In this document: in pieces, positions 1-43,776 of the stretch | How the letters are laid out: each line of letters opens with the position of its first letter | Position numbering within the stretch: position 1 is the stretch's first letter | Virus record (IMG/VR): IMGVR_UViG_2537562190_000013 | DNA length: 43,776 nt | Direction: 5' to 3' (one strand) | Source of the DNA: a virus | Lineage: Duplodnaviria > Heunggongvirae > Uroviricota > Caudoviricetes | Translations under genes and position numbers: made by a program | Notes under the pieces: model-generated | What the model was told of the DNA's origin: nothing | Seen by the model: only the letters and a program-made list of their open reading frames with translations | The model's database searches: none

Positions 1-263
1 CAGCAGATTATCAGGCGCAACTGAAGCGGCATAATCTGCGTGGAAGTATGAGCGCAAAAGGTTGCTGCTACGATAATGCCTGCGTGGAAAGCTTCTTTCA
101 TTCGCTGAAAGTGGAATGTATCCATGGAGAACACTTTATCAGCCGGGAAATAATGCGGGCAACGGTGTTTAATTATATCGAATGTGATTACAATCGGTGG
201 CGGCGGCACAGTTGGTGTGGCGGCCTCAGTCCGGAACAATTTGAAAACAAGAACCTCGCTTAG
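1..263 (+). CDS. insF: IS3 transposase OrfB (InsF-like), C-terminal fragment, 5' end outside window
   Basis: Reading frame open from position 3; translation ...[45 protein letters not shown]... includes the DDE-transposase YDNA..E motif region. Confidence 0.8.
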
Positions 264-293
264 GCCTGTGTCCATATTACGTGGGTAGGATCA
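1..293 (+). mobile_element. IS3 element, right-end fragment (continues left of window); terminal inverted repeat ends ...GTGGGTAGGATCA at 293
   Basis: ORF at 1-263 matches the C-terminus of IS3 OrfB as I recall it; the following sequence ctcgcttaggcctgtgtccatattacgtgggtaggatca matches the IS3 right inverted repeat from memory. Confidence 0.8.
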
Positions 294-414
294 CGCAGGG
301 GTCGGCCCATTTGAGCTTCAGATAGGAACGTTTGAATTCCTTTCACAAAATACATCACATACTGAACGTGAACATTCCCACTTTGATCTTAAGGCCAAAA
401 AGTATGCAGGACTA

Positions 415-2133
415 ATGATTTTTAGGGATAGCTTGAGAGTATTACCTTATGGTCGAGTAGATAATGATTTCTTCCAGATAGAAGAAAGACGTTCATGGAA
501 TGCAGGGCGATATTATTGGTCTAATAGAAGGATTTTTGGTTATATTGGAATTACTCAATCCAGTAATAAAGAGCTGAAAGATAAGTCGGGGAGAGAGGGA
601 TTCATAAGAAACCAGGCTGCAAGAGAACTGAAAACTATTATATCTAATTTGTTAACTGAACTTGCTGATAGATTTTTTGGTTCACGTTCTGATGACCGTA
701 AAGAGCTTTTAGAACAAGTTAAGCGTGAAAAAGAGTTAAGAAAATCTGCTCAACAACAAGCTCGAAAATCAACACAAAAAAGTTTTTCAGAAGCTTTGAA
801 GAATCAGACACCAGTTCTTGATGCTTCCTTGGAGGCTGTTAAAAGGCTGAAAACTAAGCTTGATAAAACTGATGGTTCGTTAGATTTAAACTATCTTAAA
901 ATTATAGACAGTGATCTTACAAACTTAGATGCGTTGCGCAGTGAAATTAAAACGCCTATCAAACCTCCAAAACTTGGAATGTATGAAGAGAAATATAGAG
1001 ACTACAGAGATAAATTTAATGAGTTCTCTGCGTATATTCTACAAATGAAGTTAGCAATTAATAAACTTGATTCTGAATTAAATAAACTTGAGCCTTCATT
1101 GTCAGCGAAAAATCACCTTGAAAAAAATCAAGGTATTATTAATTCTAAACTAACTAAGTTTAATAACACGATAGAGGAGAAGATACATTCTCTTTTAAAA
1201 AAATGGGCCGATGAAATAAAGGTTGATCGAAGTGATTATTATGCTAAAACTATATCAGTTGTTGATTCAATAGATAATGATTCACAAATTGAAAATGTGT
1301 TTAATTTGCTCGATAGTTTATATGTTGAGTCAGTTGATACCCTAACTTTCAAATATCAATCAATAATAAAAGGTCTCGATAGATTATTTGAAGGTATAAA
1401 CTTAGATTCAGCATTCTCATTATCTGAAGAAGAACGCTCATATTTTGAAGAAAAAGCTAAAAGTTTAAACGCGCTTGCACAGTTAGGTATTAGTGTTGAG
1501 ATAATATCTCATGAACTTGAAGAAATGGATTCTATGGTAACCAGAGGACTAAACTCTCTTCCTACTTCTGTAAAAGAACACCCTGGTTTTTCATTGGCGT
1601 TAAATGCTCACAGATCGCTTACTCAACAAATACGTTTCTTATCACCTTTGAAAATATCAGGTTATCAATCCAGGCAGAGAATAACTGGAAAAAATATCAT
1701 GGATTATGTCCTGAAGTTCTTTGGGGAGCGTTTCGAACGGCAACGAATAACTATTGAATTTAGTGAAGAGTTTAAGCAAATCGCAATAACAGATATACCA
1801 TCAAGGATCTATCCTGTTTTTACTAATATTATCAACAATGCAATGTATTGGGTCAGTCTGTCAAATAATAGGCTCATAAAGATTGGTTTTGTGAATTCTT
1901 TGGTTATCATAGCAAATTCTGGTCCGGCAATTGATACCGATGATATCCCGCGACTATTTGAACTATTTTATAGCAAAAGAGCAAATGGACATGGGGTAGG
2001 TCTGTATCTATGTCGAGAAAACCTTGCTGTTGCACATCATAAAATATGGTATTTAGAACCTGATGAAGGCGATAACTATTTAATAAAAGATGGCGCTAAT
2101 TTTGTGATCCAGTTCAATGGAGTGGAGTTCTAA
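415..2133 (+). CDS. Cytoplasmic histidine-kinase-like protein: N-terminal coiled-coil-rich region, H-box-like ISHELEE, C-terminal HATPase_c (GHKL) domain
   Basis: 572-aa ORF; N-box-like NIINNAMYW, G1-like ANSGPAID and G2-like GHGVGLYLCRE motifs near the C-terminus; no obvious transmembrane segments; AT-rich codon usage; frame is open back to 334 with an in-frame stop at 331-333. Confidence 0.6.
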   Translation: MIFRDSLRVLPYGRVDNDFFQIEERRSWNAGRYYWSNRRIFGYIGITQSSNKELKDKSGREGFIRNQAARELKTIISNLLTELADRFFGSRSDDRKELLEQVKREKELRKSAQQQARKSTQKSFSEALKNQTPVLDASLEAVKRLKTKLDKTDGSLDLNYLKIIDSDLTNLDALRSEIKTPIKPPKLGMYEEKYRDYRDKFNEFSAYILQMKLAINKLDSELNKLEPSLSAKNHLEKNQGIINSKLTKFNNTIEEKIHSLLKKWADEIKVDRSDYYAKTISVVDSIDNDSQIENVFNLLDSLYVESVDTLTFKYQSIIKGLDRLFEGINLDSAFSLSEEERSYFEEKAKSLNALAQLGISVEIISHELEEMDSMVTRGLNSLPTSVKEHPGFSLALNAHRSLTQQIRFLSPLKISGYQSRQRITGKNIMDYVLKFFGERFERQRITIEFSEEFKQIAITDIPSRIYPVFTNIINNAMYWVSLSNNRLIKIGFVNSLVIIANSGPAIDTDDIPRLFELFYSKRANGHGVGLYLCRENLAVAHHKIWYLEPDEGDNYLIKDGANFVIQFNGVEF

Positions 2134-2134
2134 T

Positions 2135-3496
2135 ATGACAGTGGCAAATTATAATTCTCTTGTCCAGAAAACTTTCTGCGAAAATGCAATTCGTTCCGTT
2201 GTCATGATTGATGACGATTTTCTGACGTATTCTGAATCAATCAGGGCGTTGAATAACGAAGTTGATTTAGACTACAACAAAATTGACTCATCTAAACGAG
2301 CCGCTACTCTTGAGAGCTTTTTTCAATCTAAAAATATGATTTGTGATGTTGACAATGGTTCTGTTAATTTCGATGTGGATCGGATTAGAAAATCAGATCT
2401 TATTATTGTAGATTATCATCTTGATAATAATGCACCTGATAAAACACTTAAACTATTACAAGATTTGAAAGACTCCGATCATTTAAATATGATTGTAATA
2501 TATACTAGAGAGAATTTAGAAACGGTTTGGATGCAGATATCATCGACTCTCAAAGGTGCTCTGGATATCAACAGCTTGATCATTGACTACGATAATGAAG
2601 ATGTCCAAAGTTATTGGGAAGACGTTGTATTACCGAACTTAAATGATAATGGTAATAAAGCTCTCACAAGAGATGAAACAATAGCCTATATTAAAGACAG
2701 TAAGCCTTGTAGAAGAATTAAAAGATTAATACATGATGATGCTGTGTTGGAGGATCAAAAGGATAAAAACTTCATTGCAAAAATGATTGCAGAATATGCT
2801 GTGTCTAGAAATGCAATTATTTCTAGCAACACATCTGGCAATGTCATTCGGGGTGATGAAAGCGGAGTAAAATGGATTCAATGTGGTAATATCTTTGTCT
2901 CCCTATTTCATAAGGTTCAAGATGATCATGAAAACGATGGAGATAGGATTTGGCAAACTCTCAATGATTCTCTCATTGAATGGAAACCATCTTATTATCA
3001 GTTAATAAAATCTGAAATTCAGAATGCAATCGAAGCTGAGGCTTTATCTTTTGTAAATCATTTGGCTAACGATCATTACGGTCAAGCTGCGTGGTTAAAT
3101 GAGATATTAAAATCAGACTCGCCTGATATTAGATGTAGAAATATTGACTTTGTATTTGGTAATTTATCAGAAGAGCTTTATCAAAGACTTAAAAATAATA
3201 ATACGCTGGATGAATTTATCAAAAGTGTTTTTGATAGCTATTCAAATGAATACGCTAACAGCGGAGTTGCTGCATTGCTCCAATATTGCTCTTCAAAAAT
3301 GGATCTGCCATCAAATAATGATACTTATCACGAAATGTATCATGCTTTAAATATGAATTTGTCTTCAAAGAATTTTGAAGATGGTCATATTTCTACTGGC
3401 ACTATTTTCTTTGATACAGAGTCGAACAAATGGTATTTATGTGTATCTGCGGCATGTGATTTGGTTCCTACTCAGGGTAACGACCCTCACCATGTA
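2135..3496 (+). pseudogene. Receiver (REC)-like domain protein with large unknown C-terminal domain, 5' part; interrupted by IS629-like insertion
   Basis: ORF overlaps upstream gene (stop TAA 2131-2133, ATG 2135, GGAG upstream); REC-like motifs VVMIDDD ... DLIIVDYHL ... MIVIYT; the stop TGA at 3497-3499 is supplied by the first bases of the IS. Confidence 0.6.
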
Positions 3497-3538
3497 TGAA
3501 CCGCCCCGGGTTTCCTGGAGAGTGTTTTATCTGTGAAC

Positions 3539-4426
3539 TCAGGCTGCCAGATCATTATTTCCGATGGAAGCATAATAAGCTTTTTCTGCTTCTGCCGGAG
3601 GAATATGGCCCAGCCTTTCCAGCAATCGTCGATTGTTATACCAGTCCACCCACGTTAGTGTGGCCTGTTCCACTTCTGTCCGGTTTTTCCAGCTCTTACG
3701 GTGTATTACCTCCGCTTTGTAAAGACCATTGATGCTCTCAGCCATCGCGTTGTCATACGAGTCGCCAGTACTCCCTGTTGATGCCAGTAATCCGGCTTCC
3801 TTAAGCCGCTGCGTGTAGGCCAGCGATACATACTGAGAACCTTTATCACTGTGATGGATTGTGCCGGACGGCCGACGGGCCCACAACGCCTGCTCCAGTG
3901 CATCCAGCACGAATGTTGTTTCCATGGATGATGAGACCTGCCATCCCACGATGTATCCGGCGAACACATCAATGATGAACGCCACATAAACGAAGCCCTG
4001 CCATGTGCTTACCCAGGTAAAATCAGCCACCCACAACTGGTCTGGACGTTCTGCCACGAACTGACGGTTTACGCGGTCGCATGCGGCAACGGCTTTCCGG
4101 CTGACGGTAGTGCGGACCTTTTTACCCCGGAGAACACCGGCAAGTCCCATAACTGCCATGAGACGTGCCACAGTGCATCTGGCCACTCTGATACCTTCCC
4201 GTAACAACTGACGCCAGACTTTACGCACACCGTATACCTGGTGATTTTCATCGTATACGCGCTGTATCTCTTTCTTCAGCCAGTCATCGTGCTGCGCACG
4301 GGCACTGCGTTTATCCGGATGATGTCGCTGTTGCTGACAATGGTAATACGTTGACGGGGCAATATGCAGTTCGCTGCATACCGGTCCGACCCCGTACTGC
4401 TCACGCAGCTTATCCAGCAGTGGCAT
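3539..4426 (-). CDS. IS3-family transposase OrfB (DDE integrase core)
   Basis: 295-aa [16 protein letters not shown]...; DDE region ...SDKGSQY...YDNAMAESINGLYKAE... Confidence 0.85.
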   Translation of the reverse strand: MPLLDKLREQYGVGPVCSELHIAPSTYYHCQQQRHHPDKRSARAQHDDWLKKEIQRVYDENHQVYGVRKVWRQLLREGIRVARCTVARLMAVMGLAGVLRGKKVRTTVSRKAVAACDRVNRQFVAERPDQLWVADFTWVSTWQGFVYVAFIIDVFAGYIVGWQVSSSMETTFVLDALEQALWARRPSGTIHHSDKGSQYVSLAYTQRLKEAGLLASTGSTGDSYDNAMAESINGLYKAEVIHRKSWKNRTEVEQATLTWVDWYNNRRLLERLGHIPPAEAEKAYYASIGNNDLAA

Positions 4427-4752
4427 TATTTTTTCCAGAGGCGGTCGAACTCCGCCTTCGCAAAATAAGCGGAAGCCTGGCGAAGGATATCGTTACTGCG
4501 GCGCAGTTCACGATTTTCACGTTCCAGCTCTTTCAGACGCTGACGTTCAGCGGTGGTGAGTCCACCATCACCACTCCCGGTATCCCGCTCATGCTGGCGA
4601 ACCCAGACACGCAGAGTCTCCGGCGTACAGCCAATCTTTGGGGCAATGGAACAAATTGCCGCCCACTGTGAGTCATATTCATCCTGACTTTCCAGAACCA
4701 TACGAATCGCCCGCTGACGGACTTCGGGGGAAAAACGAGTATTTTTAGTCAT
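4426..4752 (-). CDS. IS3-family transposase OrfA (HTH, leucine-zipper region)
   Basis: 108-aa [22 protein letters not shown]...; overlaps orfB across an AAAAAA slippery stretch, typical of -1 frameshift-generated OrfAB. Confidence 0.85.
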
Positions 4753-4809
4753 CCTGTTTACCTCTTTCTCAGGGAGTTTAGTCTCCAGGATTTCCGGGGC
4801 GGTTCAGTA

Positions 4810-5196
4810 AGATTAAGTCCGCACAGGCTCATTAAAGTTCTGGAGCTTTTTAACGCCAGTCAGAGTAAAGCATTGCCATTTGCTGAACATTCGAAATATA
4901 TATATGTAATGCATAAAAATCAAAGAAAATATCTCTCTATTTTCGAAGGGGATAAAACGCTTCCTGTTGTTGATTATATGGTGGTGTTGAATCATGGAAC
5001 AACAGTTGATGGCGAAGAAAAAAATATTATTTCTGCCGTGTTTTTAAGTAATATGGATGGCAACGTGCAAAATGTTCCTGTCCGACTCAAACTTAAATCT
5101 CAACTGAGAACTGGTTATGCAGAAAGATATCAGGCTATAGCGTCTCAGTATAGCTCAAGGATTGGTGTGGATTATGTATCAATGATGCTACCATAA
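4810..5196 (+). pseudogene. 3' part of the IS-interrupted REC-domain gene (in frame with 2135-3496 once the IS and one GTA repeat are removed)
   Basis: Frame of 2135-3496 continues without stop from 4810 to the TAA at 5194-5196; the track ORF 4873-5196 is the tail of this frame. Confidence 0.6.
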
Positions 5197-5267
5197 TTAT
5201 TATATTTTAGGCGTGGTGATTTTTTTTCGCCATGCCTATTTTATATTTATCATCACAATGATGTTGT

Positions 5268-5684
5268 TTATTTTTGTTTAAGTCTTCTAAGCTTCATGCA
5301 TTCTAATGAGAATAATAATAGAGTTGTGCTGTATATAAAGCCAGAGTTAGTTAATAACTTTAAATTTAATGCTTCAGGATTTTCACTGAGAAAGTGAAAG
5401 GCATAAACTAAGTATACAGCTAAAGTAGCCGTTCCAATTGTTGGTCCAATATCGCCTTGATCATGAGGTTCAAGGTTTACATTGAACTTGAAGATTAGCC
5501 ATTCAAATCCCCAAGTAAAAAAAACAACTAATATCATGGCTGCGAATAATTTCGCGATGTTATCTGCTGATGGATTCATCAGAACAGATTGTTTCTGAAA
5601 AAATTCACAAAGTGAGAGTCCGAAAAAAATAAAAAAAAGTGGTCTGGAACTAAATTTTTCAAAAACTTTGAATAGGGTTTCCAT
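5268..5684 (-). CDS. Small hydrophobic (putative membrane) protein, unknown function
   Basis: 138-aa ORF with several hydrophobic stretches (FFIFFGLSLCEFF, AAMILVVFFTWGFEWLIF, ATLAVYLVYAFHF); AT-rich. Confidence 0.45.
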   Translation of the reverse strand: METLFKVFEKFSSRPLFFIFFGLSLCEFFQKQSVLMNPSADNIAKLFAAMILVVFFTWGFEWLIFKFNVNLEPHDQGDIGPTIGTATLAVYLVYAFHFLSENPEALNLKLLTNSGFIYSTTLLLFSLECMKLRRLKQK

Positions 5685-5740
5685 TTTCTTTACCTTCAGG
5701 ATTATATTAGCTATTCTGATACTTAGGCTACCAGAGCATT

Positions 5741-6952
5741 TTATCTTTGAGCTTGAACGTAATCACTCCACCATTGCATCAAACTCTGTCGCTCTATCAG
5801 ATATTCTGCACGATTGTATGCTGCGATAATTTCATCTTTTTTCGAGTGGGCAAGCGCTGCCTCAAGAACTTCAGCTCTGAATTTACCAGACTCCTCTGCC
5901 GCTGTTCGTGCAATAGAACGCATACCGTGAGCTACAAGCTCGCCTCCGAACCCCATTCGGATGATAGCTGCGTTGGCTGTTTGTTCATGCATATGATTAA
6001 GAGGCGCTTTTATGCTGGGGAAAACCCATTCTCTATGCCCACTTATTGATTTCATTAATTCAAGGATGCGCAAAGCTTCTTTACTCAAAGGAACTTTGTG
6101 AAGCTTTTTCATTTTCATGAAATCAGCAGGAATGTTCCAAATGCTGTTGGTTGTATCAATATCAGACCACCTTGCGCGAACGGCTTCACCCGGACGAACC
6201 CATGTCAACAATTGCCATTCAATTAGCATACGTGTTTCCAACCGGATTGACGCATTCGTCAAAGATTCCATAAACCTTGGCAATTCGCTTGGGGGAAGGG
6301 CAGGCATATTTTGCTTTTTTGGTTTACTGAATCTTTGACCAAGGTTGTCAGCCGGGTTGAACTCAATAAGTTCTTCAGTAGCTGCCCACCGGAAGATTTC
6401 ATTCAGACGTGAAATGATACGGCGTAGAGTTTCCAATACGCCTCGTTGCTCAATAGGATCAAGGTGTTGTTTTAAGAGCTTAGGTCGGATCTCATTGATA
6501 GGGACATTACCCAGACCGGGAAAGACATTTCTCTCTAAGCTGCGCCAGATGTCTGCTGCATGGTCTTGTGAGATACCTGATGTCTTTACCTTCTCATCTA
6601 ACCATTTCCGCGCTACGGCTTGGAGAGTGTGCTCAGTAGCACTCTTTAATGCCTTCGCCTTATCGTTGTTATGGATTTGGGGATCAACACCATTTGCCAG
6701 AAAGGAGAGATATTCATCACGTAAGGCTCTGGCTCTTGCAAGGGTAAGGTGAGGATATGTCCCAAGGCTCATTTTGGTTCTTTTCTTGCTCACTGGTACT
6801 GCATACCTGAAATACCAATTTTTCTTGCCTCCTTTCGCCAAAGGAGCGATTCGTAGAATCAGACCATCACCGTCAAACAAGTTGATTTCTTTATCGGCTG
6901 GCTTGGTGCTTTTGATTTCAGTGTCAGTGAGCTTCTTAGCGATTTTTGCCAT
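5741..6952 (-). CDS. int: Tyrosine recombinase / P4-type integrase
   Basis: N-terminal arm-binding-like MAKIAKKLTDTEIKSTKP...LFDGDGL; C-terminal catalytic-domain-like motifs; ATG at 6952 has a GAGGG ribosome-binding site; the track ORF extends to 6994. Confidence 0.85.
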   Translation of the reverse strand: MAKIAKKLTDTEIKSTKPADKEINLFDGDGLILRIAPLAKGGKKNWYFRYAVPVSKKRTKMSLGTYPHLTLARARALRDEYLSFLANGVDPQIHNNDKAKALKSATEHTLQAVARKWLDEKVKTSGISQDHAADIWRSLERNVFPGLGNVPINEIRPKLLKQHLDPIEQRGVLETLRRIISRLNEIFRWAATEELIEFNPADNLGQRFSKPKKQNMPALPPSELPRFMESLTNASIRLETRMLIEWQLLTWVRPGEAVRARWSDIDTTNSIWNIPADFMKMKKLHKVPLSKEALRILELMKSISGHREWVFPSIKAPLNHMHEQTANAAIIRMGFGGELVAHGMRSIARTAAEESGKFRAEVLEAALAHSKKDEIIAAYNRAEYLIERQSLMQWWSDYVQAQR

Positions 6953-7117
6953 TTTGGGACCCTCGGTTTTTGGACCCTTCTTAGTGGGTCCCATTCAGGG
7001 TGCCATAACTCGTAGTTCTCAGCAATTCTCACTGGACGACAATAGACGTAAAAAAGCCCGCAGAGCTTGTGCTGTGTGGGCTTAGTAGACTTCATTGAAC
7101 TTCAAACAACTAAAAAG

Positions 7118-7149
7118 TGGTGGAGCTGGCGGGAGTTGAACCAGCGTCC
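7118..7149 (-). other. att core: 32-bp copy of tmRNA (ssrA) 3' end (T-arm plus acceptor stem plus CCA), not a complete gene
   Basis: Minus-strand reading GGACGCTGGTTCAACTCCCGCCAGCTCCACCA; sequence further upstream does not continue as tmRNA. Confidence 0.7.
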
Positions 7150-7239
7150 ATTTGTTTTTAATTTATTGATTTTTATTGTTTTATTTTATTTCTCGCATGC
7201 TTCGTGTACTTCACGTATCCTTTTTAAGGAAATATATAT

Positions 7240-7905
7240 TTATGGATTCTTGCTTAAAAAATATTCGAAGTTATGGTTGCCAAGCACATACCTCATTTCT
7301 CCCCGTGTGCGGTAAAAAGAAGTTTGAATCTCATCAACATAGTAGTTAAAAAAAATCTTTAACATTTCGGTAGTCATCTTTTGCAAATGGGTTGACAGTT
7401 TAGCTGCATTACTTTTTGAATCAGACTTTAATAAATCTGGAAATGATGCTGTGATATTTAATTTAACTTTAGATGATGAGTGTAACCAGCCACATGCTTG
7501 TTTATACTGTGAATGCATGTACGCCCAGTTTTCATCAGTGTTGGTAGATTTAAGATTCTCGAAATCAAGAGTTCTAATTGTAATATCGAAATCCCCCCCG
7601 TTATCAACTTTTTGTAAGGATATACGTGCAAGATGTTCAATCATTGAGCGAAAATTAAGATGAAGATATCGCTCTCGTTTATGAAGTATCGCTGTAATTG
7701 AACTTAAAACATCATAAATAATACTTTTTATAAAGGTTTTGTGACTTATTTCTGGATGTGAGTTATGGATAAACTCCAGAAAAAGTACATGTTTATAAGC
7801 CGATGTAAGATTGTTTTCGGTGCGAATATCGACCTGAAATGATTTTATCATTGTGATAAATTCTTTCACGTCTTTTCTAAATCCATGTGGGTCTCTTTGA
7901 AGCAT
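7240..7905 (-). CDS. Hypothetical protein, third gene of ParA-like operon
   Basis: 221-aa ORF; start ATG overlaps upstream stop (TAATG); AT-rich; no recognised motifs. Confidence 0.55.
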   Translation of the reverse strand: MLQRDPHGFRKDVKEFITMIKSFQVDIRTENNLTSAYKHVLFLEFIHNSHPEISHKTFIKSIIYDVLSSITAILHKRERYLHLNFRSMIEHLARISLQKVDNGGDFDITIRTLDFENLKSTNTDENWAYMHSQYKQACGWLHSSSKVKLNITASFPDLLKSDSKSNAAKLSTHLQKMTTEMLKIFFNYYVDEIQTSFYRTRGEMRYVLGNHNFEYFLSKNP

Positions 7906-8318
7906 TATTTTCTATCCTTCTTCAAAAGAGCATTAATCCACGTACCTACATCTCGATTTGCATTACGTTTGACGTTACTTTTTTTAAAAGTAAGTGAGTT
8001 TTCATTATATCCAATAATAAATTTGTCAGTTTTAAAATACTCTGATGCTTTATATATGCATTCTTTAATGTCTCTCTCGCTCATATTTACAAGATTACGG
8101 GTAAGTCTAGCGCATAATAAAGTTCTTGACTTGATGACGTAGTCTAAGAAACTTAATCCAAATACATTTTTTACGAATTCTGCTGCATCTTCATTTTTAA
8201 CAAAAATTTCCCTAGAATAGATTGCTATTGTTATCAAACCAATAAACGCTTCTTTTGACGAGGGCTTCTTATAAACCAATGTCTGTAATAATTCGAGGTT
8301 GTTACTATTTTTATTCAT
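7905..8318 (-). CDS. Hypothetical protein, second gene of ParA-like operon
   Basis: 137-aa ORF overlapping ParA-like gene by 8 nt; AT-rich; no recognised motifs. Confidence 0.55.
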   Translation of the reverse strand: MNKNSNNLELLQTLVYKKPSSKEAFIGLITIAIYSREIFVKNEDAAEFVKNVFGLSFLDYVIKSRTLLCARLTRNLVNMSERDIKECIYKASEYFKTDKFIIGYNENSLTFKKSNVKRNANRDVGTWINALLKKDRK

Positions 8319-9162
8319 CTTCCCCCCCCGTTTGCACTTCTTGGATCCGACTTAAAAACTCTTCACAAATCGCTTTGATATATTTTCTGGATGATTTATA
8401 ACTTGATGATATATTACCTCTACCACCCACCATCAAATCCTGTACAAACTTCAACTGGTTATCAAAAAAGTATAGTTCATTAAAAGGTTCAGTACTTTCA
8501 AAGTCTGTCTTTAGCTTTTTTGTCTTTTTTGATAGATTTTCTAGGGTATTAGTATAAATAAAACCAAGGTTTTGAATGTTTTTATGGTCATAATTATCTT
8601 GAATGTTTTCTATTACGCTTAAAAGACTTGTCGCACCTAAAATTGAGTAGTGGTCAATTTTAACTGGCACAATATAATAATCTGAAGCAACGAGAGCTGC
8701 ATCAGTAAATAATGAAATGGTTGGTGGGCTATCGATCAAAATGAAGTCATATATATCTCGAAGCTTATGTTCTTCTATAAAGCGTTTTAGCTTATGTAAT
8801 CTTGCCGCAGGTTGTTCAATATCAAATATTGTATTAATATCACCAAAAATCATATCTAAGTGCTCTGACATCTTGATGATAATTTCATCAGGAGTGACCT
8901 GCTGAACTTTACCCGTTAAGCTTGATTTTGTCTCGAATATTCGTCTGATGGTTTTTGTATTTTCTAAGTGATCAGCTATATACTCTTTCACTCGATCATA
9001 TTTACTAAGTATTGACTGTGTAGCGTTAAATTGTGGGTCAATATCGATAATTAATACCTTTTTATCCATGAAGTTTGCAAGATATTCAGCAATGCCGACG
9101 CATAAAGTTGTTTTACCAACCCCACCTTTCATATTTATGAAACTTATTACTGGTGTAGTCAT
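8311..9162 (-). CDS. ParA/MinD/Soj-family P-loop ATPase (small, type Ib-like, no N-terminal HTH)
   Basis: Deviant Walker A MKGGVGKTT, A' motif IIDIDPQ, Walker B FILIDSPP; GGGA ribosome-binding site. Confidence 0.75.
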   Translation of the reverse strand: MTTPVISFINMKGGVGKTTLCVGIAEYLANFMDKKVLIIDIDPQFNATQSILSKYDRVKEYIADHLENTKTIRRIFETKSSLTGKVQQVTPDEIIIKMSEHLDMIFGDINTIFDIEQPAARLHKLKRFIEEHKLRDIYDFILIDSPPTISLFTDAALVASDYYIVPVKIDHYSILGATSLLSVIENIQDNYDHKNIQNLGFIYTNTLENLSKKTKKLKTDFESTEPFNELYFFDNQLKFVQDLMVGGRGNISSSYKSSRKYIKAICEEFLSRIQEVQTGGEDE

Positions 9163-9412
9163 TTTATCCCTCTAATTTATACTTCTTAAACAAAAATTTA
9201 AATGTTACATGTAAGTGAATTTACTTATAACATTTTTTTTGAAACAATAATACTGTTGTTTTATCAGGGGGATGGCATTTTTCAATGGAATAAATCTATA
9301 AGGGGTATGCTCATAATTGTAAAGAATACCTATTCAAGCGTGGATTTGTGGAGGACCTCTCGTTTTGAACGAAATAGGCTTCTTTGAATAACATGCTTTA
9401 CCTTGCTCAAGG

Positions 9413-10588
9413 CTACTTTTTGCAATTACTTGTGAGCGTTGTTGAGCTGTGGTTGTCATAATCACTCAAGTAACGCCCATAATGACGAAACAACATTTCG
9501 GGCCCCTTATGCCCCATCTGCCCTGCTAGCCAGAAGAGATTAGCTCCTTGGCTAATGTACTTAGTAGCATAAGTGTGCCTGGTCTGATATGGGTTTCTGT
9601 AGCGAATACCTGCTTTTCGCAATGTTGGCACCCATGCTTTTTTCCTGATTGCATCAGCACTTGCCCAAGGCTTATTGGTCTTTGGATCTTCAAAGACCGT
9701 AGCATCTTTCATGAACGTAAATGGCTTCTGATTTATCAGCGCCAACATTGCCTCTTCTGTCAGTTCAACTTTACGAGTACCGGCTTTTGTTTTGGTCCCT
9801 TTGATAACACCAACAACACTTGCGCTCTGGACATGTGCTGTTTTTCCAACAAAGTCGATATCACGCCATCGAAGGGCACATAGTTCAGAACTACGCAGGC
9901 CTGTATGTATAGCGAACCGGAACAGATTTTCCCATTGTTTGTTTCCGGCTGCTGCTAGTAATGCATCAACTTCTGCTGGTGATAGCGGATCAACCACATA
10001 GCTGCTTTCTGCTTCTGACTTATCACTTTGGTAGCGCGAAGCTGTTACTAACGATACGGGGTTAATTTGAAGTACCCCATCGGTCACGGCTTCATCAAGT
10101 GCTGACCGCAGGAAAGATAACTGGTTGCGAATGGTTTTTAAGGTTGTTTTCTGGCTTTGAATCCACGCTTTCAGGGTTGCTGGTGTTAATTCACTTGCAG
10201 GGCAAATGTGAAGTGAGGCTAACGCACTACGGCATTTTTTATAGCCACCAATCGTAGAGGGTGAAAGTTTTCTTGTTTCGCAGATTTCAAGATATTCGTC
10301 CAGGTACATCTTTACCGTTTTGCCTGCAGCAGCATTACCAAAAATTTTCAAACGAGCAGAACGGGGAAAATATTCTGCATAAATGAATGTTCCCCTTTCG
10401 ATCTTATTATGGATTTCGCCGAGTGTACGCTCGGCGTATTTAATGTTCTTTGGTGTTACTTCCAGATTGGAAAGCGGCTCACGACATCTAACTCCTTTGT
10501 AGGTGAAAGTTATATTGATCGTTTCGCCCTGGCGGTGTTTCCTGATTGTTACGCCGCGCGGTAGTTTGAGCAGTTTTGTCTGGCCCAT
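9413..10588 (-). CDS. int: Prophage tyrosine integrase
   Basis: 391-aa ORF with C-terminal catalytic-domain-like motifs (...HTGLRSSEL..., ...TRHTYAT..., ...LAGQMGHK...); overlaps the upstream xis-like gene. Confidence 0.85.
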   Translation of the reverse strand: MGQTKLLKLPRGVTIRKHRQGETINITFTYKGVRCREPLSNLEVTPKNIKYAERTLGEIHNKIERGTFIYAEYFPRSARLKIFGNAAAGKTVKMYLDEYLEICETRKLSPSTIGGYKKCRSALASLHICPASELTPATLKAWIQSQKTTLKTIRNQLSFLRSALDEAVTDGVLQINPVSLVTASRYQSDKSEAESSYVVDPLSPAEVDALLAAAGNKQWENLFRFAIHTGLRSSELCALRWRDIDFVGKTAHVQSASVVGVIKGTKTKAGTRKVELTEEAMLALINQKPFTFMKDATVFEDPKTNKPWASADAIRKKAWVPTLRKAGIRYRNPYQTRHTYATKYISQGANLFWLAGQMGHKGPEMLFRHYGRYLSDYDNHSSTTLTSNCKK

Positions 10589-10755
10589 TTTGCAACCTCA
10601 CTAAGATCAATCCACCTCTCCTTAACGCCTTCAACCTTTAAAACCTGAACACCTTCACGCCAAACACCGCGCTGTACACGTTTGTTTATTGCTTCAGGAG
10701 TTTCGCCAGTTTCTTTGCAATAAGTTGAGATAGGAACACAATCGAGGTTCAGCAT
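10549..10755 (-). CDS. xis: Excisionase-like small DNA-binding protein
   Basis: Small basic ORF overlapping the int 5' end, the usual xis-int arrangement. Confidence 0.6.
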   Translation of the reverse strand: MLNLDCVPISTYCKETGETPEAINKRVQRGVWREGVQVLKVEGVKERWIDLSEVAKWARQNCSNYRAA

Positions 10756-10814
10756 ATGTTTCTCCACTTAGCCCGCTGCACATGGGCAGTAATATCAAAT
10801 TCCAGTCCTGATAA

Positions 10815-11030
10815 TTAATTTTGTTCTCTGGTTGCTACTTGTTTTATTGGCCTGATGCTGTCCAGTAGCAGACGGCGACGCATGTTAGGTGCACCCCAAC
10901 GGTAACCAGTCTTTTTGTCGTAGGATTCACAACGTCCGGCAACCCAGGACGTTTCAGTGGAATGTAATTTCATCCGCTTTTCACCGTCTCGGGTGATAAC
11001 AATTCCTGTATGAGTTTTTATCACGCTCAT
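10815..11030 (-). CDS. Hypothetical early-left protein (YfdT-like)
   Basis: 71-aa ORF, stop/start coupled to the next gene. Confidence 0.4.
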   Translation of the reverse strand: MSVIKTHTGIVITRDGEKRMKLHSTETSWVAGRCESYDKKTGYRWGAPNMRRRLLLDSIRPIKQVATREQN

Positions 11031-11389
11031 TTCTTAGTCTCTGGTGCTTTCGGCATTACTGCCCAGTGAGTGATATTGACGTTTTCAAGGTCCCCGACCT
11101 GAAATGTCCACTGCCATTCTCCGGTTTCTTTTTGTCCCCAGGTGTACCAGAGAGAACGCCAGCCAATCAGCCAGCCTTCTCCGTTAGCATCAAATAACAG
11201 AACACTTTCATTTGCTGGAGGCAGTTCAGCTGACACTGGTATTATTTTGCTTTCCAGTGCCGCACATTTAGCTTCAAGCGCGTCGAATTTACGTACCAGG
11301 TACTCAGCATTTGTTTCGTTCACTTTCAGATCTCGCGGTACACATCTCCCACGAAGAAACCCTTCCATTTCGAAAACATTCATGCGCAT
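11027..11389 (-). CDS. Prophage protein with DUF551-like C-terminal region (YfdS-like)
   Basis: 120-aa ORF; Trp-rich C-terminal segment WLIGWRSLWYTWGQKETGEWQW. Confidence 0.5.
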   Translation of the reverse strand: MRMNVFEMEGFLRGRCVPRDLKVNETNAEYLVRKFDALEAKCAALESKIIPVSAELPPANESVLLFDANGEGWLIGWRSLWYTWGQKETGEWQWTFQVGDLENVNITHWAVMPKAPETKK

Positions 11390-11928
11390 TTGCGTAACTC
11401 CGATAACTCGTTAAAACGTTCCATAAACATCCCGTAGGCATGGCCCGGTGCCAGTGGAATCACGTTGAACATCTCTGTTGCCGGGATGCCTTCCAGTACA
11501 GGCCAGAAAGAGCCATCATCAAGCCCGAGATCGCGGCGTTCGGTTGCCAGCATGATGAGATCGGCATATTTCACAGGCGTGCTCATAACCGGGGGTAACC
11601 CGTATTTCTCACGGATTACGGCGTCTATTTTTTCTTCCATCCGTTTATAGTCAGGAAGAAGGCGTTTCAGTGGTGCGGGGATGTCCTGGCAATACGCTTC
11701 TGTTGCATCATGCATTAACGCTTCAAAAGCAAATTCCTGCGGTACCAGCTGGCTGCAAAGCACCGCATGTTGGGCGACGCTGTAGAAGTGTGAAAGATGG
11801 CCGGCAAAGCGACAGATATTTGAAAGGGAAACCGCGATATCGTTAATATCGATGTTGTCTTTATTTATCCTGTCATAATAAAAATGCTTCCCGGAAAAAG
11901 TTTTAATAAATGACATTTTGTTCTCCAC
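11380..11928 (-). CDS. yfdR: HD-domain phosphohydrolase (YfdR-like 5'-deoxynucleotidase family)
   Basis: H..H and HD motifs (VAQHAVL, LMHDATEAY); translation matches recalled CPS-53 YfdR. Confidence 0.65.
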   Translation of the reverse strand: MENKMSFIKTFSGKHFYYDRINKDNIDINDIAVSLSNICRFAGHLSHFYSVAQHAVLCSQLVPQEFAFEALMHDATEAYCQDIPAPLKRLLPDYKRMEEKIDAVIREKYGLPPVMSTPVKYADLIMLATERRDLGLDDGSFWPVLEGIPATEMFNVIPLAPGHAYGMFMERFNELSELRKCA

Positions 11929-12044
11929 GTTATATGCGCTGCACCGCGCTGAATTTTGGTTAAAGAAAACCCTCGCCTTCAGGCGATTATTGAGTCAATT
12001 ACGTTTCCATAAATGCCCCCGCAGGGGCATTTGCGGTAATGAAA

Positions 12045-12869
12045 TCAGGCGGTGAAAGTCCCAATAAAGGTTTCTACTTTGCTGTCCTTGAATTTCTCAA
12101 CAAGCAGATCACGAAATTCGTTAGCCATATCTTCCTGCACCGCTTCCAGCTGAATAATGCGTAGAACCAGTACCGGACGATCGCCAGTGATAATGCTGAG
12201 GCGTAATTTAAACGGACGTTCTTTCAGACCTTCAAACGGAACGCATTTAAACTCAAATGCCACTGGCATAATGTCTTTGGTCTTCGCTTCGACAGACTCC
12301 ATCAGGGAGCGTTTGCCGCTGAAGTCATTATCTTCAAAATCAGCAGTCTGGTTTGCTTCAATCGTGATTTTACGGACCGCCGCAGCCGCTTTTGTTGCCT
12401 GAATGGTGTCACCATTAGCATCAAAGCCCACAAGGTAGTCGGCCCAGTCTTCAATCCATTCTGCCAGTGACTTCTGGGAGTTACGCTCGCCATTAACAGA
12501 CAACAGAGCAGAGAACGGCGCTGCCTTTTTCAGTTTGAGAGTGGCGGTGTTATCTGCGTGACCTGGTTCATCAATAGTACCCAGGTTAAGCACACTGACG
12601 GCACGCATATTATCAGCATCGATAAAGCAGCGGGTGCCTTCATCTGCAAGATCTTTAGAATAACGGGTAAAGTCATCGATGCTGGCAGTGGAAAGCGCAC
12701 CACGGAAACGGAAGCGATTTAAATTAAATTTTTCCAGATCATGAATGCGGAAATTTTCAGGTAATGCCACTGCGTCGGCACCAATCTTACTGATAATTTC
12801 ATTAACACCCTGAGCAGAAATAAGGGCATGGATTTGATTAATTGCGGTTGCGTCTAAGTTCTGAGACAT
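12045..12869 (-). CDS. yfdQ: DUF2303-family prophage protein (YfdQ-like)
   Basis: 274-aa ORF; recalled similarity to CPS-53 YfdQ. Confidence 0.55.
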
Positions 12870-12933
12870 AATAAGTCCTCACTATATAAAATATTCAGTG
12901 ATGAGATAAATAATCAGTTAATTAAAAACGATA

Positions 12934-13314
12934 TTAATGACCTGCTGCGCGGAGTTTTCCGTCAGGTTCACCGGCAAGAGTCAGTAATTGTCCCTGGTCT
13001 TCCTGCAGAATAGTCAGGCGACCACCGCGATTGACATACATCGGCGTTTCGGTGGTGTCTTCTTCAGAAATTTTCCCGCGGTTAGTCGGGCGAACATATG
13101 AGAGTTTGTGTTTGATTTTCACACGGTTCTCATCAAATGGTTCGATTTCCAGGTTGAGTGAGACCTTACCTTTGGTTTTCGTGTTCATCACACCGGAAGC
13201 GACTTCACTGAGAACTGCGCCGATTTTGGTTTCAAATACGCCGCCGTCCAGCTCCCCGATAAATGCCTGCACATCAGTACTGCGTTCGCTAGCCATTTTG
13301 CTGCTCCTCATCAT
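12934..13314 (-). CDS. Hypothetical early-left protein (YfdP-like)
   Basis: 126-aa ORF. Confidence 0.45.
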   Translation of the reverse strand: MMRSSKMASERSTDVQAFIGELDGGVFETKIGAVLSEVASGVMNTKTKGKVSLNLEIEPFDENRVKIKHKLSYVRPTNRGKISEEDTTETPMYVNRGGRLTILQEDQGQLLTLAGEPDGKLRAAGH

Positions 13315-13733
13315 ATCGACCCTGCAAGGCCGATTAGTTTCTCCACAAAACAGAGAAGAACACCTGCGGTGGCAGCCGCCCGGATGGATTGGGTTATGAG
13401 CCCGTCGTCCGGTGATGCTCTTCTCTGTTTTGTAAAAAGGACGCTACCAGCCGGAAGCAAGGGTACAAACTGGTACCGCCAGGACTACACACAGCATAAA
13501 GTTGTGGTGCCGGGTGCCTCCCGGTGCCTGGCGAAGGTTGCACACCAGACGGGTGGGTATCCACAGAAGGTCGACTGTCAGCCTCAACCTTAACCCGCGT
13601 GCGCTGAGCCGCATTCACCACAACGCTAAGGATTCTCTTTGGTTGAAAATACTTAGCTGTTATGTGCCTGTCTTTTCACCACTTCAGGCTCGGTGGTATC
13701 CTTTTAAGCCCGTATACATAAAAGGAAAATCAA

Positions 13734-13979
13734 ATGACTTTTGATGAAAAAGAACTTGATAATGCAATTAATAAAATCATCGTAACGTCGCTCTTTTCCT
13801 GTCTCAGCGACACTCAGCAGAAACGGTTCTACGAATCGGCTTTCAACATGATCGAGCGTTGTTGTTTCTGCGATGCCGACGAGTTACCTGAAAAAATCAG
13901 GAAACAGTTGGCTGATGCTCTTCGAGTGCGACTTTCTGACCAATTTTCTGAAATGTGCTCTCCGAATTTGGACAAATAG
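13734..13979 (+). CDS. Hypothetical small protein
   Basis: 81-aa ORF with AAGGA ribosome-binding site 7 nt upstream; convergent overlap with 13897-14172. Confidence 0.4.
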   Translation: MTFDEKELDNAINKIIVTSLFSCLSDTQQKRFYESAFNMIERCCFCDADELPEKIRKQLADALRVRLSDQFSEMCSPNLDK

Positions 13980-14172
13980 AAAAAGGCCATTTCCATTCAG
14001 GGTCTGATGGAAATACTTCAGCCTGTTCCAAAGCACGGCGTAAAGAGAACACAACTCCAGCCATAATCTGATGTTTCCCATTGGTCCAGCTATCGCCGCT
14101 CTGATCTACAGGGGCGGCTATGTCGTATGACCAAACGACTTCACAGTTATTGTTTAAAATCTGGACTTTCAT
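13897..14172 (-). CDS. Hypothetical protein, first gene downstream of the putative leftward early promoter (N/rex position), not N-like
   Basis: ATG at 14172 with AGGTG ribosome-binding site; 91 aa; no arginine-rich motif. Confidence 0.45.
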   Translation of the reverse strand: MKVQILNNNCEVVWSYDIAAPVDQSGDSWTNGKHQIMAGVVFSLRRALEQAEVFPSDPEWKWPFSICPNSESTFQKIGQKVALEEHQPTVS

Positions 14173-14299
14173 TTCATACACCTGCTTTAACATGAGTGCC
14201 TGATGGCACAACATGACTCAACGAATCATCCTGGACTTCATATGCCCCAGGCGGCTACTTCGTGGGCGTCCTGCCTGTTCGTTATCTTTGATATAAAAT

Positions 14300-14313
14300 C
14301 TAACTTAACTTAG
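14300..14313. promoter_or_regulatory. Operator-like site CTAACTTAACTTAG (oL-like) overlapping a candidate leftward promoter
   Basis: Shares the CTAA-N5-CTTAG pattern with the two sites in the cI-cro intergenic region. Confidence 0.45.
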
Positions 14314-14378
14314 TTATTATGGCAAGAGAAAACACCAAACTTTTCTTAGTTCGGTGCCTTAGTTAGAGAAGAGAGGTC

Positions 14379-15005
14379 TTAGAGTTCGTATTGAACTCCT
14401 TTGACTACACCAATGATAAGGCAATTACCATTGATAGGGATGTTGGGATACCGAGGATTTAATGGCACTAAAAACTTTTGAGGGCCATCGATGACTAATT
14501 TTTTTACTGTAGCTTCGTTTGTTCCATCAAGTCGAGCGATGACTATTTTTCCATGACGAGGTTCTGCATCTGGATCTACAATCACTGTTGCGCCTTCTGG
14601 TATTGTTGGGAGGCCATTAGGGTTAGTCATGGAGTCACCTTTAACCTCTAATGCAAATGAGTTATCACCAATCTTTAATGATGTATCTACCCACTTGTCC
14701 ACTTCACTAAACACTTCTGCTGCCCTGCACTCAGTAAACTGCCCAGCCTGAACCCACGATATTACAGGAACTCTGCGCATGTTTGTGACGAGTTTGCCTT
14801 CAAACTCAGCACCATAAAGAATGTAATCTATTGACGTATTGAAGAACTTCGCTAATTTCGAAAGTGCCTCCCCACCAGGGGTATTGATGTCTTTCTCCCA
14901 GTACCCCACAGCAACGTCGCTTACTCCACAAAATTTACCCAATTCTTTCTGGGACGTTCCGGTAACTCTTCTCAGAGCTTTTATACGCTGACCAACCGTT
15001 TCCAT
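14379..15005 (-). CDS. cI: CI-like prophage repressor (N-terminal HTH, C-terminal S24 LexA-like peptidase domain)
   Basis: HTH segment QKELGKFCGVSDVAVGYWEKD; S24-like GDSM serine motif and C-terminal Lys (VKKL); divergent from a cro-like gene. Confidence 0.85.
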   Translation of the reverse strand: METVGQRIKALRRVTGTSQKELGKFCGVSDVAVGYWEKDINTPGGEALSKLAKFFNTSIDYILYGAEFEGKLVTNMRRVPVISWVQAGQFTECRAAEVFSEVDKWVDTSLKIGDNSFALEVKGDSMTNPNGLPTIPEGATVIVDPDAEPRHGKIVIARLDGTNEATVKKLVIDGPQKFLVPLNPRYPNIPINGNCLIIGVVKGVQYEL

Positions 15006-15027
15006 AGGAGCACCATTTCTTGAATTG

Positions 15028-15090
15028 CTAAGTAATCTTAGTTTTTATTGACCAAAGATAGATTTGTAATTAGCATCTAATAAAACTTAG
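15028..15090. promoter_or_regulatory. oR-like operator region: two 14-bp sites CTAAGTAATCTTAG (15028-15041) and CTAATAAAACTTAG (15077-15090) between cI and cro
   Basis: Palindromic half-sites CTAAG/CTTAG in the divergent promoter region. Confidence 0.5.
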
Positions 15091-15102
15091 TTTGGAGGGC
15101 GT

Positions 15103-15303
15103 ATGACAACTGACGATATCGAAAGCTACTTCGGCAGTATTGAGAAAGTTGCTGCTTTTTTCGGCATAACAACTGAAGCCGTTTATCAGTGGCGAAACCG
15201 TCCGGGCCAGTTAATTCCAAAAGGACGTGCAGCAGAAGCTGCATATAGAACTTGCGGACGGTTGCCATTTAAACCTGAGCTTTATGAAAAATCTAATGGA
15301 TAA
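15103..15303 (+). CDS. cro: Cro-like small HTH regulator (YdaS-like)
   Basis: 66-aa ORF, GGAGGG ribosome-binding site, divergent from cI; HTH-like segment AAFFGITTEAVYQWRN. Confidence 0.7.
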   Translation: MTTDDIESYFGSIEKVAAFFGITTEAVYQWRNRPGQLIPKGRAAEAAYRTCGRLPFKPELYEKSNG

Positions 15304-15892
15304 ATCGATTAACAGAAACCACAGAACGATGAGGCTAACCGTGGGTAAGCATCACTGGAAAGTAGAAAAACAGCCTGAGTGGTACGTGAAAGCTGTCAGA
15401 AAAACTATCGCAGCGTTGCCGGGTGGTTACGCTGAAGCAGCTGACTGGCTGGATGTAACAGAAAACGCATTATTTAACCGCCTTCGTGCCGATGGCGATC
15501 AGATTTTCCCGCTGGGATGGGCAATGATTTTGCAACGTGCTGGTGGAACTCACTTCATTGCTGACGCTGTGGCGCAGTCTGCAAATGGCGTCTTTGTGTC
15601 TCTTCCTGACGTCGAGGATGTGGACAACGCCGATATTAACCAGCGCCTGCTGGAAGTCATTGAACAGATTGGCAGTTATTCCAGACAGATTCGTTCGGCA
15701 ATCGAAGACGGTGTGGTGGAACCGCATGAGAAGACAGCAATTAACGACGAGCTGTATCTCTCAATTTCGAAGCTGCAGGAGCATGCAGCACTGGTCTACA
15801 AAATCTTTTGCATTTCAGAAAGTAATGACGCCCGCGAGTGTGCAGCTCCGGGCGCCGTGGCGTGTCGTGACTGTGGAGAAACTAACGCATGA
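15296..15892 (+). CDS. CII-position regulatory protein (YdaT-like), start uncertain
   Basis: ATG overlaps cro stop (ATGGATAA); ORF continues to 15892. Confidence 0.45.
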
Positions 15893-16227
15893 ACAGTTTA
15901 ACAACACACTACCGTCGCTCGCAACTGATTGCGCTTCCTGTACCGGGTGGAAAAGCGAAGGTGGAGTATTGCTATGCAGTTAATGTACCAGGTGACAGGG
16001 AAATTGTAACCCACAGCTTTGCTGAGTGGGCTGTGGGTGATTTCAACCGGCAGAAGGAGACAGTCCTTTGCGACAAGTTAACCGCTGGTTCAAAGATCAC
16101 TACGGAGTGCCCGTCAGAGTCATTCGTTGGGAGCCGGAAACACAACGAGTTATCTACCTCCGCGAAGGCTATGAGCATGAGTGCTTCAGCCCGCTCGAAC
16201 AGTTTCGTCGTAAATTCAGGGAAATAG
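15889..16227 (+). CDS. Hypothetical protein; 3' part may be frameshifted (alternative frame 16041-16247 looks more protein-like and ends overlapping the next start)
   Basis: Frame-1 ORF of 112 aa; a frame-3 segment [34 protein letters not shown] has no start codon. Confidence 0.4.
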
Positions 16228-16236
16228 AGGTCGGTC

Positions 16237-17178
16237 ATGAGCACTAAATTAACCGGCTATGTATGGGATGGTTGCGCTGCATCAGGCATGAAATTATCCA
16301 GCGTGGCAATTATGGCCCGCCTGGCTGATTTCAGTAATGACGAAGGTGTGTGCTGGCCATCAATTGAAACTATTGCCCGTCAGATTGGCGCGGGGATGAG
16401 TACCGTCAGGACGGCTATCGCACGGCTGGAAGCAGAAGGCTGGTTAACGCGTAAGGCGCGTCGCCAGGGTAACCGCAATGCGTCGAATGTTTATCAGCTT
16501 AACGTTGCGAAGCTTCAGGCAGCGGCATTTTCTCAACTGTCAGATTCTGACCCGTCAAAATCTGACGCATCAAAATCTGACCCGTCAAAATTTGATGCGT
16601 CGAAATCTGGCAAAAAAGCGGGTTTTCACCCGTCAGAATCTGGCGGGGATCCGTCAGTAAAATCAAAACATGATCCGTCAGATAAAAAACCTTCTCGTCC
16701 GGACGCTTCGCAACCGGACACGCAGACGGATGAACAGGATTTTTTAACTCGCCATCCTGATGCGGTTGTATTCAGCCCTAAAAAGCGCCAGTGGGGAACG
16801 CAGGATGATTTGACCTGCGCACAGTGGCTCTGGAAAAAAATCATCGCCCTGTACGAGCAGGCCGCCGAATGTGACGGCGAGGTGGTTCGTCCCAAAGAAC
16901 CGAACTGGACAGCCTGGGCAAACGAAATTCGCCTGATGTGTGTGCAGGATGGTCGTAATCATAAACAAATCTGCGAGATGTACAGCCGCGTCAGTCGCGA
17001 TCCGTTCTGGTGCCGTAACGTGCTCAGCCCGTCGAAGCTGCGGGAAAAATGGGATGAGCTTTCCCTGCGCTTATCGCCGTCCATCAGCACATACACAGAA
17101 AAACGCGAAGACCCATATTTCAAATCCAGTTACGACAACGTGGACTACAGCCAGATCCCGGCAGGATTCAGGGGGTGA
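16237..17178 (+). CDS. Replication initiator (lambda O-like role) with N-terminal HTH and internal iteron-encoded peptide repeats
   Basis: N-terminal HTH-like SVAIMARLADFSNDEGVCWPSIETIARQIGAGMSTVRTAIARLE; repeat DPSKSDASKSDPSKFDASKS encoded by the iterons. Confidence 0.7.
   Translation: MSTKLTGYVWDGCAASGMKLSSVAIMARLADFSNDEGVCWPSIETIARQIGAGMSTVRTAIARLEAEGWLTRKARRQGNRNASNVYQLNVAKLQAAAFSQLSDSDPSKSDASKSDPSKFDASKSGKKAGFHPSESGGDPSVKSKHDPSDKKPSRPDASQPDTQTDEQDFLTRHPDAVVFSPKKRQWGTQDDLTCAQWLWKKIIALYEQAAECDGEVVRPKEPNWTAWANEIRLMCVQDGRNHKQICEMYSRVSRDPFWCRNVLSPSKLREKWDELSLRLSPSISTYTEKREDPYFKSSYDNVDYSQIPAGFRG
16541..16690. repeat. Putative replication origin: about 5 tandem 15-bp iterons (around TCAAAATCTGACCCG) followed by related spaced copies and an A-rich tract
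   Basis: Direct repeats containing CCGTCA(A/G)AAT(C/T)TG at 16552, 16582, 16630, 16651, 16675; lies inside the replication gene as in lambda ori. Confidence 0.6.
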
Positions 17179-17669
17179 GCATGAGTCTTTTGAATGAAGT
17201 TCAGAAATTCATTGAAGCCCATCCGGGCTGTACTTCCGGAGACATTGCGGATGCTTTTGCAGGTTACTCACGGCAGCGCGTTCTGCAGTCAGCAAGCAAG
17301 TTACGTCAGAGTGGGCGTGTGGCTCACTATTGTGAAGGGGATACACGCAGACATTTCCCGCGCCTGACTGAGAGAGCGCAGGAGCCGGAACCGCAACCAG
17401 TTCGTGAAACCAGACCTGTGCGCAATTTCTATGTCGGCACTAACGATCCACGGGTGATTTTGTGCCTGACCCGCCAGGCTGAAGAACTGGAGTCCAGGGG
17501 CCTATACCGTCGTGCTGCAACGGTGTGGATGGCGGCATTCCGTGAAAGCCACTCCCAGCCAGAACGAAACAATTTTCTGGCGCGTCGTGAGCAGTGCTTA
17601 CAGAAAAGCAGCAAGCGCGCTGCATCGGGTGAAGAGTGGTATCTGTCAGGGAATTACGTGGGGGCTTAA
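17175..17669 (+). CDS. PerC-family regulator-like protein
   Basis: C-terminal LESRGLYRRAATVWMAAF...FLARREQCL resembles the PerC/Pch signature. Confidence 0.5.
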   Translation: MSMSLLNEVQKFIEAHPGCTSGDIADAFAGYSRQRVLQSASKLRQSGRVAHYCEGDTRRHFPRLTERAQEPEPQPVRETRPVRNFYVGTNDPRVILCLTRQAEELESRGLYRRAATVWMAAFRESHSQPERNNFLARREQCLQKSSKRAASGEEWYLSGNYVGA

Positions 17670-18322
17670 TGAGTAATAAATATTGCCAGGCGCTGGTGGA
17701 ACTGCGGAACAAACCAGCCCATGAACTGAAGGAAGTGGGCGATCAGTGGCGCACGCCGGATAACATTTTCTGGGGAATTAACACCCTGTTTGGCCCGTTT
17801 GTTCTGGATCTGTTCACTGACGGTGATAACGCCAAATGTGCCGCGTATTACACGGCGGAAGACAACGCGCTGGCGCATGACTGGTCAGAACGTCTTGCGG
17901 AGCTTAAAGGTGCTGCCTTTGGTAATCCCCCATACAGCCGCGCCAGTCAGCATGAGGGGCAATACATCACAGGCATGCGTTACATCATGAAGCATGCCAG
18001 TGCCATGCGTGATAAAGGTGGGCGCTATGTTTTCCTGATCAAAGCTGCCACCAGCGAAGTGTGGTGGCCGGAAGATGCAGATCATATTGCTTTTATTCGC
18101 GGGCGTATCGGTTTTGAACTGCCTGCCTGGTTTATCCCGAAGGATGAGAAGCAGGTGCCGACAGGCGCTTTCTTCGCTGGTGCTATTGCTGTTTTCGACA
18201 AGACCTGGAAGGGACCGGCAATCAGCTACATCGGGCGCGATGAACTTGAGGCATGTGGTGAGGCCTTTCTGGCGCAGGTTCGCCAGCAGGCAGAAAAACT
18301 GGTCAGGGAGATGGTGGCATGA
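17669..18322 (+). CDS. Phage orphan DNA N6-adenine methyltransferase (Dam-like)
   Basis: Catalytic NPPY motif (FGNPPYS); ATG overlaps upstream stop (TAATG). Confidence 0.75.
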   Translation: MSNKYCQALVELRNKPAHELKEVGDQWRTPDNIFWGINTLFGPFVLDLFTDGDNAKCAAYYTAEDNALAHDWSERLAELKGAAFGNPPYSRASQHEGQYITGMRYIMKHASAMRDKGGRYVFLIKAATSEVWWPEDADHIAFIRGRIGFELPAWFIPKDEKQVPTGAFFAGAIAVFDKTWKGPAISYIGRDELEACGEAFLAQVRQQAEKLVREMVA

Positions 18323-18645
18323 CGACGTTAACTCAATGCCAGCAGCAGGTGCTGGATATGCTGATTTCTTATCAGAAAGAACGTGGCTTCCCGCCAACCA
18401 ATCAGGAGGTGGCAACCATGCTGGGATACCGTTCAGTGAATGCAGCGGTAGAACATCTTCGCGCACTGGAGAAAAAAGGCGTCATCACGATAAAGCGTGG
18501 CGTGGCCCGGGGCATCACGCTTCATACCGCGGTGAAGGACGACGACAGCGAGGCGGTCGGGATTATCCGCTCACTGCTTGTCGGTGAGGAAAACGCCAGG
18601 CTGCGTGCAGCCCACTGGTTACATGAGAGGGGCCTGAAAGTATGA
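18319..18645 (+). CDS. LexA N-terminal DNA-binding domain protein lacking the peptidase domain
   Basis: QQQVLDMLISYQKERGFPPTNQEVATMLGYRSVNAAVEHLRALEKKGVI closely parallels LexA residues 1-70; only 108 aa. Confidence 0.7.
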   Translation: MTTLTQCQQQVLDMLISYQKERGFPPTNQEVATMLGYRSVNAAVEHLRALEKKGVITIKRGVARGITLHTAVKDDDSEAVGIIRSLLVGEENARLRAAHWLHERGLKV

Positions 18646-19031
18646 AGCTGATCCTGCCTTTCCCGCCCAGCGTGAACACGTACTGGCGACACCCCAACAA
18701 AGGGGCGTTTGCAGGTAAGAGCCTGATAAGCGCGGCGGGGCGCAAATTCCAGAGCGCGGCGTGTGCAGCAATAGTTGAGCAGTTACGTCGTCTGCCAAAA
18801 CCAACGTCGGCACCTGCTTCAGTGGAGATCGTGTTGTTTCCTCCGGATAACCGGATCCGCGATCTGGACAACTATAACAAGGCGCTGTTTGACGCCCTGA
18901 CCCACGCGGGTGTGTGGGAAGACGACAGTCAGGTGAAAAGAATGCTGGTGGAGTGGGGACCGGTTATCCCGGAAGGGAAGGTCGAGATCACTATCAGTAA
19001 GTACGAGAAACCGGCGGGTGCAGCCGCCTGA
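18642..19031 (+). CDS. rusA: RusA-family Holliday junction resolvase
   Basis: PFPPSVNTYW and DLDNYNKALFDALTHAG...DDSQV motifs. Confidence 0.85.
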   Translation: MKLILPFPPSVNTYWRHPNKGAFAGKSLISAAGRKFQSAACAAIVEQLRRLPKPTSAPASVEIVLFPPDNRIRDLDNYNKALFDALTHAGVWEDDSQVKRMLVEWGPVIPEGKVEITISKYEKPAGAAA

Positions 19032-19050
19032 TTAAGAGGAGAAACGAAGT

Positions 19051-19848
19051 ATGAATAATCTGATGGTTATTGATGGTATTGAAGTTCGTCGTGATGCTTA
19101 TGGGCGTTACAGCCTGAACGATCTGCACAGGGCTGCCGGTTCTCTGGATAAACATAAGCCTGCATTCTGGCTCCGCAATGAGCAAACCGAACGTTTAATA
19201 AGCGAGTTGCAAATTTGCAACTCGGTCAATATGGCGCCAGTTAACGTTATTCGTGGCGGAAATAACCAAGGGACGTATGTCTGCAAAGAACTGGTGTATG
19301 CCTATGCAATGTGGATCAGCCCGTCATTCCATCTGAAGGTGATCCGTACTTTCGATATGGTAACCAGCACACCGGAAAAATTATCCGGGCAGGCTGCTGA
19401 CAAGATGCAGGCTGGCGTGATCCTGCTGGACTTTATGCGCCGGGAGTTAAATCTGTCTAACTCTTCAGTGCTTGGTGCCTGTCAGAAACTCCAGGAGGCT
19501 GTTGGCTTACCGAATCTGGCACCGCGCTATGCCATTGATGCTCCTGCTGACGCGCCTGATGGCTCAAGCCGCCCCACGCTGTCACTGAGTGCACTGCTGA
19601 AGCAGTATGGTATCCGCCTGACAGCTAATCAGGCATATCACCAGATGGCGAAGCTGGGGATCGTTGAACAACGCGAACGATACAGCCGTACCGCGATTAA
19701 CAACATCAAAAAATTCTGGTCGCTGACGGCGAAAGGCTGCATGTTCGGCAAGAACATCACCAGTCCTGCAAATCCGCGCGAGACGCAGCCGCATTTCTTC
19801 GAATCCCGATTCCCTGAGCTGTTAAAGCTACTCGATACCGTTCATTGA
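19051..19848 (+). CDS. KilA-N domain protein (antirepressor-like)
   Basis: N-terminal KilA-N-like region ...YSLNDLHRAAG...KPAFWLRNEQTERLI... Confidence 0.6.
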   Translation: MNNLMVIDGIEVRRDAYGRYSLNDLHRAAGSLDKHKPAFWLRNEQTERLISELQICNSVNMAPVNVIRGGNNQGTYVCKELVYAYAMWISPSFHLKVIRTFDMVTSTPEKLSGQAADKMQAGVILLDFMRRELNLSNSSVLGACQKLQEAVGLPNLAPRYAIDAPADAPDGSSRPTLSLSALLKQYGIRLTANQAYHQMAKLGIVEQRERYSRTAINNIKKFWSLTAKGCMFGKNITSPANPRETQPHFFESRFPELLKLLDTVH

Positions 19849-19849
19849 G

Positions 19850-20845
19850 GTGACCGTGAGAGCACTACTGACCCCTGAAATTGCCCCGCGTATGGGGATC
19901 GTATTGTTCAGGCCAGGTTCAGAGCTGATGCCCCTGTTTATGCAGGGGCGTGTCCTGCTGGAGCCAGAGCCGGAACGTTATTCATCTTTCGCCAGTGGTG
20001 CCGTTCCGGCGGCAACACAACCGCTGGCGGATGATCCTGCCGTTCGGACCGTGTTCCGCAATGAGGCAGTGATCCGTCGTGCTGGTGGCGTGGAATGTCA
20101 TGAAAGCTGGTTACTTCGTGAAAAGGGCTGTCAGTGGCCTCATTCTGACTGGCACAGCGAGAACATGACCACAATGCGGCACGCTCCGGGAGCAATTCGT
20201 CTGTGCTGGCACTGCGATAACCAGCTGCGTGACCAGTTCACGGAACGGCTGGAATCAATGGCAACGGATAACTGTGCCCGCTGGGTGTTGTCTGTCGTGC
20301 GTCGGGATCTCGGTTTTGATGACAGTCACGTTGTGACAATGCCGGAACTGTGCTGGTGGCTGGTTCGTAATGATCTGGCGGATGCCTTACCGGAAAGTGC
20401 AGCCCGTAAGGCACTGAGATTACCGAAGCCTGTTGTGCCATCTGTCACCCGGGAAAGTGACCTTGTGCCTTCGGTTCCTGCCACCAGCATCATCCAGGAT
20501 AAGGCGAAAAAGGTGCTGGCGCTGAAAGTGGATCCGGAGTCGCCGGAGTCTTTTATGTTACGCCCAAAACGTCGCCGCTGGGTTAATGAAAAGTACACGC
20601 GCTGGGTTAAGACGCAGCCGTGTGCATGTTGTGGAAAGCCTGCTGATGATCCCCACCATCTGATAGGCCACGGTCAGGGGGGAATGGGTACAAAAGCGCA
20701 TGATCTCTTTGTGTTGCCTTTGTGCAGAAAGCATCACGACGAGCTGCATGCGGATACCGTGGCATTTGAAGAGAAGTATGGCTCCCAGCTGGAGTTGATA
20801 TTTCGTTTTATCGATCGTGCGCTGGCAATTGGTGTGCTGGCCTGA
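19850..20845 (+). CDS. DUF968-family prophage protein (YdfU-like) with C-terminal Cys/His cluster
   Basis: CACCGKPADDPHHLIGHG...LCRKHHDELH motif block. Confidence 0.6.
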   Translation: MTVRALLTPEIAPRMGIVLFRPGSELMPLFMQGRVLLEPEPERYSSFASGAVPAATQPLADDPAVRTVFRNEAVIRRAGGVECHESWLLREKGCQWPHSDWHSENMTTMRHAPGAIRLCWHCDNQLRDQFTERLESMATDNCARWVLSVVRRDLGFDDSHVVTMPELCWWLVRNDLADALPESAARKALRLPKPVVPSVTRESDLVPSVPATSIIQDKAKKVLALKVDPESPESFMLRPKRRRWVNEKYTRWVKTQPCACCGKPADDPHHLIGHGQGGMGTKAHDLFVLPLCRKHHDELHADTVAFEEKYGSQLELIFRFIDRALAIGVLA

Positions 20846-20847
20846 TT

Positions 20848-21219
20848 TTGTGGAGAAAGTTGATGCGTGATATGTATGAAGTAATGGATCGTTGGGGAGC
20901 TTGGGCTGCTTCAGACAATAGCGGAGTGGACTGGCAGCCGATAGCGGCTGGTTTCAAGGGACTTTTACCTCATGGCAAAAAGTCACGGATTCAGTGTGAT
21001 GATGACGAAGGCATCATGATAGACAGTTGTGTGGCTCGGTTGAGAAGGTATAAACCAGAGGAATATGAGCTCATCATCGCCCACTTTGTTATCGGTATCT
21101 CATTACGCACTATTGCGAAGAAGAGAAAATGCTCTGATGGCACAATTAGGAAGGAACTGCAAACTGCAATGGGGTTTGTTGACGGCTGTTTAGCAATGTT
21201 AGCTTATAGTATGGCATAA
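20848..21219 (+). CDS. Q: Late-gene antiterminator Q (small Q family)
   Basis: MRDMYEVMDRWGAWAA...WQPIAAGFKGLL... pattern recalled from E. coli prophage Q proteins; sits upstream of the lysis cassette. Confidence 0.7.
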   Translation: MWRKLMRDMYEVMDRWGAWAASDNSGVDWQPIAAGFKGLLPHGKKSRIQCDDDEGIMIDSCVARLRRYKPEEYELIIAHFVIGISLRTIAKKRKCSDGTIRKELQTAMGFVDGCLAMLAYSMA

Positions 21220-22413
21220 AAAATAAAATAGATTTACTGCCGATTTTTCAAAAAAGACTGGGAACTGTTTATATCCAACGTAAATAAGGCCTCCATAAAA
21301 CATGGCTGATGCGAGATATTTAACAGTTCTCATCCTTTTTTTAGCTTTATCAATCAAACCTGTAATGCTACTCTTAATACTATCTGCATTATCTTTGATT
21401 TCTTTATTTTCTTCAAACTTTAAATACTTATCGAAAGCGGACTCCACTCGAGAACGTAAGTTGTCGAATGTTTCATTGAATATCTCAATAGAAATGTAAT
21501 TGACTTTTTTTATCATCCAAAGTCCTGCGATAATCAATATTGCTTCGGTTGTTTCATTAGCCTTCACTAAGCCACCAGCAGCTATTAATGCACCGGGAAT
21601 AGTCAATGCTTTTGTCTGATTAGATGATATGAATTCGTTAATTTTACTCGTGAACTCAAGATTTTTCTCATCGAGTTCGTTAAGAATTTTATTTACAGAA
21701 AACCTCTTTGTGTAAATCTCATATAGTTCATCATATTTTTTCCTGACGAGTTCAGTAGAGTTAAGCAAGTCAAAGAAATTGAACGTACCATTTGCTTTAA
21801 ATACTTCGTTTATGGCTGAGCGTATAACGAGCTTGCGCTCGCTTTTGTGTAAATCATTGATTTTTATTGTGTCGAGAAGCTCCTTTATAATTTCATATTT
21901 AAGAGACGAGTTCGATAAGCGATTAATCTCGCTATATTGTAAAAAATGCGTGAGTTCGACTGTATAACTTTTGTCTTCATTGGTGAAAAATAAGACAGAG
22001 CAGTCACTGTTATGATGATCAGCAATTAATGAAAGGATATCTTTCCACATAAAGAAAATATGGATTTTTTCGATGCTTTCATTCTTAGAAGTAGGGAGTA
22101 TTAACGGCGTTCCGATGATATAATTTTTCGGAAGAGCGTTTTGGGTGTTTACTCTAGACCAAAAAGACTCAACATTCTCATAAATTATAGCGTCATCCCA
22201 AGATGAAGCTTGGCGATCTAGCCAAATTTCATTATTTTCGATGCAGGTTGTTGCCTTTTTATAACCTATAGATTGTAACAGTCTAATTATTTCAGAACTA
22301 TTTACAATAACAATGCTTTCTTCAAGACTTATGACAGTGTAGTAGCCCTCAACTCTGCTTGAGGCTCCGTTAATAATCTGCGCTAATCTTGATAAGTCAT
22401 CAGCAATTGTCAT
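21199..22413 (-). CDS. Hypothetical protein with C-terminal hydrophobic segments; second gene of Q-lysis cassette
   Basis: 404-aa AT-rich ORF; hydrophobic stretches ALTIPGALIAAGGLV, AILIIAGLWMI, LASAMFYGGLIYVGY; 3' end overlaps the Q 3' end convergently. Confidence 0.6.
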   Translation of the reverse strand: MTIADDLSRLAQIINGASSRVEGYYTVISLEESIVIVNSSEIIRLLQSIGYKKATTCIENNEIWLDRQASSWDDAIIYENVESFWSRVNTQNALPKNYIIGTPLILPTSKNESIEKIHIFFMWKDILSLIADHHNSDCSVLFFTNEDKSYTVELTHFLQYSEINRLSNSSLKYEIIKELLDTIKINDLHKSERKLVIRSAINEVFKANGTFNFFDLLNSTELVRKKYDELYEIYTKRFSVNKILNELDEKNLEFTSKINEFISSNQTKALTIPGALIAAGGLVKANETTEAILIIAGLWMIKKVNYISIEIFNETFDNLRSRVESAFDKYLKFEENKEIKDNADSIKSSITGLIDKAKKRMRTVKYLASAMFYGGLIYVGYKQFPVFFEKSAVNLFYFLCHTIS

Positions 22414-22415
22414 TA

Positions 22416-23591
22416 TTAGCTGTCTCTATATCTTTTGAGTTCATCATAATTTGCCTGACTCAATTTTATCACAATTTCGCATTTGTTGTCAGTGAGAATT
22501 ACAGGCTTATTTGACTTTTCGTCTCCAATAGCTCCACGCATTATTTTCAACTTAAAATTATTGTCGTTATCTGCCACTTCAATTGTAAGCGCGCTTTCAG
22601 CTGCTTTAGGAGTTGGTTCAAATTGAGGGTCAATCTGGAAACCATTAAGATTAACAAAATCGACAAACGTTCCCTTACATTTGTGTGAATCAGTCAGGCA
22701 TGAGTCAATTATTTTTGAAATATCCTCTATCTTAACGGACTTATTTCCGTGTTTATCTTTTGATTTTTTTTCCAGTAAGGATTTAACTTCATTGTCAATA
22801 GTATCACGCAGTACACGACCGAGTGAGTTTTTACTAGCAAAAATATCTATAGCACTGAATAATTGCTGAATGCTTCTTTTATTGTCCGAATCATGTCGGC
22901 AACCTAATGAGTCTTTGAAAAAATCGCTTTTAGATTTACCTTGCAAGAAATGTACATATGAGTCACCCTTGTTTTCTGGATAACTGGCTTCGAATAAAGT
23001 TAAATCGAACATCGCAGCCTGCCGTAAGGCATCGGTATTAATTGGATTTAATCTTGTTGGGGTCAACTTATCCGAATCAAAGTCATAGGCGCTTTGTTTA
23101 TCAACCATTACGATTAGAAGTTTCCCCAAATCCTCTGGTTCGGTAGACTTATAGTGGATGAAAACAACGCTCCCCCCCTGAAGTTGGGCAACTCTCGATT
23201 CGTTATTAGCATTATGTTTAAGCTTCTCTATTATAGCTCTAGATAAATCAATGAATTCATTATTTTTATTAATGTATTTTTTTAGGATCGTAGGAATGGA
23301 TGAAGGGTTGTGATCTGAGTCTAGGAAGTTATGAAATTTGTTTTTTCGGCTAAATTTTTTCTCAATTCTGGTTATGAATTCAGATGTGACTTCATTTTTT
23401 AGATCCCAAACTTCACCTAATCGATAATCAAATGCTCTTGAATCATTTTTTTCAAGATTTGCTGTTACAGCACCAATAGGAAAGTACGATTGTTTGCCCA
23501 GCACTACAACATGAGGCGTGGCACCGCATTTATCGCAAGCTACAGTTGGGTCGTCAAGAACATTGCCACATTCTAAACAAGTTATATCCAT
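22416..23591 (-). CDS. Zinc-ribbon plus NdpA/YejK-like (nucleoid-associated protein family) domain protein; first gene of Q-lysis cassette
   Basis: N-terminal CLECG...CDKCG; central GGSVVFIHY ... DLTLFE ... YVHFLQGKSKSDFFKDSLG block resembling the YejK family as recalled. Confidence 0.55.
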   Translation of the reverse strand: MDITCLECGNVLDDPTVACDKCGATPHVVVLGKQSYFPIGAVTANLEKNDSRAFDYRLGEVWDLKNEVTSEFITRIEKKFSRKNKFHNFLDSDHNPSSIPTILKKYINKNNEFIDLSRAIIEKLKHNANNESRVAQLQGGSVVFIHYKSTEPEDLGKLLIVMVDKQSAYDFDSDKLTPTRLNPINTDALRQAAMFDLTLFEASYPENKGDSYVHFLQGKSKSDFFKDSLGCRHDSDNKRSIQQLFSAIDIFASKNSLGRVLRDTIDNEVKSLLEKKSKDKHGNKSVKIEDISKIIDSCLTDSHKCKGTFVDFVNLNGFQIDPQFEPTPKAAESALTIEVADNDNNFKLKIMRGAIGDEKSNKPVILTDNKCEIVIKLSQANYDELKRYRDS

Positions 23592-23708
23592 TATATATCC
23601 CGAATTATAAGAATGAATTTTTATGTGGCTGAAAATTCTATCAAAACACTAACGCGTACGCAAAAAGTATTGTATTGTGTTAAGAGTGGTTACTTCGCCA
23701 CACAGCTT

Positions 23709-23740
23709 AAACCCGCCGTCGAGCGGGTTTTGTCGTTTCT
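23709..23740 (+). terminator. Intrinsic terminator hairpin (tR'-like) upstream of lysis genes
   Basis: Perfect 8-bp stem AAACCCGC/GCGGGTTT with 6-nt loop followed by TGTCGTTTC. Confidence 0.55.
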
Positions 23741-23882
23741 GGGCCTGGGGATTCGTTGGGCCTAGTCTATCCCGCAGTTATCCATTGGCTCGGCTTCTTT
23801 GACGTTTCCGCTTCTGATTTGCGGTACATGATGTTTCCTCAATTTGCACCTGCTGTATCAGCGAGGTGAGAGATAACTACAA

Positions 23883-24209
23883 ATGCCTCATAACCCAAAT
23901 ACTTGGCTGGAGTTGGTCCAGAGCTGGTGGCGTGGAGACACACCGCTGGGCGCAGTGATTATGTCGATCGTTATGGCTGGCTTGCGCATTGCCTATTTTG
24001 GCGGTGGTGGTGGCTGGAAGAGAAAAACGCTCGAGATTTTGCTCTGTGGCGCTCTGACGCTGACCTTTGCATCCGCGCTTGAGTATGTCGGATGGCCTAA
24101 ATCGCTTTCTGTTGCCATTGGTGGTGGCGTTGGGTTGATCGGTGTCGATGCTATTCGTGGGGCTGCAATGAGAGTAATCGGTAACAAGTTTGGTGGCTCT
24201 AAGGAGTAA
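23883..24209 (+). CDS. Holin
   Basis: 108-aa protein with hydrophobic segments and Gly-rich region, directly upstream of endolysin; GAGGTGA ribosome-binding site. Confidence 0.7.
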   Translation: MPHNPNTWLELVQSWWRGDTPLGAVIMSIVMAGLRIAYFGGGGGWKRKTLEILLCGALTLTFASALEYVGWPKSLSVAIGGGVGLIGVDAIRGAAMRVIGNKFGGSKE

Positions 24210-24212
24210 TTT

Positions 24213-24689
24213 ATGCAGGTACTAAATTCCCAGCGTAAAGCTTTCCTGGATATGGTGGCATGGTCAGAAGGAACGGATAACGGGCGACAACCGACACGTA
24301 ACCACGGTTATGACGTTATTGTCGGTGGCGAACTCTTCACTGATTACTCCGATCACCCTCGCAAACTTGTCACGCTAAACCCGAAACTCAAATCAACAGC
24401 TGCAGGCCGTTATCAACTTCTTTCACGTTGGTGGGATGCTTACCGCAAGCAGCTTGGGCTGAAAGACTTCTCTCCCAGAAGCCAGGACTCAGTGGCATTA
24501 CAGCAGATTAAAGAGCGTGGCGCTTTACCGATGATTGACCGCGGCGATATTCGTCAGGCAATCGACCGTTGCAGCAATATCTGGGCTTCACTGCCGGGCG
24601 CTGGTTATGGTCAGTTCGAGCATAAGGCTGACAGCCTGATTGCAAAATTCAAAGAAGCGGGCGGAACGGTCAGAGAGATTGAGGTATGA
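24213..24689 (+). CDS. R: Endolysin, lambda R-type lytic transglycosylase
   Basis: Near-identical by recollection to lambda R ([20 protein letters not shown]...[23 protein letters not shown]...). Confidence 0.9.
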
Positions 24690-25123
24690 GCAGAGTCACC
24701 GCGATTATCTCCGCTCTGGTTATCTGCATCATCGTCTGCCTGTCATGGGCTGTTAATCATTACCGTGATAACGCCATGACCTACAAAGAGCAGCGCGATA
24801 AAGCCGCATCCATCATCGCTGATATGCAGAAGCGTCAACGTGATGTAGCAGAACTCGACGCCAGATACACAAAGGAGCTTGCTGATGCTAACGCGACTAT
24901 CGAAAGTCTCCGTGCTGATGTTTCTGCTGGTCGTAAGCGCCTGCAAGTCGCCGCCACCTGTGCAAAGTCAACGACCGGAGCCAGCAGCATGGGCGATGGA
25001 GAAAGCCCAAGACTTACAGCAGATGCTGAACTCAATTATTACCGTCTCAGAAGTGGAATCAACAGGATAACCGCGCAGGTTAACTACCTGCAGGAATACA
25101 TCAGGACGCAATGCCTGAAATGA
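24686..25123 (+). CDS. Rz: i-spanin Rz
   Basis: N-terminal membrane anchor then coiled-coil region; matches lambda Rz as recalled; overlaps endolysin stop. Confidence 0.85.
24879..25070 (+). CDS. Rz1: o-spanin Rz1 lipoprotein embedded in Rz (+1 frame)
   Basis: Lipobox LVVSAC followed by Pro-rich segment. Confidence 0.75.
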
Positions 25124-25158
25124 TCGGGCGATGAAAACCAAAAAAACAGGAGCAATAC

Positions 25159-25434
25159 ATGACTAAGCTTTATCACCGCATCTCAGCTTTTCTCTCTGGG
25201 TGCTGGGCGTTTATCACGTCTATTTCGTTCGTCATCTTTAGTTTCGGTAGCACAGCATGCTCGCTTAGTCGGGGTCTGTGGCGTGCTATTTCAGCACTAG
25301 CGCCGAAATTTTTACCTGAAAAGGTTGTTTGGCGAATTGTAGAGCGAATGTGTAGTGAGAGCGTTCGCGAGAAGATTAACGTATTTGGACGTCATCCTCG
25401 AAATACAGGCGCATTGTGCAGTTCGTTACTGTAG
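25159..25434 (+). CDS. Hypothetical small protein
   Basis: 91-aa ORF with AGGAG upstream; no recognised motifs. Confidence 0.35.
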   Translation: MTKLYHRISAFLSGCWAFITSISFVIFSFGSTACSLSRGLWRAISALAPKFLPEKVVWRIVERMCSESVREKINVFGRHPRNTGALCSSLL

Positions 25435-25552
25435 TCATTACAAAGCCCATCTTTGGGTTTGGTTTGTAATTTCGCTGCTGCAATAATCACCAGAAATATG
25501 GCATTGTAATTGGTGGTCATATGTCATACCCATCAATTACAAAGGAGCAGAC

Positions 25553-25804
25553 ATGTCATCTACAAAATTAGTTAAAACTATCCTTTTCCATGGAGATAAT
25601 AAATATGAAGTTTATGCAACCTCCGAGTACGCTGACGTAGATAGAATCATTCATTACAAGTTACGCTCATGTAAAAACACAGATGGTTCAGATGGCAAGT
25701 CTGAATCTATATGGGTTGTATATAATCCTGCTGTTCAATTACCGGATGATCTGAACTACAAAAAAGTTAGCAACATAGCTCCTTATCTTGAAAAGTTACA
25801 ATAA
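25553..25804 (+). CDS. Hypothetical small AT-rich moron protein
   Basis: 83-aa ORF with AAGGAG ribosome-binding site, followed by a terminator, flanked by direct repeats. Confidence 0.5.
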   Translation: MSSTKLVKTILFHGDNKYEVYATSEYADVDRIIHYKLRSCKNTDGSDGKSESIWVVYNPAVQLPDDLNYKKVSNIAPYLEKLQ

Positions 25805-25823
25805 ACTTCCTTTTCCACATGCT

Positions 25824-25850
25824 AAAAGCCTCGTATTCGCGGGGCTTTTT
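25824..25850 (+). terminator. Intrinsic terminator after moron ORF
   Basis: Stem AAAGCCUCG/CGGGGCUUU with UAUUCG loop then U-tract. Confidence 0.5.
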
Positions 25851-26016
25851 ATTGTCATTACAAAAGCCACTCCCTACAGAGTGGCTTTGATAATGGTTTA
25901 TACCCTACACGGGATAACTTAACTGATATCCCTTTTAACGGATAAACGGAGCCAACAATGGCAGAGAATGTCGGCATTATGGCAGTTAAATTTGGATAAA
26001 TCGGAGATTAGTACAT

Positions 26017-26367
26017 ATGCCGCCACGAATCCCGAAAGCCTGCCGTGCTCGAGGTTGCCGTAATACCACCACTGACCCGTCAGGCTATTGCGAAAGCCAC
26101 AAAAGCGAAGGCTGGAAGCAATACAAACCTGGACAATCCCGTCATCAGCGCGGCTACGGTTCGAAGTGGGACAGTATCCGCGCGCGTGTCCTGAAGCGTG
26201 ACAAAGGCCTGTGTCAGTTATGTCTGCGTTCTGGTGTGGTGCGTGAGGCGAAAACTGTTGACCACATCATCCCTAAAGCGCATGGCGGCACTGATGCTGA
26301 CAGTAATCTGCAGAGTCTGTGCTGGCCGTGTCATAAGGCGAAGACGGCCCGTGAACGGTTAAAGTGA
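26017..26367 (+). CDS. HNH endonuclease (terminase-associated)
   Basis: Cys-rich N-terminus; HNH motif DHIIPKAHGGTDADSNLQSLCWPCH. Confidence 0.8.
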   Translation: MPPRIPKACRARGCRNTTTDPSGYCESHKSEGWKQYKPGQSRHQRGYGSKWDSIRARVLKRDKGLCQLCLRSGVVREAKTVDHIIPKAHGGTDADSNLQSLCWPCHKAKTARERLK

Positions 26368-26492
26368 TAATAATTCTCAACTGTCTGAGGGGAGGGGCGG
26401 GTCAAATCCCTGTGACCTGACGTCTTCCGGACTGCCCGCCCCATCGTTTTTTTATACCCGCGAAAAATGAAATTTAACCAGGAGTGCCGCAT

Positions 26493-26987
26493 ATGGCTGG
26501 AACGGCGGGGCGTTCCGGGCGTCGCCCCAAGCCAACGGCGCGCAAGGCGCTGGCCGGAAACCCCGGCAAGCGAGCCCTGAATAAAGATGAACCTGTTTTT
26601 ACGCCCATCAAAGGTGTTGAGCCACCGGAGTGGTTCGCAGAAGAAAATCTCCCTCTCGCCACGATCATGTGGCAACTGACAACCAAAGAACTCTGCGGTC
26701 AGGGCCTGTTGTGCGTGACTGACCTCGCGGTGCTTGAGCGGTGGTGCGTGGCCTATGAGTTCTGGCGACGTGCCGTGAAAAATATTGCCATACAGGGCAA
26801 CACCATCACCGGTGCAATGGGCGGCAGGGTCAAAAATCCGGAGCTGACCGCCAAAAAAGAACAGGAGTCCGAGATGAGCAGCACGGGGGCAATGCTCGGA
26901 CTCGACCCCAGCAGCCGCCAGCGTCTGATTGGCCTGGCGGGGCAGAAGAAAGCCACTAACCCGTTTCTGAAAATCATCGAGTCATGA
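26493..26987 (+). CDS. Terminase small subunit (P27-like)
   Basis: N-terminal [29 protein letters not shown] pattern; GGAG ribosome-binding site; overlaps large-subunit start. Confidence 0.75.
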
Positions 26988-28717
26988 GCCGGAAATCTTA
27001 CCCCAACGTAAATGCTGCCAATCAGTATGCCCGTGATGTTGTGCGCGGAAAGATTGTGGCCTGCCAGTTTGTGATTCAGGCCTGCCAGCGCCATCTTGAT
27101 GACCTGATGGCGGAAAAAAGTAAGTCGTTTCGTTACCGCTTCGACAAGGACCTGGCTGAACGGGCCGCCAAATTTATTCAGCTGTTGCCGCACACCAAGG
27201 GTGAGTGGGCATTCAAGAGGATGCCCATCACGCTGGAGCCGTGGCAGCTATTTGTGGTCTGCTGTGCGTTTGGCTGGGTCAATAAAGGGTCCCGGCTGCG
27301 CCGCTTCCGGGAGGTGTATACCGAAATCCCCCGTAAGAACGGCAAATCGGCAATCTCTGCCGGTGTTGCCCTGTATTGTTTTGCCTGTGATAACGAGTTT
27401 GGCGCGGAAGTGTATTCCGGTGCCACGACAGAGAAACAGGCGTGGGAAGTCTTTCGCCCGGCGCGACTGATGTGTAAACGCACACCCATGCTGACGGAAG
27501 CGTTCGGGATTGAGGTTAACGCCTCAAACATTAATCGTCCGGAGGATGGCGCGCGGTTTGAACCGCTGATCGGTAACCCCGGTGATGGTTCATCACCCCA
27601 CTGTGCGGTGGTGGATGAATATCACGAGCACGCCACCGATGCGCTTTACACCACGATGCTTACCGGGATGGGGGCGCGACGTCAGCCACTGATGTGGGCC
27701 ATTACTACTGCCGGGTACAACATTGAGGGGCCGTGCTACGACAAGCGACGGGAAGTTATCGAGATGCTCAACGGGTCGGTACCCAACGATGAACTGTTCG
27801 GGATCATCTATACCGTTGACGAAGGCGATGACTGGACCGACCCGCAGGTGCTGGAAAAAGCTAACCCGAATATTGGCGTGTCGGTTTATCGCGAATTTTT
27901 GTTAAGTCAGCAGCAGCGTGCGAAAAATAACGCCCGTCTGGCAAACGTCTTTAAAACAAAACACCTCAATATCTGGGTGTCGGCGCGTTCGGCGTATTTC
28001 AACCTGGTGAGCTGGCAGAGCTGCGAGGATAAATCACTGACCCTTGAGCAGTTCGAGGGGCAGCCGTGCATTCTGGCCTTTGACCTGGCGCGTAAGCTGG
28101 ATATGAACAGCATGGCGCGACTTTATACCCGCGAGATTGACGGTAAAACGCATTACTACAGTGTGGCTCCGCGCTTCTGGGTACCGTATGACACGGTGTA
28201 CAGCGTCGAGAAAAATGAAGATCGCCGGACAGCCGAACGCTTTCAGAAATGGGTGGAAATGGGCGTTCTGACCGTTACCGATGGTGCGGAGGTGGATTAT
28301 CGCTACATCCTCGAGGAGGCCAAAGCGGCGAACAAAATCAGCCCGGTCAGTGAGTCACCCATCGACCCCTTCGGGGCGACCGGGTTGTCACATGACCTTG
28401 CTGATGAAGACCTGAATCCCGTCACTATCATTCAGAACTACACCAACATGTCCGACCCGATGAAAGAGCTGGAAGCGGCAATTGAATCGGGGCGCTTTCA
28501 TCATGATGGCAATCCCATCATGACCTGGTGTATCGGCAATGTGGTCGGCAAAACCATTCCGGGTAACGATGATGTGGTGAAACCCGTCAAAGAGCAGGCG
28601 GAAAACAAAATTGACGGTGCAGTTGCGCTGATTATGGCGGTTGGCAGAGCCATGCTGTACGAGAAAGAAGACACGCTGTCTGACCACATTGAGTCCTATG
28701 GGATCCGCTCGCTTTAA
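26984..28717 (+). CDS. Terminase large subunit
   Basis: 577-aa ORF downstream of small subunit; central [10 protein letters not shown] (Walker-B-like acidic motif); coupled ATGA overlap. Confidence 0.8.
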
Positions 28718-28728
28718 CTGAGGTAATT

Positions 28729-28911
28729 ATGATCATGCTGATTCTCGCGCCTCTGGTGGGCGTGCTGGGGGCGCTTTTGCTGGCGTATGGTGCCTGGCTG
28801 ATTTATCCCCCGGCGGGGTTTGTTGTTGCCGGGGCGTTGTGCCTGTTCTGGTCGTGGCTGGTAGCGCGATATCTCGATCGTACACAGCTGTCTGTTGGTG
28901 GAGGTAAATAG
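28729..28911 (+). CDS. Small hydrophobic protein
   Basis: 60-aa ORF with GAGGT ribosome-binding site, two hydrophobic helices. Confidence 0.4.
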
Positions 28912-30152
28912 TGTTCTTTTCGGGATTATTTCAACGAAAAAGTGACGCACCGGTGACCACGCCAGCAGAGCTGGCGGATGCCATCGGGTTGTCCTACGAC
29001 ACCTATACCGGAAAGCAGATCAGCAGTCAGCGGGCCATGCGACTGACGGCGGTTTTTTCCTGCGTCAGAGTGCTGGCAGAGTCGGTCGGGATGTTGCCCT
29101 GCAATCTGTATCACCTGAACGGCAGCCTGAAGCAGAGAGCCACCGGCGAACGTCTGCATAAACTGATCTCCACGCATCCCAATGGCTATATGACGCCGCA
29201 GGAGTTCTGGGAGCTGGTGGTCACCTGTCTGTGCCTGCGGGGAAACTTTTACGCCTACAAAGTGAAAGCATTTGGCGAAGTGGCTGAACTGCTGCCCGTC
29301 GATCCCGGCTGTGTGGAACCGAAGCTTAACAGTAGCTGGGAGCCGATCTATCAGGTCACATTCCCGGATGGCTCCACGGATGTACTGAGCCAGGAGGATA
29401 TCTGGCATGTGCGCACGCTGACGCTGGACGGACTGGTGGGGCTGAATCCCATCGCCTATGCCCGCGAGGCAATATCGCTGGCGGCAGCGACCGAAGAGCA
29501 CGGGGCCAGACTGTTCAGCAATGGCGCGGTGACGTCGGGTGTGTTGCGTACAGAGCAGACGCTGTCAGATCAGGCTTATGAGCGCCTGAAGAAAGATTTT
29601 GAGGAGCGTCACACCGGGCTTGGCAATGCTCACCGCCCGATGATCCTTGAGATGGGGCTGGACTGGAAGTCGATGGCGCTGAACGCCGAGGACAGCCAGT
29701 TCCTGGAAACCCGCAAGTTTCAGCTTGAAGAAATCTGTCGTCTGTTCCGGGTGCCGTTGCACATGGTGCAGAACACCGATCGCGCCACCTTCAACAATAT
29801 CGAAGAGCTGGGGCTGGGATTTATCAACTATTCACTGGTGCCGTATCTGACCCGCATCGAACAGCGGATCAACACCGGACTGGTACGAAAAAGTAAGCAG
29901 GGCGTTTATTACGCCAAATTTAACGCCGGGGCGTTACTGCGCGGGGATATGAAGTCCCGTTTTGAAGCCTACGCCACCGGGATCAACTGGGGAATTTACT
30001 CTCCCAATGACTGCCGCGACCTGGAAGATATGAATCCGCGTCCCGGTGGTGATGTCTATCTCACACCGATGAACATGACCACGAAACCCTCCGATGGCAG
30101 TAAAGCCGGTAAGCAGAAGGATAACGCCAATGCAGACGAAACAACGTCTTGA
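28911..30152 (+). CDS. Portal protein (HK97 family)
   Basis: GTG start with GGAGG ribosome-binding site; 413 aa; position after terminase. Confidence 0.75.
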   Translation: MFFSGLFQRKSDAPVTTPAELADAIGLSYDTYTGKQISSQRAMRLTAVFSCVRVLAESVGMLPCNLYHLNGSLKQRATGERLHKLISTHPNGYMTPQEFWELVVTCLCLRGNFYAYKVKAFGEVAELLPVDPGCVEPKLNSSWEPIYQVTFPDGSTDVLSQEDIWHVRTLTLDGLVGLNPIAYAREAISLAAATEEHGARLFSNGAVTSGVLRTEQTLSDQAYERLKKDFEERHTGLGNAHRPMILEMGLDWKSMALNAEDSQFLETRKFQLEEICRLFRVPLHMVQNTDRATFNNIEELGLGFINYSLVPYLTRIEQRINTGLVRKSKQGVYYAKFNAGALLRGDMKSRFEAYATGINWGIYSPNDCRDLEDMNPRPGGDVYLTPMNMTTKPSDGSKAGKQKDNANADETTS

Positions 30153-30780
30153 TGTACCGCTGAGTCTGAAATCTGTCAGTGACTCCGGTGAGTTTGAAGG
30201 GTATGGCTCCGTCTTTGGTGTAAAGGACAGCCACGATGATGTGGTGATGTCCGGGGCATTTGCTGCTTCCCTGCGGGCGTGGAGTGACAGAAAAGCGTTA
30301 CCTGCGCTGCTCTGGCAGCACCGCATGGATGAACCCATCGGTGTTTACACCGAAATGAAGGAAGACGATGTCGGGCTTTACGTCAGGGGACGGTTGCTTA
30401 TTGATGATGATCCCCTCGCAAAACGCGCACATGCACACATGAAGGCCGGTTCGTTAACCGGCCTTTCTATTGGGTACGTCCTGAAAGACTGGGAATACGA
30501 CCGGAGCAAAGAAGCCTTTCTGCTGAAAGAAATCGACCTCTGGGAAGTCAGCCTGGTGACGTTCCCGTCTAACGACGAGGCGCGGATCAGCGACGTCAAG
30601 AACGCACTGGCCCGCGGGGAAATCCCCGAACAGAAAAAAATCGAAAGAGTCCTGCGTGATGTCGGACTCTCCCGTACCCAGGCCAAAGCATTCATGGCCG
30701 GGGGCTATGGCGCACTGTCCCTGCGCGACGCTGAGGATGTGGGCTCTGCACTGAATGCACTGAAAAATCTGAACTTCTAA
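30130..30780 (+). CDS. Prohead protease (HK97 family)
   Basis: GEFEGYGSVFGVKDSHDDVVMSGAF pattern; AAGGA ribosome-binding site; track ORF begins at 30094. Confidence 0.7.
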   Translation: MQTKQRLDVPLSLKSVSDSGEFEGYGSVFGVKDSHDDVVMSGAFAASLRAWSDRKALPALLWQHRMDEPIGVYTEMKEDDVGLYVRGRLLIDDDPLAKRAHAHMKAGSLTGLSIGYVLKDWEYDRSKEAFLLKEIDLWEVSLVTFPSNDEARISDVKNALARGEIPEQKKIERVLRDVGLSRTQAKAFMAGGYGALSLRDAEDVGSALNALKNLNF

Positions 30781-30794
30781 TCAGGAGAAATACG

Positions 30795-32000
30795 ATGGCG
30801 GTTGATATTAAAGATGTCGAACAGGTCGCGCAGGAGCTGCAGCAGAAGTTTGACGACTTCAAAGCAAAGAACGACAAGCGCGTGGATGCGATTGAGCAGG
30901 AAAAAGGCAAGCTTGCCGGGCAGGTGGAAACCCTGAACGGGAAACTCAGCGAGCTGGAAAATCTCAAAAGCGACCTTGAAAAAGAGCTGCTTGAGCTGAA
31001 ACGTCCGGCAGGTGGTGCGCAAAATAAACTGGCCACCGAGCATAAAGAGGCGTTTGTGGGCTTCCTGCGTAAAGGCCGTGAAGACGGTCTGCGCGATCTG
31101 GAGCGTAAGGCATTGCAGGTGGGTACCGATGAAGACGGTGGCTACGCCGTGCCGGAAGAACTGGATCGCAACATTCTTAACCTGCTGAAAGATGAAGTGG
31201 TGATGCGTCAGGAAGCCACGGTGATCACCGTTGGCGGTTCCGACTACAAAAAACTGGTGAATCTGGGCGGTACGGCTTCCGGATGGGTGGGGGAAACGGA
31301 TACGCGATCCCAGACTGCCACCTCCAGACTGGAGCTGATTGAACCTCTCATGGGGGAAATTTACGGCAACCCGCAGGCTACCCAGAAAATGCTGGACGAT
31401 GCCTTCTTCAACGTGGAGGCCTGGATCAACAGCGAGCTGGCAACCGAATTTGCCGAACAGGAAGAAATTGCCTTTACCTCAGGCGATGGCACCAAGAAGC
31501 CGAAAGGGTTCCTGGCGTATGAATCCACTGATGAAACCGACAAGGTCCGGGCGTTCGGCAAACTTCAGCATATTGTATCCGGCGAAGCGACCGCGGTGAC
31601 CGCAGACGCCATTATCAAACTGATTTACACGCTGCGTAAGGCACACCGCACTGGCGCGAAGTTCATGATGAACAACAACAGCCTGTTTGCCATCCGTCTG
31701 CTGAAAGACACCGAGGGTAACTATCTGTGGCGTCCTGGGCTGGAACTGGGGCAGCCATCCTCTCTGGCGGGTTACGGTATCGCTGAAAACGAGCAGATGC
31801 CGGATATTGCCGCGGATGCGAAAGCCATTGCATTTGGTAACTTCAAACGGGGTTACACCATCGTTGACCGTATCGGTACCCGCATTCTTCGCGATCCGTA
31901 CACCAATAAACCGTTTGTCGGTTTTTATACCACCAAGCGCACCGGCGGCATGCTGGTCGATTCGCAGGCCATCAAACTGCTGAAGATTGCAGCGGCGTAA
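30795..32000 (+). CDS. Major capsid protein (HK97 fold) with N-terminal coiled-coil delta domain
   Basis: 401 aa; coiled-coil N-terminus then capsid-like core; AGGAGA ribosome-binding site. Confidence 0.8.
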   Translation: MAVDIKDVEQVAQELQQKFDDFKAKNDKRVDAIEQEKGKLAGQVETLNGKLSELENLKSDLEKELLELKRPAGGAQNKLATEHKEAFVGFLRKGREDGLRDLERKALQVGTDEDGGYAVPEELDRNILNLLKDEVVMRQEATVITVGGSDYKKLVNLGGTASGWVGETDTRSQTATSRLELIEPLMGEIYGNPQATQKMLDDAFFNVEAWINSELATEFAEQEEIAFTSGDGTKKPKGFLAYESTDETDKVRAFGKLQHIVSGEATAVTADAIIKLIYTLRKAHRTGAKFMMNNNSLFAIRLLKDTEGNYLWRPGLELGQPSSLAGYGIAENEQMPDIAADAKAIAFGNFKRGYTIVDRIGTRILRDPYTNKPFVGFYTTKRTGGMLVDSQAIKLLKIAAA

Positions 32001-32049
32001 TCACTCAGGGGCGCGGAACCGCGCCCCCTGTTCTGACGGGTGAAGAATC

Positions 32050-32250
32050 ATGATCCTGAAACAAGATCTGAAATGGTCACCGGACGGTATGCGTGTTGAG
32101 GTCATTCGGGCCGGTGAGTATGACGACGGGGCGCTTCCTGCCCGGGTGCAGGAGATTGCACTTCAGGCCGGGTTAGCAGAGCGCGGAACCAGTGCAAAAA
32201 GCAGTAAAGCGACAAAAGAGAAAAAAGCCACGACCAGTAAAGAGGGCTGA
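32050..32250 (+). CDS. Hypothetical small protein after capsid gene
   Basis: 66-aa ORF, Lys/Ser-rich C-terminus. Confidence 0.35.
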   Translation: MILKQDLKWSPDGMRVEVIRAGEYDDGALPARVQEIALQAGLAERGTSAKSSKATKEKKATTSKEG

Positions 32251-32252
32251 GT

Positions 32253-32576
32253 ATGCTTCTGACAATGGAAGAGATTAAAGCCCAACTCCGGCTGGATGAG
32301 GATTTCGATGCTGATGACCGCCATCTGCAACTGCTGGCCTGTGCGGCGCAAAAGCGGACGGAAACGTATCTGAACCGGAAGCTCTATGCTCCGGATGAAA
32401 CCATTCCGGACAGCGATCCGGACGGGCTGCACCTGCCGGATGATATTCGTCTGGGGATGCTGATGCTTATCAGCCATTTTTACGAAAATCGCTCGTCGGT
32501 TACAGACGTTGAGAAAATGGAGTTGCCAATGAGCTTTAACTGGCTTGTCGGCCCGTACAGGTATTTCCCGCAATGA
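32253..32576 (+). CDS. Head-tail connector (gp6-like)
   Basis: 107-aa ORF, GAGGG ribosome-binding site, position and size. Confidence 0.6.
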   Translation: MLLTMEEIKAQLRLDEDFDADDRHLQLLACAAQKRTETYLNRKLYAPDETIPDSDPDGLHLPDDIRLGMLMLISHFYENRSSVTDVEKMELPMSFNWLVGPYRYFPQ

Positions 32577-32983
32577 AAATTCGTCAGGCGCAGACCAGCG
32601 CAACCTACATTCTGCCGGACCCCGGTGAACTGAATAAACGCGTCCTGATCCGCCAGCGGGTGGATATGCCCGCGGATAACTTTGGCGTGGAGCCTCAATA
32701 CCCGGTTACGTTCCGGACATGGGCGAAGGTTATCCAGACCAGTGCCACCACCTGGCAGGAAACCGCGCAGACCGGGGACGCCATCACCCATTACATCACC
32801 ATTCGTTACCGCCGGGGGATCACCGCTGATTATGAGGTGGTCTGCGGTGACAGTGTGTACCGGGTGAAACGTCAGCGCGATCTGAACGGGGCGCGGCGCT
32901 TTCTGCTGCTGGAGTGTACGGAGCTGGGCGAATGTAGGCAGAGTCACGGAGGCAACAATGACGACTTCCTTTTTGCACGTTGA
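32573..32983 (+). CDS. Head closure / head-tail adaptor protein
   Basis: Coupled start; position in module. Confidence 0.55.
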   Translation: MKIRQAQTSATYILPDPGELNKRVLIRQRVDMPADNFGVEPQYPVTFRTWAKVIQTSATTWQETAQTGDAITHYITIRYRRGITADYEVVCGDSVYRVKRQRDLNGARRFLLLECTELGECRQSHGGNNDDFLFAR

Positions 32984-33464
32984 TTTTCAGCAGCCCGCGG
33001 AGATGCGCTTTAACCGCGCCCGTGTCCGGCGGGCGTTTGTCACGATTGGTCAGCGTCATATGCGTGATGCCCGTCGGCTGGTGATGCGCCGTGCACGGTC
33101 GGCACCGGGTGAAAACCCCGGTTATCAGACCGGACGCCTGGCTCGTTCAATTGGTTACATGGTACCCAGAGCCAGTAAACATCGCCCTGGTTTTATGGCA
33201 CGTATAGCCCCTAACCAGCGTAATGGAGAGGGAAACCGCCGTATCACCGGTGATTTTTATCCGGCTTTTTTGTTCTATGGCGTGAGGCGAGGGGCAAAGC
33301 GTCGTCGCGGCCATCATCGTGGTGCATCCGGTGGCAGCGGCTGGCGACTGGCTCCACGTAATAACTTCATGGTGGAAACTCTTGAAAAGAACCGCAGCTG
33401 GACACGCTATTTTCTGGCGCGGGAATTGCGTAAATCACTGAAGCCGGAGCGACGACACAGATGA
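32958..33464 (+). CDS. HK97 gp10-like tail component
   Basis: Basic 168-aa ORF with GGAGG ribosome-binding site. Confidence 0.5.
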   Translation: MTTSFLHVDFQQPAEMRFNRARVRRAFVTIGQRHMRDARRLVMRRARSAPGENPGYQTGRLARSIGYMVPRASKHRPGFMARIAPNQRNGEGNRRITGDFYPAFLFYGVRRGAKRRRGHHRGASGGSGWRLAPRNNFMVETLEKNRSWTRYFLARELRKSLKPERRHR

Positions 33465-34021
33465 AACTGACGCCTGTTATTGCTGCACTGCGTGCCCGTT
33501 GTCCGTATTTTGAAAACCGGGTTGCAGGCGCGGCCCAGTTCAAAAATCTGCCGGAGGTCGGAAAGCTGAAACTCCCGGCGGCATATGTTGTACCGGGTGA
33601 TGATTCTCCGGGAGAAAACAAAAGCCAGACCGACTACTGGCAGGAGCTGAAAGAGGGTTTCTCCGTGGTTGTCATACTGAGTAACGGGCGTGATGAGCGC
33701 GGTCAGTTTGCCTCGTATGATGTGGTGGACGATGTCCGGCAGATGCTCTTTAAGGCTCTGCTGGGCTGGAACCCGGAGGCGTGCGGTAACCCGATTACCT
33801 ATGACGGCGGCACGCTGCTGGATCTGAATCGTCATGAGCTGATTTATCAGTTCGATTTTTCGGTCATCAGCGAGCTGACTGAAGACGATACCCGCCAGCA
33901 GGATGACCTGAACAGTCTGGATGAACTGCGAACGCTGGCGATTGATGTTGATTATCTCGATCCCGGTAACGGGCCTGACGGCGATATCGAACATCACACC
34001 GAAATAACCCTTCCTTCCTGA
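33461..34021 (+). CDS. Putative tail completion / structural protein
   Basis: Coupled start; position. Confidence 0.45.
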   Translation: MKLTPVIAALRARCPYFENRVAGAAQFKNLPEVGKLKLPAAYVVPGDDSPGENKSQTDYWQELKEGFSVVVILSNGRDERGQFASYDVVDDVRQMLFKALLGWNPEACGNPITYDGGTLLDLNRHELIYQFDFSVISELTEDDTRQQDDLNSLDELRTLAIDVDYLDPGNGPDGDIEHHTEITLPS

Positions 34022-34029
34022 GAATCTTC

Positions 34030-34200
34030 ATGTTTGTGAAACCTGTTAAAGGGCGGTCAGTTCCTGACCCTGCCCGCGGTGACCTTTTGCCCGCCGAGGG
34101 GCGAAATGTTGATGAGAACAACTACTGGCTGCGCCGTGAAGCAGCGGGTGATATCCGGCGCGTGAATGAAAAGGTGAATACCGATGACGATAAGCTTTAA
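34030..34200 (+). CDS. Small ORF (56 aa) upstream of and overlapping the sheath start
   Basis: ATG at 34030, ends TAA 34198-34200; below the track length cutoff. Confidence 0.3.
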   Translation: MFVKPVKGRSVPDPARGDLLPAEGRNVDENNYWLRREAAGDIRRVNEKVNTDDDKL

Positions 34201-35680
34201 CACCATTCCGTCGAATACGCTGGTTCCGATTTTTTATGCGGAAATGGATAACCAGGCGGCGAATACTGCACAGGACAGCGGAGCATCGCTGCTGATTGGT
34301 CATGCCAATAACGGTGCAGAGATTGTTGCCAACAGTCTGGTGCTGATGCCATCGGCAGACTATGCACGCCAGATTTGTGGTGCGGGAAGTCAGCTGGCGC
34401 GTATGGTCGAGGCTTATCGCCAGACCGACCCGTTTGGTGAACTGTATGTGATTGCCGTTCCTGAATCCACGGGCGCGGCGGCAACAGTTACGCTGACGGT
34501 GACCGGCGCGGCAACCGAAACCGGCACGGTGAATGTTTATGTGGGACGTACCCGCGTGCAGGCTCCGGTGACCAACGGCGATAACGTCACGACGATTGCC
34601 AGCAGTATCAAAGATGCCATCAATGCCGTTCCGGCCCTGCCGTTTACGGCTTCATCTTCGGCAGGCGTGGTCACACTGACCGCGCGTCATAAGGGGCTTT
34701 GCGGGAATGAAATTCCTGTCAGCCTCAATTACTACGGCTTTGGTGGGGGCGAAGTGCTGCCAGCGGGCGTACAGATTGCCGTGGCGACGGGTACCGCCGG
34801 TACGGGTGCTCCGGTTCTCACCGGCGCGGTGGCTGCAATGGCGGATGAGCCGTTTGATTATATCGGCCTGCCGTTCAACGACACGGCCTCCGTTAACACG
34901 CTGGTGACCGAGATGAACGATACCAGCGGTCGCTGGAGCTATGCGCGTCAGCTGTATGGTCATGTGTATACGGCAAAGATCGGCACGCTGTCAGAACTGG
35001 TGACCGCAGGTGACCAGTTTAACCAGCAGCACATTACCCTGGCGGGGTACGAAAAAGACACCCAGACGCCTGCCGACGAGCTGGCGGCAAGCCGTACCGC
35101 CCGCGCAGCGGTGTTTATCCGCAACGATCCGGCACGTCCCACGCAGACCGGTGAGCTGGTGGGTATGCTGTCTGCGCCGAAGGGGAAACGGTTCACGATG
35201 ACCGAACAACAGACCCTGCTGTCTCATGGCGTGGCAACGGCGTATGTCGAAAGCGGGGTACTGCGCATTCAGCGTGATGTCACCACGTACAGGAAAAACG
35301 CTTACGGGGTTGCGGATAACAGCTACCTCGACAGCGAGACGCTGCATACCAGTGCGTATGTACTGCGCAAACTGAAATCCGTCATTACCAGTAAGTACGG
35401 GCGTCACAAGCTTGCCAGCGACGGTACCCGCTTTGGTCCCGGTCAGGCGATTGTCACCCCGGCGGTGATCAAAGGGGAACTGCTGGCAACCTACCGTCAG
35501 CTTGAGCGTGCGGGGATCGTGGAAAACTACGAACTTTTTAAGCAGTACCTGGTTGTGGAGCGTGATGCCAGCGATCCGAACCGCCTGAACACGCTGTTCC
35601 CGCCTGACTATGTTAACCAGTTGCGTGTCTTTGCCGTGGTTAACCAGTTCCGTCTTCAGTATTCAGAGGAGTCTGCATAA
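34184..35680 (+). CDS. Contractile tail sheath protein (Mu L-like)
   Basis: 498 aa; precedes a 118-aa tube gene. Confidence 0.8.
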   Translation: MTISFNTIPSNTLVPIFYAEMDNQAANTAQDSGASLLIGHANNGAEIVANSLVLMPSADYARQICGAGSQLARMVEAYRQTDPFGELYVIAVPESTGAAATVTLTVTGAATETGTVNVYVGRTRVQAPVTNGDNVTTIASSIKDAINAVPALPFTASSSAGVVTLTARHKGLCGNEIPVSLNYYGFGGGEVLPAGVQIAVATGTAGTGAPVLTGAVAAMADEPFDYIGLPFNDTASVNTLVTEMNDTSGRWSYARQLYGHVYTAKIGTLSELVTAGDQFNQQHITLAGYEKDTQTPADELAASRTARAAVFIRNDPARPTQTGELVGMLSAPKGKRFTMTEQQTLLSHGVATAYVESGVLRIQRDVTTYRKNAYGVADNSYLDSETLHTSAYVLRKLKSVITSKYGRHKLASDGTRFGPGQAIVTPAVIKGELLATYRQLERAGIVENYELFKQYLVVERDASDPNRLNTLFPPDYVNQLRVFAVVNQFRLQYSEESA

Positions 35681-36036
35681 TGGCCCGTATCGGGGGAACC
35701 TGTTATTTCAAAATTGACGGTCAGCAGCTATCGCTGACCGGCGGCATTGAGGTGCCCATGAACAGGATGGTTAATGATGACATCATCGGCCTGGACGGTT
35801 CAGTGGACCGCAAGGAAACTCACCGTGCGCCTTATGTCAAAGGGACCTTCAAGGTGCCGAAGAATTTTCCGGTGGGCAAAATCACCTCGTCTGATGAGAT
35901 GACAATCACTGCCGAGCTGGCGAACGGTCAGGTCTATGTACTGTCGTCTGCTTGGCTGCACGGCGAAGCGAACCATAATGCCGAAGAAGGCACGGTCGAT
36001 CTTGAGTTCCACGGTGAAGAAGGGGATTACCAGTAA
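35680..36036 (+). CDS. Tail tube protein (Mu M-like)
   Basis: 118 aa; coupled start. Confidence 0.7.
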   Translation: MARIGGTCYFKIDGQQLSLTGGIEVPMNRMVNDDIIGLDGSVDRKETHRAPYVKGTFKVPKNFPVGKITSSDEMTITAELANGQVYVLSSAWLHGEANHNAEEGTVDLEFHGEEGDYQ

Positions 36037-36305
36037 TGAAAGAGCTTGAGTTAAAGAAACCGATTACCGCTCATGGCGAGACACTCTCCGTACTGGAGTT
36101 TGATGAGCCCACCGGGAAAGATGTCCGCGAGCTGGGGTATCCCTACCAGATGAATCAGGATGAGTCCGTCAGACTTCTGGCGCATGTGGTATCGAAATAT
36201 ATTGTGCGGCTGGCGAAAGTGCCGCAAAGCTCTGTCGACCAGATGTCTCCGGCAGACCTGAATGCAGCGGCGTGGCTTGTGGCTGGTTTTTTCCTCCAGG
36301 CCTGA
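36036..36305 (+). CDS. Tail assembly chaperone (short form)
   Basis: 89-aa ORF immediately upstream of tape measure; ends just after slippery T_TTT_TTC. Confidence 0.6.
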   Translation: MKELELKKPITAHGETLSVLEFDEPTGKDVRELGYPYQMNQDESVRLLAHVVSKYIVRLAKVPQSSVDQMSPADLNAAAWLVAGFFLQA

Positions 36306-36454
36306 CGGCTGAATACCTTACTGATCGCTTCTTTGACTGCGCCAGCTACTGGCGCATTAATCCTTTCGAATTGCTGAATATGCCGATCAGTGAAATTCCC
36401 TTGCTGGTCAGTCAGGCAAACAGGATAGAGCAGGAGAAACGCACACATGGCTGA
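36272..36454 (+). CDS. Tail assembly chaperone -1 frameshift extension (long form would be 36036-36454 via slip at 36287-36293)
   Basis: Overlapping -1 frame ORF; slippery heptamer TTTTTTC positioned as XXXYYYZ in the zero frame. Confidence 0.55.
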   Translation: MACGWFFPPGLTAEYLTDRFFDCASYWRINPFELLNMPISEIPLLVSQANRIEQEKRTHG

Positions 36455-38282
36455 ATTTGAGCTTAAGGCGTTGATCACCGGTGTCGACAGGCTTTCTCCC
36501 GCGCTGTCGAAAATGCAAAAGAAAATACGGGGATTTAAACGCCAGGCGGAAGAAGCGTCACAGGGTGGGCTGGCGCTTGGTGGCGGACTGGCAGCGGGTC
36601 TGACGCTTTCCCTGAAATCTTATGCCGATCAGGAAAACGCCGCCACCGGGCTGAAAGTCGCCATGATGGATGCGAATGGCGAGGTTGGAAAGCGCTTTCA
36701 GGACATCAATAAACTGGCTATTGGCCTGGGTAACCAGCTTCCCGGTACAACGGCTGATTTCCAGAACATGATGCAGATGCTGGTGCGTCAGGGGATCCCG
36801 GCAGAAAACATTCTTGGCGGTGTGGGTAAAGCGACAGCTTATCTTGCGGTACAACTGAAAAAAACACCGGAAGCGGCTGCTGAGTTTGCTGCAAAGATGC
36901 AGGATGCTACCGGAACGGCGTCAGAAGACATGATGGGGCTGTTCGACACTATCCAGAAGGCGTTTTATCTGGGCGTTGACGATACCAACATGTTGTCCTT
37001 CTTCACTAAAACCAGTTCTGTTCTGAAGATGGTGAACAAGGACGGTCTTCAGGCTGCACAGAGCCTTGCCCCCATCAGCGTCATGATGGATCAGATGGGG
37101 ATGAACGGGGAGTCGGCAGGTAATGCCCTGCGAAAAGTTATCCAGTCCGGATTAAGCGTTAAGAAAATCAGGGACGTCAATAAAATCATGGCCCGCCAGA
37201 AACTCGGGGTACAGCTCGATTTTACTGACGGCAAAGGAAGTTTTGGCGGTCTTGATAACATGTTCAGGCAACTGGCAAAGCTGCGAAAACTGACCGACGT
37301 TAAGCGGACAGGTGTACTTAAGGCAATATTTGGTGATGATGCCGAAACCCTTCAGGTGGTCAATGCACTAATCGATAAAGGAAAGGATGGCTACGATCAG
37401 ATCCAGCAGAAGATGAATAAACAGGCCAGCCTGAATAAACGTGTTCAGGCCCAGCTTGGTACGCTGTCCAACCTGTGGGAGGCAATGACGGGGACCGCAA
37501 CTAACGGCCTTGCGGCTATTGGCGGCGCATTTTCTGGTGACGCCAAAAATATCACGCAATGGCTGGGGGAGTTGGGGGAAAAATTCACGAAGTTTGCGGA
37601 TGAAAATCCCCGGGTTATTCGCGGCGTCGTCGGGCTTGCTGCCGGTCTTGCGATTCTGAAACTGGGATTGATGGGCGTTGGCAGTGCCATCAGTATTGTC
37701 AGCAGGCTCATGTCGATGACGCCGATTGGCATGATTGCGACGGCGATAGCCCTGGCTGCGGGATTAATTATCACTAACTGGGATGTTGTCGGACCTTATT
37801 TTAAGAAACTCTGGGAAACCATTGGTCCTTATTTTGAGACTGGCTGGGAACTCCTTAAGAAAGTTTTTGCCTGGTCGCCGCTGGGGATGGTGATCAATAA
37901 CTGGGGGCCGGTTGTTAAGTGGTTTCAGGATATGTGGGACAAGCTGAAGCCAATTATTGAGTGGTTTACCGACAGTTCCGGTGACACGGTCGATGCCATT
38001 AACTCGGCGCAGTGGGGGGCGGGTGCTTATGATGCTTATGGGACGGGAATACCGGCACGGGGATACACACCTTATCCGGCGGTAGATCCGGCTCAGTCAA
38101 ACAACGCCTCCGATGCCACAGGCCCGAATCCCTTCATGATTAACAAAGCTTCTGCGCCAAAAGTTGATGGTGAGATCAAGGTCTCTTTTGTGAATTCGCC
38201 TCCGGGTATGCGGGTTATGGAAACGCGATCCAGCGGTTTTGATGTCAGCCATGATGTTGGCTATACGCGCTTTGGCAGGTAA
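36447..38282 (+). CDS. Tail tape measure protein
   Basis: 611 aa; Ala/Gly-rich hydrophobic central segments; AGGAGA ribosome-binding site. Confidence 0.8.
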   Translation: MAEFELKALITGVDRLSPALSKMQKKIRGFKRQAEEASQGGLALGGGLAAGLTLSLKSYADQENAATGLKVAMMDANGEVGKRFQDINKLAIGLGNQLPGTTADFQNMMQMLVRQGIPAENILGGVGKATAYLAVQLKKTPEAAAEFAAKMQDATGTASEDMMGLFDTIQKAFYLGVDDTNMLSFFTKTSSVLKMVNKDGLQAAQSLAPISVMMDQMGMNGESAGNALRKVIQSGLSVKKIRDVNKIMARQKLGVQLDFTDGKGSFGGLDNMFRQLAKLRKLTDVKRTGVLKAIFGDDAETLQVVNALIDKGKDGYDQIQQKMNKQASLNKRVQAQLGTLSNLWEAMTGTATNGLAAIGGAFSGDAKNITQWLGELGEKFTKFADENPRVIRGVVGLAAGLAILKLGLMGVGSAISIVSRLMSMTPIGMIATAIALAAGLIITNWDVVGPYFKKLWETIGPYFETGWELLKKVFAWSPLGMVINNWGPVVKWFQDMWDKLKPIIEWFTDSSGDTVDAINSAQWGAGAYDAYGTGIPARGYTPYPAVDPAQSNNASDATGPNPFMINKASAPKVDGEIKVSFVNSPPGMRVMETRSSGFDVSHDVGYTRFGR

Positions 38283-38342
38283 TGAAAAATTAATCTGTTA
38301 ATGAGTCCCACTCCGGTGGGATTTTTTATGTACGGAGTTTAT

Positions 38343-39671
38343 ATGACGTGGAAAGACAGACTTCAGGACGCGTCATTTCGCGGTGTGCCGTTTAAGGTTG
38401 AAGAAGAAAGTGCGGGAACCGGTCGTCGTGTGGAAACGCACGAATACCCGAACCGCGACAAACCCTATACCGAAGACCTGGGGAAAATCACTTTCCGCCC
38501 GTCCATCACAGCTTATGTGGTGGGAGATGACTGCTTTGACCAGCGCGATCGCCTGATTGACGCGCTGAATAAACCCGGTCCCGGCACGCTTGTCCATCCG
38601 ACTTACGGTGAGCTGAAAGTCTGTGTTGACGGGGAAGTTCGGGTCAGCACATCGAAGAGTGAAGGGCGTATTGTCCGCTTTGACCTGAAGTTTGTCGAAG
38701 CGGGAGAACTCTCTTACCCCACTTCAGGTGCGGCGACGGCGCAGACGCTGATGTCATCCTGTTCTGCACTGGATGACTGCATCAGTGACAGCTTCAGTGG
38801 TTTCAGTATCGATGGCGTGGCAGATTTTGTGCAGAACGACGTCGTCGGTAATGCCGGCACAATGCTGGGGTATGTTTCTGATGCGATGAAAGTGGTGGAT
38901 TCTGCCGTATCGGATGCCGCCAGGCTGTTGCAGGGGGATATCTCGGTACTTCTGCCGCCGCCATCGTCAGGCAAAAATTTCGTTGAGCAGGTGCAGAAAA
39001 TGTGGCGTACCGGGAAACGCCTTTATGGTAACGCCAGCGACCTGGTCACCATGATCAAAACGCTTTCCGGTGTCAGCCTCGGCAGCGATCTGCAACCGCG
39101 CGGTGTCTGGAAAACGGACAGTAAAACCACCGCCACGGCGACGCAGCAGCGTAACGTGGTTGCCAGCATCCTTCGTACGACCGCAATCAGCGAAGCGGCG
39201 TATGCCGTCACCCGATTGCCTGCGCCAACAACTTCCGCGGTGATGCAGAATGCCGCAGTGGGGCAGGCAACAACACCCGCGCAGAGCACTGGCTGGCCTT
39301 CCGTCACGCATCCGGCACTGAACAATGCACCGGCGGTGAAAAACACGGTTGACCTGCCGACGTGGGAAGAACTGACTGACATTCGCGACACACTGAATAC
39401 GGCAATTGATAAGGAGTTGTCCCGTACAACCAGTGATGCGCTGTTTCTGGCGCTGCGCCGGGTGAAAGCAGATCTGAATGCGGATATCAACACGCGCCTT
39501 GAACAGTCTGCACGGATCATTCAGCGCACGCCGGATGAGGTTTTACCCGCGCTGGTGCTGGCGGCGACCTGGTTTGATAACGCGGCGCGTGACGCGGACA
39601 TTATCCGGCGTAATGCCATTACACATCCCGGCTTTGTGCCGGTGATCCCTCTGAAGGTGCCAGTGCAATGA
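38343..39671 (+). CDS. Mu N-like tail / DNA circularisation protein
   Basis: ATG with GGAG ribosome-binding site; track ORF starts at 38301. Confidence 0.6.
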   Translation: MTWKDRLQDASFRGVPFKVEEESAGTGRRVETHEYPNRDKPYTEDLGKITFRPSITAYVVGDDCFDQRDRLIDALNKPGPGTLVHPTYGELKVCVDGEVRVSTSKSEGRIVRFDLKFVEAGELSYPTSGAATAQTLMSSCSALDDCISDSFSGFSIDGVADFVQNDVVGNAGTMLGYVSDAMKVVDSAVSDAARLLQGDISVLLPPPSSGKNFVEQVQKMWRTGKRLYGNASDLVTMIKTLSGVSLGSDLQPRGVWKTDSKTTATATQQRNVVASILRTTAISEAAYAVTRLPAPTTSAVMQNAAVGQATTPAQSTGWPSVTHPALNNAPAVKNTVDLPTWEELTDIRDTLNTAIDKELSRTTSDALFLALRRVKADLNADINTRLEQSARIIQRTPDEVLPALVLAATWFDNAARDADIIRRNAITHPGFVPVIPLKVPVQ

Positions 39672-40747
39672 ACGACAATGTCACGCTACGGGTAAATGGC
39701 CGGGAGTGGAATGGCTGGACATCGGTGCGCATCGGTGCCGGTATTGAACGGCTGGCGCGGGATTTCAGTGTGGAGATCACTCGCCAGTGGCCGGGAGATG
39801 AGGGTATCACCACGCTTCAGCCGCGCATTAAAAACGGTTCAAAAGTGGAAGTGCTGATTGGTGATGAGCTGGTGATCACCGGCTGGGTGGAGGCGACTCC
39901 CGTTCGTTACGATGCCCGTTCGGTCAGCACCGGTATTGCCGGACGTAGTCTGACGGCTGACCTGATTGACTGTGCAGCCGAACCGACACAGTTTAACGGA
40001 CGCTCGCTGGTGCAGATTGCGCAGGCGCTTGCTGCGCCTTTCGGCATTGAGGTGGTGAACAGCGGTGCGCCGTCGGGTGTTATTCCTGATGTTCAGCCTG
40101 ATCACGGTGAAACGGTGATTGAGGTGATCAACAAAATACTCGGTCAGCAGCAGGCGCTGGCTTACGACGACCCGCACGGCAGGCTGGTGATTGGCGGTAT
40201 TGGCTCAACGCGGGCACATACCGCGCTGGTACTTGGGGAAAACATCCTTTCCTGTGATACGGAGAAGAGTATCCGGGAGCGGTTTTCTGTTTACCAGGTG
40301 GCGGGGCAGCGTGCCGGAAACGACGATGATTTCGGTGAGGCCACCACCACCGCGCTGCGGGCACGCACAGAGGACGCATTTATTGCCCGTTACCGTCCGA
40401 TGTATATCAGGCAGACAGGGCAGGCCACGGGGGCAGGTTGTATTGCGCGTGCTGACTTTGAAGCCCGACAACGGGCGGCGCGGACGGATGAAACCACCTA
40501 TGTGGTGCAGGGCTGGCGACAGGGTAACGGTACGCTGTGGCAGCCCAACCAGCGGGTGATTGTCTTCGATCCGGTCTGTGGTTTCGACAATACCGAACTG
40601 CTTGTCTCGGAAGTCACGTTTACTCAGGACCAGAACGGCACCCTGACGGAAATCCGTGTCGGCCCACCTGATGCTTATCTGCCTGAACCCGAAGCCCCCG
40701 GCGCGCGGAAAAAGAAAAAAGCCAGAGTACAGGAGGACCCGTTCTGA
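39668..40747 (+). CDS. Mu P-like tail / baseplate hub protein
   Basis: 359 aa; coupled start. Confidence 0.6.
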   Translation: MNDNVTLRVNGREWNGWTSVRIGAGIERLARDFSVEITRQWPGDEGITTLQPRIKNGSKVEVLIGDELVITGWVEATPVRYDARSVSTGIAGRSLTADLIDCAAEPTQFNGRSLVQIAQALAAPFGIEVVNSGAPSGVIPDVQPDHGETVIEVINKILGQQQALAYDDPHGRLVIGGIGSTRAHTALVLGENILSCDTEKSIRERFSVYQVAGQRAGNDDDFGEATTTALRARTEDAFIARYRPMYIRQTGQATGAGCIARADFEARQRAARTDETTYVVQGWRQGNGTLWQPNQRVIVFDPVCGFDNTELLVSEVTFTQDQNGTLTEIRVGPPDAYLPEPEAPGARKKKKARVQEDPF

Positions 40748-41295
40748 TGAGGACGATTGAAACCATGCAGCGACAACTCCTCGGCCTGATTGGGCGGGCC
40801 GTGGTGAAAAGCATCAGTGCCGCCACGAAATGTCAGACCGTGGATGTGTCCCTGATTGCCGGTGAACCCAAAGCCGGGGTTGAACATCTTGAACCCTACG
40901 GTTTTACCGCAAGGGCAAACAGCGGTGCGGAAGCGGTGGTGTTGTTTCCGGATGGCGACCGTTCTCATGCGGTGGTTGTTACGGTGTCGGACCGGCGCTA
41001 CCGCCTGAAAGGGCTGCAGACGGGTGAGGTGGCTGTCTATGACGATCAGGGGCAGTCCGTGACGCTGACCCGGGAGGGGATCGTGGTGGACGGTGCAGGT
41101 AAAACGATCACGTTTCGCAATGCGCCCAGAGCACGTTTTGAAATGGACCTGGAAGTGACCGGACAGGTGAAAGACCTGTGCGACTCCGGCGGCACCACCA
41201 TGTCAGCGATGCGGCTTGCCTATAACGGGCATCGTCACAGAGAGAACGGTCAGGGCAGTAACACCGACAAACCTGATAAAGCGATGGAGGCATGA
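40747..41295 (+). CDS. Baseplate assembly protein V / spike (Mu gp45-like)
   Basis: 182 aa; position in module. Confidence 0.6.
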   Translation: MRTIETMQRQLLGLIGRAVVKSISAATKCQTVDVSLIAGEPKAGVEHLEPYGFTARANSGAEAVVLFPDGDRSHAVVVTVSDRRYRLKGLQTGEVAVYDDQGQSVTLTREGIVVDGAGKTITFRNAPRARFEMDLEVTGQVKDLCDSGGTTMSAMRLAYNGHRHRENGQGSNTDKPDKAMEA

Positions 41296-41720
41296 TGGAA
41301 CTGTGGCTGACGGTGAACGGTAAACGCACCTGCGCCAGCGCACCGCTGGATCCGCTGACCCGCGCCGTGGTGATTTCCCTGTTTACCTGGCGGCGGGCGG
41401 AGCCTGATGACAACGCCGACGTCCCGATGGGATGGTGGGGGGATACCTGGCCTGCGGTACAGAATGACCGTTACGGCTCCCGACTGTGGCTGCTTCAGCG
41501 CAGCAAACTGACCAATCAGCTGGTGCAGACGGTAAGGGGGTATATCCGCGAATGCCTGCAATGGATGACTGATGACGGCGTGGTGTCCCGTATTGATCTG
41601 GATATCCGCCGCACCGGGATTAATGAACTGGGTAACAGTATCACTCTCTGGCGTCGTGACGGACCGGTAATGATTTCTTTTGATGATCTGTGGAGTGCGA
41701 TAACGCATGGCGGACAGTGA
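41292..41720 (+). CDS. Baseplate protein (Mu gp46 / gp25-like)
   Basis: 142 aa; coupled. Confidence 0.55.
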   Translation: MMELWLTVNGKRTCASAPLDPLTRAVVISLFTWRRAEPDDNADVPMGWWGDTWPAVQNDRYGSRLWLLQRSKLTNQLVQTVRGYIRECLQWMTDDGVVSRIDLDIRRTGINELGNSITLWRRDGPVMISFDDLWSAITHGGQ

Positions 41721-42765
41721 ATTTCAGCGCCCGACGCTGGCAGAAAATATCAGTATGCTCCGTAACGATTTATTTGCCAGGCTGGACGTCAGCGACACGC
41801 TCCGGCGCATGGATGAAGACGTGCGGGCAAAGGTGTATGCGGCGGCGCTGCATACGGTTTACGGGTACATCGATTATCTGGCAATGAATATGCTGCCTGA
41901 CCTGTGCGATGAGTCCTGGCTGGCGCGACATGCTGCGATGAAACGGTGTCCGCGCAAGGGGGCCACGGCTGCCAGCGGGTATATGCGCTGGGAAGGTGTC
42001 AGCGATGGCCTGAAGGTGACTGCCGGGAGTGTTATTCAGCGCGATGACCTGGTTCAGTACACGGCAACTGCCGATGCAACCAGCTCCGGTGGTGTCCTGC
42101 GTGTGCCGATCACTTGCTCAACTACAGGCGCGGTCGGTAACGCTGACGACGGTACGGCATTAATCCTGGTCACGCCGGTGAATGGTCTGCCGTCTTCCGG
42201 TGTTGCAGATACCCTGACTGGAGGATTCGATACTGAAGATCTGGAAACGTGGCGCGCCCGCGTCATTGAGCGGTATTACTGGACGCCGCAGGGCGGGGCT
42301 GACGGGGACTATGTCGTCTGGGCTAAAGAAGTGCCCGGCATTACCCGCGCATGGACATACCGTCACTGGATGGGAACGGGAACTGTCGGTGTGATGATTG
42401 CCAGCAGTGACCTGATTAATCCCATTCCGGAAGAATCAACGGAAACGGCGGCAAGACAACATATCGGGCCACTGGCCCCGGTGGCAGGCTCTGATTTGTA
42501 TGTATTCAGGCCGGTGGCGCATAAAGTGGATTTTCATATCCGCGTGACGCCGGACACACCGGAAATACGGGCTGCCATCACCGCCGAGTTGCGTTCGTTC
42601 CTGCTGCGTGATGGTTATCCGCAGGGAGAACTGAAGGTGTCACGTATCAGTGAAGCGATTTCCGGTGCGAACGGGGAATACAGCCATCAGTTGCTTGCAC
42701 CGGCAGACAATATCTCCATTGCAAAAAATGAACTGGCGGTACTGGGGACGATTTCATGGACGTGA
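41707..42765 (+). CDS. Baseplate J-like protein (Mu gp47-like)
   Basis: 352 aa; position. Confidence 0.65.
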
Positions 42766-43340
42766 CAAACGATGATTACATCCGTCTGTTGTCGGCACTG
42801 TTGCCCCCCGGTCCGGCGTGGTCAGCCAGCGATCCGGCGATTGCCGGTGCGGCACCGTCATTAACCCGCGTTCATCAGCGTGCGGATGCCCTGATGCGGG
42901 AGCTGGATCCGCGCACTACCACTGAACTGATAAACCGCTGGGAGCGTCTGTGCGGTCTGCCGGATGAATGTATTCCCGCAGGGACACAGACCCTTCGCCA
43001 GCGTCAGCAACGGCTGGATGCGAAGGTTAACCTGTCGGGTGGCATCAACGAGGATTTTTATCTTGCACAGCTTGCTGCCTTGGGCAGACCAGATGCCACC
43101 ATCACGCGATACGACAAAAGCACGTTCACCTGCTCATCGGCCTGTACTGACGCTGTGAACGCGCCTGAATGGCGGTATTACTGGCAGGTCAACATGCCAG
43201 CCGCCACCAACACCACCTGGATGACATGTGGCGATCCCTGTGATTCCGCACTGCGTATCTGGGGCGACACCGTTGTCGAGTGTGTGCTTAACAAACTCTG
43301 CCCGTCGCATACCTACGTAATTTTTAAATATCCGGAGTAA
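42756..43340 (+). CDS. Tail protein (Mu gp48 / YmfQ-like, DUF2313)
   Basis: 194 aa; position before fibre gene. Confidence 0.55.
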
Positions 43341-43343
43341 TCC

Positions 43344-43776
43344 ATGCATCGTATAGACACGAAAACCGCGCAGAAGGATAAGTTCGGCGCGGGTAAGAAC
43401 GGTTTTACCCGTGGTAACCCCCAGACCGGCACGCCTGCCACCGATCTGGATGATGACTACTTTGACATGTTGCAGGAGGAGCTTTGCAGCGTTGTGGAGG
43501 CGTCCGGTGCCAGCCTGGAGAAGGGGCGGCACGACCAGCTGCTTACCGCGCTTCGTGCGCTGCTGTTAAGCCGCAAGAATCCGTTTGGTGATATCAAATC
43601 GGATGGCACGGTGAAAACGGCTCTCGAAAACCTTGGTTTGGGAGAAGCGGCGAAAAGGGATGTAGGCACAGGAGAAAATCAGATACCGGATATGTCAGCC
43701 TGGAAAAGAAATCCGAGTTCTAATCGCTGGAGAAAATTGCCTGATGGAACCATCATTCAAATGGGAATATCAGCAT
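43344..43776 (+). CDS. Tail fibre protein, N-terminal part (continues past window end)
   Basis: Open frame from ATG 43344 to the window end; conserved fibre N-terminus [40 protein letters not shown]. Confidence 0.7.

Follow-up and report, generated by a model that had tools for sequence, protein, structure and literature searches.

A Probable Twice-Broken Remnant of a Mobile Methylase–Kinase–Receiver Module at ssrA in Escherichia coli

A pair of genes near the start of a 43,776-nucleotide viral sequence (IMG/VR record IMGVR_UViG_2537562190_000013; this whole stretch is the window in what follows) is probably the decayed end of an ssrA-integrated island, the remains of a mobile module of three genes that has been broken twice. 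The family itself is already known, both from Pfam as the HEF_HK/Response_reg_2 pair and from a computer analysis described in 2021 (Bellieny-Rabelo, Pretorius & Moleleki, Genome Biol Evol 2021, PMC8011034). Our additions are its organization as a triad, the confinement of its output domain to that architecture, and the finding of truncations and gene-call artefacts among its "group 2" kinases.

Truncation of the Kinase Gene at IS3

A first-pass annotation of the window, made from the letters alone, had described two overlapping AT-rich genes with an IS3 copy ending 120 bp upstream of gene 1. The two genes are indeed AT-rich (about 33% GC), adjacent and on the plus strand, and the overlap is not needed, with the stop codon of gene 1 at 2131–2133 and the annotated start of gene 2 at 2135. 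Gene 1 is not an intact gene. The window opens with the right end of IS3 (1–293, plus strand), consisting of the 3′ part of orfB (48–263) and a terminal inverted repeat, ...TGGGTAGGATCA, ending at 293, and this marks a deletion boundary. The frame of gene 1 is open from 295 and stop-free back to the IS3 end, and the gene proper begins neither at 334 nor at 415, the latter being the internal ATG from which public annotation calls a 572-aa "ATP-binding protein." Full-length homologues in Salmonella, Klebsiella, and Serratia have 988 aa at 99% identity and match PF13589, PF19191, and PF02518. From 293 on, the window DNA aligns at 99.3% identity with an intact locus (L003) from its position 11127, which lies inside the 988-codon kinase gene, and so IS3 truncates gene 1 rather than merely lying upstream of it. 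Given the open frame up to the IS3 end and the length of the homologues, the plus-strand frame at 295–2133 corresponds to codons 377–988 of a HATPase_c_3/HEF_HK/HATPase_c gene. Codons 1–376, the front third of the kinase with its entire MORC-like GHKL ATPase domain, are gone. The upstream C5 cytosine methyltransferase has also been lost from the E. coli copy: none was found in the island of this window, which has IS3 at its boundary, and one is present in the intact version of the same island. In E. coli, both the methylase and kinase codons 1–376 were deleted in an event at the IS3 boundary. In strain EcWJ, the same place carries the PGAP label "IS3-like element IS3 family transposase," and the 3-bp sequences flanking that element are unlike (TCT versus CGC), so that a simple insertion does not fit. 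The proposal that the system could be reconstructed in silico therefore fails for the window alone, from which 376 codons with the invariant GHKL ATPase are absent.

The surviving part of gene 1 encodes the soluble histidine-kinase-like protein that had been recognized at first pass, now with Pfam matches to a HisKA-like HEF_HK domain (PF19191; a marginal 26.3 bits against a cut-off of 24.1) and to HATPase_c (42.3 bits against 26.4; 1.1e-10). The DHp-like HEF_HK domain (1480–1656, plus strand) contains the H-box His (1510–1512) and the following Glu (1513–1515), both invariant in 45 of 45 diverse kinases. The HATPase_c catalytic domain (1798–2073, plus strand) has its N-box Asn at 1825–1827, an Asn replacing the G1-box Asp at 1915–1917, and a G2 box from 1987; among solved structures it lies closest to the sensor kinases ThkA (3a0r, 3a0t) and FixL. 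His782-Glu783, the N box, and the G2 box are invariant across the family. The intact kinase of the homologues is soluble and begins with a MORC-like GHKL ATPase (HATPase_c_3), followed by a coiled-coil middle region, HisKA-like HEF_HK, and HATPase_c. The N-terminal HATPase_c_3 domain belongs to the predominant "group 1" architecture; it is missing from the window and present in the 99%-identical 988-aa homologues. Because IS3 cuts the gene at codon 377 and thereby removes HATPase_c_3, the window copy is a degraded member of the HEF_HK/Response_reg_2 family. All 45 full-length kinases that we examined have the GHKL residues Glu32, Asn36, DxGxG, and GxxGxG without variation, and since these lost motifs are invariant across the family, the system as it stands presumably cannot work.

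The Split Receiver Gene and Its Output Domain

The second break lies in the receiver-protein gene. Codons 1–454 (2135–3496, plus strand) encode a Response_reg_2 receiver and the start of a C-terminal domain, and codons 455–582 plus the stop (4810–5196, plus strand) encode the rest of that beta-rich domain with its invariant Arg571, Gly573, and Asp575. Joined, the two segments give a protein two residues away from an intact E. coli protein (P0121), which bears out both the join and the identity of the second gene as first proposed, although the product has 582 rather than roughly 588 aa. Between them sits a 1310-bp IS629-like element of the IS3 family (3497–4806, minus strand), bounded by terminal inverted repeats, with orfA at 4426–4752, orfB at 3539–4426, and a frameshift pseudoknot at 4355–4471. 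It is flanked by a 3-bp duplication, GTA (3494–3496 and 4807–4809), and breaks the gene after codon 454, the clean split that had been read from the sequence. The element is 95.6% identical to the IS629 annotated in GenBank AJ304858. With the methylase lost, the first third of the kinase missing, and the receiver gene split, the original judgment that the system is probably decayed in this strain stands. The identical insertion occurs in just 12 of 5426 complete E. coli genomes, and the receiver gene has been struck by IS1 and by IS629 in different strains.

The receiver-like N-terminal domain of the first-pass annotation was confirmed as a receiver fold, and the rebuilt protein matched Response_reg_2 (PF19192) at residues 25–181 with 109.1 bits (cut-off 27; E = 3.7e-31). 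Asp26 and Asp27 (2210–2215 in the window), the phospho-acceptor Asp93 (2411–2413), Thr124 (2504–2506), and Lys260 (2912–2914) are invariant across 49 receiver proteins. The receiver, with a helical insertion, reaches to about residue 260, leaving about 320 aa for the C-terminal domain in place of the estimated 450. The first half of this domain is an all-helical bundle. A search with the output domain returned 666 family representatives among 1.84 billion proteins. Nearly all of the best-scoring 150 of these are 560–680 aa long with the domain C-terminal behind a receiver; no other architecture was seen among those 150, and the shorter proteins in that set look like fragments. Neither Pfam nor the PDB gave an HTH or winged-helix match for the C-terminal domain, a sequence-profile search of the PDB with the receiver-protein alignment produced a single chance match, and Foldseek against the PDB with a model of the receiver protein found no meaningful match. 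An hhalign comparison of the C-terminal profile with CcdB and MazF sequences was negative. A classical Type II restriction-modification system would pair the methylase with a recognizable endonuclease fold; searches of the kinase and the receiver protein detected no domain of the PD-(D/E)xK, HNH, GIY-YIG, or PLD type.

Island Context and Persistence in E. coli

The integrase-linked island proposed at first pass was substantiated by a P4-type tyrosine integrase (5741–6994, minus strand; annotated start 6952) with Arm-DNA-bind_3, Phage_int_M, and Phage_integrase domains and by a 32-nt copy of the ssrA 3′ end (7118–7149, minus strand), a sequence match that forms the attachment-site repeat bounding the island. 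Another island, together with a prophage, lies beyond this repeat. The window has no complete tmRNA by ARAGORN or Rfam, and the 32-nt repeat is its sole ssrA sequence. Between the receiver gene and the integrase is a gene for a 138-aa predicted membrane protein (5268–5684, minus strand) with no Pfam or PADLOC match; it was present in just 6 of the 52 loci compared below, all enterobacterial, and is an enterobacterial island gene outside the conserved module.

Of the 5426 complete E. coli genomes, 561 carry the remnant at ssrA; their copies are at least 99.8% identical and have both frames open, and some 550 E. coli genomes keep it with an intact receiver gene. The same DNA (99.8% identity) is part of GenBank AJ304858.2, which covers prophage CP-1639 and the chromosomal integration site of E. 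coli O111 strain 1639/77. That record labels it a "remnant integrative element" with a "histidin kinase-like protein," two hypothetical proteins, and intA; its receiver gene is uninterrupted, it has no IS3 at the junction, and the record does not state what the element has lost. Persistence of the remnant with an intact receiver gene could reflect residual function or merely recent common descent. A strong form of the first option is that, in strains lacking IS629, the 572-aa kinase core and the 582-aa receiver protein are an autonomous "group 2" module that works without HATPase_c_3. The number of genomes that keep both frames open would fit this option, as would the intact DHp, catalytic, and receiver domains and the 34 of 222 kinases without HATPase_c_3 that were classed as "group 2" (PMC8011034). 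We nevertheless regard it as improbable. The missing GHKL motifs are those conserved without exception in the full-length kinases, the native promoter and start codon are lost, IS1 and IS629 have each hit the receiver gene, and the E. coli copies are so nearly identical that recent descent is a likelier cause than selection. In addition, at least some 572-aa "group 2" calls elsewhere are gene-call artefacts with an intact 996-codon frame beneath, apparently because the truncated protein, abundant in E. coli, misled the automatic annotation of these intact genes.

The Intact Family Is a Mobile Triad

Intact copies, which the first-pass annotation had suggested seeking together with their neighbors, were found in other genomes, and the third gene beside them encodes a C5 methylase and not a phosphorelay protein. 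At the intact locus L003, where the triad spans 8812–14717, the order is smpB, integrase, 138-aa gene, receiver protein, kinase, methylase. We compared 52 loci from Gamma-, Alpha-, and Betaproteobacteria, Planctomycetota, Opitutaceae, and Myxococcales. All 52 have the receiver protein, 48 have the kinase, and 47 have a methylase of one single cluster; no other neighbor occurs in more than 8. The methylase cluster is PF00145 (C5-specific), with one member fused to Vsr, and the methylase of intact loci matches PADLOC MTase_II at 7e-80. In most loci it lies upstream in the same operon. An HNH_2 nuclease accompanies 6 of the 52 loci with no other nuclease conserved, and, among the loci examined, only the Tn7-like ones of Acinetobacter had an XRE/C-protein-like gene. 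Mobile elements carry the module, namely integrative conjugative elements, Tn7-like transposons, and integrase islands, at times beside SIR2/helicase genes, which agrees with the initial view that these are not housekeeping DNA-binding regulators. On this comparative evidence, the methylase, kinase, and receiver protein form a strict three-gene unit, and the C-terminal domain appears confined to that architecture. The 2021 analysis, which included E. coli sequences, reported enrichment of restriction-modification genes around the family and links to C5 methylases and Vsr (PMC8011034). The genes studied here belong to the same family, with adjacent genes (1 nt apart), a soluble kinase, and the same architecture in intact copies. 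Relative to that study, the window copy is truncated and IS-disrupted, and the strict triad and the lack of a conserved nuclease gene are added here.

The only conserved partners are thus the C5 methylase, the MORC-like kinase, and the receiver with its 320-aa domain, which leaves the kinase or that domain as the source of the effector activity. It is plausible, and we propose it tentatively, that the intact family is a restriction-modification-like immune or exclusion module. The methylase would mark host DNA with 5-methylcytosine, and the GHKL/MORC-type ATPase of the kinase would engage DNA and report unmarked (foreign) DNA. The kinase would then autophosphorylate at His782 and pass the phosphate to receiver Asp93, and the phosphorylated receiver protein would free its C-terminal domain as the effector, perhaps a toxin or nuclease of unrecognized fold. 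This role is given to the C-terminal domain because no other conserved gene could supply such an activity. A more specific version, to which we commit still more cautiously, is that the intact triad could be a self-contained immune system in which a MORC-like ATPase reads 5-methylcytosine and His-to-Asp phosphotransfer fires a receiver-fused effector of novel fold, with no direct coupling of the ATPase to a nuclease.

The same three genes could be a selfish addiction or stabilization module, with the methylase as antidote, the kinase and receiver protein as a post-segregational killer, and phage defense as an incidental benefit. We consider this rather unlikely: it is the same circuit as in the restriction-modification-like reading with another selective rationale only, and a similarity to CcdB or MazF was supported by neither Foldseek nor hhalign.

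Comparison with Known Systems

The nearest validated relative is Ambrosia (AbrR, AbrA, AbrB, AbrC, AbrD), an anti-phage system that requires its kinase and receiver Asp (bioRxiv 10.1101/2025.09.30.679545), and the kinship is limited to a distantly related kinase. Ambrosia likewise combines a DNA methylase, a GHKL/histidine-kinase protein, and a receiver protein. By BLASTP, the first 399 aa of AbrB and a full-length family kinase (P0006) share two collinear segments, one in the GHKL domain (32% over 120 aa, E = 6e-11) and one in the RDxxRVxPYG region (33% over 76 aa, E = 4e-6). The window kinase lacks the first of these segments, and the comparison is one of intact homologues. The protein cluster that holds AbrB also contains HEF_HK proteins, and the supplement notes that the DefenseFinder Type II REase profile flags proteins of this cluster (bioRxiv 10.1101/2025.09.30.679545). 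In contrast to the family described here, with its C5 methylase and no conserved HNH or XRE gene, Ambrosia has five genes, including an N6-adenine methylase, an XRE regulator (AbrR), and a separate HNH nuclease (AbrD). Its receiver protein AbrC is a 209-aa protein without the 320-aa domain, compared with 582 aa here, and hhalign of AbrC against the receiver-protein family profile gave a probability of 0.2%, with no detectable relationship. A self-contained triad would lack the separate nuclease and the transcription factor of Ambrosia.

Ambrosia also provides an argument for a regulatory two-component system, one that would switch on the methylase or other restriction genes on infection through DNA binding by the C-terminal domain. 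Its authors favor transcriptional control by their two-component module, in a model where infection induces reporter genes placed within the cluster and AbrC is said to carry a winged helix, and they find that the methylase does not protect phage DNA (bioRxiv 10.1101/2025.09.30.679545). The all-helical first half of the C-terminal domain and the XRE/C-protein-like gene or HNH_2 nuclease near some loci could be read in the same way. We judge regulation unlikely, however, as the C-terminal domain has no HTH or winged-helix match in Pfam or the PDB and AbrC has no detectable relationship to the receiver protein. A nuclease to control is missing at most loci, and the methylase mostly lies upstream in the same operon.

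On the ATPase side, the intact kinase resembles the paraMORC GHKL ATPases of restriction-modification operons, which are described as linked with helicases and with domains of the RE-fold, HNH, or TIR type (Iyer, Abhiman & Aravind, Biol Direct 2008, PMC2292703). The intact kinase has an N-terminal HATPase_c_3 GHKL domain with intact ATP-binding motifs and lies beside a cytosine methylase on mobile DNA. In this family the GHKL domain is joined to a histidine-kinase core and works alongside a receiver protein, and the domain is wholly absent from the window.

The first-pass annotation had likened the pair to Detocs (DtcA, DtcB, DtcC), with neither a PNP effector nor a separate Hpt gene. The third Detocs protein is a receiver-only buffer, not an Hpt protein. 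The missing components were verified, in that Pfam found no PNP domain in the receiver protein or kinase and no third phosphorelay gene is conserved in the 52 loci; the relation to Detocs was not, the third gene being a C5 methylase. The likeness is one of general logic only, kinase-to-receiver phosphotransfer to a nontranscriptional effector, and this family differs by its obligatory methylase and MORC-like ATPase. A Detocs-like phosphorelay immune system without an Hpt protein and PNP effector would suit a mobile island with a soluble kinase and a receiver whose fused output domain does not bind DNA, yet it is very improbable. No PADLOC model matches either protein, the PNP domain and a third phosphorelay gene are missing, and the kinase has a MORC-like GHKL ATPase and not a repeat-type sensor. 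The C5 methyltransferase as the conserved third gene argues instead for a family that is restriction-modification-like. Searches with PADLOC and NCBIfam of both proteins, the full-length kinase, and neighboring genes gave nothing specific, and PADLOC-DB v2.0.0, which may hold no Detocs models, yielded just spurious weak matches (PD-T4-6, E = 0.03; C3a59, E = 0.003).

Other candidates from the defense literature were set aside. The MADS paper includes a histidine kinase only as a flanking marker gene, and the paper on V. cholerae WASA treats paraMORC3/Shedu and not the HEF_HK/Response_reg_2 family. A literature search pairing HATPase_c_3 or GHKL with defense found nothing relevant, and a second preprint on modularity contained nothing on the subject. 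A DefensePredictor figure legend lists an unvalidated HATPase/REC prediction whose family identity is not discernible.

Conclusions

What seemed to be a near-intact, novel phosphorelay pair is probably the twice-broken remnant of a Pfam family, found at ssrA in roughly one in ten complete E. coli genomes. The locus is an ordinary one, and its 320-aa C-terminal domain is without known relatives. Because Salmonella, Klebsiella, and Serratia have intact copies that are nearly identical, the family can be tested directly, and these copies could reveal whether bacterial MORC-type ATPases signal by phosphorelay.

The Kinase and Receiver Genes in the Window

Pfam assigns the product of the kinase gene to HEF_HK (PF19191), at 26.3 bits and barely over the cut-off, together with HATPase_c, and the product of the adjoining receiver-protein gene to Response_reg_2 (PF19192) at 109 bits. 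Both families were defined in 2021 by Bellieny-Rabelo et al., who included E. coli sequences and reported a linkage of 91.6% between the paired genes, kinases that are soluble, a predominant kinase architecture of HATPase_c_3/HEF_HK/HATPase_c, and an enrichment of C5 methylases, Vsr, and HNH_2 near the pair (PMC8011034). The stretch itself is already called a "remnant integrative element" with a "histidin kinase-like protein" in GenBank record AJ304858.2.

The first-pass annotation had given the kinase gene an internal start with an IS3 copy ending 120 bp upstream of it, a description that does not survive inspection of the reading frame. The right end of IS3 occupies 1-293 (the C-terminal part of orfB plus the terminal repeat ending at 293), and the AT-rich kinase frame (∼33% GC) is stop-free from 295 to 2133. 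Public annotation also begins at an internal point, with PGAP placing the start at the ATG at 415 for a product of 572 aa. A database search returned 988-aa proteins from Salmonella, Klebsiella, and Serratia that are 99% identical to this product and carry HATPase_c_3, HEF_HK, and HATPase_c domains. One fetched locus, L003, has the gene order smpB, integrase, a 138-aa gene, receiver protein, 988-aa kinase, and C5 DNA methylase and is the intact version of the window's own island; its operon (L003 8812-14717) and the E. coli remnant share 99% identity. Because window base 293 corresponds to L003 position 11127, with 99.3% identity, the E. coli kinase gene lacks codons 1-376, and the methylase and everything beyond it are also gone. 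IS3 thus truncates the gene instead of lying upstream of it. In strain EcWJ, IS3 separates the truncated kinase gene from a ygaQ fragment. Three strains without IS3 (O103:H2 12009, O103:H2 FWSEC0007, and O111 1639/77) each have a different small scar exactly at the IS3 junction; in the fetched loci the junction region falls at L001 7720-9000, L002 ∼8990-9003, L006 ∼8935-8950, and L061 ∼2720-2745. That the scars differ suggests that IS3 was lost imprecisely and independently from an IS3-bearing ancestor.

The proposal that IS629 splits the receiver-protein gene held up. This gene starts at 2135, and beyond codon 454 it is split by an IS629-like element of 1310 bp (3497-4806, minus strand) with a GTA duplication on both sides. 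Compared with the IS629 annotated in AJ304858, the element shows 95.6% identity; it contains, as expected, the IS3-family frameshift pseudoknot (Rfam). Joining 2135-3496 to 4810-5196 restores a protein of 582 aa that differs from the intact E. coli protein at two residues.

Distribution and Surroundings of the Remnant

Of 5426 complete E. coli genomes, 561 carry the remnant, always on the chromosome between ssrA and the ygaQ/gab region and with at least 99.8% identity, and only 12 of the 5426 have the IS629 insertion, mostly O103:H2 and O121. Annotations in several genera give the kinase 572 aa, starting it at the internal Met used for the truncated E. coli protein (e.g., fetched proteins P0079-P0088). 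A Salmonella enterica locus (L013 3993-6983; GCA_009468465.1) nevertheless contains a full, uninterrupted kinase frame of 996 codons. An incorrect start for the kinase seems to have spread from the abundant E. coli remnant, and such calls may inflate the published "group 2" architecture, which lacks HATPase_c_3. A 5.6-kb contig labeled "MAG Bacteroidales bacterium" (L015; DAIPZW010000118.1) matches the E. coli remnant at 99% identity, with the truncated 572-aa kinase and the integrase included; it probably comes from Escherichia and was mis-binned into a metagenome-assembled genome of Bacteroidales.

Between the receiver-protein gene and the island integrase lies a gene (5268-5684, minus strand) whose 138-aa product has about four hydrophobic segments; it is confined to enterobacterial island versions (6/52 loci), and a search for a family match to its product found none. 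The integrase frame has its stop at 5741-5743 (within 5723-5743) and ends six codons short of the 409-aa CDS annotated equivalently in EcWJ and FWSEC0007, a minor allele difference or annotation inconsistency. Just past the ssrA repeat is a second AT-rich block of three genes (7240-9162, minus strand), adjoining a second integrase (9413-10588) and a lambdoid prophage. Its 221-aa and 137-aa proteins have no match in Pfam or PADLOC; the third gene encodes a ParA-like AAA_31 ATPase that PADLOC matches weakly to the candidate system PDC-M28B (E = 2e-7). This block may be prophage cargo of unassigned function.

A Conserved Unit of Three Genes

When all neighboring reading frames were clustered across 52 loci (46 from a species-level genome collection and six found earlier), the real unit proved to be three genes: methylase, kinase, and receiver protein. 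The receiver protein was present at all 52 loci, the kinase at 48, and a single methylase cluster at 47, with short contigs accounting for most of the shortfall. Integrases, the next commonest neighbor, reached 8/52 and the HNH_2 nuclease 6/52; the clustering revealed no separate conserved nuclease gene. The methylase either precedes the kinase and receiver protein, which stand in that order, or follows them, in which case it may have either orientation. The triad occurs in Gamma-, Alpha-, and Betaproteobacteria, Planctomycetota, Opitutaceae, and Myxococcales, where the elements carrying it include an integrative conjugative element, Tn7-like transposons, and integrase islands. The methylases sampled are all PF00145 C5 enzymes. 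One of them, from Caulobacteraceae (L053 3240-5039), has an N-terminal Vsr mismatch endonuclease fused to it, joining a 5-methylcytosine writer to the repair enzyme for its deamination damage and underlining that the mark is 5mC.

The catalytic residues of both partners are conserved. In the 582-aa receiver protein, Asp26 and Asp27 follow strand 1, Asp93, Thr124, and Lys260 stand at the ends of strands 3, 4, and 5, respectively, and a helical insertion of ∼110 aa precedes strand 5; all five residues are invariant in 49 diverse homologues. Among 45 diverse full-length kinases, the GHKL residues Glu32 and Asn36, DxGxG, and GxxGxG (988-aa numbering) are invariant, as are His782-Glu783, the N box, and the G2 box. 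The G1-box Asp (window 1915-1917) is Asn in 22 and Asp in 23 of these kinases, with Asn marking a clade of enterobacterial, Acinetobacter, and Aeromonas proteins that includes the window kinase and Asp found elsewhere in the family. For the C-terminal catalytic domain, the closest relatives of solved structure are true sensor kinases. With catalytic residues invariant and sensor kinases as solved relatives, the family looks competent as both ATPase and phosphorelay, and the part of the kinase deleted in E. coli is one that the family never does without.

A profile of receiver-protein residues 262-582 retrieved 666 relatives from 1.84 billion representative proteins. The best 150 of these are nearly all 560-680 aa with the C-terminal domain in the same position, and among them the domain was not seen outside this receiver fusion. 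Asn406, Gly422, Cys441, Arg571, and Gly573 are invariant in the domain, and Asp442, Pro445, and Asp575 nearly so. Modeled in isolation (pLDDT 82), it is predicted to start as a helical bundle and continue as a beta-rich domain that carries a C-terminal helix. Foldseek found no meaningful match to this model in the PDB, and comparison of the domain profile with CcdB and MazF sequences was negative; a resemblance to these toxin folds is a lead only.

Comparison with Known Systems and Proposed Mechanism

Detocs, which the pair had been said to recall, is not supported: neither a PADLOC match nor a PNP domain was found, and the loci lack a third phosphorelay gene. Among validated systems, Ambrosia, described in a 2025 preprint, comes closest. 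It comprises an XRE regulator, an N6 methylase, the GHKL/kinase AbrB, the 209-aa receiver AbrC, and an HNH nuclease and requires all five genes, as well as AbrC Asp60, against Pseudomonas phages (bioRxiv 10.1101/2025.09.30.679545). AbrB is a distant collinear homologue of the family kinase, and the protein cluster that holds AbrB in the preprint contains HEF_HK proteins. In contrast, AbrC shares only receiver character with the 582-aa protein and is otherwise unrelated, the Ambrosia methylase is an N6 and not a C5 enzyme, and the Ambrosia HNH and XRE genes are not conserved at triad loci. The N-terminal domain of the intact kinase also fits the GHKL ATPases of restriction-modification operons (paraMORC; PMC2292703).

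We propose that the methylase would mark the host's own DNA, that the MORC-like ATPase of the kinase would sense unmarked DNA, and that phosphate would then pass from His782 to Asp93. [quoted passage not shown] That E. coli has lost both the methylase and the kinase ATPase domain is consistent with, but no proof of, a system in which loss of the methylase alone would be harmful. The chief alternative is control of transcription, the model favored for Ambrosia; against it, no DNA-binding fold is recognizable in the triad, and the methylase is the only conserved gene available to regulate. The first-pass observation is partly confirmed, for the split receiver gene and not for the kinase start, and its interpretation is partly supported, for a kinase paired with a receiver protein and not for Detocs. 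The locus is dead, a remnant of a family already described by computation (PMC8011034), and in itself an ordinary finding. The intact family is worth testing from the enterobacterial copies.

Follow-up and report, generated by a model that had tools for sequence, protein, structure and literature searches.

We wondered how a gene for a receiver protein came to be cut in two within a 43,776-nucleotide stretch of DNA (IMG/VR virus record IMGVR_UViG_2537562190_000013, hereafter the window), and what the loss means for the module to which the gene belongs. The gene encodes a 582-aa protein of the Response_reg_2 family (PF19192) with a receiver (CheY-like) fold that has conserved acidic residues, D88 and D93 being candidate functional positions; no NCBIfam model matched it. 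Its 5' fragment (plus strand, 2135..3496, codons 1-454) carries the receiver domain, a helical middle and the C-terminal domain up to a third of its length. The 3' fragment (plus strand, 4810..5196, codons 455-582 and the stop codon) is annotated as a hypothetical protein without an N-terminus and holds 14 of the 66 invariant or near-invariant positions of the family; Q552, R554, Y557, R571 and D575 are among the residues conserved at this end of the protein. The upstream open reading frame (2117..3499) terminates on a TGA at 3497-3499, made by the first bases of the inserted element. To judge from the reading frame, any product would be 454 aa long and would be missing most of the conserved beta-rich C-terminal domain. 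A polar effect on the neighbours is not expected because the downstream neighbour gene is convergent.

Direct reading of the sequence places an intact IS629, an insertion sequence common in E. coli and a 1310 bp member of the IS3 family, at 3497..4806 between the two fragments. The element lies on the minus strand, with its transposase genes antisense to the target gene, and its GC content of 53% compares with 34% in the target gene. On the left, the flank ...CACCATGTA gives way to TGAACCGCCCCGGG... at position 3497, where the element starts; on the right, it ends ...CCGGGGCGGTTCA at 4806, after which comes GTAAGATTAAG. By the ISfinder convention, isoforms share at least 95% nucleotide identity with a named copy. 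The sequence-only reading from which we started had called the element IS629-like, 1310 bp long and bounded by inverted repeats, and all of this held. Identity to the copy in phage BP-4795 (AJ556162), labelled IS629 by its depositors and the copy on which the name used here rests, is 99.5% over 1310/1310 bp, above that convention's value; identity to the copies in O157 Stx2a phages is 98.2%. The ends are of the TG...CA type (TGAACCGCCCCGG...CCGGGGCGGTTCA), and of the 25 nt of the terminal inverted repeats 22 (88%) are complementary, the first 13 nt perfectly so (TGAACCGCCCCGG). In the orientation of the element, on the minus strand, the left, orfA-proximal repeat occupies 4782..4806 and the right, orfB-distal repeat, whose first bases are TGA and which pairs with it, 3497..3521.

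The coding part follows the same pattern. orfA (minus strand, 4426..4752) encodes 108 aa with the helix-turn-helix of the N-terminal part of the transposase (PF01527 HTH_Tnp_1, E=2.9e-12) and also covers positions 1-86 of the NF033516 transpos_IS3 profile. orfB (minus strand, 3539..4426) encodes 295 aa from its ATG, including the DDE domain (PF00665 rve, E=5.3e-26), and reaches 313.6 bits against NF033516, for which the cutoff is 160. An A6 run (TGGAAAAAATAATG) is followed by a -1 frame that is open for 296 codons. This slippery run and an ALIL pseudoknot make up a programmed -1 frameshift region (minus strand, 4355..4471), which matches the full length of the Rfam model RF01497 with 120.3 bits (E=1.4e-31; gathering score 50); the same ALIL feature stands in the RefSeq annotation of strain 2015C-3163. 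The orfB product is thus predicted to be made as an OrfAB fusion through the -1 frameshift, the two-ORF arrangement of IS629 and the IS3 family, and every part of an active family member is present. In nothing of substance does the element differ from IS629 (isoforms IS1203 and IS3411): length, TG...CA ends, imperfect inverted repeats of about 25 nt, frameshifted orfA/orfB and a 3-bp duplication are common to both. It is a minority sequence variant, with copies of at least 99% identity in 43 of 3384 matching plasmid records. Copies that are 100% identical lie on plasmids CP024480 and CP031909, which belong to 2011C-4315 and FWSEC0007, both strains that bear the insertion, and these plasmid copies are possible donor candidates.

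The element is flanked by GTA on either side, at 3494..3496 (also the Val codon 454 of the interrupted gene) and at 4807..4809, which had been read as a 3-bp target-site duplication. Taken alone, the repeat supports a duplication weakly, because two 3-mers picked at random from the target gene agree in about 2.3% of cases. When 2135-3496 is joined to 4810-5196, removal of the element plus one GTA gives the single continuous reading frame that the earlier reading had foreseen for 2135-5196, namely 1749 nt or 582 codons with one terminal stop. The frame also stays open if IS629 is removed and both GTAs are kept, and we therefore rejected the reading frame as a proof of the duplication. What establishes the 3-bp duplication is the existence of the uninterrupted gene with a single GTA in other genomes. 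The joined 1749-nt gene matches many complete E. coli genomes in one piece, without a gap and at 100% identity. At least 80% of it is found in 560 genomes and, among the matches listed, as single pieces at 99.7-100%. The match in strain PV16-126 is exact over 1749 nt, with zero differences from intact alleles. Aligned with both junctions, the empty site has one GTA between the flanks; GTA is thus present twice in the occupied site and once in the empty one. The duplication is thus proven by genuine empty sites and has a length known from IS629, whose target duplications measure 3-4 bp and lack a strict target consensus (PMC3271280). The flanks join in frame, and homologues of 580-610 aa read through the insertion position, where a natural stop is absent. 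The perfect conservation of the receiver gene in hundreds of genomes could reflect recent spread or selection, between which it does not distinguish.

The receiver gene does not stand alone. Bellieny-Rabelo et al. [quoted passage not shown] In the architecture found most often, group 1 with 174 of the 222 sequences, the HK-like protein carries an N-terminal, paraMORC-like HATPase_c_3 domain. His-Asp phosphotransfer between the two proteins of the module is predicted in that work, which gives no function for the part that follows the receiver domain towards the C-terminus. The window holds a PF19192 gene and, adjacent to it, a gene with PF19191 and HATPase_c, as the module does. This partner gene (plus strand, 294..2133) has lost its 5' part: it is what remains of a gene for a 988-aa GHKL ATPase/histidine-kinase-like protein, with HEF_HK and HATPase_c as the only domains left. 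Its frame is open from 289 and has no start codon, the annotation begins at an internal ATG (415), and its stop (2131-2133) ends one base ahead of the receiver start at 2135. Over 415-2130 it scores 26.1 bits (vs 24.1) with PF19191 and 42.5 bits (vs 26.4) with PF02518, whereas NCBIfam histidine-kinase matches to the remnant were limited to the ATPase region and far below their cutoffs. The remnant is identical at 606/613 positions to residues 376-988 of a full-length 988-aa relative (P0003), which has PF13589 (HATPase_c_3) at residues 28-137. Intact relatives conform to group 1: they are 988 aa long, possess HATPase_c_3 and have a C5 methylase gene that overlaps the start of the ATPase gene, in the intact island (L003) by 20 nt. 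The three-gene set is complete, for example, in the Serratia/Salmonella island. The window copy, in contrast, begins at an IS3 end with what corresponds to residue 376, is without HATPase_c_3 and has no C5 methylase or other restriction-modification gene upstream; neither the window nor the E. coli island contains the methylase, and in the island IS3 and an amylase pseudogene lie upstream instead. What the window keeps is a remnant of the module whose receiver gene is additionally split by IS629.

The right end of the IS3 copy (plus strand, 1..293, annotated as an IS3-like element and ending ...GTGGGTAGGATCA) abuts the truncation of the partner gene, and homology of the window to the intact island begins at position 293. 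This copy is flanked by TTC on the left and CGC on the right; a target duplication is absent, which is consistent with an IS3-associated deletion. Before the IS629 event this deletion had taken away the C5 methylase together with some 375 codons at the start of the partner gene, which encode the HATPase_c_3 domain. The module was already crippled in E. coli, and IS629 was a second hit. The earlier description of the insertion as not being ancient decay consequently stands for the IS629 event but does not extend to the locus as a whole, already damaged by the IS3-associated deletion. What IS629 put out of action was probably a part left on its own, not a system in working order, and we infer a second hit, neutral or nearly neutral, in a decaying island. 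The island itself is marked by an integrase gene (minus strand, 5741..6994; Arm-DNA-bind_3, Phage_int_M and Phage_integrase domains) that adjoins ssrA in the empty-site strain AMSHJX01. A search of the window for tRNA and tmRNA genes found none, and the ssrA attachment context is taken from other genomes. The truncated ATPase retains the H-box (HEF_HK) and the ATPase domain of the kinase and is an intact CDS in the PGAP annotation; the leftover kinase-receiver pair could have been active before the IS629 insertion.

We also compared the locus with phage defence systems. PADLOC models searched with the receiver protein, the ATPase remnant and a 138-aa neighbour returned nothing beyond one chance-level match, and the module is therefore not assignable to a catalogued defence system. 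Detocs (bioRxiv 10.1101/2023.01.24.525353) is a defensive two-component system in which a kinase-like sensor acts with a receiver fused to an effector against phages. The likeness of our module to Detocs is one of concept and not of membership: neither protein had a PADLOC match to it. The three genes of Detocs include one for a buffer receiver of its own and one for an effector of the PNP type, and none of these was found here.

Left and right junction were found, at 100% identity, in one and the same set of 12 genomes among 5426 complete ones; all 12 are close relatives of STEC O103:H2, with strains from several countries. The site is occupied in named O103:H2 strains of clades C4 (FWSEC0007 and CEC12044) and C5 (20151001 and 2015C-3163) and empty in strains 12009 (C1) and PV16-126 (C3), clade labels being those of PMC12831630 (Table 3); C4 and C5 are derived from C3 (PMC12831630). 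Between the window and strain 2015C-3163 there are 2 differences in 14,196 bases. Because C4 and C5 share the insertion while C1 and C3 are empty, the insertion is evolutionarily recent yet inherited, and not private to one strain. The description of the event as recent and clean agrees with zero differences in the gene, an intact IS and a presence in 12/5426 genomes, provided that "recent" is understood at the level of the clade and not of the strain. Based on the 12 closed genomes and the six strains with published clade labels, a single gain in the common ancestor of C4 and C5 followed by vertical inheritance is most likely. A cluster of 1605 "partial" fragments (P0128) was considered as a tally of contigs broken by the IS; its members vary in length from 221 to 453 aa, and we dropped it as an estimate of prevalence because such varied lengths indicate generic contig-end fragments.

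Could the element mark a rearrangement or an assembly join instead of a simple insertion? IS copies generally mediate rearrangements and break assemblies, and many "partial" fragments do occur in draft genomes. The flanks, however, are contiguous halves of one gene around an intact target duplication, the structure is identical in 12 independently closed genomes, and the window and strain 2015C-3163 are almost identical base for base. The intact empty-site gene, together with both junctions in the 12 closed genomes, refutes this reading, to which we assign a virtually negligible probability. An older insertion is conceivable as well, with the empty sites in C1 and C3 being secondary and due to simple excision of IS629 promoted by IEE, since IEE excises IS3-family elements and iee is present in O103:H2 (PMC9397093, PMC9943667). 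Yet hundreds of E. coli genomes that are far removed from O103:H2 have the single-GTA state, as does the intact island where it occurs in other Enterobacterales, and for this reason it is certainly ancestral. Moreover, one gain explains empty C1/C3 and occupied C4/C5, whereas excision needs an earlier gain and at least two perfect excisions. We regard this course as very unlikely.

The remaining question was whether the insertion had been selected. The C-terminal domain that IS629 cuts may resemble the MazF/CcdB toxin fold (SH3-like barrel), which we treat as a weak lead: PemK and CcdB profiles matched none of 23 family members even at E<=10, a Pfam profile search of the domain found nothing, and a profile search of PDB sequences with the domain gave chance-level matches only. 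We speculated that the 582-aa protein is a receiver-gated toxin, a divergent MazF/CcdB-like effector curbed by the paraMORC-type kinase and the methylase, whose control half was lost to the IS3-associated deletion and whose orphan was then selected for inactivation; we hold this scenario to be a long shot. If true, selection would explain the independent IS629 and ISVsa5 insertions in the C-terminal half. After loss of the methylase and the sensor half, an orphan receiver protein with a toxin-like C-terminal domain would be a liability, and it fits that IS629 eliminates most of this domain, that ISVsa5 independently interrupts the same gene in strains 571 and 774, and that C4 and C5, the clades with the insertion, are widespread. 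The intact gene is nevertheless evidently tolerated, since most by far of the ~560 carriers have it at 99.7-100% identity, and two IS lineages among ~560 genomes are no clear excess over the neutral expectation for a gene on an AT-rich island. The tentative toxin-fold resemblance is without sequence support, and IS629 is on the rise in these strains as a whole: each genome has 10-17 places that match it. Selection for the insertion is accordingly improbable in our view.

We are highly confident that an inherited IS629 insertion with GTA duplication, a second hit after the IS3 deletion, is the explanation. IS3-family members transpose by a copy-out-paste-in route through a circular intermediate. 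An intact IS629 entered codon 454/455 of the 582-codon Response_reg_2 gene, on the AT-rich integrative island at ssrA, and duplicated the 3-bp target GTA on entry; by analogy, it would have used this route. In O103:H2, iee is carried by SpLE1-like elements (PMC9397093), and IEE stimulates IS3-family elements to excise, in some cases by simple excision after which the gene works again (PMC9397093, PMC9943667). As O103:H2 carries iee, the insertion could conceivably be reversed by the same activity. A comparable case is IS600 in lacZ of STEC O121:H19, likewise a clean interruption of a chromosomal gene by an IS3-family element in a major non-O157 lineage, and likewise inherited by a circulating clade in an iee-carrying host (PMC9397093). 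Delayed lactose use and excision were demonstrated there, whereas the gene hit in the window is not known to confer a phenotype.

The IS629 event is itself well understood, already annotated and ordinary. It adds one further documented case of IS629 shaping non-O157 STEC genomes, of modest practical value; its occupied junction is a clean marker, testable by PCR and k-mers, that separates C4/C5 from C1/C3 in STEC O103:H2. For the family, the 572-aa "ATP-binding protein" that ~480 complete E. coli genomes list as intact corresponds to the 3' 62% of the 988-aa gene, and catalogued architectures of HEF_HK and HATPase_c without HATPase_c_3 may include such remnants. The intact module of methylase, paraMORC-like kinase and receiver-effector is the interesting subject, and the window keeps its wreck.

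The target gene, which encodes a 582-aa receiver protein, is split by a 1310-bp insertion element. Direct reading of the sequence shows the left flank ...CACCATGTA followed from 3497 by the start of the IS, TGAACCGCCCCGGGTTTCCTGGAGA, and the last IS bases ...TCTCCAGGATTTCCGGGGCGGTTCA at 4806 followed by the flank GTAAGATTAAG. The inverted repeats are perfect over the first 13 nt and, over 25 nt, agree at 22 positions, and one GTA lies on each side of the element (3494-3496 and 4807-4809). The element, its repeats and its GTA flanks had been described in a sequence-only reading, all coordinates of which proved exact when read again. Each end motif occurs once in the 43.8-kb window, so this is the sole IS629 copy here. 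The same reading held that removal of the IS plus one GTA restores a single continuous frame (2135-5196). Indeed, when 2135-3496 and 4810-5196 are joined, the result is a 1749-nt frame of 582 codons that has a single stop, at its end. By itself the open frame is insufficient as proof of a 3-bp duplication, because deletion of the IS with both GTAs retained leaves the frame open as well. Two random trinucleotides from the AT-rich target gene would be identical by chance in about 2.3% of cases.

A search with the reconstructed 1749-nt gene through 5,426 complete E. coli genomes found at least 80% of it in 560 of them. Among the matches listed, most are single unbroken pieces of 99.7-100% identity annotated as 'response regulator receiver domain'. 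A three-way alignment, in which both junctions were set against strain AMSHJX01 with its empty site, places exactly one GTA between the flanks. The GTA duplication is thus proven by empty sites. Homologues of 580-610 aa from many genera read through the insertion position and have conserved residues on both sides of it, which shows that there is no natural stop at this position.

The element carries two minus-strand genes, orfA (108 aa, HTH_Tnp_1) and orfB (295 aa from ATG; rve, rve_2, rve_3 and HTH_21), the latter scoring 313.6 bits against NCBIfam transpos_IS3 (cutoff 160). An A6 run marks the end of orfA (TGG AAA AAA TAA), the -1 frame is open from there for 296 codons, and the ALIL frameshift pseudoknot of IS3-family elements is matched over the full model (120.3 bits, gathering score 50). 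Over all 1310 bp the element is 99.5% identical to the copy in phage BP-4795, annotated by the depositor as IS629, and it shares 98.2% identity with copies in O157 Stx2a phages. Reported IS629 duplications measure 3-4 bp, and a strict target sequence is absent (PMC3271280). Judged by its identity to annotated copies, its IS3-family parts and the reported duplication size, what had been called 'IS629-like' is justifiably named IS629. IS copies with 100% identity lie on plasmids CP024480 (strain 2011C-4315) and CP031909 (strain FWSEC0007), and both of these strains also have an occupied site. In RefSeq this exact arrangement already carries annotation: two halves of a pseudogene, a transposase of the IS3 family and the pseudoknot.

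IS629 begins with TGA, and these three bases end the upstream ORF right after Val454. An AlphaFold model of the reconstructed protein (pLDDT 85.7, pTM 0.78) has three regions, including a helical middle region (residues about 145-410) and a beta-rich C-terminal domain (about 411-565). On this predicted structure, the cut at residue 454 would remove nearly all strands of the C-terminal domain; 14 of 66 invariant or nearly invariant positions are lost. As the gene downstream is convergent (5268-5684, minus strand), polarity is no issue. Independently, the IS4-like element ISVsa5 has entered the same receiver gene around codon 303 in strains 571 and 774, both human isolates; in strain 571, the one examined, which is from Taiwan, the stretch concerned is 2501-5589 of the locus (L006). 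Such hits could be explained by neutral decay as well as by selection against an orphan effector.

The target gene belongs to PF19192 (Response_reg_2) and its upstream neighbour to PF19191 (HEF_HK) with HATPase_c, both Pfam families having been introduced by Bellieny-Rabelo et al. 2021 (PMC8011034). The two make up a tightly linked two-component-like pair, usually beside C5 cytosine methylases and other restriction-modification genes; the kinase-like protein has an N-terminal paraMORC-like HATPase_c_3, and the function of the pair is a prediction (PMC8011034). PADLOC had no model matching the receiver protein or the ATPase neighbour. The C-terminal domain may resemble the MazF/CcdB toxin fold, which we keep as a weak lead only because sequence support was absent in Pfam at E<=10 and in a PDB-sequence profile search. 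If the lead were true, the target protein would be a receiver-gated toxin-like effector.

Left- and right-junction queries matched in full, at 100% identity throughout, in the same 12 of the 5,426 complete genomes. These are close relatives of STEC O103:H2, one record being labelled O121. The latter (NZ_CP193494.1, strain WL1277) carries the O103:H2 C4/C5 marker at 100% identity, so that its serotype may have been mislabelled or its O antigen may have switched. According to clade labels from the O103:H2 population study (PMC12831630, Table 3), the site is empty in strains 12009 (C1) and PV16-126 (C3) and occupied in FWSEC0007 and CEC12044 (both C4) as well as in 20151001 and 2015C-3163 (both C5). 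Direct inspection of PV16-126 revealed an intact gene, an exact 1749-nt match encoding the same protein (WP_000214990.1) as empty-site strain AMSHJX01. Since C4 and C5 derive from C3 (PMC12831630), one insertion on the branch to C4 and C5 followed by vertical inheritance is the simplest history. It is conceivable that the empty sites are secondary and arose through IEE-promoted excision, as O103:H2 carries iee (PMC9397093); however, one GTA is the ancestral condition across E. coli and in other genera, and one gain alone explains the clade pattern. The duplication is intact, the flanks are contiguous and twelve genomes are closed, which rules out a rearrangement or an assembly artefact. With regard to the age of this insertion, the window and strain 2015C-3163 disagree at 2 of the 14,196 bases over which they overlap, and the joined 1749-nt gene shows 0 differences from intact alleles while IS629 itself is intact. 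The event had been called recent, which holds on an evolutionary scale, but it is a clade marker and not private to one strain.

The locus had been damaged before. The upstream 'ATP-binding protein' (annotated 415-2133) has a frame that is open back to 289, lacks a start codon and abuts the right end of an IS3 copy (1-293). Translated from 292, it is identical at 606 of 613 positions to the 376-988 part of proteins of 988 aa found in Salmonella, Klebsiella and Serratia; these proteins also have HATPase_c_3 (residues 28-137). The gene in the window is thus a remnant comprising the 3' 62% of a GHKL ATPase/kinase-like gene for 988 aa, with the cut at codon ~376. On contigs encoding the 988-aa protein, an intact island at smpB/ssrA includes a relaxase, then the C5 methylase, the ATPase, the 582-aa receiver protein, a 138-aa protein and an integrase. 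The last 20 nt of the methylase gene (402 aa) are at the same time the first of the ATPase gene (8812-14717 of L003, an intact island from another enterobacterial assembly); the relaxase and two further integrase-family genes lie farther upstream in L003. This methylase-ATPase-receiver arrangement is missing from E. coli. DNA homology of the window to the intact island starts at position 293, the trinucleotides beside IS3 differ (TTC versus CGC) with no target duplication, and the other side of IS3 adjoins an amylase pseudogene, a pattern consistent with a deletion associated with IS3. In all, 483 complete E. coli genomes, clade C3 of O103:H2 among them, share the IS3-ATPase junction, which indicates that the island was damaged before IS629 arrived. 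IS629 is accordingly a second hit: by then the E. coli island lacked the methylase and 38% of the ATPase, at its N-terminus. The remnant, annotated as an intact CDS in those 483 genomes, retains the H-box and the kinase ATPase domain. Hence the description as a clean insertion and not ancient decay suits the IS629 event itself but not the locus. The IS3 copy (5967-7129 of L001, the 2015C-3163 locus) is annotated as a pseudogene with an internal stop in 2015C-3163 and as intact in AMSHJX01 and PV16-126, so IS3 decay has begun in the C5 strain.

Strains whose ssrA site is bare are homologous to the window up to about 7149. Beyond this point (~7150-43776) lies, in tandem, another integrative element: a prophage that has an integrase of its own (9413-10588, minus strand), yfdP/Q/R-like genes and large ORFs of late-gene size. 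The window contains no tmRNA gene. PV16-126 (C3) has a related, diverged prophage at the same site, with about 97% identity in patches. At the prophage end, between the two integrases, three co-oriented minus-strand genes (7240-9162) encode a ParA-like ATPase (283 aa, AAA_31/CbiA) and then 137-aa and 221-aa proteins, neither of which has a Pfam match.

Taken together, this is an ordinary IS629 insertion that was already annotated, and the earlier observation and its interpretation are correct. The insertion is useful as a lineage marker, and the surrounding module holds some interest where it is intact, which is elsewhere and not in the window.

What the first reader, a model, noticed from the sequence alone, without database searches (positions are those of the whole stretch)
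7118..7149. 32-bp tmRNA 3'-end core marks a tandem integration junction between two elements
The minus strand reads GGACGCTGGTTCAACTCCCGCCAGCTCCACCA, a T-arm plus acceptor stem plus CCA that matches the ssrA 3' end as I recall it, with one mismatch. It sits directly upstream of the P4-type integrase on one side and abuts prophage DNA on the other, with no complete tmRNA gene. This fits an SfV-like phage integrating into ssrA next to an older P4-type island, so that this copy serves as attR for the phage and the attL remnant of the island. The intact ssrA would then lie beyond the right end of the window.
Basis: partly seen in the sequence, partly recalled or inferred. Interest (0 to 1): 0.5.

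Follow-up and report, generated by a model that had tools for sequence, protein, structure and literature searches.

The report
Prophage attachment scar from tmRNA gene
The 32-base piece of the tmRNA gene is the ordinary end-scar (attR) left where an SfV-like prophage inserted into ssrA ahead of an older, decayed P4-type island. This is a well-known kind of tandem array at a well-known hotspot.

Summary
Window 7149..7118 (minus strand) reads GGACGCTGGTTCAACTCCCGCCAGCTCCACCA. That is 31 of 32 bases identical to the 3' end of the strain's own ssrA. It is unique in the window, and the window holds no whole tmRNA gene.

In the closest complete genomes (E. coli O103:H2 type) the intact ssrA lies about 6.4 kb beyond the right end of the window, in the same orientation.

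All four att sites could be lined up:
- **attR:** the window junction.
- **attL:** the intact ssrA.
- **attP:** found in a 44.6 kb circular phage record that carries the identical integrase and excisionase.
- **attB:** ssrA joined directly to the island leader, seen in 983 of 5426 E. coli genomes.

The arms swap as site-specific recombination predicts, at 100/100 or 99/100 identity. The single mismatch (T) comes from attP, so the exact identity block is the last 25 bp of ssrA.

The prophage is 97-98% identical to SfII, SfI, SfIV and SfV in its late genes. Its ssrA-specific integration module is different from theirs and resembles that of phages phiNP and LLS. The island has a P4-type integrase (48% identical to IntA of CP4-57), no distal repeat, and an IS3-truncated far end.

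Already known; low interest.

The parts
7118..7149 (-). Displaced 3' fragment of ssrA (T-arm, acceptor 3' strand, ACCA). It is the core of attR of the SfV-like prophage and also the attL core of the P4-type island.
   Evidence: 31/32 identical to the intact ssrA and 32/32 identical to attP of the circular record.
7118..7142 (-). The 25-bp block of exact identity between attP and attB (GGTTCAACTCCCGCCAGCTCCACCA). Strand exchange must have taken place inside it. A T-loop crossover is inferred, not shown.
   Evidence: The T at 7143 stays with the int-side arm and the G stays in the intact ssrA.
7143..7143 (-). The single mismatch to ssrA (T in place of G). It derives from attP and is shared with the attP of the circular record L003 and with the end of the phiNP record, but not with phage LLS.
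   Evidence: It creates a GCTGG/CCAGC dyad in the folded 32-mer.
7150..7239 (-). AT-rich arm of attP on the integrase side, running from the stop codon of the last cargo gene to the core.
   Evidence: Window 7150-7249 is 100/100 identical to L003 17923-18022. The megablast match of window 5500-10700 to L003 and to four of the five phage-only chromosomes (H11-H15) starts exactly at window 7118; in H16 it starts at 7125.
7044..7117 (-). Leader of the P4-type island. It follows the CCA of intact ssrA directly in phage-free genomes and ends in a terminator-like hairpin (stem 7068-7054) with a T run.
   Evidence: It is also the part that matches the 3' end of Salmonella IsrM.
5741..6994 (-). P4-type tyrosine integrase of the island. 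The RefSeq start corresponds to 6952. In this window a T at 5742 creates a stop codon six codons earlier than in NZ_CP027219.1.
   Evidence: Arm-DNA-bind_3 + Phage_int_M + Phage_integrase; 48% identity to K-12 IntA; sequence differences.
1..5684 (.). The rest of the decayed island: end of an IS3 copy (1-263), HEF_HK/HATPase_c protein (415-2133), Response_reg_2 protein (2117-3499 plus its remainder at 4807-5196) split by an IS3-family element (3539-4752, ALIL pseudoknot at 4355-4471), and a 138-aa unknown protein (5268-5684). No distal ssrA repeat.
   Evidence: collinear at 98.8-99.9% with the phage-free locus L004 apart from the 1.3 kb IS; no second core copy.
7240..9162 (-). Three-gene cargo operon of the prophage between attP and int: ParA-like ATPase (8311-9162), a 137-aa protein (7905-8318) and a 221-aa protein (7240-7905). 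GC content is 32-34%. It is transcribed toward the att core.
   Evidence: The identical proteins sit next to the same integrase in L003 and L005.
9413..10588 (-). Prophage tyrosine integrase specific for ssrA.
   Evidence: Arm-DNA-bind_2 + Phage_int_SAM_5 + Phage_integrase; phrog_1; same protein accession (WP_000531803.1) as in the circular record; 91% identical to the phiNP integrase and 85% to that of LLS.
10549..10755 (-). Excisionase (68 aa), overlapping the start of int.
   Evidence: phrog_2917, E = 7.7e-44; same accession (WP_001331174.1) in the circular record.
10756..43776 (.). The rest of the SfV/SfII-like prophage: early region, cI/cro, replication genes, Q, an AT-rich moron pair, lysis genes, terminase, HK97-type head, contractile tail, baseplate and the start of the tail fibre. 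The prophage continues about 6.4 kb beyond the window to attL at the intact ssrA.

Best explanation
The 32-mer is the distal attachment junction (attR, in ssrA orientation) of a roughly 43 kb SfV/SfII-like prophage. The phage integrated by tyrosine-integrase site-specific recombination into the 3' end of the tmRNA gene ssrA.

The phage attP carries its own copy of the ssrA 3' end. Recombination inside the 25-bp identity block rebuilt a wild-type ssrA at the proximal junction, about 6.4 kb beyond the window. It also pushed the original 3' end of ssrA to the far end of the prophage, together with everything downstream of it. Before integration, a decayed island with a P4-type integrase lay directly after ssrA. 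The same core therefore now also sits where that island's attL core was.

Shown here: the sequence relationships of attL, attR, attP and attB; the identity of the integrase and excisionase with those of a circular form; and the state of the island.

Inferred: the order of arrival (island first), a crossover in or near the T-loop, and that this particular prophage can still excise.
For: - **The fragment:** real, unique and non-random; no tmRNA gene in the window.
- **Intact ssrA:** a gene with tag ANDENYALAA lies in the same orientation beyond the tail-fibre end in the closest genomes.
- **Four-way arm comparison:** attR left arm = attP left arm, 100/100. attR right arm = attB right arm, 100/100. 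attL left arm = attB left arm, 100/100. attL right arm = attP right arm, 99/100. Unrelated arms agree at 26-30/100.
- **attP:** comes from a 44,611-bp circular record with the same integrase, excisionase and cargo proteins.
- **attB:** ssrA fused to the island leader covers at least 80% of a 268-nt composite query in 983 of 5426 complete E. coli genomes. One example carries the same island with the same IS3-truncated end.
- **This exact attR junction:** found in 9 of 5426 genomes.
- **Integrase relatives also carry the ssrA 3' end:** the LLS record annotates a 'tmRNA pseudogene' and an attP. The phiNP record ends exactly on the 25-mer.
- **Literature:** ssrA is the most enriched tDNA integration target, and tandem arrays at tDNAs are routine (PMC4383910; PMC3603311; table 1 of PMC10107115).
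Against: - No direct evidence was available that this prophage excises; there are no reads and no PCR.
- In the closest genomes several tail-fibre genes are frameshifted and some carry an IS inside the prophage, so the phage may be defective.
- The circular record is a mosaic relative with lambda-like tail genes, not the same phage.
- The island has no distal repeat, so by the strict Islander criterion for a tandem array (each member has its own fragment) only the phage qualifies.
- The window's own source genome was not identified exactly. It differs by 3 substitutions in 16.8 kb and by an inverted tail-fibre segment from the best matches. The location of its ssrA is therefore taken from near-identical genomes.
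Confidence: 0.93

Rival explanations
1. Reverse order of arrival. The phage integrated first into an otherwise free ssrA, and the P4-type island later integrated into the phage's displaced 32-mer (attR) rather than into the intact gene.
For: The final structure at this junction would be the same. Precise excision of the phage would regenerate the ssrA-island junction seen in other genomes. K-12 shows that either order occurs at this locus: there CP4-57 is next to ssrA, and a remnant of a phage of this att family (152-nt arm, then ypjA, then pinH) lies distal to it.
Against: The island is a remnant without a distal repeat. Its far end is cut by IS3 inside ygaQ. The same truncated configuration is collinear at 98.8-99.9% in a phage-free genome. 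The direct ssrA-island junction is in 983 genomes, against 9 with this phage junction. New arrivals normally use the intact tDNA.
Confidence: 0.05
2. The junction is, in addition, a functional RNA element. The ssrA fragment plus the island-derived terminator would form the 3' end of a transcript, either an IsrM-like sRNA or the 3' UTR of the ParA cargo operon, with a regulatory role. This would add to the att-site explanation, not replace it.
For: Window 7050-7272 (minus strand) matches Rfam IsrM at 58.3 bits, E = 1.7e-15. IsrM is a 329-nt Salmonella RNA detected in experiments, encoded between STM2762 and STM2763 (PMC2330248). Its consensus contains the displaced fragment CGCCAGC-----CA listed for LT2 element Stm27X, followed by the same CTTTTTAGTTG leader. 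The cargo operon is transcribed toward the fragment, and the first terminator-like hairpin downstream is at 7068-7054.
Against: The score is far below the family's gathering score of 376. The 5' two thirds of IsrM are not matched. No sigma-70-like promoter was found in 6900-7500. The shared part is explained by shared descent of the island leader. No expression data are available.
Confidence: 0.08
3. The 32-mer is what remains of an ssrA gene destroyed by deletion or rearrangement, or is a chance similarity. It would not be a product of site-specific recombination.
For: Only that no complete tmRNA gene is present in the window.
Against: There were no chance matches in the shuffles. An intact ssrA exists nearby. 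The break in similarity falls exactly at the ends of the att core, with reciprocal arm exchange across attL, attR, attP and attB.
Confidence: 0.01

Closest known systems
psaA, the 14-nt 'pseudo-ssrA' at the distal end (attR) of cryptic prophage CP4-57 in E. coli K-12
   Same: It is a displaced 3' fragment of ssrA that marks the far end of an element integrated in ssrA, at the same chromosomal locus (smpB-ssrA ... ygaQ-glaH).
   Different: psaA belongs to a P4-type element and lacks T357, so excision of CP4-57 inactivates tmRNA (PMC10107115). Here the fragment belongs to an SfV-like phage and its last 25 nt are identical to ssrA, so excision should leave ssrA wild type. The order of elements is also reversed in K-12.
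attP of Escherichia phage LLS (annotated 'tmRNA pseudogene') and the ends of Citrobacter phage phiNP
   Same: The integrases are 85% and 91% identical to the prophage integrase. An ssrA 3' end lies next to int. LLS shares the 152-nt arm that follows the CCA. phiNP shares the T mismatch.
   Different: The cargo between int and attP differs, and the rest of the phages was not compared. LLS carries a longer and differently diverged ssrA-like stretch (39 nt).
Serotype-converting Shigella phages SfV, SfII, SfI and SfIV
   Same: The packaging, head, contractile-tail and baseplate genes are 97-98% identical at the nucleotide level. The early region is about 95% identical.
   Different: The int/att module and the neighbouring cargo are not shared; matches start only at about window 10815. 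From my own knowledge, not tested here: these phages integrate at thrW and carry gtr O-antigen modification genes next to attP, whereas this prophage uses ssrA and carries a ParA-like operon.
[quoted passage not shown]
   Same: An intact tDNA, then an element, then a tDNA fragment, then the next element with its own integrase. ssrA is the most enriched target. Arrays of two or more islands were counted 125 times among 3919 islands (PMC4383910).
   Different: The second member here has lost its own distal fragment. Williams 2003 itself could not be read.
The IsrM sRNA locus of Salmonella Typhimurium (Rfam RF02763)
   Same: It looks like the analogous junction in the LT2 ssrA array: a degenerate ssrA fragment followed by a homologous island leader and terminator, upstream of an integrase gene.
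   Different: Only the 3' third or so is homologous, and the score is 58 bits against a threshold of 376. No expression is known for the E. coli junction. The LT2 sequence itself was not examined.

Membership tests
Displaced tDNA fragment that marks the end of an integrated element (att site, Islander/Williams definition) | An intact cognate tDNA on the same replicon, in the same orientation as the fragment | tested here: met
   ssrA lies on the minus strand at NZ_CP027219.1 1032670-1033032, with tag ANDENYALAA. This was tested in near-identical genomes, not in the window's own source.
Displaced tDNA fragment that marks the end of an integrated element (att site, Islander/Williams definition) | The fragment reproduces the 3' end of the tDNA up to its last base | tested here: met
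   31/32 identical, with the last 25 nt exact and ending on CCA.
Displaced tDNA fragment that marks the end of an integrated element (att site, Islander/Williams definition) | A tyrosine integrase gene lies between the tDNA and the fragment | tested here: met
   int at 9413-10588 and xis at 10549-10755.
Displaced tDNA fragment that marks the end of an integrated element (att site, Islander/Williams definition) | attP and attB can be reconstructed by exchanging the arms, and both exist in nature | tested here: met
   attP is in circular record NZ_CP148393.1. attB is in 983 genomes. Arms match at 99-100/100.
Displaced tDNA fragment that marks the end of an integrated element (att site, Islander/Williams definition) | Excision and integration demonstrated for this element | not testable with these tools
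   This needs PCR or read-level data. The only proxy is a circular relative with the identical Int and Xis.
Tandem array at a tDNA (each member with its own integrase and its own tDNA fragment) | The second member has its own integrase | tested here: met
   A P4-type integrase at 5741-6994.
Tandem array at a tDNA (each member with its own integrase and its own tDNA fragment) | The second member has its own distal tDNA fragment | tested here: not met
   No further copy of the 19-mer or 25-mer core, allowing up to 3 mismatches, in the window or in the 21 kb to its left, which L002 covers down to proX. The far end is IS3 plus a truncated ygaQ.
tmRNA gene (Rfam RF00023) | A full tRNA-like domain plus the tag reading frame, scoring at or above gathering | tested here: not met
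   10.1 bits against 47; ARAGORN finds none.
P4-type integrases (the island integrase) | Domain architecture Arm-DNA-bind_3 (DUF4102) + central domain + catalytic domain, and similarity to a named member | tested here: met
   Pfam E-values 2e-22, 3e-23 and 2e-19. 48% identity over 401 aa to IntA of CP4-57.
SfV group of Shigella/E. coli temperate myoviruses | Shared structural and early gene modules | tested here: met
   97-98% identity over 76-98% of window 26000-43776; about 95% over the early region.
SfV group of Shigella/E. coli temperate myoviruses | Same integration module (int and attP) | tested here: not met
   No nucleotide match to these phages left of about window 10815. The best integrase matches are phiNP and LLS.
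IsrM sRNA (Rfam RF02763) | Match at or above the gathering score over the whole model | tested here: not met
   58.3 bits against 376. Only the 3' part aligns convincingly.

The most novel reading that the evidence does not exclude
The attR junction has been co-opted as an RNA element. The cargo operon reads through the AT-rich arm and the ssrA T-arm/acceptor fragment and stops at the terminator supplied by the island. The resulting 3' end would be homologous to the Salmonella virulence sRNA IsrM. IsrM would then itself be a transcript of an ssrA-array junction. The E. coli junction could yield an sRNA or a tRNA-like 3' UTR with a regulatory role that is created or destroyed by phage integration and excision.
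Probability: 0.06. Interest if true: 0.4.

Novelty: already known. Interest (0 to 1): 0.1.

Why it matters
The main value is for annotation. The 32-mer fixes the left end of a roughly 43 kb SfV-like prophage to the base. It separates that prophage from a decayed P4-type island that could otherwise be merged with it. It also shows that the AT-rich ParA-like operon is phage cargo and not island DNA.

It is a clean example of module exchange. A phage nearly identical to the Shigella serotype-converting phages carries a different integration module and different cargo at the same position.

The displaced copy matches ssrA over the whole identity block. Excision should therefore leave tmRNA intact, unlike excision of CP4-57 in K-12. 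None of this changes current understanding of tDNA-targeted integration.

Tried and rejected
- **Distal repeat of the island.** I searched for a second core copy with the 25-mer and the 19-mer, allowing up to 3 mismatches, in the window and in the 21 kb to its left. There was none.
- **Finding the Salmonella IsrM locus.** A scan of genome contigs with 21 nt of the island leader gave only three loci, from Raoultella, Photorhabdus and a metagenome-assembled genome. The LT2 junction therefore could not be read directly.
- **Williams 2003 (PMC142792).** It is not held. Its content is cited only through other papers.
- **Promoter at the junction.** The scan of 6900-7500 found none.
- **Defence-system models.** PADLOC named no system for the ParA operon, the island cargo or the AT-rich pair at 21199-23591. 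The only hit was a weak P-loop match.
- **Arm-type integrase sites in attP.** The repeat search gave only one weak candidate pair, GACGGTG..GACAA, 62 nt apart on the arm distal to int. I do not build on it.
- **CP4-57 itself.** I considered that the island was CP4-57. This is rejected: the integrases are only 48% identical, and the leader and cargo differ.
- **Source of the window.** I first assumed it was NZ_CP027219.1. That is not exact. That genome has an extra IS inside the prophage, 3 substitutions in 16.8 kb, and the tail-fibre segment in the other orientation.

Full report
**Observation.** The minus strand of window 7149..7118 reads GGACGCTGGTTCAACTCCCGCCAGCTCCACCA. With up to three mismatches it occurs once in the window, and no dinucleotide-preserving shuffle gave a match. 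ARAGORN finds no tRNA or tmRNA gene in the window. Rfam at gathering thresholds finds only an ALIL pseudoknot of an IS3-family element at 4355-4471. In a permissive scan the fragment scores 10.1 bits against the tmRNA model, whose threshold is 47.

**Where the window comes from, and where ssrA is.** Window 5500-10700 matches nine complete E. coli chromosomes over its full length at 99.9-100% (eight at 100.0%, one at 99.9%). Three of the nine are labelled O103:H2 or O103. Against NZ_CP027219.1 the first 16.8 kb of the window differ at three bases. In that genome the intact ssrA is at 1032670-1033032 on the minus strand, the same orientation as the fragment. smpB lies beyond it, and ARAGORN reports the tag ANDENYALAA. 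Between the end of the window and ssrA lie the rest of the tail-fibre region, pinE, a GIY-YIG protein, a Dcm-type methyltransferase and a type II restriction endonuclease. After correcting for an IS that this genome carries inside the prophage and the window does not, and for an inverted tail-fibre segment, the 3' end of ssrA lies about 6.4 kb beyond window position 43776. The last 32 nt of this ssrA are GGACGCGGGTTCAACTCCCGCCAGCTCCACCA. The fragment therefore differs at one base: T for G at the seventh position, window 7143.

**The four att sites.** A 44,611-bp circular record, NZ_CP148393.1, deposited as a plasmid, is a phage genome. It encodes the same integrase (WP_000531803.1), excisionase (WP_001331174.1) and three cargo proteins as the window. 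In it the 32-mer, with the T, is flanked on one side by the window's 7150-7249 sequence. On the other side is ATCATGATTGGACGGTGTAAGG..., which is the sequence that follows the intact ssrA in NZ_CP027219.1. A composite query of the ssrA 3' end joined directly to window 7117..6980 finds a contiguous match covering at least 80% of the query in 983 of 5426 genomes. The top hits match at 100% over all 268 nt. One of these (NZ_CP026085.1, L004) has ssrA followed at once by the same integrase, the same 138-aa protein, the same kinase and receiver pair, IS3, truncated amylase and glaH.

I anchored the four junctions on the core and compared 100 nt on each side:

| Comparison | Identity |
|---|---|
| attR left arm vs attP left arm | 100/100 |
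| attR right arm vs attB right arm | 100/100 |
| attL left arm vs attB left arm | 100/100 |
| attL right arm vs attP right arm | 99/100 |
| unrelated arms | 26-30/100 |

This is the reciprocal arm exchange expected of integrase-mediated recombination. The T travels with the int-side arm (attP and attR) and the G with ssrA (attB and attL). Strand exchange therefore lay 3' of that base, inside the 25-bp block GGTTCAACTCCCGCCAGCTCCACCA. That block begins two bases before the T-loop. From the general pattern described for tDNA-targeting integrases (Williams 2002, own knowledge), a T-loop crossover is likely but was not shown here.

**The element on the right.** The integrase at 9413-10588 has Arm-DNA-bind_2, SAM-like and catalytic domains. 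The 68-aa ORF overlapping its start is an excisionase. The late region, 26000-43776, is 97-98% identical over 76-98% of its length to Shigella phages SfII, SfI, SfIV and SfV and to Escherichia phage vB_EcoM-689R6. The early region is about 95-97% identical to the same phages. 'SfV-like' is therefore correct for most of the genome. The integration module is not shared, because matches start only around window 10815. The nearest integrases in the phage collection are those of Citrobacter phage phiNP (91%) and Escherichia phage LLS (85%). The LLS record annotates a 'tmRNA pseudogene' and attP next to int and shares the arm beyond CCA. The phiNP record ends exactly on the 25-mer and also has the T. 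The integrase clade is thus ssrA-specific. Between int and the core lies a 32-34% GC operon encoding a ParA-like ATPase and two unknown proteins. It is found with the integrase in the circular record and in other chromosomes. On the other side of attP the first 152 nt, ending in a terminator, are conserved, and after that the cargo varies.

**The element on the left.** The ORF at 5741-6994 has the P4-type domain set and is 48% identical to IntA of CP4-57. It is a distinct P4-type element, not CP4-57, because the leader and the cargo differ. Its cargo is a HEF_HK/HATPase_c protein and a Response_reg_2 protein, the latter split by an IS3-family insertion. The island is collinear at 98.8-99.9% with the phage-free locus L004 apart from that 1.3 kb IS. 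No second copy of the core exists in the window or in the 21 kb to its left. The far boundary is an IS3 abutting a truncated ygaQ-type amylase gene. In K-12, ygaQ lies well beyond the ssrA array. The island's distal end was therefore most probably removed by an IS3-associated deletion, and the island is immobile.

**Order of events.** Three points indicate that the phage entered the intact ssrA in front of a pre-existing island. First, the island remnant, with the same truncated end, is present next to ssrA in a phage-free genome. Second, the direct junction is about a hundred times more frequent than this phage junction: 983 genomes against 9. Third, the phage lies next to the intact gene. 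The reverse order cannot be excluded on structure alone, since precise excision would regenerate attB. K-12 shows that the reverse arrangement occurs at this locus. There the CP4-57 attR fragment (psaA) is followed by the same 152-nt arm, then ypjA, then a pin pseudogene.

**Comparison with what is known.** Integration of phages and islands into the 3' end of ssrA, the displaced fragment, and tandem arrays are textbook features. ssrA is the most enriched tDNA target, and tandem arrays are handled explicitly by Islander (PMC4383910). ssrA is one of two sites in E. coli and Salmonella with extreme diversity of integrated elements (PMC3603311). Many ssrA-linked elements and their displaced fragments are tabulated (PMC10107115). 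Stx phages at ssrA have been reported in O111 EHEC (PMC2323221). In contrast to CP4-57, whose excision deletes T357 and inactivates tmRNA, the displaced copy here is identical to ssrA throughout the block in which exchange occurs. Excision is therefore predicted to leave ssrA wild type.

**A side observation at the same coordinates.** The permissive Rfam scan matched window 7050-7272 (minus strand) to the Salmonella sRNA IsrM at 58 bits, E = 1.7e-15, far below the gathering score of 376. The aligned part is the ssrA remnant plus the island leader and terminator. IsrM is encoded between STM2762 and STM2763 in LT2. Its consensus reads ...GACGCCAGCCAC UUUUUAGUUG.... That is the displaced fragment CGCCAGC-----CA listed for LT2 element Stm27X, followed by the same leader as here. 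IsrM therefore looks like a transcript of the analogous junction in the Salmonella ssrA array. Whether the E. coli junction is expressed is unknown, and no promoter-like site was found nearby. A Photorhabdus contig carries the same kind of junction, a 29-nt ssrA fragment plus the same leader.

**Verdict.** The identity block is 25 bp. The integration module is not SfV's. The island lacks its own distal repeat. This is a well-understood feature, useful for delimiting the two elements but not novel.

Noticed in passing
window 43628-43776 (and L001 8107-9925): The window ends inside a Pin-type invertible tail-fibre segment that is flipped relative to the closest complete genomes. Window 43300-43647 equals L001 7779-8126 on the forward strand. 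Window 43628-43776 equals L001 9906-9757 in reverse, at 98% identity. The 20-nt overlap is the presumed inversion site, and pinE lies next to the segment.
   Followed up: partly
window 7050-7272 (-): A partial Rfam match to the Salmonella sRNA IsrM (58 bits, E = 1.7e-15, gathering score 376). The shared part is the ssrA remnant plus the island leader and terminator. IsrM appears to be a transcript of the analogous ssrA-array junction in LT2.
   Followed up: partly
window 7240-9162 (-): An AT-rich (32-34% GC) three-gene operon between attP and int: a ParA-like ATPase (283 aa), a 137-aa protein and a 221-aa protein (phrog_164, phrog_6264, phrog_7540). There is no Pfam domain for the two small proteins and no PADLOC system. 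The same cassette is on a 44.6 kb circular record deposited as a plasmid. A partition role (episomal maintenance) or a defence role are both open.
   Followed up: partly
window 415-3499 and 4807-5196 (+): The island cargo is a pair with HEF_HK/HATPase_c and Response_reg_2 domains. It looks like a kinase-receiver conflict or defence module rather than a classical two-component system. The receiver gene is split by an IS3-family element at 3539-4752. It is intact (1749 nt) in the phage-free locus L004.
   Followed up: partly
window 21199-23591 (-): An AT-rich (35% GC) pair on the opposite strand between the Q antiterminator and the lysis genes: a 404-aa unknown protein (phrog_5023) and a 391-aa NA37-family nucleoid-associated protein. 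It looks like a moron at a typical cargo position.
   Followed up: partly
window 5742 and 6871: The window's P4-type integrase differs from that of NZ_CP027219.1 by two substitutions. The T at 5742 creates a stop codon six codons before the reference stop.
   Followed up: partly
window 7118-7149 (-), position 7143: The attP-derived T turns the T-stem dyad GCGGG/CCCGC into a longer dyad, GGA-GCTGG / CCAGC-TCC, around TCAACTCCC. The predicted fold changes from -11.0 to -12.8 kcal/mol, with a z-score of -3.35. The T is shared with phiNP but not with LLS. It could reflect core-type integrase binding sites in attP.
   Followed up: partly
L001 10580-14436 (beyond the right end of the window): The cargo between the tail-fibre/pinE module and attL is a GIY-YIG protein, a DNA cytosine methyltransferase and a type II restriction endonuclease. 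Other phages with the same att module carry unrelated genes at this position, after a conserved 152-nt arm.
   Followed up: partly
L005 (NZ_CP195362.1) 5848-6123: In strain 24AR0142 the same int-side arm and core are followed by the other arm of attP and by a second pinE/tail-fibre module. The junction is of attP type and lies inside the chromosome, which suggests two phages of this att family in tandem.
   Followed up: no
L008 22973-23137 and L013 (E. coli K-12): In K-12 the CP4-57 attR fragment psaA is followed by a 152-nt stretch that is 89% identical to this phage family's attP arm, then ypjA and the pin pseudogene pinH. K-12 seems to keep a remnant of a phage of this att family distal to CP4-57, the reverse of the order in the window.
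   Followed up: partly
L011 (Photorhabdus heterorhabditis) 2680-2760 (-): A 29-nt ssrA 3' fragment, preceded by AT-rich DNA and followed by a nearly identical island leader. This is the same kind of junction in another genus.
   Followed up: no

Follow-up and report, generated by a model that had tools for sequence, protein, structure and literature searches.

What does an operon led by a small ParA/Soj-type ATPase do at the edge of a prophage, between the attachment core and the integrase? The question is raised by a caudoviricete prophage from the IMG/VR collection (IMGVR_UViG_2537562190_000013), which combines lambdoid early genes with a contractile tail and whose whole stretch of 43,776 nucleotides is called the window in what follows. 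A preliminary description, made from the letters of this DNA, had supposed that the operon could be a ParA-based cassette repurposed for an accessory function or for defence. That guess was right, and the system is a known one, already characterised and named in 2024. All three genes are homologous to those of RemAIN, encoded by the Salmonella prophage Gifsy-1, and their relatives occur in mobile accessory contexts. Judged by its protein sequences, the operon is a relative of this prophage defence system from E. coli, with all three genes intact.

Organisation of the operon and its flanks

The window is chromosomal DNA of E. coli. The operon consists of three co-directional ORFs encoding proteins of 283, 137 and 221 aa, arranged as the preliminary description had them (Table 1). 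The ORFs of the remA and remI homologues share 8 bp (ATGAATAA), and those of the remI and remN homologues share 1 bp (TAATG). The AT richness attributed to the operon was also borne out, since the cassette has a G+C content of 32.5% compared with 44.9% in the integrase gene and 48.4% in the whole window, and so was its location in the att–int slot, with an ssrA-type att core on one side and the prophage integrase on the other.

Table 1. Position of the RemAIN-like genes and neighbouring features within the window
Feature	Position	Strand	Remarks
remA homologue	8311-9162	minus	283 aa; ParA/Soj-type ATPase
remI homologue	7905-8318	minus	137 aa; small helical protein; counterpart of the prototype immunity protein
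remN homologue	7240-7905	minus	221 aa; putative HEPN-like nuclease
Intergenic region upstream of remA	9163-9412	minus	250 nt, AT-rich; from integrase stop to remA start
Imperfect palindrome, candidate operator	9200-9235	no strand	Inverted-repeat search
att core	7114-7149 (about)	minus	Copy of the ssrA/tmRNA 3' end; prophage boundary; context, outside the operon
Prophage tyrosine integrase	9413-10588	minus	Pfam Arm-DNA-bind_2 1e-23, Phage_integrase 4e-16; context

The att core matches DNA annotated as ssrA (10Sa RNA) in phage CP-1639 as well as the ends of other phage genomes, and Rfam gave a weak match to the 3' end of tmRNA at 7118-7155; a complete tRNA or tmRNA gene is not present. Beyond the core lies a second integrase, of the P4 type (5741-6994), so that two elements stand in tandem at the ssrA site. 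The usual cargo of the att–int slot in SfV-type phages are O-antigen modification genes; such a role was rejected for this operon, as none of its three proteins has a glycosyltransferase match in Pfam.

The imperfect palindrome noticed upstream of remA is real. Its 15-nt arms (9200-9214 and 9221-9235) are complementary at 13 of 15 positions and are separated by a 6-nt spacer, and 23 of 2000 dinucleotide shuffles (~1%) of the 250-nt intergenic region contained an equally good repeat. It is kept in the Enterobacter copy of the cassette, where the whole intergenic region is nearly identical, but is not conserved in those of Pantoea or Proteus. We regard it as a candidate operator. The operon promoter can only be presumed to lie within this same intergenic region, because a scan with the sigma-70 consensus found no convincing site upstream of the remA start codon; the scan gave fewer promoter-like sites than shuffled sequences did.

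Kinship with RemAIN

The first protein is indeed a small ParA/Soj-type ATPase with intact Walker A, A' and B motifs, as had been proposed. It matches Pfam AAA_31 (1.9e-38) and CbiA (2.3e-16), and it contains KGGVGKTT (Walker A, encoded at ~9109-9132), IDIDPQ (A') and ILIDSPP (Walker B); a pattern check found the three motifs intact in 26 of 26 distinct relatives. The nearest solved structures are the Soj proteins of Thermus and Helicobacter (E ~1e-18). In PADLOC-DB v2.0.0 (2023), a release older than the RemAIN paper, the ATPase matched only PDC-M28B (2e-07), over residues 3-65 and limited to the P-loop.

The 137-aa and 221-aa proteins have no significant match in Pfam, NCBIfam or PADLOC, but they match two PHROG families of unknown function. 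Profile searches of the PDB sequences with both proteins and their relatives found nothing, so by this route no solved structure was reached for RemI or RemN. The reference for the comparison with RemAIN was an IMG/VR locus (L039) with genes of 840 and 663 bp on either side of a middle gene, whose product in its 102-aa form is exactly ACY89648.1 ("STM14_3219, S. Typhimurium 14028S"); this exact match confirmed the locus as the Salmonella cassette. When compared to its three proteins, those of the window showed 59% identity over 276 aa (STM14_3218/RemA, E 3e-120), 32% over 117 aa (STM14_3219, E 5e-19) and 43% over 210 aa (STM14_3220, E 6e-63).

The genes STM14_3218 (ParA-like, 840 bp), STM14_3219 and STM14_3220 (663 bp) were described in the Gifsy-1 region by Kurasz et al. 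(2023, PMC9879122). They were needed for the 2',3'-cyclic-phosphate RNA signal that activates RtcR upon prophage induction, and their deletion raised Gifsy titres 2-4 fold (PMC9879122). In the same work, a Tn5 library contained a single insertion in STM14_3219 compared with 223 and 103 in its neighbours, a depletion that fits an immunity gene. According to papers that cite it, the report by Sargen & Helaine (2024, Cell Host Microbe 32:2063) presents STM14_3218-3220 of Gifsy-1 in S. Typhimurium 14028s as RemAIN, in which the ATPase is RemA, the HEPN anticodon nuclease RemN and the immunity protein RemI. In these later papers, remAIN blocks the lytic cycle both of prophages resident in the same cell and of phages coming from outside (PMC12724215), and RemN is placed among the HEPN anticodon nucleases together with PrrC and RloC (PMC12409363). 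When carried on a plasmid in an LT2 background, remAIN failed to restrict phage FO1 (PMC12724215), which suggests that its activity may depend on the host. A literature search by the WP accessions of the proteins gave no match, and ParA is not mentioned in the DefensePredictor paper or in the defence-modularity preprint.

The E. coli operon resembles this prototype in its gene order and overlapping codons, in the sizes of its products (283/137/221 compared to 279/128-130/220 aa), in its Walker, RSMIEH and Yx3Cx3H motifs and in being a prophage-borne, AT-rich accessory cassette. It differs in belonging to another sequence clade and another host species, in its slot (between integrase and att, whereas the Salmonella genes occupy the immunity region beside the repressor) and in its carrier, which is a contractile-tail phage here and a lambda-like siphovirus in Salmonella. 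According to this, the operon is best described, from its proteins, as a divergent member of a known defence family with a presumed activity.

The two smaller proteins had been thought to lack recognisable motifs. This holds for both as far as Pfam and NCBIfam are concerned, but a closer look at the 221-aa protein shows that its residues 86-91 (R86-H91, encoded at 7633-7650) read RSMIEH, a HEPN-type Rx4H motif, and that it has a second conserved motif, Y134-x3-C138-x3-H142. R86, E90, Y134 and H142 are found in every one of 78 RemN relatives and S87, R94 and C138 in almost every one, and the histidine of Rx4H is replaced by asparagine in 60 of these 78 sequences. No kinship between RemN and the Pfam HEPN families was found at the sequence level; a Pfam scan of the 78 relatives at E values up to 10 returned only stray weak matches to MtlR, DUF5677 and MC3. 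The structure model of the RemN homologue (pLDDT 84) had no match in a Foldseek search against the PDB. The model of the 137-aa protein is weaker (pLDDT 68) and gave no credible structural match; in this protein an S-R-T core is conserved, as is a Trp close to the basic C-terminus. A putative nuclease with an intact RSMIEH, next to an ATPase with intact motifs, agrees with the roles published for RemAIN.

Genomic contexts and alternative readings

An initial search found relatives of the 221-aa protein in Enterobacterales only, whereas an exhaustive profile search yielded 126 clusters (50% identity) of full-length RemN-type proteins of ~220 aa; a tblastn search of the INPHARED phage collection with RemN found nothing. 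Close copies of the cassette are present in Enterobacter, Klebsiella aerogenes and Cronobacter, and further family members were found in Vibrio, Proteus, Pantoea, Clostridium botulinum, Streptococcus phage Javan1 and Lactobacillus phage LF1. Wherever a fetched locus included sufficient flanking sequence, the genes for the ParA-like, the small and the ~220-aa protein follow each other in this order on one strand, abutting or overlapping. The fetched trios, which come from Enterobacterales, Vibrio and Firmicutes-type prophages, all lie in accessory slots of integrated prophages or of phage genomes with integrases, and none of these loci has a plasmid partition context or a plasmid replicon. The slots are varied. 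The Enterobacter trio is located between integrase and att, beside P4-like satellites; that of Proteus within the tail-gene module of a prophage; those of Pantoea and E. coli PCN061 in P2-like prophages, at the tail-fibre end; and that of Vibrio sp. AND4 next to the repressor. In Firmicutes-type prophages the trio is found either between a late regulator and the terminase or in the repressor–integrase gap, where its neighbours are a DNA methylase and a GmrSD_N/HEPN pair, and in phages Javan1 and LF1 it directly precedes the integrase. The occurrence of the trio in such different slots of unrelated prophages indicates a mobile accessory cassette and not a partition locus.

This variety of positions also bears on whether the operon could be a toxin–antitoxin addiction module, in which RemN would be the toxin, RemI the antitoxin and RemA an accessory protein, serving to retain the prophage or to slow the host. 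We consider this improbable, because the cassette moves between many positions in phage genomes, among them the middle of tail modules, where an excision-linked role makes little sense, and because the prototype, according to papers citing its description, gives protection from external phages and also stops co-resident prophages. The combination of immunity protein and nuclease does have the logic of an addiction module, as does the depletion of Tn5 insertions in the RemI gene (PMC9879122); the location at the prophage edge beside att would suit killing after excision, and expression of STM14_3218-3220 in Salmonella is unchanged by mitomycin C (PMC9879122). Addiction and defence are, however, not mutually exclusive roles.

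It could also be thought that the operon is a decayed, non-functional remnant carried by a defective prophage, since the prophage, in its closest RefSeq copy, contains IS3-family insertions and frameshifted genes and, of 5426 complete E. coli genomes, only 16 contain the whole cassette. The three ORFs are nevertheless intact, with catalytic and Walker motifs kept, and the cassette is 100% identical to that of strain 2015C-3163 and of O103:H2 strains and 99.7-100% identical across the hosts listed (humans, cattle, fox, chicken meat and seawater). Furthermore, one copy is located on a 44.6-kb circular record that corresponds to an entire lambdoid phage genome, complete and apparently excised, all of which makes decay very unlikely. 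As for the RefSeq match, its 1315-bp IS insertion is absent from the window, and its coordinates beyond ~20.7 kb are shifted.

The ParB partners of type Ib partition systems are small and diverse, and the 137-aa protein could in principle be one of them, binding the palindrome as a centromere or operator and stabilising an episomal phage together with RemA. Like type Ib systems such as ParF/ParG of TP228, the operon has a small, bona fide ParA with a deviant Walker A motif and no N-terminal HTH, a small protein encoded next to it and an inverted repeat upstream; besides, the entire phage of the 44.6-kb circular record is reported as a "plasmid" in its assembly. We give partition almost no chance, however, because neither small protein has an HTH or RHH domain or any similarity to ParB, the palindrome is a single imperfect one conserved in Enterobacter only, the third gene, with its invariant polar residues and a nuclease-like product, is always there, the trio occurs in integrating prophages with integrase, tail-module or terminase neighbours and never with a plasmid replicon, and the prototype, according to papers citing its description, is experimentally a defence system. 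No parS-like repeat array was found near the operon, where the direct-repeat families are short two-copy matches; the absence of ParB-like features from the small proteins, noted at the outset, stands, and neither of them resembles a centromere-binding protein.

Proposed mechanism and significance

On this evidence we think it highly probable that the operon is a RemAIN-type system for prophage defence and prophage competition. It would be expressed in the lysogen, presumably from its own promoter, and RemA, RemI and RemN would function as a single unit. In the resting cell RemN would be held inactive by RemI. Lytic development, either of a superinfecting phage or of an induced co-resident prophage, would then release or activate RemN, with RemA as the presumed sensor or switch. 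Active RemN would cut tRNAs in their anticodon loops, leaving 2',3'-cyclic phosphate ends, and the resulting stall in translation would block late phage functions and lysis. Others, working with the prototype, showed its phage defence and its suppression of co-resident prophages, placed RemN in its nuclease class and assigned RemA and RemI their roles, as we take from papers citing that work; that the E. coli copy is active, and also its trigger and the tRNAs it would cut, we infer.

Cleavage of tRNA by PrrC and RloC also generates 2',3'-cyclic phosphate ends. Like RemAIN, these two systems combine an ATPase with an anticodon nuclease of the HEPN type (PMC12409363), which stays inactive until phage infection. 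Their ATPase is, however, of the ABC type and fused to the nuclease, whereas here it is a separate ParA/Soj-type protein, and a type I restriction enzyme keeps PrrC silent instead of a dedicated small immunity protein. PARIS, composed of the ABC ATPase AriA and the Toprim tRNA nuclease AriB, is likewise carried by mobile elements and releases an effector under ATPase control upon a phage cue, but its ATPase class and nuclease fold are unrelated to those of RemAIN, it has two genes and no separate immunity protein, and its PADLOC models gave no match to the operon proteins. HepT/MntA and solo HEPN proteins such as HepS (STM14_3211) have a helical effector of the HEPN type with an Rx4-6H motif, which the putative nuclease RemN would share; RemAIN lacks the MNT nucleotidyltransferase partner of HepT, and HepS acts alone whereas RemN needs RemA and RemI. 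HepS is encoded by Gifsy-1 like RemAIN and is also an anticodon nuclease.

Several features may go beyond what has been published, namely the cross-phylum breadth of the family, the variety of its slots, the poor conservation of the HEPN histidine and the second Y/C/H motif. The RemN family may lack a textbook HEPN active site; with asparagine in place of the Rx4H histidine in most relatives and R86, E90, Y134 and H142 invariant, the catalytic centre could be an R/E/R plus Y/C/H constellation on two helices. As identity to the prototype is only moderate (32-59%, and lowest for RemI), trigger and target specificity may differ, and the E. coli clade may sense another trigger and cut other tRNAs. 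RemAIN-like trios may also be a family of ParA-gated nucleases that extends across phyla much more widely than has been described. That a variant RemN active site, another trigger with other tRNAs and a wider cross-phylum family all hold together we propose tentatively, as a combination that is rather unlikely.

As a discovery the result is modest, because a publication of 2024 had already described RemAIN and how it works. It does give names and a function to genes that RefSeq labels "ParA family protein" or "hypothetical protein" in E. coli O103 of the Shiga-toxin type and related strains. Moreover, RemAIN-like trios are widely spread, with 126 nuclease clusters and always in accessory slots of prophages. 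Our analysis suggests that lysogens of these strains would carry a tRNA-cutting system able to suppress both incoming phages and the induction of neighbouring prophages, which is relevant to phage therapy and perhaps also to how other co-resident prophages are induced in these strains.

Conserved residues of RemN and other RemAIN-like trios

We have aligned the RemN protein with its family (78 relatives; residues 86-94 and 134-142 of the window protein, encoded at 7240-7905) and found that R86, E90, Y134, and H142 are invariant, and that the histidine of the Rx4H motif is replaced by asparagine in 60 of the 78 relatives, among them every Firmicutes-type member. The active site of RemN may not be the one known from textbook HEPN proteins.

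Two further RemAIN-like trios exist in E. coli, the PCN061 type and a more divergent one (see table). The PCN061-type trio is present in at least 1000 contigs, spanning E. coli, Enterobacter, and Klebsiella, and has also one member in Salmonella Heidelberg. In the divergent type, represented by the E. coli 602354 locus, the third protein matches the RemN profile by hhalign only (93.9%), and the DNA matches of the ATPase gene are weak and found in many E. coli genomes. Furthermore, the additional ORF in the Streptococcus phage Javan1 matches the RemI profile (E 4.6e-17) and, therefore, the deposited Javan1 genome also has the full trio.

Features of the window and of related loci
Feature	Sequence	Position	Strand	Remarks
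Histidine kinase (HATPase_c + HEF_HK) and Response_reg_2 receiver protein	window	415-3499	+	gene pair
IS3-family element	window	3539-4752		interrupts histidine kinase/receiver region
138-aa protein	window	5268-5684	-	next after P4-type integrase
P4-type integrase (second in window)	window	5741-6994	-	directly past att core
404-aa protein and NA37 nucleoid-associated protein	window	21199-23591	-	two-gene insert, low GC (~35%)
remAIN cassette	L002 (NZ_CP148393.1)	16010-17932
PCN061-type trio	L021 (E. coli PCN061)	4617-6518		281/132/221 aa; RemN 38% identical
Divergent trio	L022 (E. coli 602354)	4109-6140		276/168/231 aa
113-aa ORF, unannotated	L023 (Streptococcus phage Javan1)	4899-5240		between annotated ParA and 226-aa protein

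A second element at the ssrA site

Because a P4-type integrase lies directly past the att core, two integrative elements are found in tandem at the ssrA site. The 138-aa protein encoded next to this integrase gave no family match. According to Rfam, positions 7050-7272 (minus strand) partially match the Salmonella island sRNA IsrM, with an E-value of 9e-15 and 58 bits, where the gathering score is 376. This match takes in the att/ssrA fragment as well as the 3' end of remN, and probably reflects ssrA-adjacent sequence in common and not an sRNA gene.

The island adjoining the P4-type integrase carries a histidine kinase/receiver pair of low GC content (33-34%) for which PADLOC returned no match, and which may be what is left of a further accessory system that the IS element cut short.

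Lysogeny module exchange and prophage defence genes

The best RefSeq match of the window, NZ_CP027219.1, bears an IS3-family insertion of 1315 bp that splits the DUF968 gene and is absent from the window (~20690), so that the RefSeq feature coordinates past ~20.7 kb are shifted by 1315 bases. In the case of NZ_CP148393.1, a 44.6-kb circle labelled as a plasmid, the record is a complete lambdoid phage genome, which may be an excised phage captured in the assembly. Its integrase-remAIN module is identical to that of the window, but its tail genes are lambda-type, in contrast to the contractile tail of the window's prophage; evidently, phages exchange the lysogeny module by shuffling.

The window also contains the NA37 two-gene insert, which separates the Q antiterminator from the lysis genes and is a candidate for accessory or defence cargo. 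The 404-aa protein had no family match, and neither protein was matched by PADLOC.

Finally, the Gifsy-1 immunity region that holds remAIN in strain 14028s contains in strain 4/74 the single-gene defence protein GiPD474, in which a ParA/AAA_31-type ATPase domain is also present (PMC12724215). ParA-fold ATPases may be a building block that recurs in prophage defence.

Follow-up and report, generated by a model that had tools for sequence, protein, structure and literature searches.

The window, by which we mean the whole stretch of 43,776 nucleotides that was analysed, is an SfV-type lambdoid prophage. Over the 441 bp of 13300-13740, its identity with Shigella phage SfV is 99.8% and with prophages of several E. 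coli genomes 100%, and of 5426 complete E. coli genomes, 2785 contain a match to this block. A preliminary description had placed a block without genes between a yfdP-like gene and the first leftward early gene, and this arrangement stands, with its boundaries corrected. The yfdP start is most likely 13296 and not 13314 (the PGAP call, with a strong GAGGAG Shine-Dalgarno sequence), while the ORF that starts at 13734, being on the plus strand, cannot count as the first leftward early gene, a place that falls to the orf33-like ORF, which has no Pfam match. The features to which we refer are the following, in the order of minus-strand transcription:

14379-15005, minus strand: cI, first in the minus-strand gene order
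14297-14325, minus strand: probable early-left promoter, TTGCCA-17-TAGATT (promoter scan)
downstream of the probable early-left promoter, minus strand: leader GAACAGGCAGGACGCCCACGAAGUAGCCGCC, common to ST64B
13897-14193/14214, minus strand: orf33-like ORF, first leftward gene
13734-13979, plus strand: 81-aa ORF
13435-13625, minus strand: module 1, structured small RNA (sRNA) of about 191 nt, from CGUUGUGGUGAAU to the terminator U-tract (STnc100 model, sRNA-17 primers, fold)
13616-13624, minus strand: 5' strand of the closing helix P1 of module 1, GUUGUGGUG, pairing with 13509-13501
13505-13526, minus strand: invariant 22-mer CACCGGGAGGCACCCGGCACCA, made up of the CCGGG/CCCGG hairpin and the start of the P1 3' strand (exact matches)
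13481-13500, minus strand: single-stranded linker UUUAUGCUGUGUGUAGUCCU, unpaired in the minimum-energy fold
13434-13480, minus strand: terminator-like hairpin GGCGGUACCAG...CUGGUAGCGUCC followed by UUUUU, aligning to the terminator of the STnc100 model
13337-13438, minus strand: module 2 (el2), tRNA-like three-way junction (fold and covariation)
13383-13406, minus strand: invariant core of hairpin A of el2, GACGGGCUCAUAACCCAAUCCAUC (pattern GACGGGCTCATWAYCCAATCCAYC in more than 120 viral contigs)
13366-13379, minus strand: hairpin B of el2, GCGG-CUGCCA-CCGC, a stem kept with different sequences
13315-13344, minus strand: module 3, GGAGAAAC (13344-13337) and a hairpin AUCGGCCU-UGCA-GGGUCGAU (13334-13315), from a 416-nt fold
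12934-13296, minus strand: yfdP-like gene (PGAP annotation of an identical prophage; phrog_204)

The yfdP-like gene is the first protein gene 3' of the RNA modules, and is followed by yfdQ, yfdR and the further genes as far as xis and int. In ST64B, the copy of the leader lies downstream of that phage's operator-like repeats. A mosaic boundary with mEp460, cdtI and Stx2c phages is located near the block, at about 13481.

The perfect 15-bp inverted repeat from which the study started, ACAAAACAGAGAAGA at 13345-13359 with its exact complement at 13419-13433, is present as first described. A scan of the 43.8-kb window with a 12-nt seed and arms at most 200 nt apart gave only three inverted repeats, of which this one is the longest and the others are short palindromes; by our own estimate, chance alone would yield about 0.008 perfect repeats of 15 bp with arms within 200 nt. 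The GC richness of the block was likewise borne out, with a GC content of 0.53-0.63 over 13300-13650 and 0.31-0.47 on both flanks.

At the curated Rfam cut-offs no family was reported for the block. The Rfam search that had been proposed therefore gave nothing at those thresholds, and it was in a permissive run that a sub-threshold family appeared: the STnc100 model (RF02076) matches 13646-13431 of the minus strand over its full length, with 34.1 bits and E = 2e-5, below the curated cut-off of 47 bits. The predicted fold of module 1 is a multi-hairpin core followed by a terminator (z = -2.5). The 3' strand of its closing helix P1 is CACCACAAC (13509-13501), and the 5' strand is followed by AAU and by hairpin 1, GCGGCUCAGCGCACGC, at 13612-13597. 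The outer pairs of P1 covary (GC/AU, UA/GC and UA/CG) among 14 diverse window-type cores, by which we mean cores having the first hairpin GCGGCUNAGCGCNCGC, and over 121 distinct cores P1 is paired in 93%, compared with 78% in shuffled controls. No other part of the alignment to the STnc100 model is as well conserved as the 22-mer, which was found without any change in more than 120 viral contigs and in 110 stretches that come from numerous genera of Enterobacteriaceae. Among 231 distinct contexts of the 22-mer, 205 have GGUGAA 60-110 nt 5' of it, the two forming the closing helix NNNNUGGUG...CACCANNNN. Some window-type cores lie directly in 5' UTRs and have no terminator (loci L009, L010, L015 and L054). 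The short direct repeats that had been pointed out in the block are indeed present, and are better described as hairpin strands of module 1, namely CCGGG/CCCGG of the invariant 22-mer and GUGGAUACCCAC.

Between the closing helix and the terminator lies the linker, whose segment UUGCUGUGUGUAGUC is kept in ST64B, phiES15 and the loci L334 and L122, directly 5' of otherwise unrelated terminators. We infer that this linker is a candidate base-pairing seed, with UGCUGUGUGUAG as the putative seed sequence; a search of the window for targets of the linker found only the linker itself. The terminator of module 1 has a long loop and only five U residues. In the window, C is replaced by G at 13444 of its stem (minus strand), which creates a G-G mismatch at 13476/13444 and an in-frame TAG, while in SfV and most relatives position 13444 is C and the stem is perfect. 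Since the promoter scan gave no convincing sigma-70 promoter directly upstream of module 1, the RNA may instead be cut from the early-left transcript. A small regulatory RNA within an early-left-type operon has a precedent in DicF, from the dicB operon of the lambdoid Qin prophage, which is released by RNase processing and is without a large structured core. We know of no sequence or Rfam similarity between DicF and module 1.

The closest characterised relative of module 1 is sRNA-17 of E. coli K1 RS218, a 193-nt RNA from an mEp460-like prophage, determined by 5'/3' RACE and Northern blot (PMC7719688). We placed it on mEp460 (locus L233) through its published full-length primers, which delimit 2511-2704, a 194-nt RNA that starts with CGUUGUGGUGAAUGCG and ends in the terminator U-tract. 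The equivalent ends in the window are 13625-13435 (191 nt), so that both RNAs lie between the immunity region and yfdP, at one and the same locus and on the same strand, and have the same ends; they also share the first 16 nt CGUUGUGGUGAAUGCG, the P1 3' strand and the terminator. Different sequences make up the body between the two strands of P1, with its internal hairpins, and also the linker before the terminator; only 117 of 202 aligned columns are identical (58%), and sRNA-17 carries CCGGAGAUCAGCACCGGUCACCA where the window core has the STnc100-type 22-mer. Outside the body, mEp460 is 96% identical to the window over 13290-13481, and since mEp460, cdtI and Stx2c phages share only this stretch with the window, the body of module 1 can be regarded as a swappable cassette. 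The authors of the sRNA-17 study found no homologue in Rfam, and the inverted-repeat element downstream is not among the features that they describe (PMC7719688). In their data yfdP is silent in RS218 while sRNA-17 is expressed, and deletion of sRNA-17 raises yfdP about 95-fold in E. coli K1 (Table 1 of PMC7719688) and raises yfdR as well (PMC7719688). It may be that the inserted resistance cassette, acting in cis, caused this rise of yfdP.

The wider relatives are STnc100 and PasD. PasD1 and PasD2 are EPEC sRNAs found by Hfq RIL-seq (PMC8550237, bioRxiv 10.64898/2026.05.13.724894), and a 2026 preprint argues for a common ancestor of PasD and STnc100 (bioRxiv 10.64898/2026.05.13.724894). With PasD2 located from the published RIL-seq coordinates, the STnc100 model gave 41.4 bits for PasD2, 40.6 for phiES15, 41.9 for SJ46 and 35.1 for ST64B, all below 47. 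As PasD2 and the positional homologues thus also score 35-42 bits, the window RNA and PasD stand at about the same distance from STnc100. Common to these RNAs and module 1 are a closing helix UGGUG/CACCA followed by AAU and the first hairpin, a pre-closing hairpin CCGGG-AGGCA-CCCGG, and a single-stranded seed region 5' of an intrinsic terminator. In the window this architecture is represented by GUUGUGGUGAAU at 13624-13613, by the exact 22-mer at 13526-13505 and by the covarying P1, and the terminator that follows the linker (13480-13434) both aligns and folds, with its long loop and one mismatch. The first hairpin itself differs, being CCCCCUGUGCGGAGGGG in STnc100/PasD and GCGGCUCAGCGCACGC in module 1. 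The published PasD seed UGUGAG occupies the position of the module 1 linker, which reads UGUGUAG..., and the putative positional analogue of that seed, UGCUGUGUGUAGUC, is kept across relatives. The genomic context also differs: STnc100 and PasD are prophage-borne, often beside phage tRNA genes, and usually lie in the late region near Q, phage tRNAs, stx or the esterase gene, whereas module 1 lies in the early-left operon. Accordingly placed in the late region, PasD2 of EPEC E2348/69 sits after Q, and the STnc100 copies above the cut-off are often in tandem and next to phage tRNA genes. PasB was considered as a further relative and rejected, being unrelated and located between tail genes.

Module 1 is the local allele of sRNA-17 and belongs, as a divergent member, to the STnc100/PasD superfamily, which makes it a new allele of a known sRNA family; what has been established is its family resemblance, its architecture, the covariation of its closing helix and the ends it has in common with a mapped homologue. 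Of the options in the preliminary description, a structured small RNA was therefore the right one for 13625-13435, while the inverted repeat does not belong to that RNA: it is a separate element, located 3' of the sRNA terminator.

Folding and covariance analysis across relatives, which had been advised for the repeat, showed that it is a conserved RNA helix. It forms the closing helix P1 of el2, in which 13433-13414 pairs with 13364-13345, and is extended by UUUUU/GGAGA to a helix of about 25 bp on the RNA (-51.2 kcal/mol, z = -7). Loci of relatives were collected by exact motifs, and in 25 non-redundant relatives the 30 specified pairs of el2 are paired in 96.4% of cells, compared with 40-53% after a displacement of the partners by 1-3 columns. 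Changes on both sides are seen at seven pairs (33 cells), a result that none of 500 shuffles reached. The repeat is therefore kept by compensatory changes, and its loss in related phages, which would have spoken against a function, is not what was seen. Since one stem position is mismatched in 18 of the 25 relatives, perfection over 15 bp is peculiar to the lineage of the window. G-U pairs are frequent (for example, in 10 of 25 at one pair, and U-G in 22 of 25 at another), which indicates that el2 acts as RNA, and on the minus strand. In hairpin A, a 24-nt stretch, GACGGGCUCAUNAYCCAAUCCAYC, is invariant across phages of E. coli, Salmonella and Klebsiella, and the stem of hairpin B is kept as GCUG/CAGC in ST64B and as GCGUUG/CAACGC in the Klebsiella phages GZ7 and Chronis; the whole structure is likewise kept with altered sequence in ST64B, in Klebsiella phage Kp4866-6 and in many viral contigs. 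The element is always placed just after an RNA 3' end, either of a terminator or of a tRNA: among 130 copies, a T5 run precedes 114 and the 3' end of a tRNA precedes 13. No Rfam family matches el2, the permissive search included, and it appears to be uncatalogued.

The apex of hairpin A, GGG-CUCAUAA-CCC (13403-13391, minus strand, CGGGCUCAUAACCC), is identical to the anticodon stem-loop of the E. coli initiator tRNA metZ, and the identity with this tRNA-fMet extends over 14 nt, CGGGCTCATAACCC. Since the identity stops after 14 nt, the tRNA-like segment is not an att-type tRNA fragment. As in the anticodon arm of a tRNA, the loop has 7 nt, with U at position 33 and a purine at position 37, and is closed by three G-C pairs, the hallmark of initiators; in some relatives the third pair is G-U or the loop carries A37U. 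The helices also follow in the order known from tRNA: a closing stem, an anticodon-like arm and a second arm. In Klebsiella lambdoid phages the closing stem is of only 6 bp, GGCCUG/CAGGCC, followed by (G/A)CCA, and the element lies directly 3' of tRNA-Asn and tRNA-Arg, at the end of a tRNA array between Q and the lysis genes; these copies look like D-armless tRNAs ending in NCCA. The Klebsiella annotation 'tRNA-Arg/Asn' might be taken to mean that the interior of the repeat is itself a tRNA, and this was rejected, as the overlap is only 2 nt and the element is just 3' of the tRNA. Unlike a tRNA, el2 has no D arm and no T-loop consensus, its anticodon-like arm is long and interrupted, and the window copy has a closing stem of 20-25 bp and no CCA. 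The tRNA model RF00005 gave no match at el2 even at E <= 10, and ARAGORN called no tRNA or tmRNA in the window and none at el2 in loci L239-L241. A literature search for initiator-tRNA mimics in prophages found nothing relevant.

To speculate, el2 could be a functional, D-armless mimic of initiator or CAU-tRNA in temperate enterobacterial phages, a suggestion that we put forward tentatively. Such a mimic might be a decoy or sponge for a host factor, with VapC-type toxins that cut tRNA-fMet, anticodon nucleases, MetRS, TilS, and IF3 with the 30S P site as possible partners, or it might serve as tRNA-like punctuation that is cleaved by RNase P and links the gene of a stable RNA with the mRNA downstream.

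Module 3 follows right after the el2 helix, in the 5' UTR of yfdP. Relatives keep GGAGAAA together with the hairpin loop UUGCAG, UGGCAG or GUGCAGA on unrelated stems, and the motif persists at loci that have no el2 (L054, L052 and L024), where the core is joined directly to it. It is thus a conserved motif, and possibly a candidate protein-binding or nut-like site.

Taken together, we consider it fairly probable that the block consists of three conserved RNA modules on the minus strand, in the direction of the early-left operon, namely the sRNA of module 1, the repeat element and module 3, with the roles proposed below. The explanation that competes best with this is cis-acting antitermination of the put or nut kind, by which a conserved RNA, or module 3, would let the early-left RNA polymerase read through terminators into yfdP and on to xis-int in a phage with no recognisable N. 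As with HK022 put and lambda nut, a structured RNA stands in an early-operon leader of a phage without an identifiable N, with genes behind terminators: at least one intrinsic terminator (two in ST64B) separates the early-left promoter from the first downstream protein gene. Transcriptomics of ST64B has shown that STnc1310, STMMW_20251 and STMMW_20261, downstream of cI, are transcribed and are induced by peroxide and nitric oxide. STnc1310 was placed, from its published coordinates, upstream of the core, where it ends at another terminator; since this leader and the two downstream genes rise together, one of them behind two terminators, read-through does occur in ST64B. Additionally, module 3 is bipartite, with a conserved loop on covarying stems as in boxA/boxB, and persists without the other modules, and the window-type cores in 5' UTRs that lack a terminator would also fit. 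Against this, both specific forms that had been suggested fared poorly: neither the STnc100 type nor anything related to it was matched in the PL/PR region of HK022 with putL and putR (27600-30100) even at E <= 10, which is an indirect test as Rfam holds no put family, and the lambda boxA (CGCUCUUA) was not found on the minus strand of 13297-14330 with up to one mismatch. Moreover, the window RNAs would end at their own terminators, unlike put and nut, and their homologues PasD, sRNA-17 and STnc100 are discrete, stable, trans-acting sRNAs that are abundant in lysogens; the silence of yfdP in the presence of sRNA-17 (PMC7719688) also argues against antitermination, and the repeat element is found in late operons that are already served by Q. 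Antitermination therefore seems unlikely to us as the explanation of the block.

For el2 alone, it could be argued that the element is a decaying, functionless pseudogene of a phage tRNA(CAU), with an incidental inverted repeat. The 14-nt identity with the anticodon stem-loop of tRNA-fMet, the fact that the Klebsiella copies come last in tRNA arrays and carry an acceptor-like stem followed by NCCA, and the lack of any tRNA model match or ARAGORN call all agree with decay. On the other hand, compensatory changes in the stems go together with a 24-nt core that does not vary among phages of Klebsiella, Salmonella and E. coli, which is a signature of selection and disfavours decay, and the placement of el2 is unchanged in two quite different operon contexts. 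We regard a pseudogene as rather improbable.

A site acting at the level of DNA (a cruciform, a palindrome bound by a protein or a recombination site), to which the perfect 15-bp repeat and the nearby mosaic boundary at about 13481 might point, is very improbable: many stem positions are G-U and pair only on the minus-strand RNA, being A-C mismatches on the other strand, and the loop sequences of el2 are conserved as well. The protein-binding site of the preliminary description is accordingly unlikely at the DNA level.

Finally, a protein-coding block, either as a frameshifted gene (the PGAP pseudogene at about 13311-13621, minus strand, 'frameshifted hypothetical protein') or as a plus-strand gene of PHROG family 3651, can hardly be entertained, although the SfV yfdP frame is open for 114 codons further upstream, and two ORFs have PHROG matches (13369-13593, plus strand, with phrog_3651 at E = 3e-49; 13311-13460, minus strand, with phrog_33599), since there is no Pfam family, the invariant motif falls in differing frames relative to yfdP across relatives, several relatives have in-frame stops in the CUCAUAA loop, none of the indels between the window and ST64B (1, 1 and 20 nt) has a length divisible by three, the frame of phrog_3651 is interrupted in the window and would cross yfdP in antisense, and PGAP puts a similar pseudogene over the validated PasD2 RNA. 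We judged the PHROG matches spurious, these families having been built from ORFs called across the region. The comparison of reading frames thus upheld the earlier statement that the block has no convincing ORF, and found no conserved protein gene at this place in the relatives.

Returning to the three RNA modules, their roles can be sketched by analogy. Module 1 would be made in the lysogen and would end at the terminator that it carries, leaving yfdP silent, and it may regulate mRNAs in trans through its conserved linker, as the Hfq-bound PasD does through UGUGAG. When early-left transcription reads through the terminator, el2 would fold and might, with low confidence, serve as a processing or insulating signal. 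Purely by inference, it could be cleaved by RNase P at the tRNA-like junction or by RNase III in the helix of about 25 bp; such a cleavage, again with low confidence, would part the stable RNA from the yfdP-int mRNA and leave the mRNA with a structured 5' end.

For the biology of these phages, the result means that STnc100, PasD, sRNA-17 and the SfV-type allele would form one structured superfamily, with an invariant core and with bodies and seeds that can be swapped, whose members are present in the early-left operon also and not only in late regions. It would further explain several database misannotations, namely the 'frameshifted' pseudogene of PGAP, the spurious PHROG families and the over-extended STMMW_20251, and it suggests a possible cis effect behind the large change of yfdP in the sRNA-17 deletion strain. 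Beside this superfamily stands a second conserved RNA, without an Rfam match, that copies the anticodon loop of the initiator tRNA; if el2 truly is a mimic, it would represent a new class of phage tRNA-like RNA, carried in the prophages of about half of the sequenced E. coli genomes.

The tRNA-like repeat element and the STnc100-like RNA module co-occur in two arrangements, since their order in one of the loci compared with the window, L273, is the opposite of the window order. There (5897-6260, +), in a Klebsiella-type late operon, tRNAs are followed by the tRNA-like repeat element, then by about 220 nt and by an STnc100-like core of the mEp460 type. In some repeat-element loci the place of the STnc100-like RNA is taken by a tRNA-model match of 126 nt, scoring 40-44 bits and lying upstream of the repeat element (L319 1077-1203, -; L302 1800-1925, +); these two matches probably contain an insertion.

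STnc100 copies scoring above the Rfam cut-off are found as tandem pairs (L158 6983-7984, L231 1363-1843, L183 7149-7610 and L023 3418-3847), and the pair in L158 lies directly 3' of three phage tRNA genes. In four other loci (L009, L010, L015 and L034), STnc100-like cores of the window type have no terminator and precede a Shine-Dalgarno sequence and start codon by about 30 nt, and therefore the window-type core can also be a 5'-UTR element. In the window lineage, the terminator stem of the sRNA carries a C-to-G change (minus-strand G at 13444), which gives a G-G mismatch at the position of a G-C pair in SfV and most relatives, and which also creates an in-frame TAG; this stop codon probably triggered the PGAP annotation "frameshifted hypothetical protein".

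The strongest changes upon deletion of sRNA-17, the allelic variant mapped in E. coli K1 RS218, were those of yfdP (about 95-fold) and yfdR (PMC7719688, Table 1). Both genes are immediately downstream of sRNA-17, and their change looks less like trans regulation than like a cis effect, through either lost termination or read-through from the cassette.

In phage ST64B (L234), the annotated 534-bp gene STMMW_20251 of Salmonella D23580 (approx. 1932-2465) consists of the yfdP homologue sb37 and a 162-nt upstream extension spanning the tRNA-like element, and its start is probably over-extended. ST64B also carries an isrK-family RNA (5069-5145, +; 64 bits) downstream of a ymfL-like gene. An Rfam search of the window itself returned a match to the ALIL pseudoknot (RF01497) at 4355-4471 (-) with 120 bits. 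This pseudoknot is the frameshift signal of IS3-family transposases, and the prophage contains an insertion sequence at this match.

The early-left leader begins with approx. 60 nt (GAACAGGCAGGACGCCCACGAAGUAGCCGCC...GGAUGAUUCG) that are conserved between the window (14230-14290, -) and ST64B (L234 2950-3010, -), while the genes that follow differ between the two phages; this stretch may be an additional regulatory RNA element. Two ORFs lie convergently in the early-left region:

13734-13979, + strand, 81-aa ORF with a good Shine-Dalgarno sequence and a full-length match to phrog_3311
13897-14193, - strand, orf33-like gene (phrog_3195)

The plus-strand ORF shares 83 nt with the 3' part of the orf33-like gene, and it is annotated neither in SfV nor by PGAP. 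If real, it would be a gene of opposite orientation within the early-left region.

What the first reader, a model, noticed from the sequence alone, without database searches (positions are those of the whole stretch)
13897..14215. Non-N protein occupies the first position of the leftward early operon
The first gene transcribed leftward from the candidate oL-like promoter encodes a 91-aa protein without an arginine-rich motif, in the position where lambda has N. Its function is unknown; possibilities include a regulator or an exclusion factor.
Basis: inference. Interest (0 to 1): 0.35.

Follow-up and report, generated by a model that had tools for sequence, protein, structure and literature searches.

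The report
Non-N first gene behind leader RNA
The 91-residue protein is a real, repressor-controlled first gene of the prophage's leftward early operon; it is not an N-type antiterminator but one half of a swappable convergent gene pair of unknown function, and it sits just behind a widespread, unannotated structured leader RNA that may explain why no N is needed.

Summary
The ORF is real. Its conserved start is at 14172, so the CDS is 13897-14172 on the minus strand (91 aa). It is the SfV orf33 / phrog_3195 family. It is acidic (pI 4.95) with 2 Arg, so it has no arginine-rich motif. A promoter with operators shared with oR lies upstream.

Codons 1-64 are under strong purifying selection. The C-terminal tail is unconstrained and overlaps a convergent, also selected, 81-aa gene 'B' (13734-13979, plus strand). 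A and B travel together down to 35% identity, always as the first gene after a repressor.

Pfam, NCBIfam, PADLOC, PDB and fold searches gave no function.

First, 14213-14286 (minus strand) is a covariation-supported structured RNA ('E1') at the 5' end of the pL transcript. It has no Rfam match and is unrelated to HK022/HK639 put by covariance model. It occurs in 34% of complete E. coli genomes and in 77 scanned genome loci, mostly Enterobacterales. At least 41 different first-ORF clusters follow it. Second, the slot after E1 holds interchangeable convergent gene pairs.

Best reading: A is an accessory immediate-early protein coupled to B, and N's task is probably done by E1 (inferred). The protein alone is of modest interest; the RNA and the slot are more interesting.

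The parts
13897..14172 (-). Gene A: 91-aa CDS (SfV orf33 / phrog_3195 family). Conserved core is codons 1-66 (about 13975-14172). Codons 65-91 (13897-13980) are an unconstrained tail that overlaps gene B.
   Evidence: ORF. PGAP CDS. phrog_3195 at E = 8e-70. Conserved MKVQ start. Codons 1-64 pS 0.83-0.88 vs pN 0.18-0.20; codons 65-86 omega 0.8-1.0. AF2 pLDDT about 70-75 for residues 1-60 and below 50 for residues 65-68 and 70-91.
13734..13979 (+). Gene B: 81-aa convergent partner (phrog_3311). Its 3' end overlaps gene A by 83 nt. PGAP does not annotate it in this genome.
   Evidence: ORF. phrog_3311 at E = 3.6e-55. Codons 1-46 pS 0.81-0.86 vs pN 0.19-0.20; codons 47-74 omega about 0.32. Homologues are convergent and overlapping with every A homologue examined.
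14213..14286 (-). E1: structured leader RNA at the 5' end of the leftward transcript. An outer 6-bp stem P1 encloses hairpin P2 (loop GACGCCCACGAAGUAG) and hairpin P3 (5 bp, loop GGCAUAYGAAnn), followed by AUGA.
   Evidence: Covariance model hit of 91 bits, the only strong copy in the window (next best 13 bits). On 97 distinct sequences, 90% of cells pair, 10 of 14 pairs change on both sides, 0 of 500 shuffles reach the observed score, and slid controls give 15-40% pairing. Repeated on 83 genome hits. No Rfam match.
14297..14325 (-). pL-like sigma-70 promoter: -35 TTGCCA (14325-14320), 17-nt spacer, -10 TAGATT (14302-14297). Inferred transcription start near 14290.
   Evidence: Consensus scan, 9 of 12 matches. 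The same position relative to E1 holds an 11/12 promoter in SfV and a 10/12 promoter in L003. The start site is inferred, not mapped.
14300..14351 (.). oL-like operators: CTAACTTAACTTAGTT (14300-14315, overlapping the -10 and spacer) and CAAACTTTTCTTAGTT (14336-14351, upstream of the -35).
   Evidence: Repeat families D1 and D3 are shared with the cI-cro intergenic region. The motif occurs 4 times against 0.05 expected.
15028..15092 (.). oR-like operators: CTAAGTAATCTTAGTT (15028-15043) and CTAATAAAACTTAGTT (15077-15092), between the repressor gene and cro.
14379..15005 (-). CI-like repressor (HTH_3 plus Peptidase_S24), immediately upstream of pL on the same strand.
   Evidence: Pfam PF01381 and PF00717. 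PGAP 'LexA family protein'.
13640..13705 (+). Conserved 'block L' bounding the slot on the left. It contains an extended -10-like TGGTATCCT (13694-13702), about 30 nt upstream of the gene B ATG. It is a candidate shared promoter for the rightward gene of each cassette.
   Evidence: Conserved across cassettes whose coding parts are only 60-70% identical. Found 460-973 nt downstream of E1 in 38 loci. The reverse-gene ATG lies 25-36 nt from the block in 10 of 11 cassette types. Promoter function is inferred.
13431..13646 (-). STnc100/PasD-like sRNA region, ending in a terminator-like hairpin (about 13441-13481) followed by five U. It lies in the pL operon between the cassette and yfdP, and overlaps a PGAP 'frameshifted' ymfH-like pseudogene (13311-13621).
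   Evidence: Rfam RF02076 at 34.1 bits, E = 3.4e-5, below the gathering score of 47. Hairpin fold. PGAP pseudogene.

Best explanation
Gene A is a genuine accessory immediate-early gene. It is transcribed from a repressor-controlled pL-type promoter as the first ORF of the leftward operon: A, an sRNA-like region, yfdP, yfdQ, yfdR and onward to xis/int.

Its product is a small acidic protein. The functional part is the first ~64-66 residues (a beta-hairpin followed by a long helix). The remaining residues are a by-product of reading into the antisense of the convergent gene B.

A does not do N's job. The element at the N/nut position that is conserved across this phage group is the RNA E1. I infer that E1 acts in cis on the elongating polymerase, in the way put does. 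This would carry transcription through the convergent traffic and the terminator-like hairpins to xis/int.

A and B form an obligate convergent pair placed between two facing, conserved transcription start regions (pL-E1 and block L). The proposed logic is as follows. B is made from block L while pL is repressed (lysogeny). When pL fires, transcription across B and the 3' antisense overlap shut B down, and A is made. The A protein then neutralises B's product or its effect, so the phage's own lytic cycle is not harmed by a lysogen-phase function.

Shown: the gene is real; promoter-like site and shared operators upstream; the position; the unconstrained tail; obligate pairing with B; the cargo nature of the slot; the E1 structure.

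Inferred: expression timing, block L as a promoter, E1 as an antiterminator, and the A-versus-B antagonism.
For: - **Real gene with a conserved start:**
- **Promoter and operators:**
- **Driven by pL, not by the repressor's promoter:** in SfV and L003 a canonical terminator follows the repressor gene, and a strong promoter and E1 precede A.
- **Induction of the positional analogue:** e14 ymfJ is induced late in SOS (LFC 4.8) together with intE at the far end of the operon. The convergent ymfI rises much less (PMC11002266).
- **Not N:** no ARM and pI 4.95; no boxA in the leader.
- **Cargo, not core:** A follows E1 in only 21 of 124 E1 loci, among 41 first-ORF clusters. A also occurs without E1.
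- **Conserved position:** A homologues at 35-66% identity sit directly after five different repressor types.
- **Pairing with B:** a B homologue is convergent and overlapping in every case examined, including at 35-43% identity, and B is under purifying selection.
- **General slot design:** about 11 cassette types between E1 and block L are nearly all convergent overlapping pairs, with the reverse ATG 25-36 nt from block L.
- **E1:** covariation. It starts within about 10 nt of the predicted transcription start in three unrelated promoter contexts.
- **Something to read through:** terminator-like hairpins lie downstream in the operon.
- **No N gene:** none is annotated in the window or in the E1 phages examined.
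Against: - There are no expression data for this locus. The transcription starts, block L promoter activity and read-through are all unmeasured.
- The window itself has no terminator between the repressor gene and pL, so A could also be made at a low level in lysogens.
- Co-inheritance of A and B may simply follow from their physical overlap. At least one reverse gene (MTKEEKILYLFQ) is seen with two different forward ORFs.
- No homology or fold match links A or B to any toxin, defence, antitoxin or anti-defence family. The AF2 model is only moderate (pLDDT 61.7).
- E1 has only one strong copy in the window, with none in the pR operon, whereas HK022 has putL and putR. It shows no covariance-model similarity to put.
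- A 5'-terminal structure could instead stabilise the mRNA.
Confidence: 0.35

Rival explanations
1. A is an anti-defence or host-takeover protein that acts on a host target independently of B, in the manner of lambda Ral or Kil or T7 Ocr. It sits first in the operon so that it is made immediately on infection or induction. B is an unrelated moron that shares the slot only because two promoters face each other there.
For: It is first in a repressor-controlled early operon. It is small, acidic and non-DNA-binding in appearance. The slot is hypervariable, with at least 41 first-ORF clusters, as expected for arms-race genes. The only first-slot family with a known function is Kil, a host-directed early protein. 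Physical overlap alone could explain A-B co-inheritance.
Against: B stays with A down to 35% identity, across five immunity types and across genera. No similarity to any known anti-restriction or anti-defence protein was found in Pfam, PHROGs, PDB or BFVD.
Confidence: 0.3
2. A is a lysogenic-conversion or superinfection-exclusion factor. It would be expressed in the lysogen by read-through from the repressor's maintenance transcript, positionally like rexAB or HK022 nun.
For: A lies immediately downstream of the repressor gene on the same strand. In this window no terminator-like site lies between the repressor stop (14379) and pL. HK022 nun occupies the same position behind putL.
Against: In SfV and L003 a canonical intrinsic terminator separates the repressor gene from pL-E1-A. 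The operators overlap the promoter. The e14 positional analogue is SOS-induced, not constitutive. There is no ARM and no membrane segment. There is no PADLOC hit.
Confidence: 0.1
3. A is a lysis-lysogeny modulator: either cIII-like protection of the CII-like YmfL protein, or a small transcription or anti-repressor factor.
For: It is in the early-left operon, as cIII is. It has a long helix at residues 34-52. A CII-like gene is present.
Against: A is dispensable cargo, present in 21 of 124 E1 loci. It has no HTH or other DNA-binding signature and no similarity to cIII. The pairing with B is left unexplained.
Confidence: 0.1
4. A is a divergent N-like antiterminator that lacks an ARM and works with the E1 RNA as its nut site.
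For: It occupies the N position directly behind a structured leader RNA.
Against: It is acidic, with 2 Arg. E1 is near-invariant while the gene behind it varies among 41 clusters. A homologues occur without E1. There is no boxA.
Confidence: 0.03
5. The ORF is not a gene but an antisense shadow of gene B or a chance ORF.
For: The C-terminal 27 codons evolve as expected from B's frame only (omega 0.8-1.0). Many database copies have frameshifted tails.
Against: Codons 1-64 lie outside B and show saturated synonymous change against low non-synonymous change. The Shine-Dalgarno sequence and start are conserved. The family is conserved to 35% identity with invariant Trp, Pro and Gly residues.
Confidence: 0.02

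Closest known systems
Lambda N / nutL (first gene of the pL operon)
   Same: Same position: first ORF downstream of a repressor-controlled leftward promoter, with an RNA element in the leader between promoter and gene.
   Different: There is no arginine-rich motif; the protein is acidic, not basic. The leader has no boxA/boxB. The gene is interchangeable cargo rather than an essential regulator. The conserved partner of the promoter is an RNA (E1), not this protein.
HK022 putL-nun arrangement (and HK639 putL-like RNA)
   Same: Both are N-less lambdoid phages. A structured RNA of about 60-75 nt lies immediately after pL, followed by a non-N first gene. Terminators lie downstream in the operon.
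   Different: E1 does not match putL, putR or HK639 putL-like under the covariance model. E1 has a closing stem around two hairpins, not two side-by-side stems. No second copy is found in the pR operon. Nun has an ARM and A does not. Antitermination by E1 is untested.
SfV orf33 / phrog_3195, and e14 ymfJ-ymfI as the positional analogue
   Same: A is the same family as SfV orf33 (same DNA at about 99% identity). e14 carries an unrelated convergent overlapping pair (ymfJ/ymfI) in the same slot between E1 and block L.
   Different: ymfJ/ymfI share no sequence similarity with A/B. None of these proteins has an assigned function.
Phage 'morons' and prophage defence hotspots next to the repressor (rexAB, sieB, BstA)
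   Same: It is a variable accessory slot adjacent to the immunity region. The rightward gene appears to have its own promoter.
   Different: The cargo here is consistently a convergent, 3'-overlapping two-gene pair bounded by two conserved blocks. The leftward member is under pL/oL control rather than expressed in the lysogen. There are no PADLOC matches.

Membership tests
Lambda N-type antiterminator proteins | N-terminal arginine-rich motif in a basic, small protein | tested here: not met
   2 Arg in 91 residues, pI 4.95, and no Arg cluster.
Lambda N-type antiterminator proteins | nut site (boxA plus boxB hairpin) in the leader | tested here: not met
   The boxA consensus YGCTCTTWA is absent from 13300-15400; there are only two chance-level hits elsewhere. 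The leader is occupied by E1.
Lambda N-type antiterminator proteins | First gene of the repressor-controlled leftward early operon | tested here: met
   Promoter and operators at 14297-14351, and first ORF downstream.
SfV orf33 family (phrog_3195) | Significant full-length profile match | tested here: met
   E = 8.2e-70, residues 8-105 against profile positions 1-98 of 98. About 99% DNA identity to SfV across orf33.
put-type cis-acting antiterminator RNAs (HK022 putL/putR, HK639 putL-like), tested for E1 | Located at the 5' end of the early transcript, just after the promoter | tested here: met
   E1 begins within about 10 nt of the predicted start in the window, SfV and L003. Start sites are predicted, not mapped.
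put-type cis-acting antiterminator RNAs, tested for E1 | Sequence and structure homology to put | tested here: not met
   The E1 covariance model gives no hit on HK022 putL/putR or HK639 putL-like with filters off (best L011 match 9 bits, not at putL or putR; best L134 match 8.9 bits, not at putL-like). The architecture differs.
put-type cis-acting antiterminator RNAs, tested for E1 | Copies in both early operons (L and R) | tested here: not met
   There is one strong copy in the window at 91 bits; the next best hit is 13 bits.
put-type cis-acting antiterminator RNAs, tested for E1 | Suppresses downstream terminators without phage protein and depends on the RNAP beta' zinc-binding domain | not testable with these tools
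   This needs reporter or in vitro transcription assays. Only the presence of downstream terminator-like hairpins could be shown.
Known anti-phage defence proteins (PADLOC-DB), tested for A and B | Profile match to a defence-system component | tested here: not met
   No hit for A. B gives only E = 0.035 to PDC-M02B.
Rfam STnc100 (RF02076), tested for 13431-13646 (minus strand) | Covariance model score at or above the gathering threshold | tested here: inconclusive
   34.1 bits against a gathering score of 47, E = 3.4e-5, full-length model match.

The most novel reading that the evidence does not exclude
E1 is a second, structurally unrelated class of protein-independent processive antiterminator RNA: a functional analogue of HK022 put. 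It would license the early-left transcripts of N-less lambdoid prophages in Enterobacterales. The slot it opens onto (E1 to block L) would be a dedicated docking site for convergent 'lysogen gene / lytic antidote' pairs, of which A/B is one. On this reading A is the lytic-phase antidote to a lysogen-expressed function of B.
Probability: 0.25. Interest if true: 0.8.

Novelty: new variant of a known kind. Interest (0 to 1): 0.5.

Why it matters
The protein by itself is an already-catalogued hypothetical (SfV orf33), and N-less lambdoid phages are known.

The context matters more. A covariation-supported RNA sits at the very start of the early-left transcript, with no Rfam match. It is present in about a third of complete E. 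coli genomes and in 77 of the genome loci scanned, mostly Enterobacterales, and no feature was annotated under the match in any E. coli genome row listed or in most phage records.

If that RNA modifies RNA polymerase as put does, it would show that RNA-only antitermination is common rather than a curiosity of HK022. It would also make the question directly testable in e14 of E. coli K-12.

The convergent two-gene slot offers a simple, testable design for genes that must be on in lysogeny and off, or neutralised, in lytic growth. It also flags dozens of small protein families as candidates for defence and self-immunity pairs.

Tried and rejected
1. **Longer start codons (105 aa at 14214, 98 aa at 14193).** Rejected. 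Only the MKVQ start is conserved, and only it has a Shine-Dalgarno sequence.
2. **Intrinsic terminator inside A.** The hairpin at 13988-14015 plus the T-tract GGCCTTTTTCTATTT could be one. The hairpin is not conserved in L003 or L007. The T-tract encodes the invariant W-P-F-S motif, so it is more likely protein constraint.
3. **E1 as a put homologue.** The short shared strings (CGAAC.GGC, CAGGATGA) looked promising. The covariance model finds no match in HK022 or HK639.
4. **E1 as a small ORF.** ATG AAG TCC AGG ATG ATT CGT TGA is not conserved in L003 or L007 (seen in the alignment).
5. **Second E1 copy in the pR operon.** None found.
6. **Homology between A/B and the other cassettes** (ymfJ/ymfI, the 68-aa gene with ECs1072). 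None found.
7. **Function from databases.** Pfam, PHROGs, NCBIfam, PADLOC and a PDB sequence search gave nothing for A or B.
8. **Structure.** The 8-sequence alignment gave pLDDT 49 and the 14-sequence alignment gave 61.7. Foldseek against PDB and BFVD gave no hit with E at or below 0.001.
9. **Long proteins with repeated weak matches to residues 2-24 (P0058, P0060, P0061).** Judged to be beta-hairpin repeat similarity, not homology.
10. **Literature.** No paper in the library contains the E1 core string. King et al. 2011 (the HK639 put paper) and Mehta et al. 2004 (e14) could not be read.
11. **Exact 18-mer hits outside Enterobacterales** (Gemmatimonadota, Bacillota and others). These score only about 22 bits over the core and are chance matches.

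Full report
**What is at the coordinates.**
- The window is 100% identical to a prophage in the E. coli 2015C-3163 chromosome.
- The prophage is of the SfV/e14 type. It has:
  - an integrase at 9413-10588 (minus strand);
  - a CI-like HTH and S24 repressor at 14379-15005 (minus strand);
  - cro at 15103-15303;
  - a CII-like ymfL;
  - a Q-family late antiterminator at 22178-22534;
  - an SfV-like myovirus structural module.
- No N gene is annotated.
The maximal ORF is 13897-14214 (105 aa).
- The true CDS is 13897-14172 (91 aa). All homologues, including those at 35-66% identity, begin MKVQ. That ATG has a Shine-Dalgarno sequence (AGGTG, 6-nt spacing, with an equivalent GAGGA in diverged copies). 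The sequence upstream of it is not conserved. PGAP calls the same 91-aa CDS.
- The protein is acidic (pI 4.95) with 2 Arg, so the 'no arginine-rich motif' observation holds.

**Promoter and operators.**
- A sigma-70-like promoter, TTGCCA-17-TAGATT, lies at 14325-14297 on the minus strand.
- The 16-nt motif CWAA-N5-CTTAGTT occurs exactly four times in the window. Two copies overlap or flank this promoter (14300, 14336). Two lie between the repressor gene and cro (15028, 15077). Chance expectation is 0.05. The motif was derived from these sites, so this number is descriptive.
- This is the expected oL/oR arrangement, so the gene is positionally where lambda has N.
- In the window no terminator-like site separates the repressor stop from pL.
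- In SfV and in a Rac-like prophage (L003) that carry the same gene behind other repressors, the order is different. A canonical intrinsic terminator follows the repressor gene. Then comes an 11/12 or 10/12 promoter, and then the gene. This argues that the gene is built to be driven by pL and not by the maintenance promoter.

**Is it a gene?**
- Yes, but only in part. Comparing the window copy with copies 60-64% identical (L003, L007), codons 1-64 have pS 0.83-0.88 against pN 0.18-0.20.
- Codons 65-86 give omega 0.8-1.0. This stretch overlaps a convergent plus-strand ORF, 'B' (13734-13979, 81 aa, phrog_3311).
- B is itself under purifying selection: codons 1-46 have pS 0.81-0.86 and pN 0.19-0.20, and in the overlap omega is about 0.32.
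- So A's tail is shaped by B's frame. This fits the many frameshifted or extended tails in the databases and the low AF2 confidence beyond residue 64.
- The invariant W-x-W-P-F-S motif at residues 60-65 ends the conserved core.

**Family and function searches.**
- The family is small: 19 clusters at 90% identity, and 20 representatives at 50% identity among 1.84 billion proteins.
- It hits phrog_3195 (unknown function). It hits nothing in Pfam, NCBIfam or PADLOC, and nothing significant among PDB sequences.
- AF2 with a 14-sequence alignment gives pLDDT about 70-75 for residues 1-60: a beta-hairpin at 2-6 and 12-17, a short helix, and a helix at 34-52. Foldseek finds nothing at E of 0.001 or below in PDB or BFVD.

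**Context of homologues.**
- In every locus examined, A homologues are the first gene after a repressor gene, on the same strand and divergent from a cro/YdaS-like gene. This holds across at least five repressor types and both YfdP/Q/R-type and RecE-type left arms.
- In every case a B homologue is convergent and overlaps A's 3' end.
- The Cys/His-rich tails of distant A homologues are the antisense of B's CC(Y/F)CDAD motif (direct reading of the codons).
- The A/B DNA is present in 340 of 5,426 complete E. coli genomes at 80% or greater coverage.

- Aligning the cassette from five loci showed a block of about 60 nt. It is nearly invariant although the promoters upstream and the genes downstream differ.
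It is also found in 49 phage records, including SfV, SfII, SfIV, mEp460, mEp237, ST64B, SPN3UB, SEN34, phiNP, YeP1-3 and ZF40. No feature is annotated under the match in most of these records.
- On 97 distinct sequences, a structure with an outer stem P1, a short P2 and a 5-bp P3 is 90% paired. 10 of 14 pairs change on both sides (336 cells). 0 of 500 shuffles reach the observed values. Slid controls fall to 15-40% pairing. An independent set of 83 genome hits gives the same result.
- G.U pairs fit the leftward transcript only.
- P2 is weak, and its 3' strand competes with P3. I could not resolve this.
- A covariance model finds one strong copy in the window (14213-14286 on the minus strand, 91 bits). 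It finds no match to HK022 putL/putR or to the annotated HK639 putL-like RNA.
- Rfam 15 has no match. The core string is in no paper of the library.
- The model finds 77 full-length copies (69-93 bits) among the 100 genome loci scanned, mostly in Enterobacterales. blastn finds E1 in 1,845 of 5,426 complete E. coli genomes, with no annotated feature under the match in any of the 30 listed rows.
- E1 starts within about 10 nt of the predicted transcription start in three unrelated promoter contexts.

**The slot.**
- Downstream of E1 the first ORF falls into at least 41 unrelated clusters in 124 loci, and A accounts for 21 of them. Only one of the ten clusters tested has a known function, Kil.
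- Upstream, 87 of 113 loci have a CI-like S24 repressor.
- In the SfV/e14 subgroup the slot is closed 460-973 nt downstream by a second conserved block, 'block L' (window 13640-13705).
- Between E1 and block L there are about 11 cassette types. Nearly all are convergent 3'-overlapping pairs, including e14 ymfJ/ymfI and a 68-aa gene paired with an ECs1072-family gene.
- The reverse gene's ATG lies 25-36 nt from block L in 10 of 11 types. Block L contains TGGTATCCT, an extended -10-like element. I infer that it is a shared promoter for the rightward genes.
- Beyond block L lies an STnc100/PasD-like sRNA region (34.1 bits, below the gathering score). It ends in a terminator-like hairpin. A second terminator-like hairpin lies between yfdQ and yfdR. 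pL transcripts therefore have obstacles to pass on the way to xis/int.

**How it most likely works.**
- Shown: A is a real gene. A promoter-like site with operators shared with oR lies directly upstream of A and E1. A is not N-like. A is interchangeable cargo. A is always paired with B. E1 is a structured RNA at the 5' end of the transcript.
- Supported by analogy: in e14, ymfJ (same slot, behind E1) is induced late in SOS (LFC 4.8) together with intE and ymfM. The convergent ymfI rises much less (PMC11002266).
- Inferred: E1 takes the place of N/nut by acting in cis on the elongation complex. B is expressed from block L in lysogens. pL transcription silences B by collision and 3' antisense. 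A's product neutralises B or its effect.
- My probabilities are:
  - about 0.8 that A is an accessory early gene rather than a regulator of antitermination;
  - about 0.35 for the A-versus-B toggle as stated;
  - about 0.35-0.4 that E1 is an antiterminator.
- The main rival (0.3) is that A is an anti-defence or host-directed early protein unrelated to B.

**Comparison with known systems.**
- The arrangement works most like HK022: no N, a leader RNA, and a non-N first gene.
- Membership in the put family fails on homology and on copy number.
- A is a member of the SfV orf33/phrog_3195 family, which has no known function.
- The slot resembles moron or defence hotspots next to immunity regions. 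It differs in its consistent convergent two-gene design.

**Verdict.**
- The protein alone is of modest interest: a known hypothetical family in a known kind of N-less phage.
- The leader RNA and the convergent cargo slot found while checking it appear undescribed in the resources available here, and both are experimentally tractable in E. coli K-12 e14.

Noticed in passing
window 14213-14286 (minus strand); also L001 4814-4887, L003 3832-3905, L009 3748-3821 (e14) and many others: E1 is a conserved structured RNA of about 74 nt at the start of the leftward early transcript. It is supported by covariation and has no Rfam match. It is in 1,845 of 5,426 complete E. coli genomes and in 77 scanned genome loci, mostly Enterobacterales. 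At least 41 different first-ORF clusters follow it. It is not homologous to HK022/HK639 put.
   Followed up: yes
window 13431-13646 (minus strand): Full-length but sub-threshold match to Rfam STnc100 (34.1 bits against a gathering score of 47, E = 3.4e-5), ending in a terminator-like hairpin plus five U. It overlaps the PGAP 'frameshifted hypothetical protein' at 13311-13621 and the region annotated as ymfH in e14, so ymfH may be a mis-called sRNA locus. A 2026 preprint relates STnc100 to the prophage sRNA PasD.
   Followed up: partly
window 13640-13705 (plus strand): A conserved block bounds the variable slot. It contains a hairpin (ACCAC...GTGGT) and an extended -10-like TGGTATCCT. In 10 of 11 cassette types the rightward gene starts 25-36 nt from it, which suggests a shared promoter. 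It could instead, or also, be the promoter of the leftward sRNA-like region.
   Followed up: partly
window 13345-13369 and 13409-13433: A 25-nt inverted repeat (84% complementary, 39-nt loop) lies just upstream of yfdP on the leftward transcript. Its function is unknown; it could be an RNase III site or a further terminator. It gave a spurious Rfam MIR1094 hit.
   Followed up: no
L010 2666-3278; L009 3139-3726; other loci: The same slot in other prophages holds unrelated convergent, 3'-overlapping gene pairs: ECs1072 family with a 68-aa gene, ymfI/ymfJ, and about eight more. This points to a general two-gene cargo design.
   Followed up: partly
window 20690-21903, 18642-19033, 3539-4752: An IS3-family element interrupts the DUF968 gene just upstream of Q. 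The RusA gene is frameshifted. A second IS3 copy lies left of the prophage. The prophage is probably defective.
   Followed up: no
window 22514-24906 (minus strand): Two leftward genes (a 404-aa hypothetical and a 391-aa 'nucleoid-associated protein') sit between the Q antiterminator and the lysis genes, where Stx phages carry their cargo. They may form a moron or defence module.
   Followed up: no
window 18319-18645 and 19053-19850 (plus strand): A small LexA-family regulator and a KilA-N domain protein lie in the right operon. This resembles LexA-controlled antirepressor modules of other temperate phages.
   Followed up: no
window 5723-9162 (minus strand): A second integrase with ParA-family and hypothetical genes lies immediately left of the prophage integrase. 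This suggests a tandem or satellite integrative element at the same site.
   Followed up: no
L108, L120, L017, L078: Some prophages retain only a 15-codon stump of gene A (MKVQILNNNCEVVWA*) next to a different cassette. This is evidence of recombination inside the slot.
   Followed up: no
Providencia phages vB_PreS_PR1 and PSTCR5 (hits H98-H101): A partial E1-like match (48 nt, 84% identity) occurs in large Providencia phages (109-119 kb). In one of them it lies in an annotated repeat region, far from the lambdoid context.
   Followed up: no
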